Shown: positions 1-64,000 of the stretch, one piece after another | How the letters are laid out: each line of letters opens with the position of its first letter | Position numbering within the stretch: the stretch's first letter is position 1 | IMG/VR virus record: IMGVR_UViG_3300031943_000020 | Length of the DNA stretch: 64,000 nucleotides | Source of the DNA: an uncultured virus (IMG/VR IMGVR_UViG_3300031943_000020) | Lineage: Duplodnaviria > Heunggongvirae > Uroviricota > Caudoviricetes | Reading direction: 5' to 3' (one strand) | The notes under the pieces: generated by a model | The model's database searches: none | Told to the model about the DNA's origin: nothing | What the model saw: only the letters and a program-made list of their open reading frames with translations | Made by a program: the position numbers and the translations under genes

Positions 1-1
1 C

Positions 2-91
2 GCCGAGGACTACCCAACGCTGGTAGTGCGGCTGCGCGACTTGCTCGAGAAGGAATTGGCCACCCTGACTGCGCCACCGAAGGGCAAGTAA
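2..91 (+). CDS. 3' end of an upstream gene (truncated by window edge)
   Basis: Open frame AEDYPTLVVRLRDLLEKELATLTAPPKGK* ends at TAA 89-91, abutting the next ATG. Confidence 0.5.
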   Translation, partial: AEDYPTLVVRLRDLLEKELATLTAPPKGK

Positions 92-241
92 ATGGGGCTC
101 CTCCTGCTCATCGTGTTGATCGTCCTGCTGGTTGGTGGTCTACCGACCTGGGGCTATCATACGTATAGCTGGGGGCCTTCCGGTATTGTAGGTATTGTAC
201 TTATTGTGGTGATCATTCTCTTCCTGATGGGGCGGTTGTAG
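92..241 (+). CDS. Small membrane protein, DUF3309-like (49 aa; missed by ORF track)
   Basis: MGLLLLIVLIVLLVGGLPTWGYHTYSWGPSGIVGIVLIVVIILFLMGRL; the GGLPxW..GPSG pattern between two hydrophobic segments is typical of DUF3309. Confidence 0.8.
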   Translation: MGLLLLIVLIVLLVGGLPTWGYHTYSWGPSGIVGIVLIVVIILFLMGRL

Positions 242-253
242 CCCAGAGGCCCT

Positions 254-1297
254 ATGGCGAGTAGCGTCAATGCGCAGATTGCCGATCAGATGACGGAGCG
301 CTTGCTTCAGGTGCAGCGTGTAGCGACCGGCCTGCGTCTCGACGTGTGGCGGCAATTGACCGTCCTTGAAGCCGATATCCTTGCGCTCCTCAAGATGAGT
401 GATCCGACTGACGAGACGCTCCTCCGTGCCCGTCGCCGGGCCATCGAGAGCCTGATGGACGAGGAACTCGATTCGCTGATACGTCATCGCTATAGTGCGC
501 TCGCGGCCTTGCTCACGGCAGCGCTGCTCCGTCTGGCCCGGCAGGAAGCGGGTATCGTGCAGGATATCGTCAATGCGGCTACAGGCGAAGCGACGCTCCC
601 AGCGTTACCCTCTGAGGCAGCACTCAGACGCGGCGTGACGGAGACACTCATTCCGACACCACAACGGCCTACTGATCTCAGTGCTGTCGGTGCCGAGTGG
701 TGGGAGCGGCAAGGGCAGAGCCTCGGTCAGCGGATACGCGATTCGCTGCTCGTCGGCGTCAGCCTGGAGGAGTCACTCACGCAACTTACGGCACGCATCA
801 AAGGCACCAGTGACAACGCCTTCGAGGATGGGATTATGGCCAGGGCACGTACCGATGCGGCGACCGTCGTGCAAACGCAAGTCACCAATGCGGTAGGGGA
901 AGCCCATGTGGCTACGGCGATGCGGAATGCTACCCCTCAGCTTATCATTATTCATACTAGTATACTTGACAGTAAAACTAGCACCATATGTTTGGCCAGA
1001 CATGGGCTCCGCTTTACCGCCGATACCCATGAACCGCTCGGGCACAGCATTCCCTATCTTGGTGGCGTCCCTTATCACCCAAATTGTCGTAGCTCTTTTC
1101 AACCAGGTGTGCGTGATGGTGGCCCTCTTCCTGAGGCGAGCGTCACGGCCTGGCTGAAGCAGCGTACTACCGCCTATCAAGATGCGTTGCTCGGCCCGAC
1201 GCGAGCGCAGATGTGGCGAGCAGGGACGCTGAGTCCGAGGGCGTTGATTGACCATCTGACGGGTAAGCCTTTGACGCTAGAGGAGCTTGGGGCATGA
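254..1297 (+). CDS. Phage minor head / head morphogenesis protein (SPP1 gp7 / Mu gpF family)
   Basis: C-terminal LDSKTSTICLARHG...PYHPNCRSS motif; position before scaffold and capsid. Confidence 0.9.
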   Translation: MASSVNAQIADQMTERLLQVQRVATGLRLDVWRQLTVLEADILALLKMSDPTDETLLRARRRAIESLMDEELDSLIRHRYSALAALLTAALLRLARQEAGIVQDIVNAATGEATLPALPSEAALRRGVTETLIPTPQRPTDLSAVGAEWWERQGQSLGQRIRDSLLVGVSLEESLTQLTARIKGTSDNAFEDGIMARARTDAATVVQTQVTNAVGEAHVATAMRNATPQLIIIHTSILDSKTSTICLARHGLRFTADTHEPLGHSIPYLGGVPYHPNCRSSFQPGVRDGGPLPEASVTAWLKQRTTAYQDALLGPTRAQMWRAGTLSPRALIDHLTGKPLTLEELGA

Positions 1298-1461
1298 GTG
1301 ACCAGACGCCCCAGCAACGCCTCCTCCAGCGCTGGCTCCAGGGTGAGGATGAGGAGTTGCTCGTAGAAACCGAGTGGATTGCAGGGCAGATTGCGCAGGC
1401 CGTCGAGCAGGAGGCGCGTACTGCGATGGAAACCCAGCAACGGGAGGACGATGCCTCATGA
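1294..1461 (+). CDS. Hypothetical protein
   Basis: ATGA overlap with upstream stop; MSDQTPQQRLLQRWLQG... Confidence 0.5.
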   Translation: MSDQTPQQRLLQRWLQGEDEELLVETEWIAGQIAQAVEQEARTAMETQQREDDAS

Positions 1462-1667
1462 TTCCCCGGTTGCAGGTCGAAGTGAGCGTGCCCCGAGCCT
1501 GTTATGAGGCGCTCGGCGATTACCACGCGATCCAGGCCTTCTTGCGCGACGTCGGTGTTTTGTCTCCGCAGGCGCAGGAGATCCGGTGGCGTATGGACGT
1601 CGTCAACGCAGGGTATGTTATCACATACAGCGTGCCCGTGCCGGTGGCCAGACAGGGGCAGTCATGA
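1458..1667 (+). CDS. Hypothetical protein
   Basis: ATGA-coupled on both sides. Confidence 0.5.
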   Translation: MIPRLQVEVSVPRACYEALGDYHAIQAFLRDVGVLSPQAQEIRWRMDVVNAGYVITYSVPVPVARQGQS

Positions 1668-1876
1668 AGGACATCCCTTTCGAGCGGGAGGAGGGCTGGC
1701 CTTCGCTCCGGCCCTGTCCGTTCTGTGGCGAGACCGACCTGCTCCTAGAACTCCACGACGCCTCATATATCACCTGTTGCAATCTGTGCCTGGCGGCTGG
1801 TCCTCCGGCGCCGAGTGCTGGTGCGGCGGTGCGGCGGTGGAATGCCTCACAGACGATGCCCCAGGAGGTGCGATGA
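1664..1876 (+). CDS. Lar-family (restriction alleviation-like) zinc-finger protein
   Basis: LRPCPFCG...CNLCLAAGP...AVRRWN signature of the Lar family. Confidence 0.7.
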   Translation: MKDIPFEREEGWPSLRPCPFCGETDLLLELHDASYITCCNLCLAAGPPAPSAGAAVRRWNASQTMPQEVR

Positions 1877-2103
1877 GTCTCGATCTGCACGTCTGGGCCA
1901 ACCTGGAAGCGCACGGCGTCACCCAGGCCCACCTGGAGATGCTGCTGCGGGCACTGGAGACACAGCGTAATGGCTCGCTGGCGTGGCACTATAGCCATGG
2001 GCAACTCAGCACCTGTGATTTACGTGTAACGATGCCCGCGCATCCTGGAGAAGTGGCACGGGTGAGTGAGGCACTCCTCGACGGCAAGAGCTTGCTCAGG
2101 TAG
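1873..2103 (+). CDS. Hypothetical protein
   Basis: GGAGG RBS, ATGA overlap. Confidence 0.55.
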   Translation: MSLDLHVWANLEAHGVTQAHLEMLLRALETQRNGSLAWHYSHGQLSTCDLRVTMPAHPGEVARVSEALLDGKSLLR

Positions 2104-2112
2104 AGGTGGAAG

Positions 2113-2328
2113 ATGGCTGAGGATCCCTCCATTCGTGACATGACGCTGCCCGAATTGTCCCAGGTCGTCGCCGCCTTGGCCGAGAAGTATCGGGCCTTGG
2201 AGTTGCCGACGCCCGCGCCCAAGGTGACGCTCGAGGATCTCGCCCAGATCCGCGCCAGCCTGCAACGCAGTATTGCCCATCTGGATCGCTTGCTTGTAGA
2301 CTGGGACCAGCAGCGCGGACGGTACTAA
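2113..2328 (+). CDS. Hypothetical protein
   Basis: GAGG RBS; 71 aa helical ORF. Confidence 0.55.
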   Translation: MAEDPSIRDMTLPELSQVVAALAEKYRALELPTPAPKVTLEDLAQIRASLQRSIAHLDRLLVDWDQQRGRY

Positions 2329-2445
2329 GCGACGGTAGTTAAATATGAAAATCATTTTTACATAATTTTTTAATTGCGTAATATAAAAAAAGATCATATG
2401 ATTTCCCAGTTTCTATGGTAGTAATGCCAAGTTATTGGGGGATCT

Positions 2446-3696
2446 ATGGATACAGTAAAGCCGCTCACCGTTCCTGTCCCAGCCATCCAGGGTTATTTTG
2501 GCTCGAAGCTCCTCAGTTTTCAAACACAGCTACGCCCGCAAGATGTGATCGCGGTGCTTGGGCATGACCCGCGCTCTGATCATTGGAAATTGCTTGCTCA
2601 ACCGCTCCGTGAACGCTATGAACACGTCCAACGGGCGACTGACAACCAACGTCGCACCGCCCTCATGGAGTATATTAGTCAACATATTGGAGAAGACGGG
2701 CCTGTTATTGGGGCGTTCCCGGCCATTTGTATTGGGATGACGCAGCCTGCGTTGTTTGAACCCCGCCCGGATGATGCGAGCCTTGGGTATCTCAAATTAG
2801 AAACGGGCACATCGGCATCACGTACCCGCATTCTGTTGGATGGTCTGGCACGAGTGACGGCTGCCTTGACTCTTATTGAGCAGGCAGAGGATGTCGATAT
2901 TGCCGGCGGCTTGCAGGAGATTTTTGCTTTCCCGGTAACCTTCTATGCTCCTATCCGTGGCACGCTGACACTCGATGAACTCGGGCAACTGTTTTACGAT
3001 TTCAACTATCTGCAAAAACGCATCTCCACCCAGCATGCCATTGCCCTCGACCAGAGTGATCTCTATATTCGCCTCACGAATCAGCTTGGTGAGCAGGGCG
3101 TCCTGAAGCGGTATGGCGGGATGGATATGCGTGCGGCGAGTCTCGGGAAAAACAGCAAGGCCGTTGTTGTACAGAAGGTGTTACTGCGTTTTGTGCGCGG
3201 GGCCTGTGAGGGTTGGGCTTTCCAGCAAAGCAATCGCGCCTCGACAGACAGCCCGCATTTAACCCCATCGACGTATGCCACTATTGCGCAGCAACTCGAT
3301 ACGTACCTAGCTGATGTCAGCGCCAACATGGGGGAAACGCGCTTTACGGACCGGGATTCCCTGCACCTCACCGCTCCAGGGTGGCAGGTACTTGGCTTGG
3401 TGTTTCATGATCTCATTCTCCACCTGCATGCCGCCCCTTCGACCATGGGAACGGTTATTCAACGCCTCGCGGCTATTGACTGGAGCCGCTTTAACCCCGA
3501 GTGGATTCCCTATTTAGGCGAAGCGGAAACGCATAAGGTGACGGGATTGCCGGTACAAGATGCTCAAGGTCATGCCCGCGTAAAGATCACGCGCCTTGGA
3601 GCCGAGGGTATTAAGCGGTTACGCGATTATGTCTATGATAGAACGGGACTGACAGTCCTTACGGCAGATCTGGAAAAAGAAGGGAGAGCGGCCTAA
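2446..3696 (+). CDS. DndB/DGQHR-domain family protein (ParB-like fold)
   Basis: HVQRATD..RR, FPAICIG, ILLDGLAR (DGQHR-equivalent) and QLFYDFN motifs; preceded by an AT-rich intergenic tract. Confidence 0.7.
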   Translation: MDTVKPLTVPVPAIQGYFGSKLLSFQTQLRPQDVIAVLGHDPRSDHWKLLAQPLRERYEHVQRATDNQRRTALMEYISQHIGEDGPVIGAFPAICIGMTQPALFEPRPDDASLGYLKLETGTSASRTRILLDGLARVTAALTLIEQAEDVDIAGGLQEIFAFPVTFYAPIRGTLTLDELGQLFYDFNYLQKRISTQHAIALDQSDLYIRLTNQLGEQGVLKRYGGMDMRAASLGKNSKAVVVQKVLLRFVRGACEGWAFQQSNRASTDSPHLTPSTYATIAQQLDTYLADVSANMGETRFTDRDSLHLTAPGWQVLGLVFHDLILHLHAAPSTMGTVIQRLAAIDWSRFNPEWIPYLGEAETHKVTGLPVQDAQGHARVKITRLGAEGIKRLRDYVYDRTGLTVLTADLEKEGRAA

Positions 3697-3723
3697 AAAC
3701 TAGACCTAGTAAACCCTTAAACA

Positions 3724-3762
3724 GTGAATTATTATGACAATAAACATGTCATAATAATTCAC
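3724..3762. promoter_or_regulatory. Perfect 16-bp inverted repeat (operator-like) directly upstream of the methyltransferase RBS
   Basis: GTGAATTATTATGACA-ataaaca-TGTCATAATAATTCAC followed by AAGGAG. Confidence 0.7.
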
Positions 3763-3772
3763 AAGGAGAATA

Positions 3773-4294
3773 ATGGCTAGCGTGGGTCGTCCCAGACTAT
3801 ATCCAGACATTCAGACAACGTGGCGAGAAAATCAACGGACCCATCGAAAGGCTAAACAGGCCCAGATAAAAGTCTACCATCGGAGCAAGCGGGCAGACTG
3901 GGGTACGCCACAAGAGTTTTTCGATCCCCTACACGTTGAGTTTGGCTTTACCCTCGACGTGGCTGCAAGCTCTAGCAATACCAAATGCCTGCGCTACTTT
4001 ACGCAAGCGGACGACGGCTTGCGCCAACCCTGGGCGCCCAACGTGTGCTGGATGAATCCCCCGTATGGACGCGGTATTGAGCAGTGGATAGAGAAAGCCT
4101 ACGACAGCGCCCAAGTAGGGGCGACGGTTGTGTGTCTCGTGAAAGCCACACCCGATACGCAGTGGTGGCATACTTATGCTCCATACGCTGAGATTCGTTT
4201 TGTCGTGGGTCGTCTCACCTTTGTTGGAGCAACGAATCGTGCTCCATTTCCCAGCGCTCTCCTCATTTTTCGCCCCCCGAGAGAGGAGTCGTAA
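3773..4294 (+). CDS. Phage DNA N6-adenine methyltransferase (Dam, PF05869-like)
   Basis: WGTPQEFF..FTLDVAA..WMNPPYGR..VVCLVKATPDTQWW..EIRFVVGRLTF. Confidence 0.9.
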   Translation: MASVGRPRLYPDIQTTWRENQRTHRKAKQAQIKVYHRSKRADWGTPQEFFDPLHVEFGFTLDVAASSSNTKCLRYFTQADDGLRQPWAPNVCWMNPPYGRGIEQWIEKAYDSAQVGATVVCLVKATPDTQWWHTYAPYAEIRFVVGRLTFVGATNRAPFPSALLIFRPPREES

Positions 4295-4295
4295 T

Positions 4296-4499
4296 ATGTA
4301 TACACAACAAGCATGGGTCGTCCTGTGTTCGGTCTGTGGCGGGGGCATGATGTGGGGGTTGCAAGCTCAAGAAGTCCGGTTGATCATGGACCAAGCATTT
4401 GCCAAAACGGGTTACCCTGAGACTTTTGAGATGGGCGATCTAGGCCGGCTCTGTGAAATCGAGTATTGCACGTGTGATGAAAATAAGGAAGTTCAATAA
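4296..4499 (+). CDS. Hypothetical Cys-containing protein
   Basis: Follows dam stop with GAGGAG RBS. Confidence 0.45.
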   Translation: MYTQQAWVVLCSVCGGGMMWGLQAQEVRLIMDQAFAKTGYPETFEMGDLGRLCEIEYCTCDENKEVQ

Positions 4500-4500
4500 T

Positions 4501-4845
4501 ATGGCAACCTTTGTCAAGTTTGATGAAGAGCGTTTTTTGAATATGGACCTCGTGACCCAAGTCTCGTGGGATAGAATCGAGAGGCATTTTCTCGTCTGGG
4601 TCGTTGGACGCCTTGAGCCGTTCATCCTCAATAATGACGAGCGTATTGTCATGAATCTCTATCTAGAGGCCTATGCAAGAGACAACTCTTTTTATTGGCC
4701 TGTGCCAGACAAACAAAGTGATGATGACCATGCGGAACATGACAGTTGTCGGAGAGCCTCTAATTCTTCTGATACGGAGTGCCCCTACTGCCGTGGCGTA
4801 GCATGGAAAGCGAATCACAATACCAACCCTGCGCTAACTGAGTGA
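4501..4845 (+). CDS. Hypothetical protein
   Basis: MATFVKFDEERFLNMDLV...; coupled to upstream stop. Confidence 0.55.
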   Translation: MATFVKFDEERFLNMDLVTQVSWDRIERHFLVWVVGRLEPFILNNDERIVMNLYLEAYARDNSFYWPVPDKQSDDDHAEHDSCRRASNSSDTECPYCRGVAWKANHNTNPALTE

Positions 4846-4852
4846 CACTATC

Positions 4853-5035
4853 ATGTCCCATAACCACCGCGCCGCACCCCTGGACCCGGACACTGAGGCA
4901 AAGATGCGGGCGATCTTTGCCTCCCTCATTCACGATCTGCTCGACGCCATTGATGAGTTTGGCTATGAAGCCGTGTTCTTTGGGGTCGGCTGTGAGGTGT
5001 TCCCGGATGCCGCAGACCCCTGCTGTCAGCCATAG
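4853..5035 (+). CDS. Hypothetical protein
   Basis: 60 aa ORF in operon order. Confidence 0.4.
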   Translation: MSHNHRAAPLDPDTEAKMRAIFASLIHDLLDAIDEFGYEAVFFGVGCEVFPDAADPCCQP

Positions 5036-5165
5036 GGAGGGTTAATGTGAGCCACTCATCTAGCACACGTCGGAGAGCTTCTGCAAAGGTAATCCCTGCC
5101 TGCGCCGCTAGGGCCTCTAGGACCTGTGCTTGTCGATCGGTAAAATATACACTCATCTTTTGCAT
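4926..5165 (-). CDS. Ribbon-helix-helix (CopG-like) DNA-binding protein
   Basis: MQKMSVYFTDRQAQVLEALAAQAGITFAEALRRVLDEWL: beta-strand then two helices; last gene of the array operon; 3' end uncertain. Confidence 0.7.
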   Translation of the reverse strand: MQKMSVYFTDRQAQVLEALAAQAGITFAEALRRVLDEWLTLTLPMADSRGLRHPGTPHSRPQRTRLHSQTHQWRRADRE

Positions 5166-5187
5166 ACAATCTCTCTCTGAGATGTCG

Positions 5188-6440
5188 TTGCCTTGACGGC
5201 CCCGCCCTGACGCGCCCAACCTCACCTCACCAGGCCCATCCCAACCAAGCCGCGACGGCCCTGCCCTACCAGGCCTAGCCTAGCCTTGACAGCCTCGCCC
5301 AACCTCACCCTGACACACCACACCTTGCCTTACCACGACGGCCCCGCCCCACCGAGCCTTGCGATACCCTACCGAGCCCCACCGAGCCCAGCCCCGACGG
5401 CCCTGCCCAGCCGGGCCGTACCTCGCCCAGCCCCGCCCTGCCGAGCCCCGACTGCCTCGACGGCCACACCAGGCCATACCTTGACCTACCAGGCCTAGCC
5501 ACTCCACGCCTCGACAGCCCCGCCGGACCGAGCCTTGACGGCCACGCCAAGACATGCCCTACCGAGCCCTACCGCGCCGAGCCCTGACGGCCATGCCTAG
5601 CCGAAACTTGCCTTGCCATACCCCACCCAGACCCGCCGTGCCTTGTCTTGACTGCCATGCCCAACCACGCCACATCCCACCTTGACCCTCCATGCCTAGC
5701 CACTCCATGCCATGACGGCCCTGCCTTGACATGCCCTACCCTACAGTGCCTTACCTGGCCAAGGCTAGCCTGGCCAAACCACGCCTGGCTGCGACGGCCT
5801 CGCCCTGACTTGCCATGCTGCGCCTGACCTCGACTCACCGGGCCACGCCTCGACGGCCCTGCCATACCCCACCTCACCGCGCCTCACCACGCCTAGATAC
5901 GCCGTGCCATAACGGCCACGCCGCGCCCTACCCGACCTGGACCCGCCTTGCCGGACCTAGCCCCGACTGCCCCGCCGTGCCATGCCTTTCCACGCCCAGC
6001 CATGGCCGCCAGGCCCTACCCAGCCTTACCTGGCCCGGACTCGCCATGCCCGGACAGGCCACGCCTCAACGGCCACGCCCAACCTTACCAGGACATGCCA
6101 AGGCTCACCATACCGGGCCTTGCCTCGACGGCCCCGCCGAACCACGCCGCACCTTACCCTGACACGCCCTACCAAACCGCGCCATGACGGCCTTGCCGTG
6201 CCGCGGCTCACCAAGCCCCACCTTACCGTGCCCCGTTGGGCATCACCATGCCTCGACGGCCCCGCCATACCACGCCTTGCAGCGCCCAACTACGCCTAAC
6301 CACGCCAAACCTAACCATGCCGCGACTGCCAGGCCCTGCCATGACCCGCCATCCCGCGCCTCACCAAGCCTCGACAGCCCTGCCTTACCGCACCCTACCA
6401 CGCCCCGGCGCGCCTCACTACGCCATGACGGCCTTGTCTC
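5188..6440 (-). repeat. Array 2 of phased GGY-NN pentamers; putative guide-RNA array (about 23 units)
   Basis: + strand reads (RCC NN)n; 24 boundary motifs (mostly GACNGCC) from 5195 to 6427, every spacing equals 5n+4. Confidence 0.9.
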
Positions 6441-6442
6441 AC

Positions 6443-6970
6443 CTAGACGGGATGGAGTTGCGCGTCAATGGCAGCGAACAGCTCGCCGAGTTCGTAGAAG
6501 GCCTGATAGCGCCGCCGCCACGCCGCCAATTCCTCCAGTGCGCGTGCAATGGTGGCCTCACGCGCTTCAGCTTCGGACAAGATGCGGGCGACGGGAACAA
6601 AACACTGCCCTCCAGTGCCGTTCTCCGGGCGTTTGTCGATTGGATGAGCAACAAAGGCCTGGATCACCGTCTCGCGCTTTTCTTTGTCCACATAGTACAC
6701 CACGACGCGCTGACAGGCCCCGCGAAGCATCGCCGCTTGTTGGAGTTGGTAGGCCGTGGCCGCCTTGCCCCGATTCCACTCAATCAGTGGGTGCAGCGGG
6801 GAGCTTGGCGGACGCGCCACGTCACGAATCTGCTCGGGGGTAATGTCGCCATACTGGTCATGAATGGCTGCGAGTGCTTCCCCGGCGACTTGCGCCGAGA
6901 CGCCATGGTTGGGAAAGCCCTTGCGCCAGTGATAGGTGATCTTTGCCTCAGTGTCTTGCTGATAAACCAT
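6443..6970 (-). CDS. Accessory protein embedded between the two arrays (conserved-looking phage hypothetical)
   Basis: AQVAGEAL..ITPEQIRDVARPPSSPLHPLIEWN..AATAYQLQQA..ALEELAAWRRRY; GAGAGG RBS. Confidence 0.8.
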   Translation of the reverse strand: MVYQQDTEAKITYHWRKGFPNHGVSAQVAGEALAAIHDQYGDITPEQIRDVARPPSSPLHPLIEWNRGKAATAYQLQQAAMLRGACQRVVVYYVDKEKRETVIQAFVAHPIDKRPENGTGGQCFVPVARILSEAEAREATIARALEELAAWRRRYQAFYELGELFAAIDAQLHPV

Positions 6971-7004
6971 GTGTGCCTCTCTCAGTTATACCCTTATGCC
7001 TAGA

Positions 7005-7752
7005 AACCGTGACGGCCCCACCCGGCCTCGCACTACCAGGACAAGCCTTACCCCGACATGCCCAGCCGCGACGGCCACGCCTGACCTAACCACACCCCGC
7101 CGCGTCCCGCCTCGACGGCCACGCCGTGTCTTACCCAACCGGGCCGCACCATGCCGTACCGCACCATACCAACCCCACCATGCCCCGACTGCCTAGCCAT
7201 GACTACCCTGCCAAGACCTACCTAGCCTGACCCCGACTTGCCCGGCCTTACCATGACAGCCATGCCTTACCCTGCCCACCATGCCCGGACACACCGGGCC
7301 ACACCATGCCTAGCCGCGGCGGCCCAGCTCTACCCCGCCAAACCAAACCCCAGCCGGGCCTTGCCCCACCAGGACTTGCCTGGCCCCGACTGCCCTACCC
7401 GGCCCTGCCGTACCATGCCTCACCCCACCTAGACGCGCCGCACCTTACCACGACAGCCCCGCCTCGACGGGCCTCGCCTTGCCTCACCGCGCCCAACCGG
7501 GCCTCACCACGCCGGGCCGGGACCGCCACGCCGTACCACGCCCTACCCCACCCAGACAGACCCTGCCGTACCACGACGGCCACGCCAAGCCAGGCCAAGC
7601 CATACCTCGCCACACCGCGCCTCAACGGCCTTGCCAAACCACGCCATGCCCACCCACGCCGCACCTCACCACGCCACGCTATGACGGCCACGCCTGGCCT
7701 AACCACGCCAAACCACGCCGTACCGCACCATGCCATGCCTCGACTGCTCTGC
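7005..7752 (-). repeat. Array 1 of phased GGY-NN pentamers; putative guide-RNA array (about 13 units)
   Basis: Starts right after the RAMP-like gene stop; 14 boundary motifs from 7011 to 7742, spacings 5n+4 except three single-nt slips. Confidence 0.9.
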
Positions 7753-7754
7753 CT

Positions 7755-8438
7755 CTACTCGTTCCCTTCTTCATGTTCCGCCACATGAAACCGCCCGTAG
7801 CTTCCATCGCGTTCTGGGCGCCATTCCCCGATCCCTACGCCAAATCCTGCCAGATTAAACAGGTTGCAAATCTGTGAGGCGGAGAACACGGCGATGTTGT
7901 ACTGAATGCGTAGCCGCACGCGCCACGTCTTAAACTCGGCGCGGTAGCGAATATCGGCCGTGCCCATGGCGATCTTCACGGTATCTTCGCGCATGGACGG
8001 CGTGCCCTCGATCTGCACCATCTCGCCTATGACGTGAAAGGCGCCACGGGCTTCGGTCATTTTCAGGCCATCGGTAAAACGACAGGCGGAGACGCCGGCA
8101 TTCTTAAAGGCAATACATGGGAAGCCATACCCGCCGTCGGGGTGAGGATAGAGACTATCCTCATAATCTTTCTGGGGGTCTTTGGCAGCTTTGCCTTCGG
8201 TCGCCCGCTTCATCTGCTTGTCGAGCATTTGCTGCTTGGCTTTCTCGCTCCAGCGGTGGCAGATGAGCGGGGAATCGCCAATCAGCACCAACTCCATCTC
8301 CTGAATGTTGATACGGGGGACCTCGATACGCCCCATGGTCATGGTAGGGCTGGCATCTTTGAGCGTGCCATTGGTTGCAATGCTGCCCTGGGTGTCATCG
8401 GCACGGTCTGTCATAACAGGTGCCTTGCGTGTCGGCAT
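7755..8438 (-). CDS. Cas7/RAMP-like RNA-binding protein (putative effector of the GGY-NN array system)
   Basis: N-terminal strand LIGDSPLICH, GFPCIAFKNA (cf. RAMP IPGSSLKG), C-terminal glycine-rich loop AGFGVGIGEWRPERDGSYGRF; AGGAG RBS. Confidence 0.8.
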   Translation of the reverse strand: MPTRKAPVMTDRADDTQGSIATNGTLKDASPTMTMGRIEVPRINIQEMELVLIGDSPLICHRWSEKAKQQMLDKQMKRATEGKAAKDPQKDYEDSLYPHPDGGYGFPCIAFKNAGVSACRFTDGLKMTEARGAFHVIGEMVQIEGTPSMREDTVKIAMGTADIRYRAEFKTWRVRLRIQYNIAVFSASQICNLFNLAGFGVGIGEWRPERDGSYGRFHVAEHEEGNE

Positions 8439-8497
8439 GAGAATGCTCCTTTACAATATCTTTACTCACATGTTCATCGTGTAGACACAGGAGAGGT

Positions 8498-8526
8498 ACT
8501 ATAGGCAGGTTGTCTCGGCGTGTCAA
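8498..8526 (-). promoter_or_regulatory. Near-consensus sigma70-type promoter for the RAMP/array operon
   Basis: Minus strand TTGACA-17 nt-TATAGT, about 60 nt upstream of the ATG at 8438. Confidence 0.8.
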
Positions 8527-8561
8527 GTCCCTGTCTATGGGGGCGCGTTCCAAAATAGTTC

Positions 8562-8590
8562 TTGACATCTCCCAGGGATATCCAGACTAT
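8562..8590 (+). promoter_or_regulatory. Divergent promoter for the scaffold/capsid operon
   Basis: TTGACA-17 nt-GACTAT. Confidence 0.5.
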
Positions 8591-8641
8591 TAACAAAATT
8601 TATGCGCTAGTTCTAGACTAGACGCACCGTCCCTGACCTGC

Positions 8642-8682
8642 AAACGGCAGTGCTGAGTGATTCAGTACTGCCGTTTTTTTTG
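8642..8682 (+). terminator. Intrinsic terminator-like hairpin in the scaffold leader
   Basis: AAACGGCAGTGCTGA-gtgat-TCAGTACTGCCGTTT followed by a T run. Confidence 0.7.
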
Positions 8683-8735
8683 TGCCTGATGCTCTGTGGG
8701 ATGCAGAGCGTTCCTTGCCAGACACGGGAGGTGTT

Positions 8736-9515
8736 ATGGCACTCAAGCAAGTGTATGACAACCAGACCGAGATACCCCAGGGACTTCAGGAGCATTACGG
8801 CGAACGGGATGGACGCTGGGCGCTCGTGCTTGATCCCCCTGCGGAAGACGTGAGCGGACTGAAGGGCGCGCTGGACGCTGAACGTCGCCTCCGCCGCGAG
8901 ACCGAGAAGTCGCTGTCCGACATGAAGATCCGCTTTGAAGGTGTCGATCCAGACGAAGTTGTCAAGCTGCGTGACCGCGTCAAAGGGTTGGACGATGCCG
9001 AGATCTATGACAAGCAGGGCATTGAGGCTCTCGTCGCCCGGCGCACTGAGAGCATGAAGACGGAACACGAGCGCCAGGCGCGGGCCATGGAACGGGAAAT
9101 TACCCAACTCAAAGATACCGTGAGCGTGACCGATCGGAAGTGGCGCCAGGACCGTATTAAAACCGCGCTCCTCAATGCCGTCACGACTGCGAAAGTGGAT
9201 GAACCGGCCATTGTCGATGCCGTGCAGCGCGGGCTCGCGGTCTTTACCGACCTGGATGAGCAAGGCGAGGTCGTCGCCAAAAACGGTGATGATCTCAGGT
9301 ACGGGAAAGATGGCGTGCATCCCCTGACGCCGGCAGAGTGGATTGCTAGTCTGAAAGCCTCAGGCGAAGCCTCCCACCTCTGGCGCTCGTCCTCGGGTGG
9401 TGGCGCCCCGGCTCATCATGGCCCAGGCAATAACGCCATTGACTGGAACAGCATTACCAATCCCGCGGAGCGTCTCACGCGCTTTCGCGAATGGCAGGCC
9501 ACCCAAAACCGCTAG
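8736..9515 (+). CDS. Capsid scaffolding protein
   Basis: GGAGG RBS; LQEHY.ERDG..., DVSGLKGALDAER coiled coil, HLW.SSSGGGA tail; directly before capsid. Confidence 0.85.
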   Translation: MALKQVYDNQTEIPQGLQEHYGERDGRWALVLDPPAEDVSGLKGALDAERRLRRETEKSLSDMKIRFEGVDPDEVVKLRDRVKGLDDAEIYDKQGIEALVARRTESMKTEHERQARAMEREITQLKDTVSVTDRKWRQDRIKTALLNAVTTAKVDEPAIVDAVQRGLAVFTDLDEQGEVVAKNGDDLRYGKDGVHPLTPAEWIASLKASGEASHLWRSSSGGGAPAHHGPGNNAIDWNSITNPAERLTRFREWQATQNR

Positions 9516-9588
9516 CGCCACGCTCACTTCTGCACACTGGCAGTGCGTCAGGGAGCGAGCTGGCTAACTCTATGGAGGAAACCACCCT

Positions 9589-10524
9589 ATGGCCCTGACG
9601 ATCATCGAAGCCAGTAAGCTCAATCCCGGTGATGTCGTCCGTAATACCATTGTCGAGATGTTCGCACGCAACTCAGACATTCTCCGTGCCTTACCCTTTG
9701 AGGGGATTGCGGGCAATGCGCTCAAGTATAATCGTGAGGAAATGTTACCCGGAATCGGGTTTCGTGGCGTCAACGAGGGGTTTACGGAGTCTGTGGGGGT
9801 CTTAAATCCCATCACCGAATCGCTCGTGATTGCCGGGGGCGATTTGGACGTAGACCGCTTCATCACGCAAACGATGGGGGCCAATCAGCGCAGTGTCCAG
9901 GAGGGTATGAAAGTTAAAGCGCTGGCGCATCGGTGGACCAAGACGTTCCTCAAGGGGGATAGCTCAGCAGAGCCACGGGAGTTTGATGGCCTGCAACGGC
10001 GTATCCCAGTGGGGTCCAGTCAGTTAGTCGATGCAGGCGCGACCTCGGGTGGGGATGCGCTGTCGCTGTTCAAGCTGGACACGCTGATTAGCAAGGTCGA
10101 CTCGCCGACCCATATGATCATGAATAAGGCACTGTCATTGCGGTTGACGCAAGCCTCACGTAACAGTGCGGTCATGGGGAATGTGGACTTTACACTCAAT
10201 AATCTGGGGCAACGAGTTCAGACGTATAACGGGCTGGAGATTCTCATTGCCGAGGATGACGAAACTGGGACACCGATCCTTCCCTTCTCCGAAGCGAACC
10301 CCGGCGGTGGCGCGGCGGCTTCCACGAGTATCTACGTGGTGCAACTGGGGGACGGGGGCGTAATAGGAATACAGAATCAAGGCCTAGATGTAAGAGATCT
10401 AGGAGAGCTTGAATCTAAGCCTGTCTTTCGTACTAGGATAGAATGGTATACGTCTATTGCAGTATTCGGGGGGAAGAGTGTTGCAAGACTAAGAGGAATA
10501 AAAGATGGCGCACTAGTTGCATAG
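9589..10524 (+). CDS. Major capsid protein
   Basis: MALTIIEASKL..SDILRALPF..YNREEMLP..FRGVNE..GGDLDVDRFI..EFDGL..RIEWY..ARLRGI; 311 aa; synteny. Confidence 0.9.
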   Translation: MALTIIEASKLNPGDVVRNTIVEMFARNSDILRALPFEGIAGNALKYNREEMLPGIGFRGVNEGFTESVGVLNPITESLVIAGGDLDVDRFITQTMGANQRSVQEGMKVKALAHRWTKTFLKGDSSAEPREFDGLQRRIPVGSSQLVDAGATSGGDALSLFKLDTLISKVDSPTHMIMNKALSLRLTQASRNSAVMGNVDFTLNNLGQRVQTYNGLEILIAEDDETGTPILPFSEANPGGGAAASTSIYVVQLGDGGVIGIQNQGLDVRDLGELESKPVFRTRIEWYTSIAVFGGKSVARLRGIKDGALVA

Positions 10525-10551
10525 GTTACGGTACGCCATCGCCTTTTATGG

Positions 10552-11346
10552 CTAGGAATGTCTTGTTTTTCTCCTTCCAACCTTGGTGGGAAAAAATAGA
10601 CCGCGAGCTTTAAGTCTCAGGGTAAGGCTCTTATGGTTAATGCCATAGCGTGCAGCAATCTGGCGTCTCGACAGGGTATCTTCGTGCAGCAATGCCAGGA
10701 TCTCCTCCCATTGCAGGTCCGTCAATTTGCTGGCGTGGTGCTGTTCCCCCATAGGCTTACGTCCTTTGGCCATAGAGTCCTGGGCATTCTCCAGGGTCGT
10801 TCCTTCCCAGAGATGCGCGTCATTACAGCACGGCGGATTGTCGCACGAGTGGCAAATACTCATGTCTGGCAAGGGCCAACGCCCCTGTGCAAAATAGAAT
10901 GCAACAATGTGTGCGCCGGTATCCATCTGGGTTTCAGGGACATAGATCATCCCGTAGCCACCAGGGCCGGCTGTGCGCCCCTGCCACGGCCAGCATTCAT
11001 CAGGCGCACCCCTCTGTACTTGTGCCAGGAACTTCTCGGCAAACGTTCCAGGATACATACGGGACATAACCAGGCTCGTTTTACAGGACCGCGAACAGCA
11101 CCGTTCTTTCGAGCCTGTATGCAATTTCCAGCGATGGACCGCAAAGGGTTGACTGCACGGAGGCCACGAGCAAATCAGGGTCACTTGTCGGTTGCGTCCT
11201 TGAGCTGTGCCAAGAAGCGAACAGGGCTTGGAGCAATACAGCTTTGGGTGAGCTTTTACACGCGAAGGAAACGCGATAACCGTTTTGCTACAGGGTTCCC
11301 ACGCACAGATACACGCAATGCCATTGACAGGGACAGGCTGGGCCAT
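10552..11346 (-). CDS. Free-standing HNH homing endonuclease with N-terminal Zn fingers and C-terminal HTH
   Basis: CWPWQG..GYG..AHIVAF..ICHSCDNPPCCNDAHLWEGTTLENAQD; YCSKPC repeats; antisense to structural operon. Confidence 0.9.
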   Translation of the reverse strand: MAQPVPVNGIACICAWEPCSKTVIAFPSRVKAHPKLYCSKPCSLLGTAQGRNRQVTLICSWPPCSQPFAVHRWKLHTGSKERCCSRSCKTSLVMSRMYPGTFAEKFLAQVQRGAPDECWPWQGRTAGPGGYGMIYVPETQMDTGAHIVAFYFAQGRWPLPDMSICHSCDNPPCCNDAHLWEGTTLENAQDSMAKGRKPMGEQHHASKLTDLQWEEILALLHEDTLSRRQIAARYGINHKSLTLRLKARGLFFPTKVGRRKTRHS

Positions 11347-11515
11347 CAGATGATCTCCTATCAGGATCAGAAGGTTGGTTCGCAAGGCCCTCCTGTTGAT
11401 AGGGACAGGAGATTTAGGGGAGCGACCCCACCTAGCGAACCCCTAGAGTATAGCAGATATGCCCTTGCGATGACAGCGGGAACTCCCTATACTCTCTATA
11501 GAAAGGAATAAACTA

Positions 11516-11941
11516 GTGTCTATCCAAGTATTCGATAAAGCTACAGAGCTAATTGCTCCTGGTGCCGCCGTTGCGGCGACTGCAAGCTCGACGGGCGTCC
11601 TCCTCTACCCCCGTATGCTCGCTAATTGTGATTGGGTGATTTATGCCTCGGGCGTGCTCGGCACGGGCACGTATACCTTTACCCTCGAAGTCAGTGACGT
11701 CGTTGGGGGAAGTTATACGGCTATTGCGACGTATTCCTGGCCAGCCACGCTTGCGTCTGGGCGTGTCCATATCCCGATTAACGGAGATATGGCTGCTTTT
11801 AAAGACAATGACTCGAAATTCATACGAGTGACAGCGACGCTAGGGGCGACGAGTTCTATTATTTATGGGTCTTTTTTAGCGAAGTCGGCCAATAGGGCTG
11901 GTTGGGCCTATAAACCGAATGATTTCATCGCAGTAAGTTAG
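11516..11941 (+). CDS. Putative capsid decoration/cement protein
   Basis: Beta-rich 141 aa, follows capsid once the HNH gene is discounted; AAGGA RBS, GTG start. Confidence 0.6.
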   Translation: MSIQVFDKATELIAPGAAVAATASSTGVLLYPRMLANCDWVIYASGVLGTGTYTFTLEVSDVVGGSYTAIATYSWPATLASGRVHIPINGDMAAFKDNDSKFIRVTATLGATSSIIYGSFLAKSANRAGWAYKPNDFIAVS

Positions 11942-11974
11942 TTGTAACTATACATTATTATAGAGGAGTAGGCC

Positions 11975-12412
11975 ATGCCAACTTATCCTACTACAGTCTA
12001 TGACGCCGATGGCAATCCCGCCGTCATGCACAGTGTCGATGCGAAAGAAGCCGTCATGCTGGGCGACTATACCTATGCCCCGCCCAGTGACCAGCCGGAT
12101 CCGGAGAAACTCGCGGCAGCCCGTGCCAAGTTCCAGGGCGGCATGGGGGAGGTCCATCCGGAACTCCTCACCGAGGAGGAGCGGGACAAGAAGCGCGAAG
12201 CCGCCAACGAGAAGGCGGCGCTCCTCGCCAATGTCCCCGAAGGCGCGCAGGTGGTCGTGATGGCGCCGGAGAGTGCGGCGAGTCGGAGTACGGGTGCGCC
12301 CCGGCGGGCGACGTCCGCGAGTCACGCTGCGCCGCAGACGTCCCATGCGACCCCGAGTAGCAGTGAGAGTGCTAGTCGGGCGCCATCCAGGCCGTCCACG
12401 CCACGGGAGTAA
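11975..12412 (+). CDS. Hypothetical virion-region protein
   Basis: GAGGAG RBS; low-complexity tail. Confidence 0.6.
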   Translation: MPTYPTTVYDADGNPAVMHSVDAKEAVMLGDYTYAPPSDQPDPEKLAAARAKFQGGMGEVHPELLTEEERDKKREAANEKAALLANVPEGAQVVVMAPESAASRSTGAPRRATSASHAAPQTSHATPSSSESASRAPSRPSTPRE

Positions 12413-12418
12413 CGTGCT

Positions 12419-12967
12419 ATGGCGACCCTGGATGCGACGCCTGGCGGTCCGCTGGCCAATAGCTATGTCGATGTCGTGACCTCGACTGATCTGCTAGGAC
12501 AACGCTTGTATACCGATGCCTGGCTGGAAGCCGATGCCACTGACCAGGCCGCAGCCCTCATGTGGGCGACCGATCTGCTCGACAGCCAGGTCCTGTGGTA
12601 TGGCCGTCCTGCTACGGATACGCAGGCCCTGGCCTGGCCACAAATGGGCCAGCGGGACCACCTCGGGCGGCCCCTACCCTCGACGGTGATTCCGACTGCG
12701 GTCCAGCAGGCGACGGCCCTCTATGCGCTGTCCCTGCTGGAGCAATCGCCCCCCGAGGCGGGCACAAGTACCACGCTTGAGGTAGGGGTCGTGAAGTCGC
12801 GCAAGGTGGGGGATACCGAGATTACGTACTTCGACCCACGGCAGACGCCCACCTCGACCACCCAGGCGACACCCACGAGCCAGGGGATACCGGCAGAGGT
12901 GAAGGCCCTGCTCAAGCCCTATGCGCAAGTGGCGGGCAGCATGACGGTACGGCTGCTGCGGACGTAG
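12419..12967 (+). CDS. Head-tail adaptor (DnaT-like domain family)
   Basis: ANSYV..AW..ALMWATDLLD..WYG....QALAWP..IPTAVQQA..KVGDTEITY. Confidence 0.8.
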   Translation: MATLDATPGGPLANSYVDVVTSTDLLGQRLYTDAWLEADATDQAAALMWATDLLDSQVLWYGRPATDTQALAWPQMGQRDHLGRPLPSTVIPTAVQQATALYALSLLEQSPPEAGTSTTLEVGVVKSRKVGDTEITYFDPRQTPTSTTQATPTSQGIPAEVKALLKPYAQVAGSMTVRLLRT

Positions 12968-13089
12968 GAGGTGGCATGTCGTGGACGACATGGGTGCTGC
13001 TGCTGGTGCTGCTGCTGGTGCAGTTGCTTCTGGCTTTTGGCATACCAATGTGGGCCTTCGTGCTGCTTTGGCTCGGAAGGATCTAGGCT

Positions 13090-13404
13090 ATGGAGCCAGC
13101 ACTCGCGGCCATGCTCACAGAGACAGTCAGTCACCAAGCCTATACGGGTCAAAGTGGCTATGGTACGCCCGTCTATAGCCCGGCTACCCTCCGCCCCTGT
13201 CGGGTGGAGTTTAAGGTCGGCCCCATGGTGACGGCGACCGGTGAGGAACGCACGAGCAGTACGCGCATCTTCTTCGATGCCGACTTTACGCTCAATTTGC
13301 GTGATCGCATCGTATTAGAGGACGGGACAGCGCCGCAGATGCAGGCTATCTATCGTCCATGTGATGAGTTCGGCAACGTGCATCATCAGGAGTGCTTATT
13401 CTAG
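13090..13404 (+). CDS. Head closure/stopper protein
   Basis: GYGTPVY..CRVE..GEERTSSTRIF..DRIVL; synteny. Confidence 0.7.
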   Translation: MEPALAAMLTETVSHQAYTGQSGYGTPVYSPATLRPCRVEFKVGPMVTATGEERTSSTRIFFDADFTLNLRDRIVLEDGTAPQMQAIYRPCDEFGNVHHQECLF

Positions 13405-13671
13405 ATGGATGCTTCGACTCAGCATACCGAAGCCCTACGACAACTCAATATGCTCCATGCCCATGTGATGCTGCTCCTGGAAGAGACCCTCGATGCAGCC
13501 GAGGACGGCATTGCCCTGGTCGAAGGTGCGAAGCTCGGCGTGCATTACGTCCAGGCCAGTGTGGCCATCCTGGGCATGCTCAAGCGCCTGGATCCCGCGG
13601 TACGCGGACGGTTGCGGGCCATGCTCCCGTCCACGCGCTTTGTCTGTGACGAGGGAGGAGCCCAGCCATGA
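13405..13671 (+). CDS. Hypothetical protein
   Basis: Translationally coupled on both sides. Confidence 0.5.
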   Translation: MDASTQHTEALRQLNMLHAHVMLLLEETLDAAEDGIALVEGAKLGVHYVQASVAILGMLKRLDPAVRGRLRAMLPSTRFVCDEGGAQP

Positions 13672-14042
13672 TCTCCGTCACGTTTGAAGGCCTGCCCGAG
13701 CTTCAGCGAACCTTGCAACGTCTTGCCGCTCAGGCCCAGCAGGCGCTTGTCCTGGCGCTCGATGCGGAGGCGAACCGTATTCTGGAAGCCAGCCAGCCGC
13801 TCGTGCCGCTGGACACGGGCGATCTGGTGCGCAGTGGCACGGTCATTACCAATGCCGCAGGGTCCGAGGTGCGGTACGGCAATTTTGGCGCTGTGCCCTA
13901 TGCCTTGGTGCAACATGAAGAGACCGCGTTCAACCATCCACGTGGGGGCGAGCACCATTACCTGAGTAAGCCGTTTCTGGAAGCGACAGGGGATATGGCC
14001 CAACGGCTTGCCGCAGACATGCTGCCCTATCTGCGGCCCTAG
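13668..14042 (+). CDS. Neck/tail completion protein (HK97 gp10-like)
   Basis: VPLDTGDLVRSG..PYALVQHE..HPRGGEHHYL. Confidence 0.8.
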   Translation: MISVTFEGLPELQRTLQRLAAQAQQALVLALDAEANRILEASQPLVPLDTGDLVRSGTVITNAAGSEVRYGNFGAVPYALVQHEETAFNHPRGGEHHYLSKPFLEATGDMAQRLAADMLPYLRP

Positions 14043-14050
14043 GAGGCTCT

Positions 14051-14362
14051 ATGGCCCTTGTCGAACGCCTCATGGGCGAACCGTTTGAGCCCGATCACAG
14101 CCGTAAGATTACCGTGCACGAGTTTGCGGCGGCGTCGTACGAGGTGGCCTTCGGGCCGCGCACGGTGGCACAGATTAAGGCGTACTACAACATGACACCT
14201 GAAGATGCGGCGGAGTTTGATGCGCTGACGGCGCAAGTGACGGGCACCGATGCCCAGCGCCATCGCATGGTGTTTCAATTTGAGCAGGTCTTTATTTTGG
14301 CCGAGATGCGGGCACCGTTTTACGATACCCCGGCGCTGGTGCGTACTAGGTTGGGACTCTAG
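14051..14362 (+). CDS. Hypothetical virion-region protein
   Basis: AGGAGG RBS. Confidence 0.65.
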   Translation: MALVERLMGEPFEPDHSRKITVHEFAAASYEVAFGPRTVAQIKAYYNMTPEDAAEFDALTAQVTGTDAQRHRMVFQFEQVFILAEMRAPFYDTPALVRTRLGL

Positions 14363-14363
14363 T

Positions 14364-15653
14364 ATGGCGCTGCAATGCTTTGTGGATACCTTCAATATTG
14401 GGACGGGGGCTGCCGCAAGTACGGTCGTGCGCACTGGGTATGGGTTCCAGCCAAAGGCTTGTTTGTACTGGTGGAGTGGACGGACGGAGACGGTGACCAC
14501 GTTTGCTGCCAAGAACCCACAACCGGGTTTTGGCGTGGCGGTCTCGCCGACGAGTCGCGCCTGCGTGACGAGCTATAGCCAGAACGGTGCGGGGACAATG
14601 ATTACGAATCGGTGGCACGATAATGCCAATGTGATGGCGACGAGCACGTTTACGACCGTGGACGCGTTGGAGGGGAGCGCCGATCTTCAGAGCTTTGACG
14701 CCGGCGGGCAAACGTTGGTGATTACCGATGCGTTTCCCGCGAGTTACCGTGTCCACTGCCTCGCCCTGGGTGGCAGTGATCTGACGAATGCGGCGGTGGC
14801 ACAGTTTCAGACGCCCGACAGCACGGGTGTCCAAAGTATTACGAGTCTGAGTTTTCAACCTGATGCGCTGGTCTTCATCACCGCAGGGCATACCGCCGCT
14901 CCTCCGGTGATTACGCCCACGGCGGCGTTCAGTATCGGCATGGCAACGGGCACGGCGGCGCAAGGCGTCCTTGGTTTCGTGGATACGGATGCTGGGGGCA
15001 GTTCCTCGACGGGGACTTACCAGTACAGCGGGGAATGTCTGGCGTTTCTCTCCTCATCGGCGCTTGTAACGGCGCGTGCGGCCTTCAGTGCCTTTCTCGC
15101 CAACGGCTTTCAACTCAATTGGTTAGAAATTCCTGGCGTGGGGGTCAATCAGTACTGCTGGGCGTTGGCGCTGAAGGGCGGCAGCTATCTGGTGGGGGCT
15201 CAGGACACCGGAGCCTTTCCAGGGAATACCACCCCGGAGTCGGGCTTTGGCTTTGCGCCCACGGGGTGCCTCCTGTTGGGGTCTGGGTATGCCCAAAGTA
15301 CGCAGGATACGATTGGCAGTCGGGCGGTCAAATGGCAGTTAGGAGGCTTTACGAGTCTCACGAATCGTGCCTGTCAGTCCATCGTCTCGCAGTTGGGCGC
15401 CAACAGTGCCACGTGCGCCAGTAGTCTCAATGAGGATGCCTGCCTCCGTCATCTCACGAACGCCACGACGAGTTCTGGCGTCACGGATGTGGGGGCTATC
15501 GGTAGCGATGGTTTTACCCTCACCATGGACGTGGCCGACGCGACGGGAACGTATGTGACATATCTGGCGTTTGGCAACGGGACGGCGCCACCGGCCACGA
15601 AAGCACCTCCACCGAGGCGGCAACCGCTACGCTTCATGAGGAGGGCCGCCTAG
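14364..15653 (+). CDS. Putative virion structural protein with three GFQP-type internal repeats
   Basis: GYGFQPK, LSFQPD and GFGFAPT repeat units; G/T/S/A-rich; basic Pro-rich C-terminus. Confidence 0.65.
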   Translation: MALQCFVDTFNIGTGAAASTVVRTGYGFQPKACLYWWSGRTETVTTFAAKNPQPGFGVAVSPTSRACVTSYSQNGAGTMITNRWHDNANVMATSTFTTVDALEGSADLQSFDAGGQTLVITDAFPASYRVHCLALGGSDLTNAAVAQFQTPDSTGVQSITSLSFQPDALVFITAGHTAAPPVITPTAAFSIGMATGTAAQGVLGFVDTDAGGSSSTGTYQYSGECLAFLSSSALVTARAAFSAFLANGFQLNWLEIPGVGVNQYCWALALKGGSYLVGAQDTGAFPGNTTPESGFGFAPTGCLLLGSGYAQSTQDTIGSRAVKWQLGGFTSLTNRACQSIVSQLGANSATCASSLNEDACLRHLTNATTSSGVTDVGAIGSDGFTLTMDVADATGTYVTYLAFGNGTAPPATKAPPPRRQPLRFMRRAA

Positions 15654-16157
15654 ATGCCACGGCTCTACAAGTGCGCGGCGACGTTTACCCTCACCGCGGC
15701 AGGGGGCAATACGGATCTCCTGCAACTGAATCCAGCGACGACCGGGGATAGAAACTTGCGCCTGGTCGGCTTCCGTCTTGGCAATACCACCGAAGTCGGG
15801 GATGCTGCGGAAGAGGGCTTAGAACTCCAGTTAGTCCACATGACGGGCACGGTCACGGATGGTGCTGGGACTGGTTCAACAACGGTGACGCCAGTCCCGA
15901 CGCCACGGGTGGGTGGCACTGCTGCGGGCTTCACAGCCCGCGTCAATAGTCCGACCATAGCGACAACGAGCGGCACGACGACGGTGTTGGAGTACATTGG
16001 CTGGGTCAATCGCCAGACGCCCTACGAGCTTTTTTACCCCGACTCCAAGTGGTGTCACGAGGCGATTGCGACAGAGGCGCTCCTTTTGCGCTTCACGGGC
16101 ACCTTGGCAGACGACATGACCCTGCAAATCACGGCGTTTATCGAGGAAGAAGGCTAG
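15654..16157 (+). CDS. Putative virion structural protein
   Basis: Coupled to upstream stop; beta-rich. Confidence 0.6.
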   Translation: MPRLYKCAATFTLTAAGGNTDLLQLNPATTGDRNLRLVGFRLGNTTEVGDAAEEGLELQLVHMTGTVTDGAGTGSTTVTPVPTPRVGGTAAGFTARVNSPTIATTSGTTTVLEYIGWVNRQTPYELFYPDSKWCHEAIATEALLLRFTGTLADDMTLQITAFIEEEG

Positions 16158-16168
16158 GGGGCGCCACC

Positions 16169-18511
16169 ATGGCTGTGTGGATTGCCCAACGCCGCTTACG
16201 CCGCCTGCGCCCCCGCCGCCTCGTCTTTAGTGCCGTCGCTGGTCCAGTCGTCCGCTCTCTCAGTGCCACGCTCGCTGGTGCCAGTACGACCCCTACGAGT
16301 GCTAGACAACTTCTCCGCGACCTGACCAGTGCCCTCAGTGGCGCCAGCACAACTCCCACAGCGACCGCCCAACTTCCGACCTTCCGGAGTCTCACAGCAG
16401 CGCTTCCTGGCGCGACGGTAACGCCTTCTACGGCTAGTCTCCTCCTCCGTGCGCTTCCGGCCACCATCGCTGGCGTGAGTACGACCCCCGCCGCTGCCAG
16501 GACGATCCTCCGCAGCCTCAGCGCAGCCCTTGCGGGCAGTAGTGTCACGCCGAGCGCTGCGTCTACGCTCCTGCGCCAGCTCTCGCCCCAACTCACTGGC
16601 GTCAGTACCACGCCTGTGGCAGCGCGTACCCTCCTGCGCACGCTCGTAGCCGCACTGCCTGGGAGCGGGACGACTCCTACGGCTTCGACAACCATTCTTC
16701 GCACCCTCAGCCCTGTGCTTGCTGGGGCGAGTACGACGCCTGGCGTGACGATCCAGATGCCGAGTGTGCGGTCCCTCAGTGCGGCGCTTGCGGGCAGCAG
16801 TACGACCCCTGGAGCGGCGTGCACCCTCCTCCGCCAGGTACCAGCACAGCTCTCCGGGGTGAGTACTACGCCTGCCATTGCGGTCCAACTGAGCACGGCC
16901 AGACTGCTCACGGCAGCCGTCGTAGGGACGAGTACGACGCCTAGCGCAGCGGCCACCATGAGCACCCTGCGTCAGCTTGTCGCGGCGGTATCGAGTACAA
17001 CCGTGACGCCGGCGGCAGCCTCTAGCGTCCTGCATGGGCTCAGTGTCCAGGTCGCAGGCACCAGTACCACGCCGTCTGTGGCGATCCAGATGGCCGGGCT
17101 GCGGCAACTGACAGCCGCCGTGATAGGGACAACAACCACCCCTGCCGCAACGCGTACGGTCTTGCATGCGCTTCCGGCACAACTCCAGGGCACTACGAGT
17201 ACACCGAGTGCCGCCGCTACTGTCCTGCGGCCCTGCGTGGCGCAGATTACTGGCACGAGTACGACCCCAGCGAGTGCGATCCAGCAGCAGCGTGCCCTGC
17301 TCGCAGCGCTCCCTGGGGTTAGCGTCACGCCGGCAGCCGTCGGGACGATGGGGACTTTACGGTCACTGACGGCTGTGATCGCCAGTACCAGTACGACGCC
17401 GACCATCAGCCGTGTGCTGGCTCGCGTCCTATTGACCGCGGTCGCAGGGACTACGACGACGCCACCTGCCATTGTCTCTCTTGCGACGACTCGTCTTCTG
17501 AGCGCAACGCTTCTGGGCACGAGTCTCACGCCGGACAGTCAGCGGACCATACAGCGTGTGCTCACAGGCACGTTCCCTGGCACGACGACGACTCCGGCGA
17601 CAGCACGCCAACTCCAGCGTCTGGTGAGCGCCGTACTGGTGGGGACAACGACCACGCCATCTGCGGCGATCCAGATGGCGGGGCTGCATCAGTTTGTCGC
17701 GAACGTGAGCGGCGCTAGTACGACCCCGGCCATTAGTCGGACCGTTGACCATCGCCTCGCAGGATTGGTGCCCGGGGTGAGTACCACGCCTACGAGTAGT
17801 GTCCAGATGCTTAGGCGGTTTCAGGCTGCCCCTGCTGCCGTCAGTACGACTCCTACGGCTACGGTCATTGTGGGGACGCTTCGGGCCTTGCAAGCCACGG
17901 TCACAGGCGTCAGTCAGACACCGAGCAGTGGACGATCTCTCGCCCGGGCGCTGGTGAGTACGCTTACTGGCGTCAGTACGACCCCGAGTAGCCTGGCGAC
18001 AACGCTGCATCAGCTTACCGCGCTGCTGCCTGGCGCCACGACGACGCTTCCTGCGCAGGGCAGTATTATACGCCCGCTGACGAGCAATCTTGCCGGGACA
18101 AGTCTGACGCTCGATATTCCGTGGACACTCCAGCGCGGCTTGCATAGCGCGATCGCGGCCACGAGTAGTACGGATGCCAGTATCCTGGTGACTGAGCATC
18201 TCCTAGGCGCTGTCCTCGCAGGCAGCAGTCTTACGCCCCAGGCGTTGCTCATTCCTAACTCTGGGGAGTTTCAACTCCTGGCGTCACTGCTGGGGACCAG
18301 TACCACGAGTCTGGCGAACTTGCTGCTCCTCAGTATGCAGCGCGTCGGCACGGTCGGCCCTCCAGGGCGTGGCGCTCAGGTGGCGGCGCTCCGGCAGGCT
18401 GCTGTAGACGGGCCTACGGGCCGTGGAGTTCAGGTGGCAGCACGACGACAGGCAAAGGTTTCGGCGTCTTCTGCCACCGGGCGCGGCGTTTTGGTGAAAG
18501 CAGAGGAGTGA
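16169..18511 (+). CDS. Ala/Thr/Ser-rich repeat protein (RxLxAxLxGxSTTP units), putative fibre/whisker
   Basis: About 30 imperfect 21-25 aa repeats; Arg-rich N-terminus. Confidence 0.75.
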   Translation: MAVWIAQRRLRRLRPRRLVFSAVAGPVVRSLSATLAGASTTPTSARQLLRDLTSALSGASTTPTATAQLPTFRSLTAALPGATVTPSTASLLLRALPATIAGVSTTPAAARTILRSLSAALAGSSVTPSAASTLLRQLSPQLTGVSTTPVAARTLLRTLVAALPGSGTTPTASTTILRTLSPVLAGASTTPGVTIQMPSVRSLSAALAGSSTTPGAACTLLRQVPAQLSGVSTTPAIAVQLSTARLLTAAVVGTSTTPSAAATMSTLRQLVAAVSSTTVTPAAASSVLHGLSVQVAGTSTTPSVAIQMAGLRQLTAAVIGTTTTPAATRTVLHALPAQLQGTTSTPSAAATVLRPCVAQITGTSTTPASAIQQQRALLAALPGVSVTPAAVGTMGTLRSLTAVIASTSTTPTISRVLARVLLTAVAGTTTTPPAIVSLATTRLLSATLLGTSLTPDSQRTIQRVLTGTFPGTTTTPATARQLQRLVSAVLVGTTTTPSAAIQMAGLHQFVANVSGASTTPAISRTVDHRLAGLVPGVSTTPTSSVQMLRRFQAAPAAVSTTPTATVIVGTLRALQATVTGVSQTPSSGRSLARALVSTLTGVSTTPSSLATTLHQLTALLPGATTTLPAQGSIIRPLTSNLAGTSLTLDIPWTLQRGLHSAIAATSSTDASILVTEHLLGAVLAGSSLTPQALLIPNSGEFQLLASLLGTSTTSLANLLLLSMQRVGTVGPPGRGAQVAALRQAAVDGPTGRGVQVAARRQAKVSASSATGRGVLVKAEE

Positions 18512-18576
18512 ATCGGCAATACAGAAATACGTCCCAGGTTTATTTCTGACAATGACCATGCTTGAAAGGAGAAGCG

Positions 18577-19413
18577 ATGGGGTCTATCACGGACGTGTTG
18601 GAAAATGCCCTCCTTAACCATGTGGCGAACACAGCGTATACAGCAGCAACCTCGCTCTTCGTGGCCCTGTGTACCGCTGATCCGACCGATACCGCCACCA
18701 CCCTCGCCGGCATTGAAGTGACCAATGCCAATGCGTATGCGCGCACAGCCATTACGTTTAGTGCGGCAGCGTCGCGCCAGGTGATCCAGAGCGGCGCCGT
18801 GACGTTCCCCCAGGCGAGCGGTACCTGGGGCACCATTACTCACTGGGCGATTGTGACCTCGGGTACGTATGGTGCGGGAACGTGTCTGGCGCATGGGTCC
18901 TTTACGGGCAGTTTTGCCCCGGTCAATGGCAATACGCCGACGATTCCCACGACGGAGATTAAAGTGCAGTTTAACGCCAGTAGCGGGGCAGGCTTTACTG
19001 ACTATTGCGTCCACAGCTGGCTCAACCTGGCGTTTCGGAACGTGGCGTTTAGCAAGCCAGCGACGTATGTGGCGCTCACGACAGGGACCATTGCGGATGC
19101 GACGCTGATTGCTGCCGCGTCTGAGGTAGCGAATGCGAATGCCTACGCGCGTGTGCTGGTCAATATTGCGGGCGGCTCCGTGCCGAAGTGGACCACCGCG
19201 ACGACAGGGACGTTAGAGAATGCGGACGCTATTACCTTTCCCACGCCATCGGGGAGTTGGGGTCTGGTGACGGGCATGTTCCTTGTGGATAGTGCAACAT
19301 TGGGGGCGGGGAACATTCTGGGGTTTGACATGAGCAGTGTCACGGATCAGACCCCCCAGTCTGGAGACACCGTGCAATTTGCCGCGACCGCGCTTGACCT
19401 GACGCTTAGCTAG
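18577..19413 (+). CDS. Phage structural protein with tandemly duplicated domain
   Basis: Two copies of YVAL.T..EV.NA.AYAR...ITFP..SG.WG. Confidence 0.75.
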   Translation: MGSITDVLENALLNHVANTAYTAATSLFVALCTADPTDTATTLAGIEVTNANAYARTAITFSAAASRQVIQSGAVTFPQASGTWGTITHWAIVTSGTYGAGTCLAHGSFTGSFAPVNGNTPTIPTTEIKVQFNASSGAGFTDYCVHSWLNLAFRNVAFSKPATYVALTTGTIADATLIAAASEVANANAYARVLVNIAGGSVPKWTTATTGTLENADAITFPTPSGSWGLVTGMFLVDSATLGAGNILGFDMSSVTDQTPQSGDTVQFAATALDLTLS

Positions 19414-19428
19414 GGGGAGAATAGTCCT

Positions 19429-19698
19429 ATGCTCGCGAGCTTTATCAAAGACCCTGCGGCGGTCCTGGACTATACTATTGACTGGTCCCCCTGGCTGGCC
19501 GACGATGCCATCGTCACGTCTACCTGGACGGTCGAGGGCGATGTCGAATTGAGCGATGACGTGGTCTATACCAGCATTACGCAGGTGTGGGCGAGTGGCG
19601 GGACCGAGGGCACCCTGGCGGACCTGACCAACCACGTGGTGACGGAAGAGGGCCGGGAGGATGAGCGTACCATACGGCTGATTCTGCGGCAGCAGTAA
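19429..19698 (+). CDS. Putative fibre-attachment adaptor protein
   Basis: FIKDPAAVLDYTIDWSPWL..SGGT.G....TNHVVT..GREDERT. Confidence 0.7.
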   Translation: MLASFIKDPAAVLDYTIDWSPWLADDAIVTSTWTVEGDVELSDDVVYTSITQVWASGGTEGTLADLTNHVVTEEGREDERTIRLILRQQ

Positions 19699-19905
19699 GA
19701 GAGCGTGGAGCATGGCCATCGCCTTTGGCCCCATGATTACCTGCGTCCTGCCTCCCTCAGACATGGCGCTTCCGGTCGGAACCATTGTGGACATTGTCTA
19801 CCCTGGTGGGGCGACCTGGCATGCTCGCGTGCGCAAGGAACTCAAACCCATGAAGGACGGGCGGCGGCGTATCACAGTAGTCTTGTTGCCGCAGAAGGGG
19901 CTGGC

Positions 19906-20169
19906 ATGGCCGATACGGGACGAAGAAGGCTGGATGCGTACGGGCGGCCCCTCCCAAGACTTATTGACGCCTCGACGCGCGAGCGAGGCGGGGCCATCAA
20001 CCGACGCCAGCAGGAGTTGATTGAGCGGCTCCTCCAGGAAGAGTATGATGCGCTCCTGGTGCAAGGGAGTTATGCCGAGGTCACGCTCTCGTTTGTGGTC
20101 AAAGACGGGTGTATTGCGACGGATGTGTATGTGATGCGCTGTCGGCAACGACGCACGGAGGAGGAGTAA
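19906..20169 (+). CDS. Hypothetical protein
   Basis: ORF ends at the RBS of the tail terminator gene; overlaps alternative ORF 19712-20020. Confidence 0.45.
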   Translation: MADTGRRRLDAYGRPLPRLIDASTRERGGAINRRQQELIERLLQEEYDALLVQGSYAEVTLSFVVKDGCIATDVYVMRCRQRRTEEE

Positions 20170-20174
20170 CCTGT

Positions 20175-20582
20175 ATGGTACTCGACGAGATCGGGGCGTT
20201 CCTCGAAGCCGAAGGCGTTGGCATTATCGGTCAGACGCTCTTTCTGGGCTCCATGCCTCAGGATGAGCCAGGTGCGGGCAGCCAGGATGCGGTGATGGCC
20301 GTCATTGAGATACCCGGACAGGGTCCGCGCAAAGCCCATGACCAGACACTCTATGAGCTGCCCTATCTTCAGATTGCAACGCGTGGGTCCCCGTATGGCT
20401 ATCAGGCGGCACGGCAGAAGGCTCAGGACGCATGGGACGCGCTAGATGGGGTTGCTAATATGGCGCTTAGTGGCACAACGTATCTGCTGATAGAGGCGTT
20501 ACAGTCTCCATATTTTTTACGCAGTGACGACATGTCACGTCCGCACATTATCTTCAATTGCCGTTGCACGAGGGCACTGTAG
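20175..20582 (+). CDS. Tail terminator / minor capsid-family protein
   Basis: LFLGSMP..PYLQIATRG..Y..ARQKA..ALQSPYFL..D...R.HIIFN. Confidence 0.8.
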   Translation: MVLDEIGAFLEAEGVGIIGQTLFLGSMPQDEPGAGSQDAVMAVIEIPGQGPRKAHDQTLYELPYLQIATRGSPYGYQAARQKAQDAWDALDGVANMALSGTTYLLIEALQSPYFLRSDDMSRPHIIFNCRCTRAL

Positions 20583-20749
20583 AAATCTTTCTTGCATCTC
20601 TTTGTTGACTCGCGTACCTTCTACGAAACTTTTCTTTCGGTATCCCATCTGCACCCTGCATGACGAGTGGCGGGCAGCAGCGAGTGAACCGAGGACCAGG
20701 GGCCATTCCCCTGCCTGACCTCGGTTTAGCTTGTTGTGGAGCTTCCGTC

Positions 20750-21007
20750 ATGCCCGAGCCCCTCTACACTACCGATAGCTGGAACGGCATCCCTCATTAC
20801 GTCTGTAATGCCTGCGGCTACGATACGCTTCAGCTTGCCCGTATCACCGACCATTGCGGAAGTTGCCCGGCGGTTGCGGCGCTTGAGCCTTCCCTCGCTC
20901 AGGCTGAAGCGTCCCTATCTTCCCCGCCGGGCAGCACGCCTGCGCCACCAGATCCCCCACCCACGGATCCGCCCCAGTCTCTGCCGGTCGAGGAGGTGCC
21001 CTCATGA
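20750..21007 (+). CDS. Small Cys-containing, Pro-rich hypothetical protein
   Basis: CxxC..HCxxC; ATGA overlap with the tube gene. Confidence 0.5.
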   Translation: MPEPLYTTDSWNGIPHYVCNACGYDTLQLARITDHCGSCPAVAALEPSLAQAEASLSSPPGSTPAPPDPPPTDPPQSLPVEEVPS

Positions 21008-21675
21008 GTACCCAGGCGTATTCGGCCTATGGCACTCAGGTTCGCGTTGGTGACGGCATCCCGCTTGCCGTGTTGACCATCAATGCTGCGACCAACACGG
21101 CGCCCATTCTCGTCACCACTACAGCGGCCCATGGCGTGATTGACGTGTCCTACGCCACGATCGCGGGCGTTGTCGGGAATGCGGGTGCGAATGGCTCCTG
21201 GGTCGTCGAGGCGGTCACGACGACGCAACTGCGGCTGCGGAACTCCGTGGGCAATGGGACATACACGAGCGGGGGGACTCTGACGAAGGTCAGTACGTTT
21301 GCCTCGATTGCCGAACTCACGAACGTGCAGGATGCGGGCAGTCGGACGGATGTGATTGATGTCTCGGCGCACGATGGCTCCGGCTATTCCAGTGAAATTG
21401 CCACGCTCAAGCGCACGAATACGATGCGCCTGAGCGTCAATCTGGCGCCTGATCATCCCACGCATGACGAAGTGACCGGGTTACTCAGTCTCTACAACAG
21501 TGGCGCGCGCCGGGATTGGCTCCTCGTCCTGCCGCCCTACCCTGGCACGGGGAGGAAGGCGACAGGACATCTCTACGGGGCCGTGACGTACTACACGATG
21601 CCGCTGCCTGTAGCTGGTGCCGTGACGGCTGAGATGGAACTGAGCTTTGATGGTGCGTTTAGCTGGACATCCTAG
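21004..21675 (+). CDS. Tail tube protein paralog 1 with inserted beta domain
   Basis: AYGT...IAELTNVQDAGSRTDVIDVSAHDGSGYSSEIATLKR; about 80 aa insertion near the N-terminus. Confidence 0.8.
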   Translation: MSTQAYSAYGTQVRVGDGIPLAVLTINAATNTAPILVTTTAAHGVIDVSYATIAGVVGNAGANGSWVVEAVTTTQLRLRNSVGNGTYTSGGTLTKVSTFASIAELTNVQDAGSRTDVIDVSAHDGSGYSSEIATLKRTNTMRLSVNLAPDHPTHDEVTGLLSLYNSGARRDWLLVLPPYPGTGRKATGHLYGAVTYYTMPLPVAGAVTAEMELSFDGAFSWTS

Positions 21676-21688
21676 AAAGGACTAGTTT

Positions 21689-22093
21689 ATGGCCACCCTT
21701 GCCAGGTCTGCGTATGGGACAACATTTCGTATCGGTAGCAACGTCATACCTGAACTTATCAATCTCGATGGCTTGGGCAGTAGAACAGACCTCGTGGACG
21801 TGTCAGCACACGATGGTTCGGGCTATTCGAGTGAGATAGCAACGATTAAGCGTAACAACCCCATAACGGCCACAATGAACTATGTCCCAGGTAATACTAT
21901 TCAAAATAGTCTAAAGGCCCAGTATGACGCCGGCACGTCAACTTCGTACAGTGTGACCCTTCCCGGCACGCCGGCCGCCGTCTGGACCTTTAACGCCATC
22001 GTCTCCCAGTGGCAGTTGAATCCGTTGCCGGTGAATTCTGTCCCCCAACTCGCGGTCATCTTTAATCCTGATGGGCCTATTGTGATTAGCTAG
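21689..22093 (+). CDS. Tail tube protein paralog 2 (minimal)
   Basis: AYGT..IPELINLDGLGSRTDLVDVSAHDGSGYSSEIATIKR. Confidence 0.8.
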   Translation: MATLARSAYGTTFRIGSNVIPELINLDGLGSRTDLVDVSAHDGSGYSSEIATIKRNNPITATMNYVPGNTIQNSLKAQYDAGTSTSYSVTLPGTPAAVWTFNAIVSQWQLNPLPVNSVPQLAVIFNPDGPIVIS

Positions 22094-22101
22094 GTCGTCC
22101 T

Positions 22102-22452
22102 ATGCTCGATATTCACTGGACCTTGACCGTGTCCGTTCCGCAACTCGACGCTCTCCAGCAGACGTTGCTGGAGCTAGGAGTCAACATCGTGGCAGAGATC
22201 GCGGGCATCCAGAATGCCATTAACAGTCTCGTGACCAATCAGGCCGCTGGCCAGGATGCGCTCTCCGCCCATCTCACGGCCATCGAGACGGAAATTCGGC
22301 AGCTAGGAGATAACCCTACGCAGGCCCAACTCGATCACCTCGCGGACCAGGTGAACGCCGCTGCCGCCACTGCGGCCAAGGGCGCCGAGGATCTGCGGGC
22401 GATGACCGAGCAAGTCGCAGGCATGGTCCCTGACGCGCCACCCCCAGCATAG
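22102..22452 (+). CDS. Hypothetical coiled-coil protein
   Basis: Heptad-like; operon order. Confidence 0.55.
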   Translation: MLDIHWTLTVSVPQLDALQQTLLELGVNIVAEIAGIQNAINSLVTNQAAGQDALSAHLTAIETEIRQLGDNPTQAQLDHLADQVNAAAATAAKGAEDLRAMTEQVAGMVPDAPPPA

Positions 22453-22464
22453 GTAGAAACACGT

Positions 22465-22920
22465 ATGGCTGACCCGCGTGTCATACCACTCGTGGACATT
22501 GTCTTGGACAAACCACGGCATTTATTGTTCGACCGTTTAGCCGTCAAGTTCATTGAACTGGAGCTGACCAGGATCTGGGGCCGGGAATATACGTTTTATC
22601 AAGCACTCCGGCTCTGTGCCGAAATGCTCCAGAACGATGATTTGAGCAAGCTCAGTCTGATTAATATCACCGTCATGCTCTGGGCAGGCTGTCTGCACGA
22701 AGACCCCACGCTGACGCAAGCCACGATTGAAGAGGCGCTCCCGTACGCCGATCCATCGCTGCTCATCCCGTACGTTGGCCCCATTCTGCAAGCGTGGCAA
22801 GCCGCGAGCCCGACAGCGCCGCCGGTGCAGGAAATGAATGGCGAGGTCGTCGATGAGAACCCTTTGGACGCATCGCCTGGGAGCAGCTCTGGAGTTTTGA
22901 GCGGCAGTGCCTTGGCCTGA
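22465..22920 (+). CDS. Tail assembly chaperone (gpG-like)
   Basis: LDKPRHL.F..MLWAGCLHEDPTLT; lies before tape measure. Confidence 0.8.
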   Translation: MADPRVIPLVDIVLDKPRHLLFDRLAVKFIELELTRIWGREYTFYQALRLCAEMLQNDDLSKLSLINITVMLWAGCLHEDPTLTQATIEEALPYADPSLLIPYVGPILQAWQAASPTAPPVQEMNGEVVDENPLDASPGSSSGVLSGSALA

Positions 22921-23207
22921 GTGAAGCGGAGTTCTGGCGACTCACCTTTCGCGAGGGCTGGCTCCTCGCGCAACAGTACTGGCGGGCACAGGCGAGACGC
23001 GACCGGGCGACAGCCCTAGTGGCGCAGATTCTCTTGAACGTGAACCGGGCTGAACATACGAGCCCGATGAGTCTGGAAGATGTGATGCAGGCCCTAGGCC
23101 ATCCTGACGAGACGCCGCCTCCACCGCCGGTCACGGTGGAGCAACTGCATGACCGCTTTGCGTTACTCGCTGACGTGTTTCGCGGGAATGGGACGATGGA
23201 TGGATGA
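22860..23207 (+). CDS. -1 frameshift extension of the tail chaperone (gpGT-like)
   Basis: In-frame slippery heptamer C CCT TTG at 22860-22866; the -1 frame is open and reads ...LGLSEAEFWRLTFRE...AQILLNVNR. Confidence 0.8.
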   Translation, partial: PFGRIAWEQLWSFERQCLGLSEAEFWRLTFREGWLLAQQYWRAQARRDRATALVAQILLNVNRAEHTSPMSLEDVMQALGHPDETPPPPPVTVEQLHDRFALLADVFRGNGTMDG

Positions 23208-23219
23208 GGAGTAGCACTT

Positions 23220-26200
23220 GTGAGTGAGATCCTGGCCGGAGACGTTGTTGCGAGGTTGCGCGCGGACGTAAGCCAGTTTAACCAGGCCATTGCGGACGTG
23301 CTCCAGCGCCTCAATCAACTGAGCCAGGCAACGACCCAGTTTCGCGCCACCCAGACCCAGTCGCAGTCAGCCATCACCAACCTCAGCGCCGCGATGCTAG
23401 CGCTCCAGCAGGCCATTACCCGCCTGACGCAGGCGCAGACTCAGTCCACCACGCAACAAACGCAGGGCCAGCAGAGTAGCCGACAACTGGCAGCGGCCTA
23501 CCTTGCGCTGGCGCAGTCCATTGCCCAACAGACCCAAGCCTATAGCCAGATGACGCAAGCCGTTACGCAAGCCACGCAAGCCATTACCCAATCCACGTCG
23601 TCCCTGCGGACGCAACAGACCGTGCTTCAGCAAACAACGCAGGCGACGGGTGCAGCGTCCAGCGGCTTGAAAGCCATGCTGACCATCGCCGGGGGCATCG
23701 GGGTTGCGACCGGCATTGGGGCCATTGCGGGGCAACTCAAAGACCTGGCGGTCCAGACCGTACAGGTCGGCGCGCGCATGGAAAGCTTGCGGTCCTCCCT
23801 CTCTGCTCTGGGGGGTAGCGCGGCCATTGGGGCGGCGCAATTCCAGACGCTCTTTAACACCGCCCAATCACTCGGCGTTGCCTTTGAGCCCCTTGCTCGC
23901 AGCTTTGTGAAGCTGACTGCGGCCGCGACCCAGGCAGGGCTCCCCCTGGCCGACCAACTCCGTTTGCTCACCGCGACCACGGCGGAAGCTCGTCGTACGG
24001 GGGCCTCCTCTGAGGAACTCGGGCGGGGGATTACGGCTCTTGCCCAGATGGCGAGTAAGGGCAAAGTCTCGATGGAGGACCTGCGCCAGCAATTTGGCGA
24101 GGCGCTCCCGACGGGGATGGCGGCCGCTGCGAAGGGTATGGGCATTACGACCGAGGCCCTGAATAAGCTGGTCGCGAGTGGCACGCAGGATTATGCCCCC
24201 CTTGTGAAGGCGATCACGCGTGGCTTTGAGGAGATGCAGGCCTCGGGTGGCAAGTTTGTCGATGGTACCCAGCAAGCCTTTAACCGCCTGAAGAATGCCT
24301 GGACCGAACTCCAGGACACCATCATGAAGGGTGGACTGGGTGACTATATTGTCAAAGTGGCAAACAATATTCGCGAGGCGGTGGAATGGACGAACAAGAC
24401 GCTGAAGGCCCGGGAGGAGGCACGGGCGGGTCCCCAGGGGCCAACGCCTGAAGGCTTAGCAGGAGCCGACCAGGAGCAGGCCAAAGAAATTACGCGACTA
24501 CAACGGCTGATTGCGCTGTATGAGCGCGAGAAGGCCGCCGGGACGACGATTACGCCCGGCATGCAGACCGTGGTCGATCAAGCGAGGGACCGACTGGAGG
24601 AGATCCGCAAGGCCATCCTTGAGAATACCAATGCGACGGCCGATCAGGGCAAAGCGCAAGAAAAGGTCACGCAGGAAACCAACAAGACCAAGGCTGCCCA
24701 GGAACAGCAGGAAGAGAACTTGAAGAGCCTGCGTGCGGCCCTCGATGCCATCCACAAAGAAGATGAAGCCTTCCGTGCAAAAGCGGCTCTTGCCCCCAAT
24801 GTGTACGGGGACCCCAAGGGCACCACCGACCAGCAAATGACCTTTGCCAAGGCCCGACAGCAAGAGCTTGAAGCCTCTGTCAAAAAGGCGGCGGAACTCG
24901 TTCAAGCCTTTCCAGCCACGACGGTTGTTCCTCCCGGCATGCGGAAAGAGTTGGCCGATCTCGATATCCAAGTACGCAAGTATGGCGAGACCCAGGATGC
25001 CCTCAGAGAGAAAGAACAAGCGCTTGCGAAAGCTGAGCGCGAGAAAGAGGCGGCCATCAAACGTGCCGCGGCAGCACGGGAGGCTGAAGCCAAAGCCGCC
25101 GTTACCCAAGCCATTGAACTCGACTCCACCCTTGAACGCCTGCGAGGCATGACCCGTCGTCCTGATGAGAACAAAGCGGAAGAAGCCGCCACGCGGGTGC
25201 GCACACAGTATGCTGGCGCTGTGGCGGAAGTTGAGAAGTGGATCGTGGCACTGGAGCGCTCTAAGGCCCTTCAGGCGGCCCGCCCTGAAGCCCTGGAACA
25301 GTTTAAGGCGCTGCGTGATGCCCTGCGTGAGGCGGGGGAAGCCCAGGCCAAGCTCGCCTCTGAGGAGGTGCTCAAGCAGCAGATGGCGCCGCTGCAAGAG
25401 CTTGCGGTCAAATACGGAGCGGTGACCGCGGAGATTATCAGCCAGAGCGCGCATGTCCAGGAGTTGGCCAGCACGTACAACCTCGCCGCCCAACAAGTGC
25501 GGGACCTGGCGAAGGCGGAAGAACTCGCCGCCCAGTTCAAAGGGACGCCGCTGGAGGATGCCGCGGAGCAAAAGCGCGTCGCAGTGGAGACCGGCGTCAT
25601 CTATCAGGCAGAAATCGAGCTGCTCAAGGAACGCTTTACGGCTTTGAAACAGAACGCCGACGCCATGCGGACGGCCGAAGACGCCCAGGCGGCGTTTACC
25701 CAGCGGATCAAGGATAACCTGGAGCAACTCCAGACCCCGCGTGAGGAACGGGCAGAAGCCCGGTTGCGGGCGCAGGCCCGCCGCCAACACGTCGCCTTGA
25801 CGCCAGAAAATGAGGCGCTCCTCCAACAGATTACGGCGCAGGAGCGCTGGAATGACATCATGGGGGTGACGGAGCAGATCGGGGATCGGGCTGCCCAAAG
25901 CATTACGGATGGTCTCTTGAGCATCATTGACGGCACGAAGAGCGTCAGTGAAGCCTTCAAGCTGATGGCGAAGAACATTCTCGATTCCATTGCCCAGATT
26001 GTCATGCACGAGACCTTTAAACGGCTGATTAGCCTCGGGATAGGGCTCCTGGGCAGCGCCTTCGCCCCGACCATAGCGCCTGAAGGCGGGAGCAGTGCGG
26101 GGGGCGGCGGCTTTGAACTGCTTTTCGGTGGGACCGCGAGCAGTGGGATGCGCGCCCAGGGCGGTGCGATCGTCAACCGCCCGACGACCATCCTGGCGGG

Positions 26201-26474
26201 CGAGAATCCCTCCATGAATCCCGAGTACGTGGTCAATAGTCCCCAGATGAAAGCCTTGATGGGCGCAGCGATGCGGGCTGGGCCGAGCGCTGGAGGACAG
26301 GCTGCCGGTGGCGATGTGGCGGTCATCCTGGTCGATAACCGGGGCCAGGCTGAACGCGAGGCGGCAGCGCAACGTGGCATGGGGCGTCAGGTCATCATCC
26401 AAGAAGTGGTGCGGGACCTCAGCCAAGGGTCGGGCTCGACGATTGGGCGCATGATCCGCGCGGGAGGGCATTAG
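23220..26474 (+). CDS. Tape measure protein
   Basis: 1084 aa, Ala/Gln-rich helical; ALAQMASKGKVSMEDLRQQFGEALP tape-measure domain; AQGGAIVNRPT..AGE..PEYVV. Confidence 0.95.
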   Translation: MSEILAGDVVARLRADVSQFNQAIADVLQRLNQLSQATTQFRATQTQSQSAITNLSAAMLALQQAITRLTQAQTQSTTQQTQGQQSSRQLAAAYLALAQSIAQQTQAYSQMTQAVTQATQAITQSTSSLRTQQTVLQQTTQATGAASSGLKAMLTIAGGIGVATGIGAIAGQLKDLAVQTVQVGARMESLRSSLSALGGSAAIGAAQFQTLFNTAQSLGVAFEPLARSFVKLTAAATQAGLPLADQLRLLTATTAEARRTGASSEELGRGITALAQMASKGKVSMEDLRQQFGEALPTGMAAAAKGMGITTEALNKLVASGTQDYAPLVKAITRGFEEMQASGGKFVDGTQQAFNRLKNAWTELQDTIMKGGLGDYIVKVANNIREAVEWTNKTLKAREEARAGPQGPTPEGLAGADQEQAKEITRLQRLIALYEREKAAGTTITPGMQTVVDQARDRLEEIRKAILENTNATADQGKAQEKVTQETNKTKAAQEQQEENLKSLRAALDAIHKEDEAFRAKAALAPNVYGDPKGTTDQQMTFAKARQQELEASVKKAAELVQAFPATTVVPPGMRKELADLDIQVRKYGETQDALREKEQALAKAEREKEAAIKRAAAAREAEAKAAVTQAIELDSTLERLRGMTRRPDENKAEEAATRVRTQYAGAVAEVEKWIVALERSKALQAARPEALEQFKALRDALREAGEAQAKLASEEVLKQQMAPLQELAVKYGAVTAEIISQSAHVQELASTYNLAAQQVRDLAKAEELAAQFKGTPLEDAAEQKRVAVETGVIYQAEIELLKERFTALKQNADAMRTAEDAQAAFTQRIKDNLEQLQTPREERAEARLRAQARRQHVALTPENEALLQQITAQERWNDIMGVTEQIGDRAAQSITDGLLSIIDGTKSVSEAFKLMAKNILDSIAQIVMHETFKRLISLGIGLLGSAFAPTIAPEGGSSAGGGGFELLFGGTASSGMRAQGGAIVNRPTTILAGENPSMNPEYVVNSPQMKALMGAAMRAGPSAGGQAAGGDVAVILVDNRGQAEREAAAQRGMGRQVIIQEVVRDLSQGSGSTIGRMIRAGGH

Positions 26475-27217
26475 GGAATATGCGCCCAGGATTTACGATG
26501 GACAATACTATGAAGTGTTGCTGGGGATACGGAGAAATCCTTCGCAAGAACAGCTTGTCTTTCTCCCGCTGCGTATCGTTGCCGAATAAGGATAACTTGC
26601 GCCGTTGTCAACTTCGCCTGTGGCAAGGCTTCTCCATGCGCAGACATACCATGAAACCTGCCCAAGAGACGGCCTCTCTCGACGGCATCGCGCGCATTGT
26701 CTTTGGCTGTTCCAGGGTAGAGGTGCCAGGGATTCGTGCAGGGTGGATTATCACAGTGGTGCAGAATCCATCGCGCGGCAAGCATGGCTCCCTTATTGAT
26801 GAGTTTCCACATCATCCGGTGGGCACGCTCATGAAAGTGTTTGTTGTCGATGGAAAATTGGAACGAACCATATCCCCAGTCCATGGTTCCTCCGATCCAT
26901 CCCCAGCAGCAAAACGGGCAGTCTCTTCCGTGGGCACACACAACGACTTTTTCCCAAAGACGTGTACTCAAGTCAGGTCGTTGACATGTCCTAAAGCATT
27001 CTCTGCAACAGTATTTGCCCGTGTTCCTCGATATTTTCGACGGCTTGGTAATAAAAACTTTGCGACATGTGGGATTCTGGCAGGTCAATGTAACGGGTTT
27101 CTGGCGACATGTGTCCTTGCATGGCCTAGAGCAATAGACTCTTTTGTTCTGCCGGGATGGAAAAACAAAAAACACACGACCACACGTAGGATTTTTGCAG
27201 GCACACGCGACAAGCAT
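26471..27217 (-). CDS. Second free-standing HNH homing endonuclease
   Basis: CWGWIG..GYG..AHRMMW..ILHHCDNPPCTNPWHLYPGTAKDNARD; Zn-finger repeats; C-terminal HTH. Confidence 0.9.
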   Translation of the reverse strand: MLVACACKNPTCGRVFFVFPSRQNKRVYCSRPCKDTCRQKPVTLTCQNPTCRKVFITKPSKISRNTGKYCCRECFRTCQRPDLSTRLWEKVVVCAHGRDCPFCCWGWIGGTMDWGYGSFQFSIDNKHFHERAHRMMWKLINKGAMLAARWILHHCDNPPCTNPWHLYPGTAKDNARDAVERGRLLGRFHGMSAHGEALPQAKLTTAQVILIRQRYAAGERQAVLAKDFSVSPATLHSIVHRKSWAHIP

Positions 27218-27352
27218 ACTCAACCTTCCGTAAGTTGGGTGATCCCGAAGATGGTGGAGTGTGGCAACTCGTCGGAATCGAGCTGTCCTACGGTTCATGA
27301 GGCCGCAGTAAGCCACTCCTACAATTATAACACGATGGGGGCCTAGATACTA

Positions 27353-27931
27353 GTGGCCGTCTATCCCTTTACACCAATTCCGTCTAGCATACAGGCCCCA
27401 TCTGTCCTAGACCCAATGCATATATTTGAATCAGATTCTGGTACCACATTTAGGAGATCAAAGCACTCACGGCCCCAGCGTCGCTACCAGCTCGACTACC
27501 TCGGCAAGGTCACGGCGGAGTGGCGCATTATCCGCGACTTCCTCCAAGCGCAGCGCCTTGGCGTCTTGCCGTTTGAGTTTCTGCATATGACGGCCACCGA
27601 TGCCGCGACCTACAGCAATACCACGCCAGTAGTGGTGACCATGTGGCATGCCTATACCAGCGGGCAATGGGTGTCGATTGGTTCCAGCAATCCCAATACG
27701 AGCCTGCACGGTGGGTGGCGGATTACCCGATTGTCTTCCACTACCTTCAGCCTCGATGGCTCCATTGCGGGGGGCGCAGGGACATGCCAGGTCTATACCT
27801 ATATCCCCCAGGCGGTCGGCGTCTTTAGCGAGGACAGCGACCCCAGCCCGGTCAAACTCATGGGACCGGAAAGTACGACGAGCAATCGGGGGCGTTTCTC
27901 GTTTAGCGTGCAAATCTTGGAGCTGCTCTAA
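27353..27931 (+). CDS. Distal tail protein (lambda gpM-like position) with inserted beta domain
   Basis: Follows tape measure; ESDSG...RR....RRYQL.Y; GTG start. Confidence 0.65.
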   Translation: MAVYPFTPIPSSIQAPSVLDPMHIFESDSGTTFRRSKHSRPQRRYQLDYLGKVTAEWRIIRDFLQAQRLGVLPFEFLHMTATDAATYSNTTPVVVTMWHAYTSGQWVSIGSSNPNTSLHGGWRITRLSSTTFSLDGSIAGGAGTCQVYTYIPQAVGVFSEDSDPSPVKLMGPESTTSNRGRFSFSVQILELL

Positions 27932-28434
27932 TGCCACGCCTGCTCAGTGCCGCCTTAACGCGGGAGAAGAATCAGTTAGCTAGTGACCATACGATCACCA
28001 TGTGTGGCCAATTAGACATTGTGGGTGGTCCTGTCCCCTATCGGCTGGTCAACTACGATCAGGATGTGGTGTTCCATGGCATTGTCTACCACCGGGCAGC
28101 CTTTGACGTCGATGCCCTCGAAGATGCTACGAGCATGGCGCTGGTACGCCTGCGTATCTCGTTCGGCAACGTAGATCAGGCCTTGAGTGCACTCCTGGAA
28201 ACCTACTGGGGGCCTGATACCCCTTGGCAGGTCACGATTTGGCAAATCGACACGCGACAACCTAACGAGACGCCCTTTCAGGCTGGCGAAGTCTTCCAGG
28301 TGGCGCAGGTCAATACCGACTTTGTCAGTGCTGTAGTGGAAGTTATTGCCGCCGGTTTCACCCTGGGTGGCACGATGCCCAAGCGTCGGTTCACGACCAG
28401 CGGCGGTTTCCCATGGATCCCCAGGAGGTTCTAG
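27931..28434 (+). CDS. Minor tail protein (gpL-like position)
   Basis: EKNQL..LVNYDQDVVFHG..Y..F..NVDQ..PKRRFT; synteny. Confidence 0.65.
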   Translation: MPRLLSAALTREKNQLASDHTITMCGQLDIVGGPVPYRLVNYDQDVVFHGIVYHRAAFDVDALEDATSMALVRLRISFGNVDQALSALLETYWGPDTPWQVTIWQIDTRQPNETPFQAGEVFQVAQVNTDFVSAVVEVIAAGFTLGGTMPKRRFTTSGGFPWIPRRF

Positions 28435-28436
28435 CC

Positions 28437-28823
28437 ATGGCACAGTCTACTACACTCCCTGACATGGCCGCCCTAGTCGAGCCGTTACTTGGTCTCAGTT
28501 ATGAGCAGTACGATTGTTGGCGACTGGTTAGGCGCTTGTACCGCGACTATTGGGGGGAAGACCTTGATGATGACCCCGTCCAGGGCTGGAAGCATGTGCA
28601 GGAGATCTGGTGGCAGGAGGACGTGGACGATCCGCTAACGCTGTCGCAGAGCGGCGATTTATGGATCATGCGGGGACAAGGAATGAGTAGTCATCATGTC
28701 AGTATCGTGTGTAATACGGTTCATTTTGTCCATGCACGGCGAAGGACAGGCGTGTGTTTAGAGCCACTGAGACGCTGGAGACCGCGTCTCCTCCAGATTG
28801 CCAGGCTACGCAGGCTACTGTAA
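28437..28823 (+). CDS. NlpC/P60-like tail assembly protein (gpK-like)
   Basis: LLGLSY..YDCWRLVR..GDL..HVSI....FVHA. Confidence 0.8.
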   Translation: MAQSTTLPDMAALVEPLLGLSYEQYDCWRLVRRLYRDYWGEDLDDDPVQGWKHVQEIWWQEDVDDPLTLSQSGDLWIMRGQGMSSHHVSIVCNTVHFVHARRRTGVCLEPLRRWRPRLLQIARLRRLL

Positions 28824-31800
28824 CCTGTGTACTCCTCCTGTCCCCCTTACGGGGAAGGGATGGCCGTTGGCGCACCGCCACGCGCACCTTTCCTGCGGGC
28901 GATGCGCTGGAGGCCTATCTGCCATCCACAGAGGCCCTTTCCAGGGTGGCGATCAATGGGGGTGTAGTCCCGCCTGACCTCTACAGTAGTGTAGTACCAC
29001 AAGCAGGCGATGAGGTATGGCTGTACCCGGCATGGGCTGGCCCTGAAGTCTGGGTACCCATAGCCATCGGGCTCGCAGTCAGTCTCATTAGCGCGACGGT
29101 GTCGCATTTCCTGTTTCGCCCCAAGCCATTTCTGCTCCCTCAGCAAAATAGCCTCACCGAAACCACCGAGGAACACACGTTCTCCTTTGAAGGCATTCGC
29201 ACGGCTATTGGCCCTGGAGCCTCGGTGCCCGTGGTCTATGGTCGCCACCGTATTGGGGGCCAACTTCTCGCCGCAGCGGTGGATCAGGCCGCCGTCTACA
29301 TTGACGAGGGTGTGCCGACGACGCCCGGCGTAGCCGTGACCGCCGTGGGCTATGGAGAACCCCAGAATATTGTCATTATCACGGCCCCCGGTAATGGGTT
29401 TAGCCATTACCAGAACATTACGCTTGAAGGTCTTATAGGCAAACCGGCGCTCAATACGACGTGGACTATTCGCATCTTAGACGGTGACCCCGACAGCTTT
29501 GCCTTGCTCTATTCCTGGGGCGTGAACATCGAGACGCCCTACGGCGGCGGTGGAGTGGCACGCCCGGCCAGCACCGGCCGGCGCATCGTGCAGGCGACCT
29601 CCTCGCCCCCGACGCTGAGCTTGTTCCTCGGGCTGTGTGAAGGCCCCATCAGTGCGGTCCTCACGGAGACGATCCAGATTAATGGCCAACCCATTCAGAA
29701 CTTTCCCGGCGTGCAGGTCTTTACGGCCCTGGGGACAGCGGATCAGCCGGCCTTTGCGGAGTTCGGGGCGGCGCGCAACACGTTTTCTGACGGCCGCATC
29801 ATTACCCCCGAAGGGATTGCCGTCACGTATACGTCCAACGGTCCCCTCTACGCCTTTGTGCTCAATCTCGTCTGGGAACAAGGCCTCTTCTACATGAATG
29901 AGAAGGGGGAAAAGGAAAGTAATACCGTCCATATTGAGTATCGCTATGCCGTGGCGGGCACGGGCAACTGGTCGCCGGTCGCCGTCGCCGATGTGACCGG
30001 GGATCGCACGGCACCCGTGCGCATCGGTTTGAAGCAAGAAGGCTTACCATTTGCCCAGTATGACATTCAGATTGCGCGCGGGGGTGCGACGCAGACCAAT
30101 GAGGTGCGGGCCAAGTTTGAGCCCACCCTGGAGAGTGTCACCGAGTATATTCCCAATCAGGCGAGCTATCCCTATACGGCATGGTTGGGGCTGAAGGCCC
30201 TTGCGACGGATAGCCTGCGCGGAGCCCTGCCCAACATTACCGTGGAGGTGCTCGGGCGGACGGTACGGGTGGCGACGCTCGTACCCGTGGAAACCTGGTC
30301 GGACAATCCGTCCTGGTGCGTGATGGATGCGCTCACGAACAAACGGTATGGGCGCAGCGTGCCCGACGGCGACATTGACCTGAATGCCTTTTATCTCTAC
30401 GGGCTCAATTGTGACCAGATCATCGACGGCGAGATGCGCCACCGTTTGAATATCGTCCTGGACCGCGAAACCCGTGCGCAACAATGGTTCCTCGAAACCA
30501 TGGGCGGCTCACGCGGCCTGCTGCTCAAATCCTACGGTCTCTGGACGCCGCGCCCGACGATGAGTGAGCCGCCGGTCATGCTGCTGTCCTGGACGATGGT
30601 GAGCAACGTGACCGTCACGTACCTGCGCGACGTAGACGCGGTGAACGTCATGGAAGCCCGGTTTGCCAATGAGGCGTCCGACTATGAGCAGGACGTCATG
30701 ACCTGGCCCACGATTGAGCACTGGCCGGCAGACGTCCACAAGGCGAGTCTCGATCTGCGCGGCATTACCAAGCCCTCGCGCATTATGCGGGCGCTCCAAT
30801 ATGAGCTGAATCGGCGGCGCTATGAAAATGTGCTCTTGGAGTTGGATGCCAGTGCGGAAGCGCTGCCCCTGCAACTGCATGACCTGTTTCGCTTCTCGCA
30901 TCCCCAGCCGGGCTGGGGGACGTCCGGGCGCATTCAACCCCTCTCGACGACAACGATCCTTTACCTCGATGAGCCGTGTACCATGCAGTCTGGCGTCCAG
31001 TACGTGGTGTACTTGCGCTATGAGAATGATGTCGTCCTGGCGCGCAGTGTGCTCACGGAACCAGGCACGGTCAGGCGCCTGACGCTGACGACGCCTACGG
31101 ACAGCCCCCCACCGCCCTATACCACGGTCTGGGTCTTTGGGACGCTGGCGACTGAGGCGAATACGCGGATTTTCCGCGTGACGGCCCTGCAACGCAAGAG
31201 CGATACGACCGTGCACCTGGAGGCGGTCATCCACAACCCGAGCATCTATGATGATGCCCTGGCCACGCCGCTCCCTGTGGTTACCACGCTCTTTAATCCT
31301 CTCGGCCCGCCACCACCGATCGTGACGCTCATTGCCACGGAACTCGTCCGTATTCAGTCCAGCGGGGCGAGTTTGCGCGTCGTGAATCTGTCCTGGGATG
31401 TGGCACAACTCACGAGTGGGTACGCGCCCTACGGCGGTGCCTCGATCTTGCGGCGGACGATTGGCGCGAGTAGTCAGGCCGGGCAAGTGACCGCAGGCAC
31501 GATCGATCTCGGGGCGATTATTGACCCCAATGACCCGAACGTGAACTATACCCCCCTGGCGCAAGTACGCGGGCATGTCCTGGACTACGATGACGCGACG
31601 GTCATTACGGGCAGCACGTATCAGTACCGGGTGGTTCCGGTGTCGTCCCTGGGGGTCCCCAACAACACGGGGGCGCGGGAAGTCCTCATTCATATTACGG
31701 GCGCCAGTACAGCCGCCTATTTCCCGGGGACGCCGCGCAACCTCCGCCTCAAAGGGCAACTCGTGGGGGTGACGGAGTGGGAAGGACGGGACGTCCATGT

Positions 31801-34003
31801 CGAGTGGGACAGTGTAGAGCCCAGTCCCCTCTTTTCTGACACGTTTTTCGTGCAGGATTATGTGGTGCAAGTCTGGGCGCCCGGGCAACTCTACCTGTTG
31901 CGGGCGACGACGGTCGCGGTCAGCCCCACCGGGCAGTCCGTGCAGTGGACCTATACCTACGAGCAAAACTATGAGGATCAGGTCCGGAGTGGGTACAACA
32001 GTGCGAGGCGGGACCTCGAAATCTGGGTGTGGGCACGCACGAATACCGGGCTCACGTCGCAGGTCCCCGCCCATATCGGGGTGATCAATCCACCACCAGA
32101 CATGTCAGACATCCTCCCCGATGTGACGGGGCTCTTTGAAGCGGCGCTCATTAACTTTAATCAGTGGGTCGAGCCCCGCGATCTCCATCACTACGAAGTC
32201 TACCTCGACATCATGAACCCGCCCGTGGCCATCTACCAGGACGTCAGCGTGGCGTTCCGCAAACTCTTTCCTGCCGACTTGATCGCGGGGGTTCAGTATT
32301 GGACCTACATCTTACCCTTCGATACCTTCGGGCCAGGGATACCGAGCCAGACCGCGACCTTTACGCCCGTCGCCCTCACCGCCGACAAGCTCGATTCGAC
32401 CCCGCCCAGTGTGCCCGTGGGGCTGGTCCTCACGACAGGCTCCACCGTGGCCGAGGACGGCACGATTGATACCTGGGTCGAGGCGTCGTGGGACCCGGTC
32501 AATGAGTCCGATGTCGCCGGCTATCAGCTCTCCTTTCGGTTCCCGCCCAGTCTCGTCCCGACCGGGGTCTTTGTGGACCGTGGCGAATCGCGTTACCGCC
32601 TTCAGGTACCGGGGGGTGTCGAAGTCTTTGCCCGGGTCGCGGCGTATGACAAGACCATGAATATTAGTGCCTTTACTGAGGAAGTCAGCATTACGACGGG
32701 GAGTGATACGACCCCGCCTGGACTGCCCAGTAATCTCACGGCCATTGGCGGGGTTGAGAAGGTGCATCTGCTCTGGACGCCCCCTGCCGACCTGGACTAT
32801 GACTACGGGCAAGTGTGGTCGTCACCGACCAATGACTTGAGCCTCGCGAACCCGATTGGCAGTGGCAGCTTTAGCGCCGAACATCAGGGCCTAGGGGCGA
32901 ATGATACCCGGTATTACTGGGTGCGCGCGGTGGACCGTTCCGGCAATGCTGGGGAGTTTTATCCCGCGACGCCGCTCGCCGGCATTGTGGGCACGGCGGG
33001 CCAGATTGATACGACGTTTATTAGCTCCCTGGCGGTGGACAAGCTCCTCGCCGGGACCATCGATGTCCTCGTCTATCTCGGGGTCGCCAATCGCATTTAT
33101 CTCGATGGCGTGCACCAGCAGATTGTCGTGTTGGATGCGACCCGGGCTCGGGTCGCGATGGGGAGCCTGGGGGCCGGCAGTACGGACTGGGGCCTGCGAG
33201 TCTGGGATAGCCTCGGACGGATCATGTTTGACGCGACGGATGAGGGCGTCACCGCCGTGGGTATCAAGACCGGGGCCATTAGCGCCAGTCATCTGCGCAC
33301 CGATACCGCCGTCATTAGCGTAGCGGCCCAGATTGCGAATGAACAGGTCATTGATTCGCACATTAAGAACCTGAGTGCCAACAAAATCGTGGCAGGCACG
33401 ATTCAGGCCATCATCAACGTTGGCGTCGGGGGCGTGCCAGGGCTCTCTACCAACCTCTATCTCGATGGCTTTAACCGCAACCTCGTGGTCTTTGACGACA
33501 CCAACCGCACGCGCATTATGCTCGGTCATCAGGGCAGTGGTGTCTATGGGCTCCGTATCTGGAATGCCAACGGCGACCCCATGTATGACTTTACGACAGG
33601 CGCCACGACGGTCGGCATTACGCCCAATGCCGTCACCGAAAGTGTGCAGCATGACGCGCCAAGTAACTTGGTGGTCACAAGTTCGGAAACGGTGGTCGCC
33701 ACCATCACCTTTCCCCAACTCGCCGCGGGGGATGAGGTCCTCCTGTTTGGCAAGATTGCGGCGACGATCACTGCTGATGCGCACTTGCGCGTGCGGCTCC
33801 GGGAAGATAGCGCCTTCGGTGGCGAGTGGGACTGGACCGACTGTCACTCCCCACTCGCGGTTGGGCTGTCGGTGCAAGCGGTCTATCCGGTGACGACGCC
33901 GATGTTCAACAAAGCCTTTGTCATGACGATGCAAAACACCTTTAGTGGCGCCACGGTGGCGGCCGAATCGCGCAAGCTGGTCGGGCTACGGAGGAAGCGC
34001 TAA
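28754..34003 (+). CDS. Tail tip / host-specificity protein (gpI-gpJ-like fusion) with FN3 repeats
   Basis: VPVVYGRHRIGG, LCEGPI, YPYTA, WSDNPSWC, FN3-like repeats, IKNLSANKIVAGTI; start codon uncertain. Confidence 0.9.
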   Translation: MFRATETLETASPPDCQATQATVTCVLLLSPLRGRDGRWRTATRTFPAGDALEAYLPSTEALSRVAINGGVVPPDLYSSVVPQAGDEVWLYPAWAGPEVWVPIAIGLAVSLISATVSHFLFRPKPFLLPQQNSLTETTEEHTFSFEGIRTAIGPGASVPVVYGRHRIGGQLLAAAVDQAAVYIDEGVPTTPGVAVTAVGYGEPQNIVIITAPGNGFSHYQNITLEGLIGKPALNTTWTIRILDGDPDSFALLYSWGVNIETPYGGGGVARPASTGRRIVQATSSPPTLSLFLGLCEGPISAVLTETIQINGQPIQNFPGVQVFTALGTADQPAFAEFGAARNTFSDGRIITPEGIAVTYTSNGPLYAFVLNLVWEQGLFYMNEKGEKESNTVHIEYRYAVAGTGNWSPVAVADVTGDRTAPVRIGLKQEGLPFAQYDIQIARGGATQTNEVRAKFEPTLESVTEYIPNQASYPYTAWLGLKALATDSLRGALPNITVEVLGRTVRVATLVPVETWSDNPSWCVMDALTNKRYGRSVPDGDIDLNAFYLYGLNCDQIIDGEMRHRLNIVLDRETRAQQWFLETMGGSRGLLLKSYGLWTPRPTMSEPPVMLLSWTMVSNVTVTYLRDVDAVNVMEARFANEASDYEQDVMTWPTIEHWPADVHKASLDLRGITKPSRIMRALQYELNRRRYENVLLELDASAEALPLQLHDLFRFSHPQPGWGTSGRIQPLSTTTILYLDEPCTMQSGVQYVVYLRYENDVVLARSVLTEPGTVRRLTLTTPTDSPPPPYTTVWVFGTLATEANTRIFRVTALQRKSDTTVHLEAVIHNPSIYDDALATPLPVVTTLFNPLGPPPPIVTLIATELVRIQSSGASLRVVNLSWDVAQLTSGYAPYGGASILRRTIGASSQAGQVTAGTIDLGAIIDPNDPNVNYTPLAQVRGHVLDYDDATVITGSTYQYRVVPVSSLGVPNNTGAREVLIHITGASTAAYFPGTPRNLRLKGQLVGVTEWEGRDVHVEWDSVEPSPLFSDTFFVQDYVVQVWAPGQLYLLRATTVAVSPTGQSVQWTYTYEQNYEDQVRSGYNSARRDLEIWVWARTNTGLTSQVPAHIGVINPPPDMSDILPDVTGLFEAALINFNQWVEPRDLHHYEVYLDIMNPPVAIYQDVSVAFRKLFPADLIAGVQYWTYILPFDTFGPGIPSQTATFTPVALTADKLDSTPPSVPVGLVLTTGSTVAEDGTIDTWVEASWDPVNESDVAGYQLSFRFPPSLVPTGVFVDRGESRYRLQVPGGVEVFARVAAYDKTMNISAFTEEVSITTGSDTTPPGLPSNLTAIGGVEKVHLLWTPPADLDYDYGQVWSSPTNDLSLANPIGSGSFSAEHQGLGANDTRYYWVRAVDRSGNAGEFYPATPLAGIVGTAGQIDTTFISSLAVDKLLAGTIDVLVYLGVANRIYLDGVHQQIVVLDATRARVAMGSLGAGSTDWGLRVWDSLGRIMFDATDEGVTAVGIKTGAISASHLRTDTAVISVAAQIANEQVIDSHIKNLSANKIVAGTIQAIINVGVGGVPGLSTNLYLDGFNRNLVVFDDTNRTRIMLGHQGSGVYGLRIWNANGDPMYDFTTGATTVGITPNAVTESVQHDAPSNLVVTSSETVVATITFPQLAAGDEVLLFGKIAATITADAHLRVRLREDSAFGGEWDWTDCHSPLAVGLSVQAVYPVTTPMFNKAFVMTMQNTFSGATVAAESRKLVGLRRKR

Positions 34004-34431
34004 TGCCTATGCTCGCCCACTACCAGCGCAGTGACGGCCTCATTCTGGGGCTCTGGATTGCCAATACTGAGGCACTCTTGCTGGCCCAAGTGGTCGAAGG
34101 GGATCCCGTGCACGGGTATCTGCTCGTGCCTGATCAGGATCGGGCGGTGTTGCAAGAGCAATATCTCGTGAGTGCCAGCGGCCTGATCCCGAAGCCTGCG
34201 GTCACGCTCCATGCCAGCCCCTCACCATTTCCCGCCGATGGCTCCAGTGTGTGTACGGTCAGCGTCGTGCCGTTTGTCCCCTGTACGGTCCTGGTCGATA
34301 CGATCCCCTATGCGCTGGTAAGCGAGGACCCTACGTTGCTTCTCACAGCCGATGCCCCGACGCTGTTCCAGATCAGTCTGCCGCATCAGGCGGCGTGCTG
34401 GGGCTCCCCGATCACTGTGGAGGCTGTGTAG
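34003..34431 (+). CDS. Hypothetical tail-region protein
   Basis: Coupled to the tail tip gene stop. Confidence 0.6.
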   Translation: MPMLAHYQRSDGLILGLWIANTEALLLAQVVEGDPVHGYLLVPDQDRAVLQEQYLVSASGLIPKPAVTLHASPSPFPADGSSVCTVSVVPFVPCTVLVDTIPYALVSEDPTLLLTADAPTLFQISLPHQAACWGSPITVEAV

Positions 34432-34626
34432 ATGCCGAGGCATGCGCACCAGGCATGGCGTGATACCCCCTTGTCCGCGGACGTGCAGCTCATGCTCACG
34501 GTCCTGCTGCGGCACGTGAACGTCCTGCGGGTGTGTACCGATTTGCCGCCGCTGACACTGGACGAGTTGTGCCAGGAGGCGCGCCTGCAACTCCGTACCC
34601 TGCCAGAGAGGGAGGAGCGTCCATGA
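34432..34626 (+). CDS. Hypothetical protein
   Basis: Coupled on both sides. Confidence 0.5.
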   Translation: MPRHAHQAWRDTPLSADVQLMLTVLLRHVNVLRVCTDLPPLTLDELCQEARLQLRTLPEREERP

Positions 34627-36104
34627 GCCTCCTAGGATCGGGCAGTGGGAGCGGGTACCCAAACGAAATAGATACGCGGCAGACGTTTGTCAACAGCCCA
34701 TTGGCGTCTCCTGATAGTTCAAGTAGAATTGATGCTGAATTTGTCAACGATAGCCTCCATACGCTCGTCCAACTAGAAACCACGCTCGGCGCCAGGCCCC
34801 AGGGCAATTTTGCCTCCGTCGCGGCCCGGCTCCAACAGTTCGTGCCAGGTGGGGGTGAGAGCCCGCTCACCTTTGGCTTTGCGGCGACCACGACAGTCAC
34901 GATTCCAGGCACCCTGCACAATCTCGGCACGGCCAGTCCGCTCATTGACATCTATGACAATCTCTCGCCGCGCAACAGTATTGAGCCCAATACTATCAGT
35001 ATCAATACCGCCAGCTATGATATCGTCGTGACGTTTACGACGCCCCAGAGCGGCGTCATTTGCCTGGCCAATCCGGTGCCGCAATACAGCACCACCTTTA
35101 CGAACACCACCTCGGTCAGCATTCTGGGTACCAGTCATGGCCTGGATACGTCGCTCCTCTTTGCGAGTGTCTATGTGGTGAGCGGCGCGCAGCAGATTCA
35201 TAGCAGTAGTGCCTCGGTCACGATCCACACGGGCACGTATGATGTCCTCATCACGTTTGATACCCCGCAAAGTGGCGCCGTGACCTTGAGCGCTGCGGGA
35301 CCCCGCTATAGTACCGCGTTTACCGAGCAAACGAGTGTCACCGTGTTCGGGGCGACGCATGGCCTGGGCACGGGCGCCCTGCTCTATCAGGTCTATGACA
35401 ACGGCGCGCCCCGCGCCTTTATTGAGCCCAATACCCTCAGTATTGACCAGAATACCTTTGATGTCGTGATGACGTTTCAGACGCCCCAAAGTGGCACGCT
35501 CCTCCTGGTCGGCGCGACCGCCATTAGTGGGCAGGAGTTTGAGATTCGGGACCACGGGGTCACGGACGTCAGTGCGGTGCGCGTCTATAGCGAGTTGGGC
35601 ACACTGCACTTGCAGATGGGCGTTGGCAATCAAGCCGTGGTGGAGAGTACGACTGGCAGCATTGTGCAGACGACCGACAACACGGGCAACCTCGTCATCG
35701 CGGGCGAGGCCTACAAGTCAGTGGGTGGTCCCTGGCTGGCCCCTTCCGATGCCCGCCTGAAAACCAATGTGCACCCCTTTACGGATGGCCTTGATCTGCT
35801 CCTCCACCTGGAACCGGTCTGGTTCACGTTTAATGGCCAGGGGGGGATTGCCCCAGATGGCAAGGAGCATGTGAGTCTCCTCGCGCAGGCGGTGCAAACT
35901 CTGGCACCGTACCTGGTCGGGAGTCGTCCTGGTGTCCTGGAGCCCGGTGGCCCGGCGACGGACCTCCTCACGCTCGATACCGGGCCGCTGCTCTACGTGC
36001 TGATCAATACGCTTAAAACCCTCTATGCCACGCAACAGACGCAGGAGGCGCGCCTGGCCCGCCTTGAAGCCCTCCTAGAGCCCCCAGAGGAGATGCCCGC
36101 ATGA
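34623..36104 (+). CDS. Tail fibre with C-terminal intramolecular chaperone (peptidase S74-like)
   Basis: Three HxLGT...TFxTPQSG repeats; [10 protein letters not shown]...LEPVWF..LAQAVQ..P.LV followed by a coiled coil. Confidence 0.85.
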
Positions 36105-39100
36105 CACGATGGATCCTTCGCGTCGTCCTGTCTCTCGCCTGCCTCGGGTACGGCATCGCCTGGGCACAAGACCAGGGGCTCCTCATCAATGGCTCCCGCA
36201 CGATTGCCGGGACCATCAATGCCGCGACGACGACCGGTACGGGCAGTGCGTACCTCCTCGCCCTCAATCCCCCTATCACGGCGTATATCGACAAGCAGTG
36301 TTTTACCTTTAAGGCCCATGTGACCAATACGGGCGCTGCCACCCTCAACGTCAATGGCGTGGCCATCAGGCCCCTGAAGAAGTACGTGGGGACCGCGCTG
36401 AGTGATCTGGTAGCCGGCGATATTACGATGGGGCAAATTGTCCTCGTCTGCTACGATGGCACGGCGATGCAACTCGTGGGGACAGGCGCCAGCGGAGGTG
36501 GAGGTGGCGGCAGCCTGGGCTTTACGCCTGAGAACGTGGCCAACAAGGCGATTGCCCCGGGGCTTGGCACCTCTGACACTGCCTATCCGAGCCAGAACGC
36601 GGTGAAGAGTTATGTCGATACGGGCCTGGCGAACAAGCAGGGCACGCTCGGCTTTACCCCCGAAAATAGCGCCAACAAGTCCAATGCGGCGGCGCTCGGC
36701 ACCTCCGCTACCGTGTATCCTACTCAGGGTGCGGTCAAGAGTTATGTGGATGCGGGGTTGGCGGGGAAGGAACCCACAATCGGCTTTGTCCCCGAGAATT
36801 TCCTCAACAAGTCGCCCTCGACGACCCTGGGCACGTCTGACCTGCTCTATCCTACCCAGAAGGCCGTCAAGAGTTATGTGGATGCAGCCGTGAGCGGGGG
36901 CGCGGGTGTGGGCTATACGCCTGAGAACGTGGCCAACAAGTCGTCCTCGGCCACTCTGGGCACCTCGAACGTTCTCTACCCCACGCAGGGCGCGGTGAAA
37001 AGCTATGTCGATACGGCGCTGGGGAGTACGGGTGGTGCGGCGGGGGGTTCGGTCAAGGACGCCGCGGCCTACGGGGTCCTCTGTGACGGCCTGACGCAGA
37101 CGGCGGCCGCCTTGCAAACGGCGCTCGATACGGTACCGCTGGGCAGCAAGCTCGTCCTGCCGCCTGGGGCCTGCCTCCTCAACCAGACCCTCACCATCAC
37201 GCGCTCGCTTGCCCTGGAGGGGGCCGGTATGGAGCTGACCACCCTCCGGCAAACCGTAGCCAATATCCCGGTGCTGAAGGTGCAGGAATTTAATGTGCAT
37301 GTCACGGGGATGACCCTCAGCCATACGGGCAATCCCGTGGCGGGTGGCGATGGGCTGGTCGTGCAGACGACGTACGGGGGCGCGTTGAATGCGGTCATGT
37401 TGAGTGACCTCATGGCCAAACAGAATTGGCGCGGGTTTGTCCTCGGGCCGGTGGCGTATGCCCAGGCTACCCATATGTGGGCCGATAGTAATAACAATCA
37501 TGGGTTTGAGTTTCTCTATGAGGCCGCCTCGGGGGGGATTACGCAGTGGGATATTCTGGACGCCATCTCCCAGAAAAACCTCGGCGCCGGCTATTTTGGG
37601 CAGAACACGACCGCCGGGAATGGCATTGGTCCGTGGATTACCCAGTCCGGGAGTTTTGCGAATGACTTTGGCGGCTTTGTCTTTCAGGGGACGCCCGAGC
37701 ATCCCATTAGTGCCCTGCGTTTTAGCAATATTGGTTCCAGTACGGATAATCGTGGGGGGATTTATCTCAATACCGGCGCGGGCTCCCATACCCTGGTCAT
37801 GCCGACAGTAGAAAATGCCGGGTTGAATGGCGGCATTCCCATTGGCGCCACGGGGGTCCTCTCCGTGGCTTCCAATACGGGCCATGGAATTGAGATCACG
37901 TCGAATAATGCCTATGGGGTCATGATTAACGGCGGCACCTTTTGGAATAATAGCTGGAGTGGCGTGCTGATCAGTGCACCGTCGAGCCAGATGATCGGCG
38001 GGCAATCCGTGGGCAACGGGAAAGCCTTTGCGTCTGAGCCCCATAAACGGGCCTCCGTCTATCTGGGGGCTGAGAACATTGTGGTGACTGGGCATACGTT
38101 TCAGTATGTCGGGGATGGGTCCACCCTCTCGTATATTGAGATTTACCCCCCAGTGCTCGCGACAACGGTCATTGGCCCCAATAGTTATGCGGCCGGACTT
38201 CCTTCCGTGCCCCAGCGTGACCCGGCGGGCTCTGTCCTCGCTGGACCGGTGGGACCGCAGGGACCCGCTGGCCCGGCGGGACCTGCTGGTGGTCCGGCTG
38301 GACCTACGGGAGCGACAGGGGCGACGGGACCTGCTGGACCCGCTGGAGCGACGGGACCCGCTGGGCCGACGGGGCCAACGGGGGCCACGGGCGCGACGGG
38401 ACCTGCTGGTGGGCCGGCGGGACCGCAGGGACCCCCAGGACCGGCGGGACTCACGGGGCCGGCTGGACCGGTGGGGCCGGCGGGACTGACAGGCGCAACA
38501 GGCGCGACGGGACCCGCGGGGCCGACGGGAGCGACGGGCGCAACAGGCGCAACAGGCGCGACGGGACCGGCGGGTCCAGCGGGTCCAGCGGGACCAGGTG
38601 GGTCGGGTGGAGTCCCGGCGGGCGTGGTCTGTGACGGAGTGACCCCGACGGCGGCGGCGATCCAGACCGCTCTGGATACCGTGCCCTACGGGAGCAAAAT
38701 TACCCTGCCGGCCGGGACCTGCCTGCTCAACCAAACCCTCACCATCACCCGCTCGCTCACCCTGGAAGGCGCCGGGATGGAGCAGACCTTCTTGCGGCAA
38801 ACGGTGACCAATATCCCCGTGCTCACCGTGAGCAGTTTTAATGTGCATGTCACGGGACTGACGCTCAACCACAGCAGTAATCCCGTAGCGGGAGGCGATG
38901 GGCTGGTCATTCGTGGCCCGGACGGAAATCCCCTCAGCGCCGTCACCGTCACAGATGTCGGCGCCAATTATAACTGGCGCGGCTTTGTCTTTGGGGCAGT
39001 GGGTTATTCCCAGGCGGCGCATCTGTGGGCCATGCGCAATAACTATAACGGGTTTGAATTTCTCTATGACGCCGCGCCGGGTGGGGGCTCCCAGCAATGG

Positions 39101-40234
39101 GATATTTTTAATGCGATCTCGCAGCAAAATGGCGGGTCTGGCTTTTTTGGCTACAATGCCGCCAACGCCAATGGCATTGGGCCGTGGATTACCCAATCGG
39201 TAAGTTTTGCCAATCAGGCGGGGGGCTTTAGCTTTAATGGCACGCCCGGGTTTCCCATTAGTGACATCCGCCTGACCAATGTGATTGCGAGTACCGAAAA
39301 TTCCACCTGTATTTATCTCAATACCTACGGGGGCACGCATATCCTGATCAATCCCAATATTGAAAATGCGGGCTTCAGTGAAGGGATCCCCTATGGCTTT
39401 GCTGGGACCCTCTCGGTCGCCAGCCATATCGGGGACGGTCTGGCCCTGACGGTCAATAATACTTCTGGCATTCTCATTACTGGGGGTACGTACTGGAATA
39501 ATTCCTGGAGTGGGCTCAGTCTTGCGGCGCCCGGGGCGCAACTCATTGGGGGGCAATCCGTCAACAATGGGCTGGCGCTTGATCCCGCCTTACACCGGCG
39601 TGCGGGGGTGTTTATTGGGGCGGATAATGCGCTCGTGAGTGGCCATACCTTTCTCCATACCGGCGGGGCGTACACGTTACATTATATCTATATGGCGGGA
39701 GCCATTTCGCACGTGGAAATTGGCCATAATTCGTATCACCCCGCCCTCGCTGCGTCCGCCTGGGTCGATTCGAGTGGAGTACCGGGGCCGGTCACCCAAC
39801 TGCCGAACATGACGGGGGGTCTCGTCGTGCATACCGGCGTCACCCACGCCTATGGCCTGGGACTCTTTGATGCGGCTCCGGGGGCCGTGACCCCCCACAA
39901 ATACTTTCGGGCGACGGGGGGGCAGCTCCAGGTGATTAACGAGTTCGGGGCGATCGTGCAGACCCTGACGGATCAGGGGACTCCAGGGTGGCCGAATCGG
40001 CGCGGCCAGGTCCTTATGCCCGATAACGTCAATACCGTCACCGTTACGCTGAGTCCGGCAGAACCTGATAACCAGTATTTTGTGCAACTCACGGTGGCCA
40101 CGGGGACGTCGGTGAACCTGAGTGCGTATACCGTGGTGGGCGTCGATAAATCGCCAGGGTCCTTTCTGGTCAAGGTCGCGGCTCCCCCTGGCGCAGGCAC
40201 AGTGGTGGTCTATGATTGGTTGGTGCATCGTTAA
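36101..40234 (+). CDS. Signal-peptide protein: fibre-like N-domain, 4x PEN repeats, two pectin-lyase-like beta-helix domains, collagen-like linker
   Basis: [43 protein letters not shown] x4; duplicated GV.CDG.T.TAAA.QTALD domains; Gly-X-Y run. Confidence 0.85.
38243..38600 (+). repeat. Collagen-like coding repeat (GPA/GAT/GPT)
   Basis: About 40 Gly-X-Y triplets built from 9-nt repeats. Confidence 0.9.
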
Positions 40235-40253
40235 AGATGGAAAGGTCCTGTCC

Positions 40254-41726
40254 ATGGGGTCTCTTGTGCGGCTGCTCCTTCTGCTGAGTCTGCTCGTGAG
40301 CCCGACGCTCGTGTGGGCACAGCAACTCATTAATGGCTCGCGCGTGATCACGGGCACGCTCAATGCGGCGACCACCACGGGCACCAGCGTGGCCTATGTC
40401 CTCCCGCTCCAGCCCGCGATTAGTGCCTACGTAGACAAGCAGTGTTTTACCTTCAAGGCCCACCTCACGAATACCGGCCCGGCGACCTTGAATGTCAACA
40501 CCGTCGGCGCCGTGCCCCTCAAGCGCTACGTCGGCGGGACAGCGACTGAGCTGGAGGCGGGGGTCATTACGAGCGGGCAGGTGATCCTGGTCTGCTGGGA
40601 TGGCGCCGCCATGCAACTCGTCGGGACGGGTGCGGGGACGAGTGGCGGTGGCAGTGGGGCCGTGGATACGGTCTTCGGACGAAGCGGCGCCGTCGTCGCG
40701 CAGACGGGGGACTACAATGCGACCCAGGTCACCAACGCGGCCAGTACTACCGCGGCCAACGTGTTCACCCATGCCAATGGGCAATCCATGCGGAAATTGG
40801 TGCTGCCAGGGTCCACGTCGGGCAACCTGACGATGCAAGCCCCGGCGACGGCAGGGACCAGTGTGATCACGTGGCCCGCGGGCTCGCTGGATTTTACCGG
40901 GACCGGTGGCCCAGGCCAGGTCGTCAAGCAGGTCACGTCCGGAGCCGGACTCACGGTGGGCTCCCTGACGAGTAGCGATGTGGGCCTGGGGCAAGTCGAT
41001 AACAGTAGCGATGTGCAAAAAAACAGTGCGCCAGTCGCCCTCACCAACAAACTCATCGTGCCACGCGTCCCCACCTGTAGCGTCGTGACGGGAACGCCCA
41101 ATACGGTGACGCCCAATGCCGACGTCATGGATATGTGTATTCTCAATGCGCTTACCGTACCGCTGACGATCAATACCCCAACAGCCACCTCCCCAAATCC
41201 ACGGCAAGGGCAGTACCTCGAATTTCGCATCACGAGCGCGACCCCGCTAGCGCTCGCTTGGAACGCGACCGGGTATGACGCCTTAGCAGGCTCTCCACTG
41301 CCCACCCTCACCACCGGCGGGGGGGCGGAAGATCATTTTGGCTACAAATACAACATGGATACGACGAAATGGGTGCTCGTGGCTTCGACACAAGCCCCTG
41401 TGCTGGGGATGACGACGCTGGCGAGTAGTACGACCTATACCTGCCCTGCGACCAGTAACCAGTGTGAAATGCAAATGACCGGCGCGGCGGGGACGGTCAC
41501 GATTGCGCCACCCTCGGGCACGGCGGGGAATGGCAAAATGCTCATGCTGAGGCTGATGTGTACCAACACGCAAACGATCGCTATGACGACCGGAGCTGGG
41601 GCCTATGTGGCATCGCCGAACGTTCCGCTAGTCACAACATGCCCCGCAGGCACGGCAGCCTGGACGGCAATGGGAGTGATATACAGCTCAGTGACGAATA
41701 GATGGCAGCTCTATGCTACAAACTGA
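40254..41726 (+). CDS. Signal-peptide fibre-like protein sharing its N-domain with 36101-40234
   Basis: [67 protein letters not shown]. Confidence 0.8.
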   Translation: MGSLVRLLLLLSLLVSPTLVWAQQLINGSRVITGTLNAATTTGTSVAYVLPLQPAISAYVDKQCFTFKAHLTNTGPATLNVNTVGAVPLKRYVGGTATELEAGVITSGQVILVCWDGAAMQLVGTGAGTSGGGSGAVDTVFGRSGAVVAQTGDYNATQVTNAASTTAANVFTHANGQSMRKLVLPGSTSGNLTMQAPATAGTSVITWPAGSLDFTGTGGPGQVVKQVTSGAGLTVGSLTSSDVGLGQVDNSSDVQKNSAPVALTNKLIVPRVPTCSVVTGTPNTVTPNADVMDMCILNALTVPLTINTPTATSPNPRQGQYLEFRITSATPLALAWNATGYDALAGSPLPTLTTGGGAEDHFGYKYNMDTTKWVLVASTQAPVLGMTTLASSTTYTCPATSNQCEMQMTGAAGTVTIAPPSGTAGNGKMLMLRLMCTNTQTIAMTTGAGAYVASPNVPLVTTCPAGTAAWTAMGVIYSSVTNRWQLYATN

Positions 41727-41749
41727 ACTATAGTAGGAGTAAGAGAACG

Positions 41750-42286
41750 ATGTTCAGATATGTCGTATGGGTAGGGGTACTTATCCTCCTGCTTGGTGTA
41801 CAACAGGTAAGTGCTGAGTGTACTGACGCACAGCTCTTCACAGAAGTTTCGACAGACCCGTCTGTCCCCCCGCTGAACTATGCGACGGCGTACGGGCAGC
41901 CCGTCATCCTCGGGAGTAAGGGGAATGACCAGGCCCTCCTCGATGCGCTCAACCTGGTCCGCCAGGGTGCGCAGTTCCAGATTCAGCGGACCCTCATGCC
42001 GGCCTATGAGATTGCGGCCTTGATGAATCCTGCCGAGTTTGAGGCGCTCACCGACATCAAACGGCAACAACTCGTGTCGCTATTTGCCCCACTCCAGGTA
42101 GACGTGAGTTCCCAAAACATGCGCGATATTTTGTTTAATGGTCCAACCTCCATCTTTCCCAATCCTGGTGCCACCCGTACGGCCCTGATTAATGCCGTGA
42201 AGCGTCAGGGCAGTCGAGCGGAGGTCGTGTGTGGGAGCAACCGCACGCTCGGACAACTCTCACAAGCCATTCGTGGCACACAATAG
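41750..42286 (+). CDS. Signal-peptide hypothetical protein
   Basis: MFRYVVWVGVLILLLGVQQVSA|E. Confidence 0.7.
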   Translation: MFRYVVWVGVLILLLGVQQVSAECTDAQLFTEVSTDPSVPPLNYATAYGQPVILGSKGNDQALLDALNLVRQGAQFQIQRTLMPAYEIAALMNPAEFEALTDIKRQQLVSLFAPLQVDVSSQNMRDILFNGPTSIFPNPGATRTALINAVKRQGSRAEVVCGSNRTLGQLSQAIRGTQ

Positions 42287-42297
42287 GGGGCAGCACC

Positions 42298-42810
42298 ATG
42301 AAACGTCTGATACTCCTCCCTGTGCTGCTCCTGTGTCTGAGTGCGTTGCAGGTCGAAGCGCTGACGCTCAAGCAAAATCTTGGCACCAGCACGACGATCC
42401 TCGACAACACACAACTGGTCTCGCTGGGAGCGAATGCCTATTCAGCAGCAGGTCCGGTCTATGATAACGCGGTGGGGCAGGCGGGTGATGGTGCCCTGCG
42501 GTGTCGCCTAGAACTCTCGGTAATCTTTGCCGCCGCGCCGACGGCCAATACGGCGGTCGTCGTCTGGCTCGTCCGTTCCTTGGATGGCACCAACTATGAA
42601 CCAACGCCCACCACGGCTGTGGGTCCTGGCAGTGCCCTGGCCATTGCGTTTCCGGTGAATAGTGGTCAGGTCTCTACCCGTGGGGTCGCAGATATTGATT
42701 GTCCACCAGGGCGGTTTAAAGCGGTGCTCAAGAATGACAATACGGGGCAAGCCTTCACGGGTGGCACGCAAACCCTCAAGATTGCGCCTATTGTCTTTAC
42801 AGGGAATTAG
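42298..42810 (+). CDS. Signal-peptide hypothetical beta protein
   Basis: MKRLILLPVLLLCLSALQVEA|L. Confidence 0.7.
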   Translation: MKRLILLPVLLLCLSALQVEALTLKQNLGTSTTILDNTQLVSLGANAYSAAGPVYDNAVGQAGDGALRCRLELSVIFAAAPTANTAVVVWLVRSLDGTNYEPTPTTAVGPGSALAIAFPVNSGQVSTRGVADIDCPPGRFKAVLKNDNTGQAFTGGTQTLKIAPIVFTGN

Positions 42811-42812
42811 CC

Positions 42813-43637
42813 ATGCTCGTCCTGCTTCTTCTCCTGCTGGTCTGGCCCTCGATGGTGGACGCGCAACTTGCGTCTGTCGATAGCAATGCCTCACTCAGGA
42901 AGGGGCTTGTCGGCCAGTGGATCGCCGCCCCACCCACGATGGGTGGCGTCACCTGGTATCCCCAGGTGGGGCAAGACAAAGGGACCTTGACGAACATGGC
43001 GAGCGCGACCAGTGGCTGGCAACCAACCACGCGCCCTGGTGGTGCTGGGGAAATGCGTTTTGATGGAAGCGATGATCGTATTAGTGTGACCACGCAGGTG
43101 ATGGTGGCCAATCTGAATGCCTTTAGTGTCTGCTTATGGTTTCGCTCCACCTCGACCGGGGGGCAACAACTCTATACTGAAGGCGTACCCGGATGGCCCG
43201 ACATGATGCTCGTCATTGGGTGGGTGGCGAACGAAGTGAGTTTTAACAACTACGACTCCGCGACGGGCATTGAAGCCCACGGCGCACCGCCGTTTCCCAT
43301 CGATAGTAACGTCTGGCAACATGTCTGCGGGGTGCAACTCAGTAAGAGTAGTGCGCAGGTGTATGCAAACGGCAAGCTCATTGCGGGCAGTAGCGGCAGT
43401 CTCGGCGCCGTCAGCCCGACGCTGCGGACCTTTGGTAGCAATACGGCTGGGGCGAATCCTCTCCTCGGTGCGCTCGATGATATTCGCACCTATACCCGCG
43501 CCCTCAGTGCGTCCGAGGTGGCGCAACTCTATGCGCAGTCCTCCCGGAACATGTTGCAACAGGCGATGCGCGGCCAGGGGGTCTTTGCGGCGTCCGTGTT
43601 TCGTGGGTCACTGATGCCCTTTTTCTCTTTACCCTAG
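42813..43637 (+). CDS. Signal-peptide LamG/concanavalin-like lectin domain protein
   Basis: GLVGQW..FDGSDD..FSVCLWF..WQHVCG..YANG..GALDDIRTYTRALSASEVAQLY. Confidence 0.85.
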   Translation: MLVLLLLLLVWPSMVDAQLASVDSNASLRKGLVGQWIAAPPTMGGVTWYPQVGQDKGTLTNMASATSGWQPTTRPGGAGEMRFDGSDDRISVTTQVMVANLNAFSVCLWFRSTSTGGQQLYTEGVPGWPDMMLVIGWVANEVSFNNYDSATGIEAHGAPPFPIDSNVWQHVCGVQLSKSSAQVYANGKLIAGSSGSLGAVSPTLRTFGSNTAGANPLLGALDDIRTYTRALSASEVAQLYAQSSRNMLQQAMRGQGVFAASVFRGSLMPFFSLP

Positions 43638-43646
43638 GAGTTCTGT

Positions 43647-46600
43647 ATGCTCCATGCCCTGTCTGTCCTTGTTCTGCTCCTGTGTTGGACGTCCCAGGTC
43701 TGGGCGACCACGCGGTATGCCTCGCCCGGTGCCTCAGGTGGATTGCCCTGTCCACGGAACGCGCCCTGTAGCGTGCGAACCTGTATTGAAGCGACCTTTG
43801 CCGGTGATCAGTGCTTCTTGCGCGCTGGCACCTACGACGTGAGCATTCGTACTTCGGATATGGCCATTCGTAGCGGGACGAGTGATAGCAATAGGGTGGT
43901 TATTGCTGGTGATCCTGCGGACCCGCCGCAGAGCGCCATTATTCGGCCAACCAGCGGCGGAGTCGTCATTGGGGTGGAATGGAATCAGGCAACATCCTAT
44001 GTGACCTTTGAGAATATGGTGCTTGATGCTGGAGGGATTAGCGGCGACGGCATTAATTCGCAGGGACCCGACGTGCATCATATTCGCTGGAAAGATCTGG
44101 AAGTGAAGAATGCCATGGGCATGGGGCCTTCATGTGGTCTTGGTGGTCCTGAGTCCTGCCCCGGGAAGAATGGTGTTGATGGCCATAGCGAGGGCAATGG
44201 GGGCCATCACCAGGAATTTCTCAATCTCAAAGTGCACCATAATGGTTTTAACCGTTTAAGCCATAATATGTATATGGTCTGTAATGACTGTATTGTTGAC
44301 GGTGGGGAATATTACGATAGTGAAGGCTATGGGCTGCAAATCTATAACAGTGCTTGTGGTGGAACAGGATGTAATCATCGTTTTATCGTGCGCAATGTCA
44401 AAGTTCATGATAATCGTGGGGATGGTGGCCTTACGGTCAACTATGGCAACGATATCAAGGTCTACAACAATCTTATTTATAATAATAATAGTGGTGGCAT
44501 CCGCGCGATCTGTTACGGCAATACCAACAACACCCAGATTTATAATAATACGTTCTATGGCAATAATGGTGCTGGCCTTGAAATTTGTGGTGGCATAACC
44601 AATACGCAGGTGAAAAATAACATCTTCATGAACAACGGGGCGATTGGTGGTGAAAATGCCGAGAGTGGTGGCACGACCCCTGCCAATAATTTGTGCTTCA
44701 ATACCGGGGGCACTACCACCGGATGTACCCATTCTGGCGACCCACGGTTTATGAATGCTGGCTTAGCGGATTTTCGTCTCCAAAGTACCAGTGCTGCCAA
44801 GAACCAGGGGGCGAATCTCGCGAGCGCGGGCGTCACCGATGATTTTGTGCATTTCCCGCGTCCCAGTGGCGGTGTCTACGATATTGGCGCCTATGAGTTT
44901 GATGAAGGTGGAGGTCCTCCCCCGCCAACTGGCCCCACGGTGCGCTATATGGCTCCTGCCGGGAGTGGTGGACTCGATAGTTACACCTGTGCGGAGGCTG
45001 CAAACAATACCGCGAAACCCCATGCCACTTTTGCCAAAGCGATTACCTGTATGGCCGCTGGTGATACACTCCAGCTTCGAGGTGGTACTTACTCACAACG
45101 TCTCCAACCGAGTAGCTATACCTCGCATCCCGATGGCACGGATTATGGCAGTGGTGCTGTCACACTTATGAGTTACCCTGGAGAAACCGCCATCATTACC
45201 CAAGTGGTGGATTTTAGTTGGGATTCCAACCTCCACTATTGGATCTTTAAAGACTTAACATTTGATGGAACAGCCTCAGCCCAAGCAAACGGGACATCTG
45301 AAGCATTTTGGTTTGGACAAGGTGTCCACCACATCCGTCTTGATAATATCACCGTACAGCGCCAACTGGGGGGATGGACAGGGATTGCGATTAATGGTCA
45401 GGCCAGTGACCGTATTGAAATCATCAATTCCCGCATTAGTGGCTTTGAATATGCTTTCTATATGCGGGGGACCAATTGGCTTGTCAATAACAATGAAATC
45501 TACAACAATGAGGGCTATGGTGTCCATGTCTATGATTCTGGGTCTACCATTGTTTCAGGCAACATTATTTCCAACAACTATATCCACGACAATGGTCAAT
45601 CCCTTGCCCATGGTACGCTCAGTGCAGGCATTACGATTGGTCATGGCACTGATAATCGTGCTATTAATAATATCGTCACAGGTCAGGGTATCCAAGGGAA
45701 TTGCCTTGCTGGTATTCAAATAGGCAATCAAGCTACCAACCACAAAATCTACAACAACACTATTGTCGATAATGGCACTTGTCCAGGCATTAGTATTAAT
45801 GCTGGTGATCCTGTTGGCACCGATATTCAAAATAACATCATCTTTAACAACACCGGCGGACAGATCCAAGACAATGGGACTCCGTTCACCTCGGGGAAGA
45901 ACCTGTGTGGTGCAGCAGGCACTGGTTGCCAACTGGTCACAACGACCTCGCCAGTCGTCGGCACCGGCTCTGGTGCGAATAAATACAAAATGGTGGCTGG
46001 GAGCCCGGCGATTGATGCCGGCAACACGCTGGCCGCGGTGCCCACCGATATTGCTGGAGTAAGTCGCCCACAACCGTCGGATGGCTCGTATGACATCGGG
46101 GCGTATGAAATGCCTGCGGGTGGGGGGCGTGTCAGTCCAGGGACCTTCTGGGTATCCTCCTCTGGCGTCGATCCGCCTACGAGAACGTGTGGTGCTGCCC
46201 TCAACAACATCAATGCGCCGCTCCTCACCTTCAACGCCGGAAGGGCCTGTCTCGCGGTGGCCGGGGACAAGCTCTTCCTCCGTGGAGGGAGTTATGACGC
46301 CACGATGTATACGGGCACACAGCCCATTGCGAGTGGCACGAGTTGGGCTGAGGCAACGACCATTGCCGCCTACAACACGGAACCTGTGACCCTCATCCTC
46401 CCGACGACCTCCGATATCGTGATGTACTTTAACGCGAGTGACCGCTTTATTATCCTCGATCGCCTCACGTTCGACTGTCACAATCAAGCCAACAGTAATG
46501 GTCTGGCGATGGCGACCGGCACGCACCATATTCGGTTTCAAAATGGGGAAATTAAGAACTGTCACTTTGAGCCCGTGTATATTGAAGGGAGCGATAACAA

Positions 46601-47315
46601 CGAAATACTCAATAGCGCTATTCATGGCAGTGCCCTGAAAGACTGTATTGGCCTGAATGTCGGGAGTGATAACACGATCCTGCGGGGCAATACGATCCAT
46701 ACCTGCCCAAGCGCCGGTATCCTGGCTGGCAGTCCCAACACGGGCACCGTGATCCGGGATAACGTCATTCATGACGCCGGCACCGATACCCCGAGTGCCA
46801 AGGCCGGGATTATGACGGCGGGCGCGACCAGCCCGGTCATCATTAACAACCTGGTGTACAACAATTACCGCGGCATCCACCTTCAGGCGGGCACCACGAA
46901 TGACGCGAAGGTGTTCAACAACACGGTGCATGGCAACGCGACGCAGGGGGTCCAGATTGATGCGACGGCGGGGGCGGTCGTGACGAATAATATTGTCGCG
47001 GCCAATACGATCGCCCAGATTGTGAATAACGGCTCAGGACCGACGCCCACGACGAACCTGACCACGGCGCCCCCCTTTGATCCGGCATTCCCGAACAAAT
47101 TTCACCTCACCAGCGCCGCGACGACGGCGATTGACGTAGGCACGCCGCTCACGGCCGATGTGCCCAAGGACTATGAGGGTATTGACCGTCCCCAGGGGGC
47201 GGGGTATGACATTGGCGCCAGTGAGTTTGTCGGCACCATCGTGCCAGAAGAGCCTCCGCCCGGTATCGCGATCCGCATGCCATACTGGCGGGGACAAGGC
47301 TTTTTCTGGCGCTAG
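43647..47315 (+). CDS. Signal-peptide protein with three right-handed parallel beta-helix modules
   Basis: Each module begins AGD.L.LRGG.Y and ends D..G..RP.G..YDIGA.E; Asn-rich IYNNT repeats. Confidence 0.85.
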   Translation: MLHALSVLVLLLCWTSQVWATTRYASPGASGGLPCPRNAPCSVRTCIEATFAGDQCFLRAGTYDVSIRTSDMAIRSGTSDSNRVVIAGDPADPPQSAIIRPTSGGVVIGVEWNQATSYVTFENMVLDAGGISGDGINSQGPDVHHIRWKDLEVKNAMGMGPSCGLGGPESCPGKNGVDGHSEGNGGHHQEFLNLKVHHNGFNRLSHNMYMVCNDCIVDGGEYYDSEGYGLQIYNSACGGTGCNHRFIVRNVKVHDNRGDGGLTVNYGNDIKVYNNLIYNNNSGGIRAICYGNTNNTQIYNNTFYGNNGAGLEICGGITNTQVKNNIFMNNGAIGGENAESGGTTPANNLCFNTGGTTTGCTHSGDPRFMNAGLADFRLQSTSAAKNQGANLASAGVTDDFVHFPRPSGGVYDIGAYEFDEGGGPPPPTGPTVRYMAPAGSGGLDSYTCAEAANNTAKPHATFAKAITCMAAGDTLQLRGGTYSQRLQPSSYTSHPDGTDYGSGAVTLMSYPGETAIITQVVDFSWDSNLHYWIFKDLTFDGTASAQANGTSEAFWFGQGVHHIRLDNITVQRQLGGWTGIAINGQASDRIEIINSRISGFEYAFYMRGTNWLVNNNEIYNNEGYGVHVYDSGSTIVSGNIISNNYIHDNGQSLAHGTLSAGITIGHGTDNRAINNIVTGQGIQGNCLAGIQIGNQATNHKIYNNTIVDNGTCPGISINAGDPVGTDIQNNIIFNNTGGQIQDNGTPFTSGKNLCGAAGTGCQLVTTTSPVVGTGSGANKYKMVAGSPAIDAGNTLAAVPTDIAGVSRPQPSDGSYDIGAYEMPAGGGRVSPGTFWVSSSGVDPPTRTCGAALNNINAPLLTFNAGRACLAVAGDKLFLRGGSYDATMYTGTQPIASGTSWAEATTIAAYNTEPVTLILPTTSDIVMYFNASDRFIILDRLTFDCHNQANSNGLAMATGTHHIRFQNGEIKNCHFEPVYIEGSDNNEILNSAIHGSALKDCIGLNVGSDNTILRGNTIHTCPSAGILAGSPNTGTVIRDNVIHDAGTDTPSAKAGIMTAGATSPVIINNLVYNNYRGIHLQAGTTNDAKVFNNTVHGNATQGVQIDATAGAVVTNNIVAANTIAQIVNNGSGPTPTTNLTTAPPFDPAFPNKFHLTSAATTAIDVGTPLTADVPKDYEGIDRPQGAGYDIGASEFVGTIVPEEPPPGIAIRMPYWRGQGFFWR

Positions 47316-47349
47316 GCTGACTCGACGCTCGCGCTAGAAAGGATACAGT

Positions 47350-47934
47350 ATGCGACCGTTCCTTGTGGCCATTCTTGGGGGGCTGCTCCTCGCGGCTGGT
47401 CTCCTCTCTGCCCAACCGAAGACGCCGGGTCTCCGTGGTGTACCAGTGCCCGCCCCGCAAGCCGAGCCCACGCCGGTGACGAAGGCGCCGCAGGCTGACA
47501 CGCGGGCGACCGTGCAAATGAGTGACGCCATGGTAATCCTGGCGCCCCATCTGAGGGTACGGACGTGTATGCTCCAGATTACGCCTACGGGAGGTGATGA
47601 TGTCTTGCGGAAGGGCCATGACCAGGTGGATGCGTGTAGTCATGAGTACGGCGTGGACTGGACGATCAAGACCATAAGTTGCTATGCCAACAATGGGACG
47701 CCCACGGTGACCCTGAAGTTGACCGGCGGCAACGAGACCTCCATTGTCGCGCAGCCGATCCCGTGTGGCGAGCGCACCTGGATGTCCGGGCCGGTGAATG
47801 GGGCGCCCCTCCTGCATTCGTTCTCCGGGCTCGGGTCCACCTGTGCGCAATCCCCCTGCTCCCTGGAGGCGAGCGTCGCCACGGTGACGGGGGTAAGCAA
47901 CTGGATAATCCTTAGAATTACAGGACAGTTATGA
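47350..47934 (+). CDS. Signal-peptide Cys-rich hypothetical protein
   Basis: MRPFLVAILGGLLLAAGLLSA|Q. Confidence 0.7.
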   Translation: MRPFLVAILGGLLLAAGLLSAQPKTPGLRGVPVPAPQAEPTPVTKAPQADTRATVQMSDAMVILAPHLRVRTCMLQITPTGGDDVLRKGHDQVDACSHEYGVDWTIKTISCYANNGTPTVTLKLTGGNETSIVAQPIPCGERTWMSGPVNGAPLLHSFSGLGSTCAQSPCSLEASVATVTGVSNWIILRITGQL

Positions 47935-47959
47935 CTCATTCTAGCATAAGGATACGCGC

Positions 47960-49084
47960 ATGTGGCTGCTCATTCTCTTGATCATCGTGCTCTTCCGTCC
48001 ACCATGGGTGATGGCCGCCGAGTTTTACTGTGCTGCTGGCGATGTCCCCTGTCTCGTCGGTGCCCTCGGCAAGGCCAATAGTCAGCGGTTTCAGCGTGCT
48101 GACATCTATTTGCCCGCTGGGACGTGGACGCTGACCCAGCCCGACAGCACTGATACCGAGGGCGCCACGGGTCTCCCCACCATTACCAGTCGCGTCACCA
48201 TCGCAGGCGCGGGCGCGGGTCAGACCATCATCGAACGTGCCGAGGATGCGCCCCTCTTTCGCCTCTTCCAGGTAGCACCCGAAGGGGTCCTGACGCTCGA
48301 AGGGCTCACGCTTCAAGGAGGCGAGGTCGATATCGACTTCCTGGAGCGGGGCGGGGGTATTCGCAACCTCGGTTCGCTGACCATTCAGGATAGCGTCCTC
48401 ACGGAGCATAAGGCCTGGGTCGGCGGGGCCATCGAGAATCGCGGCAGCCTGCTCCTGCAACGTAGTGCCCTCACCGACAACTTTGCGGACTTCGTGGGTG
48501 CGGGGCTTGCCCTTATCGGCCCGGCACGGATTGAACGAAGTGTCCTCCTGGACAATATTGCGGAAGGCGAAGCGGGGATCGCCTTTGATCCTGGGGCAGG
48601 TACCATCCTCGTCCGCCGCAGTCTCCTCAGCGGCAACATGGCGACGCTGAGTTCGGGCGGGGGCGGGGGCGGTGTCGGGACGCTCATCCTGGAAGATACG
48701 GCGCTCGTGGACAATAGCTCCGGGTTGCATGGTGGCGGCCTGGCGCTCGATAACGGCAGCCTGACGCTCCTAGGCAGCGTGGTCGCCGGTAATGTGGCGG
48801 AGATATCGGGCGGGGGGCTGCTGATCTCGCGCGGCCAACTGCGGCTCGACCGGACGAGTGTGGTGGGGAATCGCACGCTCTTTGGGGCGGGGGGCGGCAT
48901 CGCCAATCAAGACGGCGCCGTGCTGGTGGAACGCAGTGCGCTGCTCGGGAATCTGGCGGGGCAGGGGCAGGGGCCTGACTGCACGGGCAGGATTACCATA
49001 CGCGCGCAGACGCTGCTGGGAGACCGGGCAGGGTGTACGGTCGAGGGTGAGCCGAGTGATGGGGCGCCCCTCGCCGCACGCTAG
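47960..49084 (+). CDS. Signal-peptide beta-helix protein with GGAI/GGGI repeats (polymorphic membrane protein-like)
   Basis: IYLPAGTWTLT..GLPTITS; GGGIRN, GGAIEN, GGGL repeats. Confidence 0.8.
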   Translation: MWLLILLIIVLFRPPWVMAAEFYCAAGDVPCLVGALGKANSQRFQRADIYLPAGTWTLTQPDSTDTEGATGLPTITSRVTIAGAGAGQTIIERAEDAPLFRLFQVAPEGVLTLEGLTLQGGEVDIDFLERGGGIRNLGSLTIQDSVLTEHKAWVGGAIENRGSLLLQRSALTDNFADFVGAGLALIGPARIERSVLLDNIAEGEAGIAFDPGAGTILVRRSLLSGNMATLSSGGGGGGVGTLILEDTALVDNSSGLHGGGLALDNGSLTLLGSVVAGNVAEISGGGLLISRGQLRLDRTSVVGNRTLFGAGGGIANQDGAVLVERSALLGNLAGQGQGPDCTGRITIRAQTLLGDRAGCTVEGEPSDGAPLAAR

Positions 49085-49087
49085 GGG

Positions 49088-49597
49088 ATGTGTATGCTGA
49101 GTGTACCCTTTATTGCTGAACTGATCCGTGTAACGCTGGCCGGGGGACCCTTCCCGCATATCGCCCGTGCCATACCCTTACTGTTAGGCACGTGTGCTCA
49201 GGAGAGCGGCTTTCAATATAACCGCCAATTGGGGAATGGTCCTGCGCGAGGCTACTGGCAGTGCGAGCCGGCGACCGAAGCGGATATATGGGCCAATTAT
49301 CTCTGTTATCAGCCGGCCCTTACCGAGTGGCTCCTGACACGCTGCGGGATGACCGGCCCGAACGTCGAAGCCCTCGAGCATAATATGGTCTATCAGGTCC
49401 TCATGGCGCGGACGCACTACCTGCGGTGTGATCCAGACCCCCTCCCAGCAGCCAAGGATCTCGCCGCGCAAGCACGGTCATGGAAGACCTATTACAACAC
49501 GCCCCTTGGTCATGGTACGGAGGCACAATACATCGAGAGTTATACTACGCTCGTCGCGCCTGTCTGGCCGCATCGGGGAGGTCGCAGCCGTGGCTGA
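49088..49597 (+). CDS. Putative endolysin (lysozyme/transglycosylase-like)
   Basis: LLLGTCAQES..RQLGNGPARGYWQCEPAT..ARTHY..WKTYYNTPLG; end of late operon. Confidence 0.7.
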   Translation: MCMLSVPFIAELIRVTLAGGPFPHIARAIPLLLGTCAQESGFQYNRQLGNGPARGYWQCEPATEADIWANYLCYQPALTEWLLTRCGMTGPNVEALEHNMVYQVLMARTHYLRCDPDPLPAAKDLAAQARSWKTYYNTPLGHGTEAQYIESYTTLVAPVWPHRGGRSRG

Positions 49598-50147
49598 TGA
49601 GGTCCGTGTCTCCTCGCAAGGCCCCGATGGCAATGGGGTCAGCGTCAACCTCCGCGACAAGAAGTTTGCCCTCACCGGCCCGAACGTGGCATTATTATTA
49701 CTCATTTGCATCATCGGCGGCGTCGCGTGGCTCCGGACGGGCACTATTGATAAAACGCTGCGCTCAGGCCAGGAGCAGATTGCGGCCACGGAGGGGCGCG
49801 TCCATCAGCACGTCGCGGAATTGTTTGGACGGATTGACACGCTGCTGCATGATCTCCAGCAGCAGACGGTGGTCATGAATGCGAATAATGCCAGGGTGAC
49901 GGAAGGGCAGCATGAGTTGCGGACACATCTCGATGAAGCGTTGGTACGGCAGGACCAGCTTGTGCACCGTCAGACTGAAGCGATCGAGGCCCTCGTCAAG
50001 GGCCTCACGCAGTATGTGGAAGCGTGGTTTAGCGAAATGGGGCGTCGTCTAGAGCTGCTGAACTTCAATGTGGCTCATCCTGATAAGGCCCTGCCCCTTC
50101 GCGCCCCAGTGCCTCGGGAAGAGCGAGATCCAGATAGAGGGCGCTAG
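49590..50147 (+). CDS. Single-TM coiled-coil protein, possible holin/spanin-type lysis factor
   Basis: TM ALLLLICIIGGVAWL then coiled coil; overlaps the endolysin stop. Confidence 0.5.
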   Translation: MADEVRVSSQGPDGNGVSVNLRDKKFALTGPNVALLLLICIIGGVAWLRTGTIDKTLRSGQEQIAATEGRVHQHVAELFGRIDTLLHDLQQQTVVMNANNARVTEGQHELRTHLDEALVRQDQLVHRQTEAIEALVKGLTQYVEAWFSEMGRRLELLNFNVAHPDKALPLRAPVPREERDPDRGR

Positions 50148-50332
50148 GGTGCCTTGCCTGTTGGGATTGCAACGCTCTCTGTCGCGACGGCGGTCAGATA
50201 TGCCTCTACGATGGTGTCGTAACTTTCTGTGCACAGAAACTCGAGAAGTGCGGCCTCCGCACATCGGTGCGCCGTATGAGAATCTAGGATAGCCACGGCT
50301 TTAAAGAGGTCGAGAAGTTCATCTTCGGTCAT
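50144..50332 (-). CDS. Hypothetical protein
   Basis: ATGA overlap; last gene of the minus-strand arm. Confidence 0.5.
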   Translation of the reverse strand: MTEDELLDLFKAVAILDSHTAHRCAEAALLEFLCTESYDTIVEAYLTAVATESVAIPTGKAP

Positions 50333-51276
50333 GCCACGTCCTCCCCGGCTGCCGCCGCCTGCCAGACCTGAATCAGGTGCTCCACGATACTGCGGTCCTC
50401 AAACGGATTCACCTCCCGCATCACGGCGGCAAACGCCGGATCGGTCGTGCGGATCCGGCCCATAGCGTGGACAACCTCCATCTCCTGATGCGCTTCGGCG
50501 GTCTCACCCAATGCCCACAGGGTGGCTGCCAGATAGATGCGCCCTGGGCGGAAATCTGGGTTGGTAGCGCATGCCGCACGGAGATGCGTCGCAGCGTCCG
50601 CGTAGGCGTCGGCGGCATCTGGGGCCTGGCGCCGCTCGCGTACGAGTCCGTCGACGTAGTGCGCCAGGCCAATATGATACGTGTAAAACACGGGCGGCTG
50701 GACATGCAAGGCTATCGCGCGCGCCATTTTCCCCAGGGCGGCGCCTGGTTGAGAGCGGTAGGCCAGGACTTGCCCCCACACAGCCCAGCCATCGGCATAG
50801 GTGGGCCGGTGCCGCACGCTTTCCTCGGCCGCCGCTGCCGCCTCCTCGTGGCGCTGACTATAGCTCAGGGTGAAGGCCCACTGCACCAGTGCCCCTGGCA
50901 GGGACGGCTGCGGCGCGGCTTCCTGCCGCGCCAGAGCGACGGCCTGCTCGGCGTACTGGAGGGCGCGCGCATGGGCGGCGGCACGGTCGGCCGTCCATCC
51001 GAGCGTCCACGCTTGACGCTCGGTGGCCGCGAGCAGGGCGTAGGCGCGCACGTAGCGGGGATCGGCCTGGATGGCGGCGAGGAAGCATGCCTTTGCCTGG
51101 GCATTCGCCGCCGGGGTATAGTGCCGATACTGTGCCATCCCGTCACGGAAGCAGACCTGGGCCGCTGTCTCCTCGGGAGGAGGCGTGAGCGCCTCTGCCG
51201 GTACGAGCGGCACGAGTGGTGCGGTAGCCAGAGTTGCCGTCGACGCCAGCACCTCCCGGCGGGTGAGATCAGCCAT
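50329..51276 (-). CDS. TPR protein with twin-arginine (Tat-like) leader
   Basis: MADLTRREVLAST...; AIQADPRYVRAYALLA and other TPR units; AAGGAG RBS. Confidence 0.75.
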   Translation of the reverse strand: MADLTRREVLASTATLATAPLVPLVPAEALTPPPEETAAQVCFRDGMAQYRHYTPAANAQAKACFLAAIQADPRYVRAYALLAATERQAWTLGWTADRAAAHARALQYAEQAVALARQEAAPQPSLPGALVQWAFTLSYSQRHEEAAAAAEESVRHRPTYADGWAVWGQVLAYRSQPGAALGKMARAIALHVQPPVFYTYHIGLAHYVDGLVRERRQAPDAADAYADAATHLRAACATNPDFRPGRIYLAATLWALGETAEAHQEMEVVHAMGRIRTTDPAFAAVMREVNPFEDRSIVEHLIQVWQAAAAGEDVA

Positions 51277-51289
51277 GAGAGTTCTCCTT

Positions 51290-51697
51290 CTAAATTTGCT
51301 TGCCAATCAAGGACTCTAAACATGCCTGCCATGTTTCATAAAACTCAACATTTTCAAGCCAAAAGAACACATTTTCCCGCGTGCCGACGGCGATACAGCG
51401 CTTCCCCAGCGCAAGCGCCATGCCCCACTCCACCATTCTGCCACCCCGTCTGCGGCCCGGTCCCTCGCCGAGCCCTTCCGTAAACGCGATCACGGTATCC
51501 GCGACCTCCAGGTCATGCCAGTCTTCCATCGCCCAGCGCTCTTGCCAGTAGGCTTCCTCAGCCTCGCCATGCGCCCGCAGTTCGTGATCGCCACGGATCC
51601 AGCGGCTGGTGATGGTGTAGCCTAGCGCCTCTAACTCCTTGGCGTAGCCTTGGAGTTCGGGAAATCTTGCGTATCGTGCGCAAAGGTACGCTTTCGT
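51290..51697 (-). CDS. Nucleoside 2-deoxyribosyltransferase-like / nucleotide hydrolase-fold protein (apparent ACG start)
   Basis: KAYLCARY..GYTITSRWI..EDWHDLEVADTVIAF..GGRMVEWGMALALGK. Confidence 0.65.
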   Translation of the reverse strand, partial: TKAYLCARYARFPELQGYAKELEALGYTITSRWIRGDHELRAHGEAEEAYWQERWAMEDWHDLEVADTVIAFTEGLGEGPGRRRGGRMVEWGMALALGKRCIAVGTRENVFFWLENVEFYETWQACLESLIGKQI

Positions 51698-52042
51698 GAT
51701 CCACTCCTTTTGTTTGTAGTTCTGCCGATCCTGGTCCTCTGTGTGACACCCATGGACTGCAGGGCTACTAAGTGATTGAATATAAAAGGCTCTAGGCTCT
51801 CAAAGGCTCGAAAACGCGGCAGAACTGCATATGGGTGACTCGCGTAGCTGTTCATAGCGCCTCATCCCGTGGTCTCCCTTCGAGATACCGGTCGTATCCA
51901 GGCCAGAAGACGCGTGGCCCGGTACGTGGTATCGGATGGCTCAAGGGCATGTACAACGAGTCCCACCAGGCTTGTGCCTCTGGCGGCGCATCACTGAGGG
52001 ACGTATAGAGCAACTCATCGTCCTCGTCCTGTATCCAGCGTG

Positions 52043-52381
52043 TCAGCCATGGGGGTACGGGCATCTCTCGACCTCCTCCTCGGGTGCGGTATGCACCTGA
52101 TAGGTCACGCGGTAGGCGACGGGCGCCTGCCATGCCCCCGCATGGGGATAGCGCTCCTCCATCGTGGGCGCTTCGGGAGCGGGTACCACCCCAAGAATAG
52201 TACACGGTGGCGTCTGGTACATCCGGGCATGATGGGCCGTATGCACCCGGTAGAAGGAGGCGAGCGGCTCCACACCCACCTCGGCCAGCAGCGCCGGATC
52301 ATAGTAGGCGAGATCAACGTGGATAGTCGCGTGGCACCAGCTATTACAGGTGCGCGTATCACGGGGGTTGCAGAGATGCAT
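52043..52381 (-). CDS. Hypothetical protein
   Basis: AAGGAGG RBS before MHLCNPRD... Confidence 0.5.
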   Translation of the reverse strand: MHLCNPRDTRTCNSWCHATIHVDLAYYDPALLAEVGVEPLASFYRVHTAHHARMYQTPPCTILGVVPAPEAPTMEERYPHAGAWQAPVAYRVTYQVHTAPEEEVERCPYPHG

Positions 52382-52635
52382 CAGGGACCTCCTTTCAGCT
52401 GTCGCATTGTGGGAGACGCGGCTGGGCGGAGCGGAGCGCAGCACGCCGTGCCGCGATGGCCCGCAGCATCTCTCCCAAGCACGCCAGGGAACAGACCGTC
52501 CAGCCGCCTTCCAAGTAGTCGGGATGGATAAACTCGGTCCCATGGAGTTTTCGTGCCCCACAACCTGCACACTTATAGGTCGTGATTTCTGTGGCGTTAC
52601 CGTATCGCATGGCCCTTCTCGGTTGCAGAGATGCA

Positions 52636-52893
52636 TTAGGGACCTCCTTCCTCGTCAGAGTCGTCCTGTGGCTCGGTCTCCACCATCGTGCGCACATGCT
52701 CCCGCAGTGACTGGACCAGGGCCTGTGCGTCTGCGAGCGAGAACTGGGCCGGGGCATCCTGGAGGTCGAGCACCTCATAGACGAGGTGCGCCCCCTGGGA
52801 GTGCATCTGGAGGAAGACGGCGACATCGCCGAGACACCTGAGGTGGGTATAGACAAACGTCCGACCTTCCCAGGGGGTGGCACGTGGTTCCAT
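52636..52893 (-). CDS. Hypothetical protein
   Basis: AAAGGA RBS. Confidence 0.5.
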   Translation of the reverse strand: MEPRATPWEGRTFVYTHLRCLGDVAVFLQMHSQGAHLVYEVLDLQDAPAQFSLADAQALVQSLREHVRTMVETEPQDDSDEEGGP

Positions 52894-53106
52894 GGGTGTC
52901 CTTTCTAGCCATTACCTCTCTTCGGGTAGAGAGAGGTTGCATCACCAGTATTTTCACCAAAATCGATTATAAGGCGTCTCTGAGCCCCGCTGAAGACACT
53001 TTAACCCTCTATGCTTCCTGCCGCACTCACCGCATGGAGATCATGTCTTCTAGGCCATACTCTGGCACCAATACGGCCATGTGCACATGAACATGCTTTT
53101 CACTAC

Positions 53107-54258
53107 TTACCCATTCCCCCCAAACAACCCCGGCTCGCTCTCGTCTGCCATGAGGTTCGGTAGCGGCTTCCCATCCTTGCCCAGCAGCGCACCAGTCTCA
53201 GGGTCTACGACATACGCCCGCGCCTCGTCCTGGCCTGCGGACGGCTCTTCCGGCGGTGGGGAGGCGGCTGGCAGCGTCTCAGTCGTGCTCGTGACGCCGG
53301 TGTGATGCTGGATGCCTTCCTGCGGCTTGGCGGGCTGACGCTGGGCGGCCAGGGTACGGGCCTCGGTGAGCAGGAGTTGATAGTCAGGCACCGTAAAGGC
53401 CCGGCGCTCCTTCTGGAGGCGTCGCTCCGCCCAGCGCATCCAGGGCTCGACCTTGAGCCCTGCCCCGAGGATAACGGCTTCGATCTGGGGGAGATACTCG
53501 GCGCCCGCTTCTCCGGCAGGTGCCTCACTCGCGGCCACGGGGGCACGCGGGGCAGGGGCCGTAGGGTCGCTCGGGTCGCTGAGGTCGGCAATGGTCGCGG
53601 CCAGCGAGGGGCCTTCGACTGGCGCCGGGGGCGTCTGGAGCGTCAGCGCCATAGGATGACTCTCCTGGCCAGGCTCGGGCTCCCAGTCGGCCATACCGAG
53701 ACCGCAGATCGCCAGCGTGACCCGACGCTTGGCTTTTGTTTCTGCACGCATGAGGGCCGAGGCCCGCTCAGCCGTCGAGAGCGGGGTCGTCATCTCGCGA
53801 CCCTGGGCATCGACGCTCGGCTTAAAGTAGCGCTTGCCGTCGCGTGTCTGTTCCCAACTGCCCATGGTTTTGGCGATCGGCACGACCCCTTGCGCCTCCT
53901 CTTCGCGGCCATCAGGGGTAGTCGCCCGTACGGTCACGATGTAGAGATCGTCGAGAAACTCCCGCCCGATGACTTTGCAACTGACGCGGTGGAGCTTGCG
54001 GAGTTGCTCGGCGCAGCCTTTGTCGGGGTAGAGGCTGAGCTTGCCATCATCGCCCTTGAGGGCCAGAAAAGGGCGCGTTAATGGGTTTAATTGCACCGAC
54101 CGACAGACCGCGACATAGTAGGAGATCCGCTGCTCATCGGTCATTTGCGAGAGGTCACCGATGAGCATGGCCTGCTCGACGGCCTTGGGGTCGGGCGGCG
54201 GGAGATAATCCATCCCGTGGGTGTGTATCACTGCGGTGCTATTCTCATGCGTTGCCAT
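53107..54258 (-). CDS. Single-strand annealing recombinase (RecT/Redbeta-like)
   Basis: GDLSQMTDEQRISYY..VC....LNPLTRPF..ALMRAETKAKRRVTLAICGLG. Confidence 0.7.
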   Translation of the reverse strand: MATHENSTAVIHTHGMDYLPPPDPKAVEQAMLIGDLSQMTDEQRISYYVAVCRSVQLNPLTRPFLALKGDDGKLSLYPDKGCAEQLRKLHRVSCKVIGREFLDDLYIVTVRATTPDGREEEAQGVVPIAKTMGSWEQTRDGKRYFKPSVDAQGREMTTPLSTAERASALMRAETKAKRRVTLAICGLGMADWEPEPGQESHPMALTLQTPPAPVEGPSLAATIADLSDPSDPTAPAPRAPVAASEAPAGEAGAEYLPQIEAVILGAGLKVEPWMRWAERRLQKERRAFTVPDYQLLLTEARTLAAQRQPAKPQEGIQHHTGVTSTTETLPAASPPPEEPSAGQDEARAYVVDPETGALLGKDGKPLPNLMADESEPGLFGGNG

Positions 54259-54499
54259 CGTCCACTCCTTCGGTTTCGGTTAGGGAAAACGCCGGGGTTC
54301 TACCAATCGCACCACATACTGCCAGGCGGCAGCAGATCGGATCAGGGTGACCGTGCAGTCGTGCAGCGCGCCCATTGGCGTCACCCACGCCCGCCCTTGG
54401 GTATCCCACGTGCCCCAGCCGCCACAGTCCTTGCATCTGCGAAAGCCGGGATACGGGTGCATCATAGGGTAATAGCCCAGGTCGGGGCCAGTCGTGGGC

Positions 54500-54796
54500 T
54501 CAGGCTTGGGCTTGGCCATCGCGTCTCTCCTCCTGCTCGATGTGTTTCTGGACATAGGCCATGACCTGCTCGATCTGCTCCTCGGGGAGCTGTTCATCTG
54601 GCAGGCTATCGAGAAACGCATCAATGGCCTCCAGAGACCACTGTCGCGCCTGGGGTGCGAGCGCGACACTACTCCAGGACCGTTGTTGGTGGTCAAGGAG
54701 CGCGTCCAGGGCACTGGCGAGCGTCTCATGCCACTCGCTGACGCCAAAGGATGCGAGGACGCCCTCGCGATAACAATTCACGCGGTACGCATTCAT
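54500..54796 (-). CDS. Hypothetical protein
   Basis: GAGGAG RBS. Confidence 0.5.
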   Translation of the reverse strand: MNAYRVNCYREGVLASFGVSEWHETLASALDALLDHQQRSWSSVALAPQARQWSLEAIDAFLDSLPDEQLPEEQIEQVMAYVQKHIEQEERRDGQAQA

Positions 54797-55226
54797 ACGG
54801 ATTTCTCCTCGGGTTGTTGGGACAGGGGAGGCTTCGTCGGACGACACAGGAAGCACCCGTTTACTACACGCTCAGGCTGATGCGCACCCGCACCAGGACA
54901 GAAGAGCTGGATACAGGCGACATCCTCCAGGATCTGGCCACACGTGCACGCCAGCAAGGGCCGGGCATGGAGGGGATGCAGAAAGGCGGTACTGAGGGGC
55001 GTGGACATGTTAGGGCTCCTCGCCAAACTGTTTTGCCACTACGTCATAACATCTCGGCATCTTTGCCTCAATCCATAGCAGGAGCGGTGTCTTGAGCCTG
55101 GCGCGCTCCTCGGCCGTGAAGCGCGTGGTGCGGGATGCCAGGTCGATAATCCACACACGTTGCTCCTGCGTCAGTGCGCTGGTCGGGTCCGCCGCCATGG
55201 ACGCCAACGCAATACGCAGCACGGCA

Positions 55227-55634
55227 TCATGGTCTCGGGGGGCGACGACCTCGGCGACGAGCTGGCGCCACACGCGCTGCGGGGGCATACGGTTCCTCCT
55301 CTGGGAACAACGTGTCGTTTGCTGGTCTGGGCGTGAGCGGCGTCGGCGTAGGCTCACGTAAAGCCTCGTGGAGCGGGCCAGGCCACTCCTGCGGCACATA
55401 CGCTTGGCGCAGCCGGGTCGCGGCATCGGGCGCCTCTGTCTCTAACCACGGCAGAAGACGTGCCATCAGGTCGTCGCGCAGTGGGGAGGCAAAGCACAGG
55501 GTTTGGCCAGAGCCATCACGGCGATGTAAATGGTCCCACGCTTCGGACCACAGATGTTCGGGCATGGCTTCATCGAGCGCGTCAAGAAGCCAGGCGAGGG
55601 TCTCTCTAAATTGTCGTTCCTTACTCTGCTCCAT
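55227..55634 (-). CDS. Hypothetical protein
   Basis: Operon order, AAGGG RBS. Confidence 0.5.
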   Translation of the reverse strand: MEQSKERQFRETLAWLLDALDEAMPEHLWSEAWDHLHRRDGSGQTLCFASPLRDDLMARLLPWLETEAPDAATRLRQAYVPQEWPGPLHEALREPTPTPLTPRPANDTLFPEEEPYAPAARVAPARRRGRRPPRP

Positions 55635-56124
55635 GATGATATCCCTTCTTTTTGAGGCGCTCTAGGGGCGACGAAAAACCCTCTAAGAGTTGAAAGAGTC
55701 CCATGGCGAGACGGTAGACTTCGGCCTCTAACTCTGCGCGCGTAATACAGCGGGAGGAGAGATGGGGACGTCCGTCCTTGTCTGTACTCCACTGCCGAGG
55801 CGCAATGCTCACACCATGTTGGGGATCGCCATAAAGCTCCCATGGATTCTTGAAATCCATATCGGATGAGGTCAGGACTCTTTCGAGAATGGTGGGGGTG
55901 ACAGCAAACCATTCCCCCGCCTGCCGATACTCCTTCAGCATAGTATGTAAGAGCTTTTCAAGTCGTTCTGGAAAATACGTCGGGATAGCATTGTAGAGAC
56001 GCAACGGATACGGGCATCCCGTTTGGAGGGCCTTTATCCGCTCATCGACCCCTGTGGTGGTCTTGCCAATTTTAAATAACCCGTGATCCTCTGCCTGCAC
56101 AATATAGACATGGCCGTAACTCAC
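55621..56124 (-). CDS. GIY-YIG / T5orf172-domain protein
   Basis: GHVYIV..FKIGKT..ERIKALQTGCPYPL..LEKLLH..YRQAGEWF. Confidence 0.85.
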   Translation of the reverse strand: MSYGHVYIVQAEDHGLFKIGKTTTGVDERIKALQTGCPYPLRLYNAIPTYFPERLEKLLHTMLKEYRQAGEWFAVTPTILERVLTSSDMDFKNPWELYGDPQHGVSIAPRQWSTDKDGRPHLSSRCITRAELEAEVYRLAMGLFQLLEGFSSPLERLKKKGYHHGAE

Positions 56125-56139
56125 ATATTCCTCCTCTTA

Positions 56140-56410
56140 CGATTTCTATATCTCGCGTGCCCGTAAGTCTGATTAAAGCCGCCCGTCTTGTATGTCTTCA
56201 CGCACGTCATCGCGCGTGCCCGCCTTCTATATCTTCACGCGCACGACTCGAAAGTAACAGTCACACTTTGCACACTTTACAAGTAGCCTGGATTCAATAA
56301 GTTATGCATAGTTCAAAATACATGAACACAAGTTCTCTATAAAAGACAAAGTGTTACTGACTGTGCAATCTGTGCCAAGTGTGACGAGTGTGCAAAGTGT
56401 TACAATTGAG
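56140..56410. other. Putative replication origin: short direct/inverted repeats around an AT-rich core
   Basis: ACACTTTGCACAC (56263-56275) inverted to GTGTGCAAAGTGT (56388-56400); repeated CGCGTGCCCG and TCTTCACGC; next to the helicase gene. Confidence 0.5.
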
Positions 56411-56423
56411 TAACGTATTGTTT

Positions 56424-57755
56424 TTAAAAGGGAACACGACTACCCTCCTCGTCCACATCCTCGGGATCGTCGATGCCACCCATCTCGATACTGCCCCGTA
56501 CGGTCGCGCTATACTTGCCATACCGCGTCCGGTGGATCAGGTCCTCTTTCACCATCATGGAGCAGAGTTTGCGAAGATAGCCGTATTGTTCGGTCTTGAA
56601 ATCGCCAGCCCGCAAAATCTCCTGCACGCCCATCTCGCGCCTCTCTTCAGTCAAAATCTTAATCACCTTGCGCTGGTCGCGGCTCACCTCATACTCCTCC
56701 CCTTCCCCGATGTATTCCCAATGGCCATCGAGGAAGCGCAGGGCAATGGTTTGGTCTTCTGCGTCTTTGTCCCGGATATGGAGAAAGGCATAGTCATCTT
56801 TCGGCTTGCGTTCGAGCACCCATAACACATCCTGGGCACCTTGATACGCCACGCTCCCGTGGAGGTTATCAAAGACATCGTCGGCTTCTTGTTTGCGTAA
56901 ATGAGTCAGCATGGCGAGGCAAAACGGGTGTTGTTGCCGGAGCGCTTGCAGCGGCGCAAACATCTCGTAGACATCATGATAGTTTTTTTCTCCCTTCCCT
57001 CCATTCGTCGGTTCGAGTTTTGCCAGGACATCAATCACGACCAGGCCATAGTGATACCGGGTAATTTCCTGGGCGAGATCCTCAATCCCCCCTTCGAGTA
57101 AGGGGCGGAAACTATAGCGTAAGTGAAAGTTGTTGACGGTCGTCAGGTTCGGCTGGATCAGCCGCGTGCGGCCCTGGAGGCGAGCTCGCCCATCTTCGAG
57201 GGCGAGAAAGAGGACGGGGAGGCTTTGCTTGCACCCAAAATGCCGAAAGGCTGAGCGTCCTACTGCAAGGGAGAGAGCCAGGTCAAACATCAGCCACGAC
57301 TTCCCCCGCTTACTCTTGCCGCCAAAGAGCAGCATGCCTTCGTGCATCAGACCATCAAAGAGGTGAACGGGCGGCGGAATATCTGCCGCCAGGAGATCCG
57401 TGAGGGTTTCCGGGGGTGGCAATAGCTCCTGCGCTGGTGTGGGGCCATGCCCATTCCGCTGCTGTGCCAAGAACGCATCCACTGCGTGTTGCAAGTCGAA
57501 GGGATTACCACCAATCTCCTTAAAGCGCTGTTTGATCGCCCCCCACTGCGGCTCCTGGCGGAAGTGGGAGAGCGTCAAGAGATTCTCCCCCGTCGTGGGG
57601 TCATTGTCGTACCACGCGCCGGGAGGGTATTGTGCCAAAATGACGGCGAGTCGCTCGGGCTCGCTCATGCCTACCCACATTTCCCACGCTTCAAGACTCG
57701 CCTTGACCTCACGGGATGGAAGAGCGTCTTTAGTAATGCGTTCGGTCATAGGCAT
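56424..57755 (-). CDS. AAA_25 / RepA-like replicative helicase
   Basis: Walker A GKSKRGKS, VLFLALED, Walker B LVVIDVL, THLRK, GS motif. Confidence 0.85.
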   Translation of the reverse strand: MPMTERITKDALPSREVKASLEAWEMWVGMSEPERLAVILAQYPPGAWYDNDPTTGENLLTLSHFRQEPQWGAIKQRFKEIGGNPFDLQHAVDAFLAQQRNGHGPTPAQELLPPPETLTDLLAADIPPPVHLFDGLMHEGMLLFGGKSKRGKSWLMFDLALSLAVGRSAFRHFGCKQSLPVLFLALEDGRARLQGRTRLIQPNLTTVNNFHLRYSFRPLLEGGIEDLAQEITRYHYGLVVIDVLAKLEPTNGGKGEKNYHDVYEMFAPLQALRQQHPFCLAMLTHLRKQEADDVFDNLHGSVAYQGAQDVLWVLERKPKDDYAFLHIRDKDAEDQTIALRFLDGHWEYIGEGEEYEVSRDQRKVIKILTEERREMGVQEILRAGDFKTEQYGYLRKLCSMMVKEDLIHRTRYGKYSATVRGSIEMGGIDDPEDVDEEGSRVPF

Positions 57756-57855
57756 ACTCGCTCGTGGTTAAAGGTAAACATCCACAATATATGTCTAAAA
57801 GTTTACTAAAGAAAACCCCTTGTGTCTAGAGAAATGTTTGGCTATACTCTTAGCC

Positions 57856-58044
57856 ATGGATAAGCCAATAGTAGTACGACAACCGAAGAAGCGTGGGCCG
57901 GTCGCCAGCGGGTATATCAGTACGCATGTGATGTTGCCAGAAGACCTGATTGAGTGGGCCAAGCACCAACCCGAAAAGCTCTCTGGTCTCGTGCGCAAAG
58001 CGTTACATGATGAACGCCGTCGCCGGAAAGCCACGGTAGCCTAG
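57856..58044 (+). CDS. Small RHH-like regulator divergent from the helicase
   Basis: THVMLPEDLIEWAK..LSGLVRKAL; upstream TATACT. Confidence 0.55.
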   Translation: MDKPIVVRQPKKRGPVASGYISTHVMLPEDLIEWAKHQPEKLSGLVRKALHDERRRRKATVA

Positions 58045-58319
58045 CCCTCGTCCAGCCCTGCCTCCTTAAGCAGCCTGGCATACGTGTGCTCTGGCAGGCC
58101 CACGAGCGTGAGCCACCACTCCACCTGGGGCCGGTCGCGGAGCCACTGCTGCGCATTGCGGCGCCGGTGGACGTCCGCCTCCGTGGCCTTCGCCGTGCTG
58201 CGGGCATCCTGGACGGCACACCGCAGCATCGCGGCAATCAAGGCCTGCTCGGGGCTGAGTTGCGCCTCGGCGGGGTCATCCTGGAACGCCTCAGCCCGGT
58301 GGAGCGGTCTCCCAGCCAT
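58041..58319 (-). CDS. Hypothetical phage protein
   Basis: PEQALIAAMLRCAVQDA...AQQWL. Confidence 0.55.
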   Translation of the reverse strand: MAGRPLHRAEAFQDDPAEAQLSPEQALIAAMLRCAVQDARSTAKATEADVHRRRNAQQWLRDRPQVEWWLTLVGLPEHTYARLLKEAGLDEG

Positions 58320-58574
58320 CAGGGGCCTCCTGCATCCTAGTGCCCCCTCCGGTGTTGGTCACGCTGCCACTGCCGCGCCCCCTTGGAGCGCGTCCAGCGA
58401 CTCGTGGGGTCGATGGCATGCCAATACTCGGGGCTCTTCAGCGGGGCACCCACGCGCACGTTCCCGTCAATCTCTGAGTAGAGGGGGCAGGTATGGCAAC
58501 GCCATTGACAAAATCTATCGGCATACCCCTCGACGTCTGGGAGCGTCAGGAGGAGATACTGGCTAGTCCACCAG

Positions 58575-58886
58575 TCATGGGCATGCGACATGGTATGGCT
58601 CCTCCAGAGGCTCCTGGCTTACCATGTGCCAGAGGATCTGCGTCAAGAAGTCCTCTTCGCACATACACTGCGGCGGTGTCGTGAACTGGGGATAGGGAGT
58701 CTCGACGGTGCGTACAGCATCGCTCACGCGCCACTGGTCCCAGTCGATGGCAAAGCCCTCAGTATGCTCGTAAAACGTGAGGTAGGCATGCGCCGCCGCG
58801 GCCAGCATGCGCCGGCGTCCACGATACTGCTCCAGCAGGGTCCGGCGGGCGCTCGGGGGCATCGGCCTGGTCAGGGCATGGTCCAT
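58575..58886 (-). CDS. Hypothetical protein
   Basis: GGAGGG RBS. Confidence 0.5.
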   Translation of the reverse strand: MDHALTRPMPPSARRTLLEQYRGRRRMLAAAAHAYLTFYEHTEGFAIDWDQWRVSDAVRTVETPYPQFTTPPQCMCEEDFLTQILWHMVSQEPLEEPYHVACP

Positions 58887-58888
58887 GC

Positions 58889-59134
58889 TTAGACCCTCCC
58901 TGCCAGCGCGTGCTCGGCCTGGGCAGCCTCGACGTCTCGCTGCGCGGTCCGCAGATGGCGCACGGCGTTGGCGCCACGCCGATCGCTCATCTGATGTTCG
59001 AGCACGAAGAGGGCGAGGGCGACGGCATGCGCGGCGAGCAGCAGCGTCGTGGTCGCGACCTCGGTGGAGAACGTGGTGGGTACGGGCACCGTCTCCGTCA
59101 GAGACAGCCAGGGCAACTCAGGATGGTGGGGCAT
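58889..59134 (-). CDS. Hypothetical protein
   Basis: AAGGAG RBS. Confidence 0.5.
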   Translation of the reverse strand: MPHHPELPWLSLTETVPVPTTFSTEVATTTLLLAAHAVALALFVLEHQMSDRRGANAVRHLRTAQRDVEAAQAEHALAGRV

Positions 59135-59171
59135 GAGGGTCTCCTTTGTACGGCTGAGCGTGATGAGGGCG

Positions 59172-59687
59172 TTAGGGCGCGGGGCTCCCGTCGAGCATCG
59201 TGGCGAGGTCGTCCCGCTCCAGGTACCAGCAGAGGTGCTGCGCGGCTGCGACCCAGGTGGTATAGAGACCGACATGGTGCCCCTGGGCGGCGAGGCCTGC
59301 CAGCCAGGGCTTTTGTGCCGGGGATGGGTGGCGTCCTGGGGCCTTCAGTTCGAGCCACGTCCCATGGTAGCCTCGACTCGCCACCGGGAGGTGTAGGTCC
59401 GGCACGCCTGCTCGGGTGCCCATGGCTTTGAGTCGGCCCGCCGCCGCGGCCCCTCGCTTCCCCCCATTCGGGATGTGGTAGAGCCAGGCGAGGCGCGGCT
59501 CCTGCGCACGGGCGACGGTCTCGACCCAACGGATCAGGGCACGCTGTTCCTGCTCTTCGTAGTCATGCGGCGTCGGGGGTACGACGCGCATGCGCACCGC
59601 CACGGGCGTCTCACGCTGGACCTCGCCGTTCACGATGTGAAACCCAATCGAGTTGAGCCATTGCTCGTCAAGCACCGTTCGAGGCAT
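59172..59687 (-). CDS. VRR-NUC domain nuclease
   Basis: EEQEQ..YHIPNGGKR..LKAMG.RAGVPDL..WLELKA..SPAQ. Confidence 0.9.
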   Translation of the reverse strand: MPRTVLDEQWLNSIGFHIVNGEVQRETPVAVRMRVVPPTPHDYEEQEQRALIRWVETVARAQEPRLAWLYHIPNGGKRGAAAAGRLKAMGTRAGVPDLHLPVASRGYHGTWLELKAPGRHPSPAQKPWLAGLAAQGHHVGLYTTWVAAAQHLCWYLERDDLATMLDGSPAP

Positions 59688-59790
59688 TCCTGGTCCTCCC
59701 CTGGGGCAGTCTCCTGGATAAAATACTACGCCTTCTTGGCGAAGGCTCAAGGCAAAAACGCGTGTGTGTCCTCGCGCCCATAGGCCCGCC

Positions 59791-60780
59791 TTACGGACGA
59801 CGAATCAGGCGTAAATTCTTTGGTGTCGGCAGGGGCGGTGGCGCTGGTGGCGTGGCATCCTCGGGACGTGCCGCGAGCGCTGGGGGACCATCGCCCTGGT
59901 GGCCGTCACAGATCTCCATGTCGCCCCCGGTGTTCCCGGCAAACGTATTGCCCTCGGCGCGGATATTGGTGGCTCCCCCCTGGCAGGGTGCCTGTATGGC
60001 TCCGCCACTGTTGTTCTCGATGCGGTTCCCGACGACGGCCAGGCCGCTGCCATGGTTGAGCGTCACCGCCCCATCGCCCCGGTTGTCATGAATCCGGTTG
60101 TTGAGCAGTTGCGTGCCGGACGAGCAGCCCGGGCTGGCCGAGTCGTAGACCTGGATCCCGTACCCGCTATTGTTCCAGACCTCGGAGTCCCGGATGACGA
60201 GATTGTGCCCACAGACATAGAAGCCATGGTCGAGGCGGTTGAGGCCATTGTCATGCACGTTCATGCCGCTAAACTCGATATTGGCGGCCCCAAAAACCTG
60301 CACGCCAGAGGCGCCCGGGCAGACCTCTGGTCCGCCGAGGCCACACGCCGGGCCGTGCTCCTTGGCATTCTTCACCTCGGAGTTGCTCATGCGGATGTCG
60401 TGCGTGCCACTCCCGCCGAAAAACACGGTACTGCCTTCGACGACCAGGCGATCAAACGCGATGAACTGATACGTCCCGCCATGGTAGCCATTGAGGTCGA
60501 CGCCCGGCACCACGGCCGTTTCGCCAGGGGCCGACGCAATCGTCACCGGGTTACTCCAGGAGGTGCCAGAGGGGATGGGCAGGCTGCCGCTGGAGAGACG
60601 CTGACTGTACGTGCCGCCGTGCAGGAACAGCGTATCGCCGGCCTGCATGTGGCCCAGCACGGTGGTGAAATCCTCGCCAGGGGAGACGTAGTAGGTCGCG
60701 GCGTGGGTCATCACGGGCGCGAGCAACAGACTGCCGAGCGTGAGTATTCCGCATGCCTGACGAAAGGTGCGTCGTTTCAT
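59791..60780 (-). CDS. Signal-peptide beta-helix protein (paralog of module 1 of 43647-47315)
   Basis: THA|ATYYVSP; GPACGLGGPEVCPG; ends PLPTPKNLRLIRRP. Confidence 0.85.
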   Translation of the reverse strand: MKRRTFRQACGILTLGSLLLAPVMTHAATYYVSPGEDFTTVLGHMQAGDTLFLHGGTYSQRLSSGSLPIPSGTSWSNPVTIASAPGETAVVPGVDLNGYHGGTYQFIAFDRLVVEGSTVFFGGSGTHDIRMSNSEVKNAKEHGPACGLGGPEVCPGASGVQVFGAANIEFSGMNVHDNGLNRLDHGFYVCGHNLVIRDSEVWNNSGYGIQVYDSASPGCSSGTQLLNNRIHDNRGDGAVTLNHGSGLAVVGNRIENNSGGAIQAPCQGGATNIRAEGNTFAGNTGGDMEICDGHQGDGPPALAARPEDATPPAPPPLPTPKNLRLIRRP

Positions 60781-60796
60781 ACCAGATCCTTCTCGG

Positions 60797-61810
60797 TTAG
60801 GGGGTCCGCAGCAGGCGGAGGTTGCTAGGGGTTGGCAGGGCCTTCGCCACTGGGCTCCCGGTCAGGACGGGATCGCCTGGTGCCGGGCCGTCGGTGCGGT
60901 GGCAGGTATTGCCCTCGACCGTCGAGCCACTGGAGCCTGGTCCTTCGTCGATACAGGGCGCCTGGGGGCTGTAGATCGTGTTGCCCGTGACCTGGTTGAC
61001 GCCCCGGCCGAGCTGAATCCCGGCGAGGGCATGGCCCTGTCCCCAGACGGTATTGCCCGTGGCATGATTGTCACTCCCGGAGGACAGCAAAATGCCCGCA
61101 CTATTCGTGCCATGGGCGAGCGTCAGCCCGTTGTCATGGACCCGGTTCTGACTGACGATGTTCCCCGAGACCCGCGAGGAACCCGAGTCGTAGACATGCA
61201 CGCCATACCCTTCCTGATGGTCAATCTCGTTGTTGTGAATCAGCCAGTTGGTCCCGCGAATATACAAACCATACTCCCAGCCGGTGATGCGGGAGTTGAT
61301 GACCTCGCAGGCATCACATTCCCCTGAGATCGCGATCCCTGGCCACCCGCGAGGCTCGCGCTGAACCGTCATCGTATCGAGGCGGACATGGTGCACCGAC
61401 GCGCCCGCATAGAAGGCTTCGGACGTCCTCTGAGCTTGCGCCCGTGCGGTGCCATCCAGCGTAAAATCTTTGAGAATCCAATGGTGGAGGTTGGAGGCCC
61501 AGGTGAAGTCCACCACGCCCGTCACCGTCGCCGTTTCCCCGGGATACCCCGTAATGGTGATCGCGTTGCTGTAACTGGTGCCCGAGGCACCCCCCCAGTC
61601 GGTTGGCCGTATGGGCTGGTTATAGGTCCCGCTACGCAGATAGAGCGTATCGCCGGCCTGGAGCTTGCGACCCGCGGTGGCAATCTCGGCGCAGGGTTCT
61701 GCCTGGGTACAGGCGCTGCCGCTCCCGCCTGGGGCTACGTAGAACGTCGCGCTCCAGGCGTCAGCAGCGAGGGTGAGCGTGAGGAGGGTGAGCAGCGTGC
61801 GAGGGTGCAT
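60797..61810 (-). CDS. Signal-peptide beta-helix protein (paralog of module 2 of 43647-47315)
   Basis: AWS|ATFYVAP; VVDFTWASNLHHWILKDFTLDGT; ends ALPTPSNLRLLRTP. Confidence 0.85.
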   Translation of the reverse strand: MHPRTLLTLLTLTLAADAWSATFYVAPGGSGSACTQAEPCAEIATAGRKLQAGDTLYLRSGTYNQPIRPTDWGGASGTSYSNAITITGYPGETATVTGVVDFTWASNLHHWILKDFTLDGTARAQAQRTSEAFYAGASVHHVRLDTMTVQREPRGWPGIAISGECDACEVINSRITGWEYGLYIRGTNWLIHNNEIDHQEGYGVHVYDSGSSRVSGNIVSQNRVHDNGLTLAHGTNSAGILLSSGSDNHATGNTVWGQGHALAGIQLGRGVNQVTGNTIYSPQAPCIDEGPGSSGSTVEGNTCHRTDGPAPGDPVLTGSPVAKALPTPSNLRLLRTP

Positions 61811-61880
61811 CGTGTGTCCTTCTGGCATACGGGGTGTGATGAGACATACTCTGCTAGAGGATACATATATATATTATGTC

Positions 61881-61909
61881 TTGACAAGAATGATTGAGCT
61901 ATTTATGAT
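61881..61909 (+). promoter_or_regulatory. sigma70-type promoter for the XRE gene, with near-palindrome over the -35 box
   Basis: TTGACA-17 nt-TATGAT; TCTTGACAAGA. Confidence 0.7.
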
Positions 61910-61931
61910 ATGCCGCGAAAGGAGGGGCTGC

Positions 61932-62240
61932 ATGGCAAATCCGATAGGCCAGCGCATCCGCACCGCGCGCGAGGACTATGGGATGTCACAGGCGGAACTG
62001 GCTCGCAGAGTGGGCGTGAAGGCCCAAACGATGAATGCCATTGAGTTGGAGCGTCTTGATCCCAAGGCGTCGCTGGTGCGCGACATTGCGCGGGTCCTGC
62101 GAGTGCGAGGGGAGTATTTGCTGTGTTTGACTGATGATAAGGACATCCCGGCGCGACGATGCCGGGGCGTGGTGCACCCAGGGATAGAAGATACGACCAC
62201 GCCCGCGATAGCGCCTACGGTGCCGTACACGCCGGAGTGA
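61932..62240 (+). CDS. XRE-family HTH transcriptional regulator (repressor/Cro-like)
   Basis: IGQRIRTARE..GMSQAELARRVGV....NAIE....PK....DIARVL; AAAGGAGG RBS. Confidence 0.9.
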   Translation: MANPIGQRIRTAREDYGMSQAELARRVGVKAQTMNAIELERLDPKASLVRDIARVLRVRGEYLLCLTDDKDIPARRCRGVVHPGIEDTTTPAIAPTVPYTPE

Positions 62241-62282
62241 GTGTAGCAGATGAGGGCCGCTGTCTGGAAGAGGAGGACCCGC

Positions 62283-62552
62283 ATGCCAGATACGACTAAG
62301 CTGGCACAACAGTTGGCGGACCAGAAAGCCCGCCTGCAACAGCAAAAGGAGACGCTGGCCCGGCAGCAGCGCACCCTTGATAACCGCCTCGCTGCGCTGA
62401 CACGCCAGCGGACGCAGGCCCGCCTCATGCGGGTGGGGAAGCTGGTGGAGGCCGCTGGTGTGCTGTGGGTGGAGGATGCTGTGTTAGAGAAGGCGTTGGC
62501 GCACATGGCTGAGACGCTGACGGATGTATCTGTGACCAAGAGTATCTCGTAG
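62283..62552 (+). CDS. Mobilization accessory protein (TraC/TraD/MobS-like)
   Basis: Coiled coil then RQRTQARLMRVGKLVEAAGVL; precedes relaxase. Confidence 0.6.
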   Translation: MPDTTKLAQQLADQKARLQQQKETLARQQRTLDNRLAALTRQRTQARLMRVGKLVEAAGVLWVEDAVLEKALAHMAETLTDVSVTKSIS

Positions 62553-62592
62553 AGATACCCTGAACCGTGTTTGAGTTCTCGTAAGGGGTGTC

Positions 62593-63672
62593 ATGGCCTT
62601 AGCCCATTTTTGGATGCAAAGTATCAGTCGTGCGAAGGCGAGTTTACCGGCGTCGGTCGCGGTGCATTATCTCAAACGTGAAGCGGAGTTTGCCCCGGAA
62701 GCCTACCTCTCACGCACAAGTGAAAGCACGAAGGATCGTCATGATTTAGTCGCATGGGATGTGCAGCATCTCCCAACCTGGGCCGAGGACAGTCCTGGGA
62801 AGTTTTTTAGTGCCGCCGAACGCTATGAGGGGGTCAATCGGTACCACGCGATTATGCTACAATTCTCCCTGCCGAAAGAAATGACCCACGATCAGCATCT
62901 TTCCCTGACCCAGGACTTTCTTGAGGCCACGATGCCAGACAAGAGTCTGCTCTGGGTCAAACATGAGCCGCTCGACAATTTCACGCATGAGCCCCAGCCG
63001 CATTGTCACATCTTACTTTCTGCACGCACGGTCGATGGGATTGCGCGTGATCCTGCGCAGACGTTTATGCGTTGGAATGCTGCCCATCCAGAGGAGGGGG
63101 GCTGTCAGAAAGATGCGTTTTGGAGTCAGCGGCAAGCCGTGGAACAACTCCGGCATGCGTTTACCGATCTCACGAACTTCCATGCTGAGAAGCTCGGGCT
63201 CGCTATGCGGATTGATAGTCGCAGCTTGCACCGTCGCGATATTGACCGGAAGCCGATGGTCAAAGAAGAGGACCGCCCAAGCCGTGAGGCATTGGCCGCC
63301 GAACAAGTCAAAGCTGCATACGCCTGGGAGCAGCGCAAAGTCTATAAGGGGCTCGGTGAGATCCAGGCGATCCCGCGTGAAGAGTTTGTCCTCCTTGTGC
63401 GGCAGTGGACGCGGGACTACGACCGGGGCCAGCAGCTCCCCCGCGTAAGTCTGACCGAGGTCCAGGCGTGGACGACGCAGGAGCAGGCACGGCTCGCGCA
63501 GCGCCAGCAGGGGGTAGACTACCAGCTCGCCCAGGTAGAGCGGGGGCTGGCGGGGGAGTTGCGAGCGCATGAACTGCTCGCTCTGACGCAGCGCCCGAGG
63601 CAGGAGCAGCCCGTGACGCCAGGGTTACGCGCACGGATCTTTGAGGATGACCACCCAGGGTATCGGTACTAG
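62593..63672 (+). CDS. mobA: MobA/MobL-family relaxase
   Basis: AVHYLKRE, LPTWA..FFSAAERYE, FSLPKEM, KH..QPHCHILLSAR (HUH), RIDSRSL. Confidence 0.85.
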   Translation: MALAHFWMQSISRAKASLPASVAVHYLKREAEFAPEAYLSRTSESTKDRHDLVAWDVQHLPTWAEDSPGKFFSAAERYEGVNRYHAIMLQFSLPKEMTHDQHLSLTQDFLEATMPDKSLLWVKHEPLDNFTHEPQPHCHILLSARTVDGIARDPAQTFMRWNAAHPEEGGCQKDAFWSQRQAVEQLRHAFTDLTNFHAEKLGLAMRIDSRSLHRRDIDRKPMVKEEDRPSREALAAEQVKAAYAWEQRKVYKGLGEIQAIPREEFVLLVRQWTRDYDRGQQLPRVSLTEVQAWTTQEQARLAQRQQGVDYQLAQVERGLAGELRAHELLALTQRPRQEQPVTPGLRARIFEDDHPGYRY

Positions 63673-64000
63673 ATGATTGCCAAGATGCTCCTCGCCCTGC
63701 TGGCCCTGACGGTAGGACTCACGACCGCCGCGCAAACGTTTGCCTATCTTATGCAGTTGGACCCTGCGCTTGGGTTACCGCTGTGGCGGCAGAGCGGATT
63801 GGCGATCTATGCCCCCTGGCGCGTCGTCGTTTGGGCCTGGCGGTGGGGACAGCTTGCCCCGACCGCGTTCGTGCTCCCGGCGTTTCTCGGGGGGCTCAGT
63901 GCGGGATGGACGGTCTGTCAGTGTCTGCCCACGCGTCCCAAGCCGGGGCAGGCCCACTGGGCCACGGAGCGGGAACTGCGGCAGGCTCAGTGCCGAGGCA
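63673..64000 (+). CDS. N-terminus of a TraG/VirD4-like type IV coupling protein (truncated)
   Basis: TM..AQTFAY..DPALGLPL..IYAPW..WAWRW..TM..GQAHWATERELRQA; the ATPase part would lie beyond the window. Confidence 0.65.
   Translation, partial: MIAKMLLALLALTVGLTTAAQTFAYLMQLDPALGLPLWRQSGLAIYAPWRVVVWAWRWGQLAPTAFVLPAFLGGLSAGWTVCQCLPTRPKPGQAHWATERELRQAQCRG

Follow-up and report, generated by a model that had tools for sequence, protein, structure and literature searches.

VIPR (Viral Interference Programmable Repeat) was described in 2026 as a CRISPR-related, RNA-guided DNA silencer (bioRxiv 10.64898/2026.04.26.720920). In the published accounts of its mechanism, Vipr forms a helical filament on the guide RNA (vrRNA), with one protomer bound to each pentamer, and the NN bases of the pentamers read DNA (10.64898/2026.04.26.720927, section 5; 10.64898/2026.04.26.720920). 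The targeting rule is stated there as a 1-nt skip with an NN match of 80% or more (10.64898/2026.04.26.720920). The type II system of Escherichia phage SUSP1, for which a cryo-EM structure is reported, comprises Vipr, Vap1, and four vrRNAs (10.64898/2026.04.26.720927), and section 5 of that work names H17, R138, D177, W178, and R179 as the residues that hold the GGY triplet. The described layout closest to the locus reported here appears in the legend to fig. S18 as a "staggered array with 1-nt overlapping vrRNAs," each processed vrRNA beginning at the nucleotide where the preceding one ends (10.64898/2026.04.26.720920). The main text of the same preprint gives sRNA-seq confirmation only for the ribozyme-interspersed and single-vrRNA layouts, and the staggered layout thus rests on a figure legend.

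We analyzed a 64,000-nucleotide stretch of an uncultured virus (IMG/VR IMGVR_UViG_3300031943_000020), referred to below as the window. On its minus strand, positions 5188-6440 and 7000-7752 are (GGY-NN)n tracts. They contain array 2 (5197..6429, 23 units between 24 boundaries) and array 1 (7013..7744, 13 units between 14 boundaries), which share a tail-less, staggered grammar with a 4-nt step, GGCN|GTC. Autocorrelation and per-phase entropy, two of the checks named by a sequence-only reading of this region that preceded our analysis, make the period of 5 clear: at lag 5 the minus-strand autocorrelation reaches 0.495 (array 2) and 0.499 (array 1), compared with 0.21-0.32 at lags 1-4, and the entropy rises from 0.3-0.6 bits at G1 and G2 to a near-random 1.9-2.0 bits at the N positions (0.30, 0.61, 1.09, 1.88, and 1.97 bits over 292 internal pentamers). 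The third position is C in 64% of the pentamers. Tandem GGY/NN pentamers with hypervariable NN lie beside a vipr gene and on its strand, as in published vrRNAs, and successive units overlap by 1 nt at the sequence level, as in staggered arrays.

All 38 boundaries listed by the sequence-only reading exist at their coordinates when the heptamers are checked, and on the minus strand they read GGCCGTC (19), GGCAGTC (6), GGCTGTC (5), GGCCGTT (3), or one of five single variants. The GGCNGTC motif occurs 31 times within the 2,565 nt of the array region and 61 times among the 122,872 positions (both strands) of the rest of the window. The proposed 5n+4 spacing holds for all 23 spacings of array 2 and for 10/13 in array 1, giving 33/36 overall; equivalently, 33/36 units divide evenly into pentamers if the last G is counted as common to a unit and the next GTC. 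The three exceptions in array 1 had been put down to 1-nt slips, and here the earlier account needs amending: they are additional register shifts within units, namely two further 4-nt steps (GGTG|GGC and GGTT|GGT, without GTC) and one 6-nt unit. Unsupervised register tracking across both arrays assigned -1 to 31/33 shifts. Since 24 unshifted GTC pentamers occur within units, GTC by itself is not the boundary mark; the mark is a 4-nt GGCN unit followed by GTC, and it moves the register by -1.

The units have a modal length of 60 nt, or 12 pentamers. Full-size units (at least 40 nt and in register) make up 29 of the 36, each with 8-16 pentamers and 14-30 informative bases (mode 22), and short units of 10, 15, 25, and 35 nt are also present. 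The earlier estimate of about 36 guides with 20-26 informative bases was therefore right in the number of units and too generous in treating all of them as full-size, and its range was too narrow. No NN string recurs among the 29 full-size units, as had been claimed; any two such strings are at most 0.75 identical, and the median pairwise identity is 0.44. At 36 units and 1.97 kb, this is the biggest array set among the loci that we fetched. The log-likelihood of the NN composition relative to a uniform model is -3 bits for codon positions 1-2 and -30 to -176 bits for the other coding phases; the fit to codon positions 1-2 is weak evidence, as it is no better than uniform.

The gene immediately upstream of array 1 (7755..8438, minus strand) encodes a 227-amino-acid protein that matches phrog_4652 and no Pfam family at an E value of 0.01 or below. 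Its AF2 model (pLDDT 77.5) gave 69 Foldseek matches in the PDB at E values of 1e-3 or below, and those listed are Cas7-type or multi-Cas7 effector chains. In VIA-align, the best 37 rows were all CRISPR RAMP entries, with a best Z of 9.2 and an rmsd of 3.8 over 145 residues. Judged by its predicted structure, the protein is a Cas7-type RAMP according to two independent fold searches, and it has the RRM core, glycine-rich loop, and thumb of a minimal RAMP fold. The G-loop is AGFGVGIGEWRPERDGSYGRF; across 33 homologues the GFGVGIGEWRP loop is invariant, with I (203) and P (208) nearly so.

This family is homologous to the SUSP1 protein. A profile of the 33 homologues matched PDB entry 36pp_D, "SUSP1 Vipr protein," with an E value of 2.9e-11 over profile positions 13-184 of 186, and hhalign of the family against the SUSP1 gene product returned 98.1% probability and an E value of 6.8e-14 over 170 columns. 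The single window sequence reached SUSP1 Vipr with an E value of 0.0013 over the C-terminal 70 residues only. SUSP1 residues H17, R138, D177, W178, and R179 align to H61, R166, E205 (a D-to-E change), W206, and R207 of the window protein; in the family alignment R166, E205, W206, and R207 are invariant and H61 is nearly invariant. By this alignment, the GGY-clamp residues are kept in the window Vipr.

Once the protein proved to have a RAMP fold and homology to Vipr, we dropped several candidates: a sponge for a TRAP-like ring protein, a CsrA-type sponge, a super rut site on the plus strand, and a class-switch-like R-loop tract. TRAP of Bacillus, whose small beta-sandwich subunits close into a ring, binds 11 G/UAG triplets spaced 2-3 nt apart, and the bases between the triplets are uninformative. 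It resembles the window arrays in having fixed triplets with two variable bases between them, about 11 per unit and one subunit per triplet; it differs in forming a ring rather than a RAMP filament, and in the window it is the spacers that carry the information.

Judged from its sequence, the combination of vipr, a candidate accessory gene, and GGY/NN arrays at this locus is a VIPR system. The pentamer pattern is thus real yet of an already published kind, because the two tracts are VIPR guide-RNA arrays, and the earlier view of them as strings of guide-sized RNAs informative at NN agrees with published VIPR. We hold with high confidence that the best joint explanation is a VIPR of an uncultured soil phage, with Vipr-bound array guides and with register slips as guide ends. 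As far as the preprint describes staggered VIPR, we found no departure from it: both have a lone minimal RAMP gene in a phage, accompanied by an accessory gene (in the window, a candidate one), GGY/NN arrays that share the gene's strand and occupy the flanking intergenic regions, and a 1-nt overlap that equals the 5n+4 rule. The reading of the boundary as a guide end would, by analogy, fit these published arrays. Details that go beyond the parts of the published text on this layout are the GGCN|GUC boundary, at which GUC replaces GGY as the first triplet, and the extent of the arrays. The publications of 2026 already cover VIPR itself, the GGY/NN code, and the staggered layout, and the locus holds nothing categorically new.

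SUSP1 type II VIPR shares with the window a homologous Vipr, the order vipr, accessory gene (candidate in the window), array, and about 12 pentamers per guide. It differs in that every vrRNA of SUSP1 comes with a separate leader and an invariant structured pseudoknot tail of about 40 nt, the mark of the type II architecture. The window arrays have neither: we found no structured 3' tails in them, and their units abut at the 4-nt step. Most fixed triplets are GGU in SUSP1 and GGC in the window, and the accessory proteins are unrelated. Class 1 CRISPR-Cas complexes (Cas7, Csm3, or Cmr4 on crRNA) likewise use the RAMP fold and oligomerize along a guide with a fixed nucleotide step. That step is 6 nt with 1 base flipped, compared with 5 nt and 3 bases sequestered in VIPR, and unlike Class 1 CRISPR-Cas the guide here is noncontiguous and the element phage-borne. 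The repeating unit in the window arrays is 5 nt, not 60-79 nt, and among 48 window ORFs searched with Pfam or PHROGs no cas family was found besides the lone RAMP.

The minus-strand gene order is vipr, array 1, a 175-amino-acid candidate accessory gene (6443..6970, phrog_15946), array 2, and a small ribbon-helix-helix (RHH)-like gene (4926..5165), with array 1 beginning 11 nt past the vipr stop codon. The RHH-like gene encodes 79 amino acids from an ATG at 5165 and has a weak NikA-like match, with an E value of 0.0076 that falls short of the Pfam cut-off; it is the final gene of the operon, and the relatives Cy-LDV1 and Donkeykong have an excisionase (xis) gene at the same place. A sigma-70-like promoter candidate (8498..8526, minus strand; TTGACA, 17 nt, TATAGT) lies about 60 nt 5' of the vipr start codon. 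It is no more than a match to the consensus, at 11/12 hexamer positions, and the region has 2 promoter-like sites compared with 1.5 expected from shuffles; this site is likely the start of the operon transcript. Synteny, the promoter-like site, and RNA-library contigs together suggest a single minus-strand transcript, from about 8500 to about 4900, that would carry vipr, array 1, the accessory gene, array 2, and the small RHH gene. Genes for a DndB-like protein and a Dam methylase are found near the arrays.

Four soil metatranscriptome runs contain 13 contigs with 100% identity to vipr, the accessory gene, array 1, and gene-array junctions; these are assembled contigs that carry no strand or end information, and some may reflect DNA carry-over. 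Contigs 7664-7814 and 7664-8008 join the 3' end of vipr to array 1, contig 6833-7047 joins the end of array 1 to the accessory gene, and contig 4999-5189 holds the final bases of array 2 and the downstream gene. The interior of array 2 (5263-6351) is uncovered by contigs of the four runs, and such holes in contig cover prove nothing.

The 175-amino-acid protein, a candidate vap (vipr-accessory gene) product, has tblastn matches in 38/44 loci, and its gene lies directly downstream of vipr wherever coordinates were compared. Its AF2 model (pLDDT 84) ends in a 40-residue C-terminal helix, which dominates the VIA-align rows; the best rows for the N-terminal domain, MecI and a ribosomal protein, are weak (Z of 5.6-5.7), and this domain is possibly winged-helix-like in the model. 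Foldseek returned no match to the model at an E value of 1e-3 or below, Atlas returned viral hypothetical clusters and RepA-like rows with TM below 0.3, and hhalign detected no homology to SUSP1 vap1 (probability 0.14%).

To place the arrays among relatives, we compared the locus with other vipr-bearing loci. In 41/42 viral loci, and likewise in Cy-LDV1 and Donkeykong, G-rich arrays of period 5 share the strand of vipr, and the opposite strand has none in any of these 44 loci; among loci from named prokaryote genomes, 70/77 have arrays, and opposite-strand arrays number only 3, all short. The -1 shift is the rule in both sets, accounting for 221/247 register shifts in the window, viral, and phage-record loci and 267/297 in the genome loci, with median in-register runs of 54 nt and 49 nt, respectively. 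Quantified in this way across the Vipr clade (488/544 shifts, about 115 loci), the -1 slip as a rule is one addition of the present analysis. Relatives step at GGCA|GGC or GGCC|GGC, and the window's GGCN|GUC is a boundary signature specific to its lineage.

The slip could also be incidental, with the arrays left uncut, each 0.7-1.2 kb tract being one long kinked Vipr-RNA assembly or a mere precursor and the 4-nt steps being by-products of unit addition through slippage or recombination. One RNA-library fragment, the only one within an array (7424-7565, 142 nt), spans two boundaries uncut; the boundaries lack a tail, ribozyme, or hairpin, and the units as short as 10 to 35 nt would suit such an origin. 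We nonetheless consider it very unlikely that the arrays stay uncut: the slip is nearly always exactly -1, it has a signature of its own both here and in relatives, and it recurs at a median distance that matches the published guide size of 9-16 repeats. The fig. S18 legend, moreover, speaks of "individual processed vrRNAs" (10.64898/2026.04.26.720920).

In our preferred reading, with slips as guide ends, a 4-nt GGCN followed by GUC after every 8-16 pentamers would close one Vipr filament, and with it one guide, and open the next, and the slip-delimited output would be about 29 guides of full size, the other 7 units being short or irregular. How the ends arise is a separate matter. One conceivable answer, which we put forward tentatively and would not bet on, is that the -1 slip is itself the punctuation: the filament stops there and the next nucleates at GGCN|G, with no tail, ribozyme, or dedicated nuclease. 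The stop would follow from the inability of a 4-nt unit to seat a protomer pair; host RNases would only trim the exposed joint, and dozens of guides would come from one operon transcript. If true, this would be the simplest known encoding of a multi-guide array. The sequence-only reading had instead given the boundary a tiny GCC/GGC stem, which found no support: the predicted folding of 297 nt from array 1 is no more stable than that of shuffled sequences (z = -1.06), and the VIPR mechanism, as published, requires single-stranded RNA. Rfam identified no family at an E value of 1 or below in 4500-9000.

A different possibility is that the arrays act as DNA, as protein-binding arrays, as an origin prone to G-quadruplexes or R-loops, or as centromere-like repeats, with only an indirect link to the RAMP. 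The arrays are 48-49% G on the minus strand, the non-template strand, and a G-rich non-template strand favors R-loops and G4 structures; the nearby DndB-like and Dam methylase genes also suit action on DNA. Such a role is highly improbable given the strict polarity of the arrays relative to vipr, a protein partner homologous to an RNA-binding filament protein with its GGY contacts kept, and a hypervariable NN that is unlike an operator or iteron. Nor do we give real credence to the tracts being protein-coding, glycine/arginine-rich repeat genes. Minus-strand ORFs of 81-113 amino acids do open within the arrays, and in the Mycobacterium phage Donkeykong the array (L002, 2536-2914) coincides with a CDS (2534-2920) annotated as "gene 48." The 5-nt period and the -1 slips, however, preserve no reading frame, conservation falls on G1, G2, and Y3 rather than on codons, and no ORF spans an array because GGTAA, GGTGA, and GGTAG units give stops in all frames.

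Taking the tracts as VIPR guide arrays, the 227-amino-acid protein would, by analogy, coat the pentamer RNA with one protomer per GGYNN along the array. G1 and G2 would be clamped by H61, R166, E205, and W206 (window numbering) and Y3 held by the next protomer via R207, leaving the two N bases of each pentamer exposed. The NN bases of a unit would then pair with double-stranded DNA in the 1-nt skip code (target NN-x-NN-x...), and this pairing would block transcription in a competing phage or other mobile element. These binding and targeting steps are transferred from the published SUSP1 system via the conserved residues.

Target searches with this code through 4.1 Mb of fetched loci, and six exact-seed scans of collections, turned up no natural target for the window guides. 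Nor did a self-target emerge within the window, where the best match of 0.81 (an 8-NN guide) is a level also reached by shuffled guides. Against the window and 46 loci, the 29 guides had a mean best match of 0.750 (shuffled, 0.753), and the corresponding values for 75 loci of capsid or helicase relatives were 0.767 and 0.765 (shuffled); against the 77 genome loci, 7/29 guides and 10/87 shuffled guides reached at least 0.8. Exact 10-NN seeds of 5/29 guides had 0 matches each in viral_contigs, and such nulls are not evidence of absence because a seed misses any target with a seed mismatch. The exact seed of one guide hit 3 loci in metagenome_contigs, two of them near-identical copies; one locus (L124; 38% GC, no clear ORF) matched the full guide at 23/28. 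We judged it a chance match, since about 1 random match is expected (a rough guess from 20 fixed bases and an assumed collection size) and the guide is AT-rich.

Across the clade, 3 of 201 guides scanned against the 4.1 Mb of fetched loci reached an NN match of at least 0.95 at the 1-nt skip, compared with none at 0-, 2-, or 3-nt skips and none among shuffled guides; at 0.9 or above the counts were 8 guides and 4 shuffled, a small enrichment. One relative's guide (locus L109) reproduces the first two codon positions of the Vipr thumb motif, and the 25 matches listed for it are 18/18 in six loci and 17/18 in the other 19 rows, the window vipr included. In the reverse scan of 174 relatives' guides against the window, this anti-vipr guide alone stands out, again at 17/18.

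Beyond the slip rule and the boundary signature, the locus adds a large array example, with about 29 full-size guides beneath a single putative promoter, and the comparison shows that Mycobacterium and Gordonia phages have the same module as the window. The Donkeykong module would offer M. smegmatis mc2 155 for studying the punctuation of tail-less arrays. The Vipr clade is very widespread, occurring in soil phages, gut Clostridia prophages, and cluster-F-type mycobacteriophages.

The minus strand carries two pentamer tracts of 48 to 49% G, array 1 (7000-7752) and array 2 (5188-6440), which a sequence-only reading had parsed as (GGY-NN)n guide arrays with 4-nt boundaries. Two of the checks proposed there bear this out: autocorrelation confirms period 5 in both arrays on the minus strand, with a peak of 0.50 at lag 5 versus 0.21 to 0.32 at lags 1 to 4, and per-phase entropy is 0.30, 0.61, 1.09, 1.88, and 1.97 bits across 292 internal pentamers. 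All 38 boundary heptamers of that reading are in place (GGCCGTC, 19; GGCAGTC, 6; GGCTGTC, 5; GGCCGTT, 3; and five single variants). Within the 2,565 nt of 5188-7752 there are 31 GGCNGTC motifs, versus 61 in 122,872 positions in the rest of the window (both strands). The proposed spacing rule of 5n+4 is obeyed by 23 of 23 spacings in array 2 and 10 of 13 in array 1. The three array 1 exceptions, described earlier as slips, do depart from the rule; our parse resolves them as extra register shifts within a unit: a 6-nt unit in one case and, in the other two, additional 4-nt steps that lack GTC. When each unit shares its final G with the GTC that follows, unit length is an exact multiple of 5 nt in 33 of 36 cases, most often 60 nt. 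As claimed, no NN string is repeated among the 29 full-size units (top pairwise identity, 0.75). The observation holds in full, and the pattern is real. Since no register shift occurs at any of the 24 internal GTC pentamers in the window arrays, the defining mark is the 4-nt unit and not GTC. The small GCC/GGC stem that the reading had envisaged is unsupported, as array 1 RNA folds no better than its shuffles (297 nt at -141 kcal/mol versus -136 ± 4.7; z = -1.06). These 297 nt give no sign of selected RNA structure in that comparison, which fits a single-stranded, protein-bound RNA.

The window pattern is explained by the staggered, tail-less guide arrays that belong to VIPR (Viral Interference Programmable Repeat) systems, a kind already published. 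As described in the discovery preprint, VIPR combines a minimal RAMP protein (Vipr) with an accessory gene (vap) and comprises seven types with several array layouts (10.64898/2026.04.26.720920). Its guide RNA (vrRNA) is given there as 9 to 16 YNNGG repeats with conserved GGY and hypervariable NN, the NN bases pairing with double-stranded DNA while every third target base is skipped, by which transcription in rival phages and satellites is repressed. In the staggered layout of the same preprint, vrRNAs start from 1-nt overlapping positions, so that the end of one is the start of the next, and this 1-nt overlap is exactly the 5n+4 rule of the window. The earlier idea of guides set off by boundaries was essentially right and matches published VIPR, apart from the stem; RNA ends at the boundaries are putative. 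Our literature search found staggered vrRNA only in the discovery preprint (10.64898/2026.04.26.720920) and no paper on vrRNA and mycobacteriophage together.

Fold, sequence, contact residues, and array layout together identify the window locus as a staggered-array VIPR system, not one like the type II system of Escherichia phage SUSP1. A model of the 227-aa protein (AF2 from an alignment of 33 homologs; pLDDT 77.5) gave 69 Foldseek matches in the PDB at E ≤ 1e-3; those listed are Cas7-type or multi-Cas7 effector chains, including Csm3, Cmr4, type VII, and III-D chains. When the model was independently compared by VIA-align with 48,161 chains, the first 37 rows were CRISPR RAMP entries (best Z, 9.2). 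The family profile matches PDB 36pp_D, "SUSP1 Vipr protein," over nearly its whole length (E = 2.9e-11), and hhalign gives the match to the product of the SUSP1 gene (NC_028808, 28477-29061, minus strand) a probability of 98.1%. The structural preprint reports a right-handed Vipr filament with one protomer per pentamer, in which H17 and D177 of SUSP1 Vipr contact G1, R138 and W178 contact G2, and the following protomer holds Y3 through its R179 (10.64898/2026.04.26.720927). Residues H17, R138, D177, W178, and R179 align to window H61, R166, E205, W206, and R207; within the Vipr family the last four are invariant and H61 is nearly so. The 175-aa protein is unrelated to SUSP1 vap1 by hhalign (probability, 0.14%). 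Its model (pLDDT 84) joins an N-terminal domain of helix-helix-helix-strand order to a long helix at the C terminus, and its winged-helix neighbors are only weak. Whereas each SUSP1 vrRNA has a leader and a ~40-nt tail, the window units have neither.

The arrays belong to a minus-strand gene block headed by a promoter-like site, TTGACA-17-TATAGT (8526-8498). Behind it come, in order, vipr (227 aa; 8438-7755; phrog_4652), array 1, the candidate vap (175 aa; 6970-6443; phrog_15946), array 2, and lastly a small RHH-like gene (5165-4926). A search of the minus strand of this block showed no terminator-like site. A similar junction, CT(G/C)AGAGAG(G/A), lies at both array ends (6968-7000 and 5163-5185, minus strand). 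It precedes the start codon (ATG) of vap and of the RHH gene, respectively, by 5 to 8 nt and may be a common ribosome-binding or processing signal.

Between 0.94 and 1.00 of the sampled words from 4900-8500 were present in 14 soil metagenome DNA runs, 13 of them possibly from the source sample, and parts of this interval were present in six soil metatranscriptome runs. Four metatranscriptome runs yielded 13 contigs at 100% identity on vipr, vap, array 1, and junctions; these contigs do not show the strand or the ends of the RNA and may reflect DNA carry-over. RNA-library contigs cross from vipr into array 1 (7664-7814 and 7664-8008), from array 1 into vap (6833-7047), and from array 2 into the RHH gene (4999-5189). 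One insert within array 1 (7424-7565) has adapter remains at both ends and spans two boundaries; not all molecules are therefore cut at these sites.

The 227-aa protein matched 34 phage records by tblastn, from 27 Mycobacterium phages, 5 Gordonia phages, 1 "cyanophage" (Cy-LDV1), and 1 Pseudomonas phage. Cy-LDV1 has the same order as the window: g34, a ~200-nt pentamer tract, g33, a ~180-nt tract, and an excisionase. Mycobacterium phage Donkeykong (NC_051648.1) carries gp49, gp50, and xis, with gp49 the Vipr homolog. Immediately upstream of gp49, the position of the annotated CDS "gene 48 hypothetical protein" (2534-2920 of the fetched locus, L002) corresponds to that of a staggered (GGCNN)n array; this stretch is probably not a gene but a vrRNA array. 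Viral contigs contributed 42 loci; with a simple period-5 GG detector, arrays showed up on the strand of the gene in 41 of these and on the opposite strand in none. Scanning one genome per species, we found 77 loci in prokaryotes (Alphaproteobacteria, Acidobacteriota, Planctomycetota, Clostridia, Actinomycetota, and others), 70 with period-5 arrays. By tblastn, 38 of 44 loci contain the 175-aa gene, which lies just downstream of vipr in those with coordinates compared. In unsupervised register tracking of all arrays (Viterbi over five phases), 221 of 247 shifts in the loci from the window, viral contigs, and phage records were +4 (that is, -1), as were 267 of 297 in prokaryote genome loci; median in-register runs were 54 nt and 49 nt, respectively. 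The step reads GGCA|GGC or GGCC|GGC in most relatives and GGCN|GTC in the window. How tail-less arrays are punctuated could be studied at the bench in the members from mycobacteriophages.

The scans revealed no target of the window guides: mismatch-tolerant 1-nt-skip scans of all fetched DNA with 29 window guides gave best matches at the level of shuffled guides, and exact 10-NN seeds of five window guides had no matches in viral contigs. One window-guide seed was found in metagenome contigs, at three loci, two of them near-identical. One of these loci, on a 38% GC metagenome contig (L124, 1498-1539), matches unit 6326-6257 at 23 of 28 NN bases, 11 of them consecutive; we judged this to be chance because the NN string of the guide is AT-rich and the collection large. 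The window contains no self-target, and the VIPR systems described in the discovery preprint likewise lack them (10.64898/2026.04.26.720920). In a clade-level scan of 201 guides against 4.1 Mb with arrays masked, three guides reached an NN match of at least 0.95 and eight at least 0.9 at a 1-nt skip, versus zero and four for shuffled guides. The corresponding numbers were zero and two at a 0-nt skip, zero and three at 2 nt, and zero and two at 3 nt. The enrichment at a 1-nt skip is small. Codon positions 1 and 2 fit the NN composition of window guides better than the remaining coding phases do, yet a uniform model fits it at least as well; this is weak evidence.

The clearest case in the clade is the first guide after vipr in a Lachnospiraceae MAG contig (L109, 3020-3070). 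Its NN string, AT GG AC GC GA TT CG TA CG, equals codon positions 1 and 2 of MGTADLRYR, a thumb motif that is invariant in these Vipr proteins. Of the 25 matches listed, those in six other loci are complete (18 of 18) and the 19 further rows reach 17 of 18; the latter include two copies of the window vipr (~7941-7967, minus strand). The L109 vipr itself encodes MGSADLRYR with AGC, CTG, and AGA codons and matches its own guide at only 14 of 18. These sequences suggest an anti-VIPR guide whose own gene is spared through codon-family choice. For the SUSP1 family, vipr-targeting vrRNAs with lower self-match scores are described in a further preprint (10.64898/2026.10.15.759431). Three further guides (L104 4797, L104 5227, and L025 7394, from two further loci) have NN matches of 0.94 to 0.95 at a 1-nt skip in other loci; that of L104 5227 lies 25 nt upstream of the L109 vipr match. 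This points to VIPR systems targeting one another among prophages of gut Clostridia.

The window is phage DNA, with genes for head morphogenesis, scaffold, major capsid, tape-measure, and central tail fiber proteins and further tail fiber genes; no tRNA was found in it. A DndB-like (DGQHR-type) gene (2446-3696, plus strand) and a phage Dam N6-adenine methyltransferase gene (3773-4294, plus strand) adjoin the VIPR operon on the opposite strand. The full head and tail gene set shares the contig with genes for a MobA/MobL relaxase (62593-63672, plus strand), a RepA-like AAA_25 helicase (56424-57755, minus strand), and a T5orf172/MUG113 (GIY-YIG-like) protein (55621-56124, minus strand), and the element may be a phage-plasmid or the carrier of a mobilization module. 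Three right-handed beta-helix (NosD-like) proteins (43647-47315, plus strand; 59791-60780 and 60797-61828, minus strand) are probably depolymerase-type tail spikes, and two of their genes lie far from the tail module.
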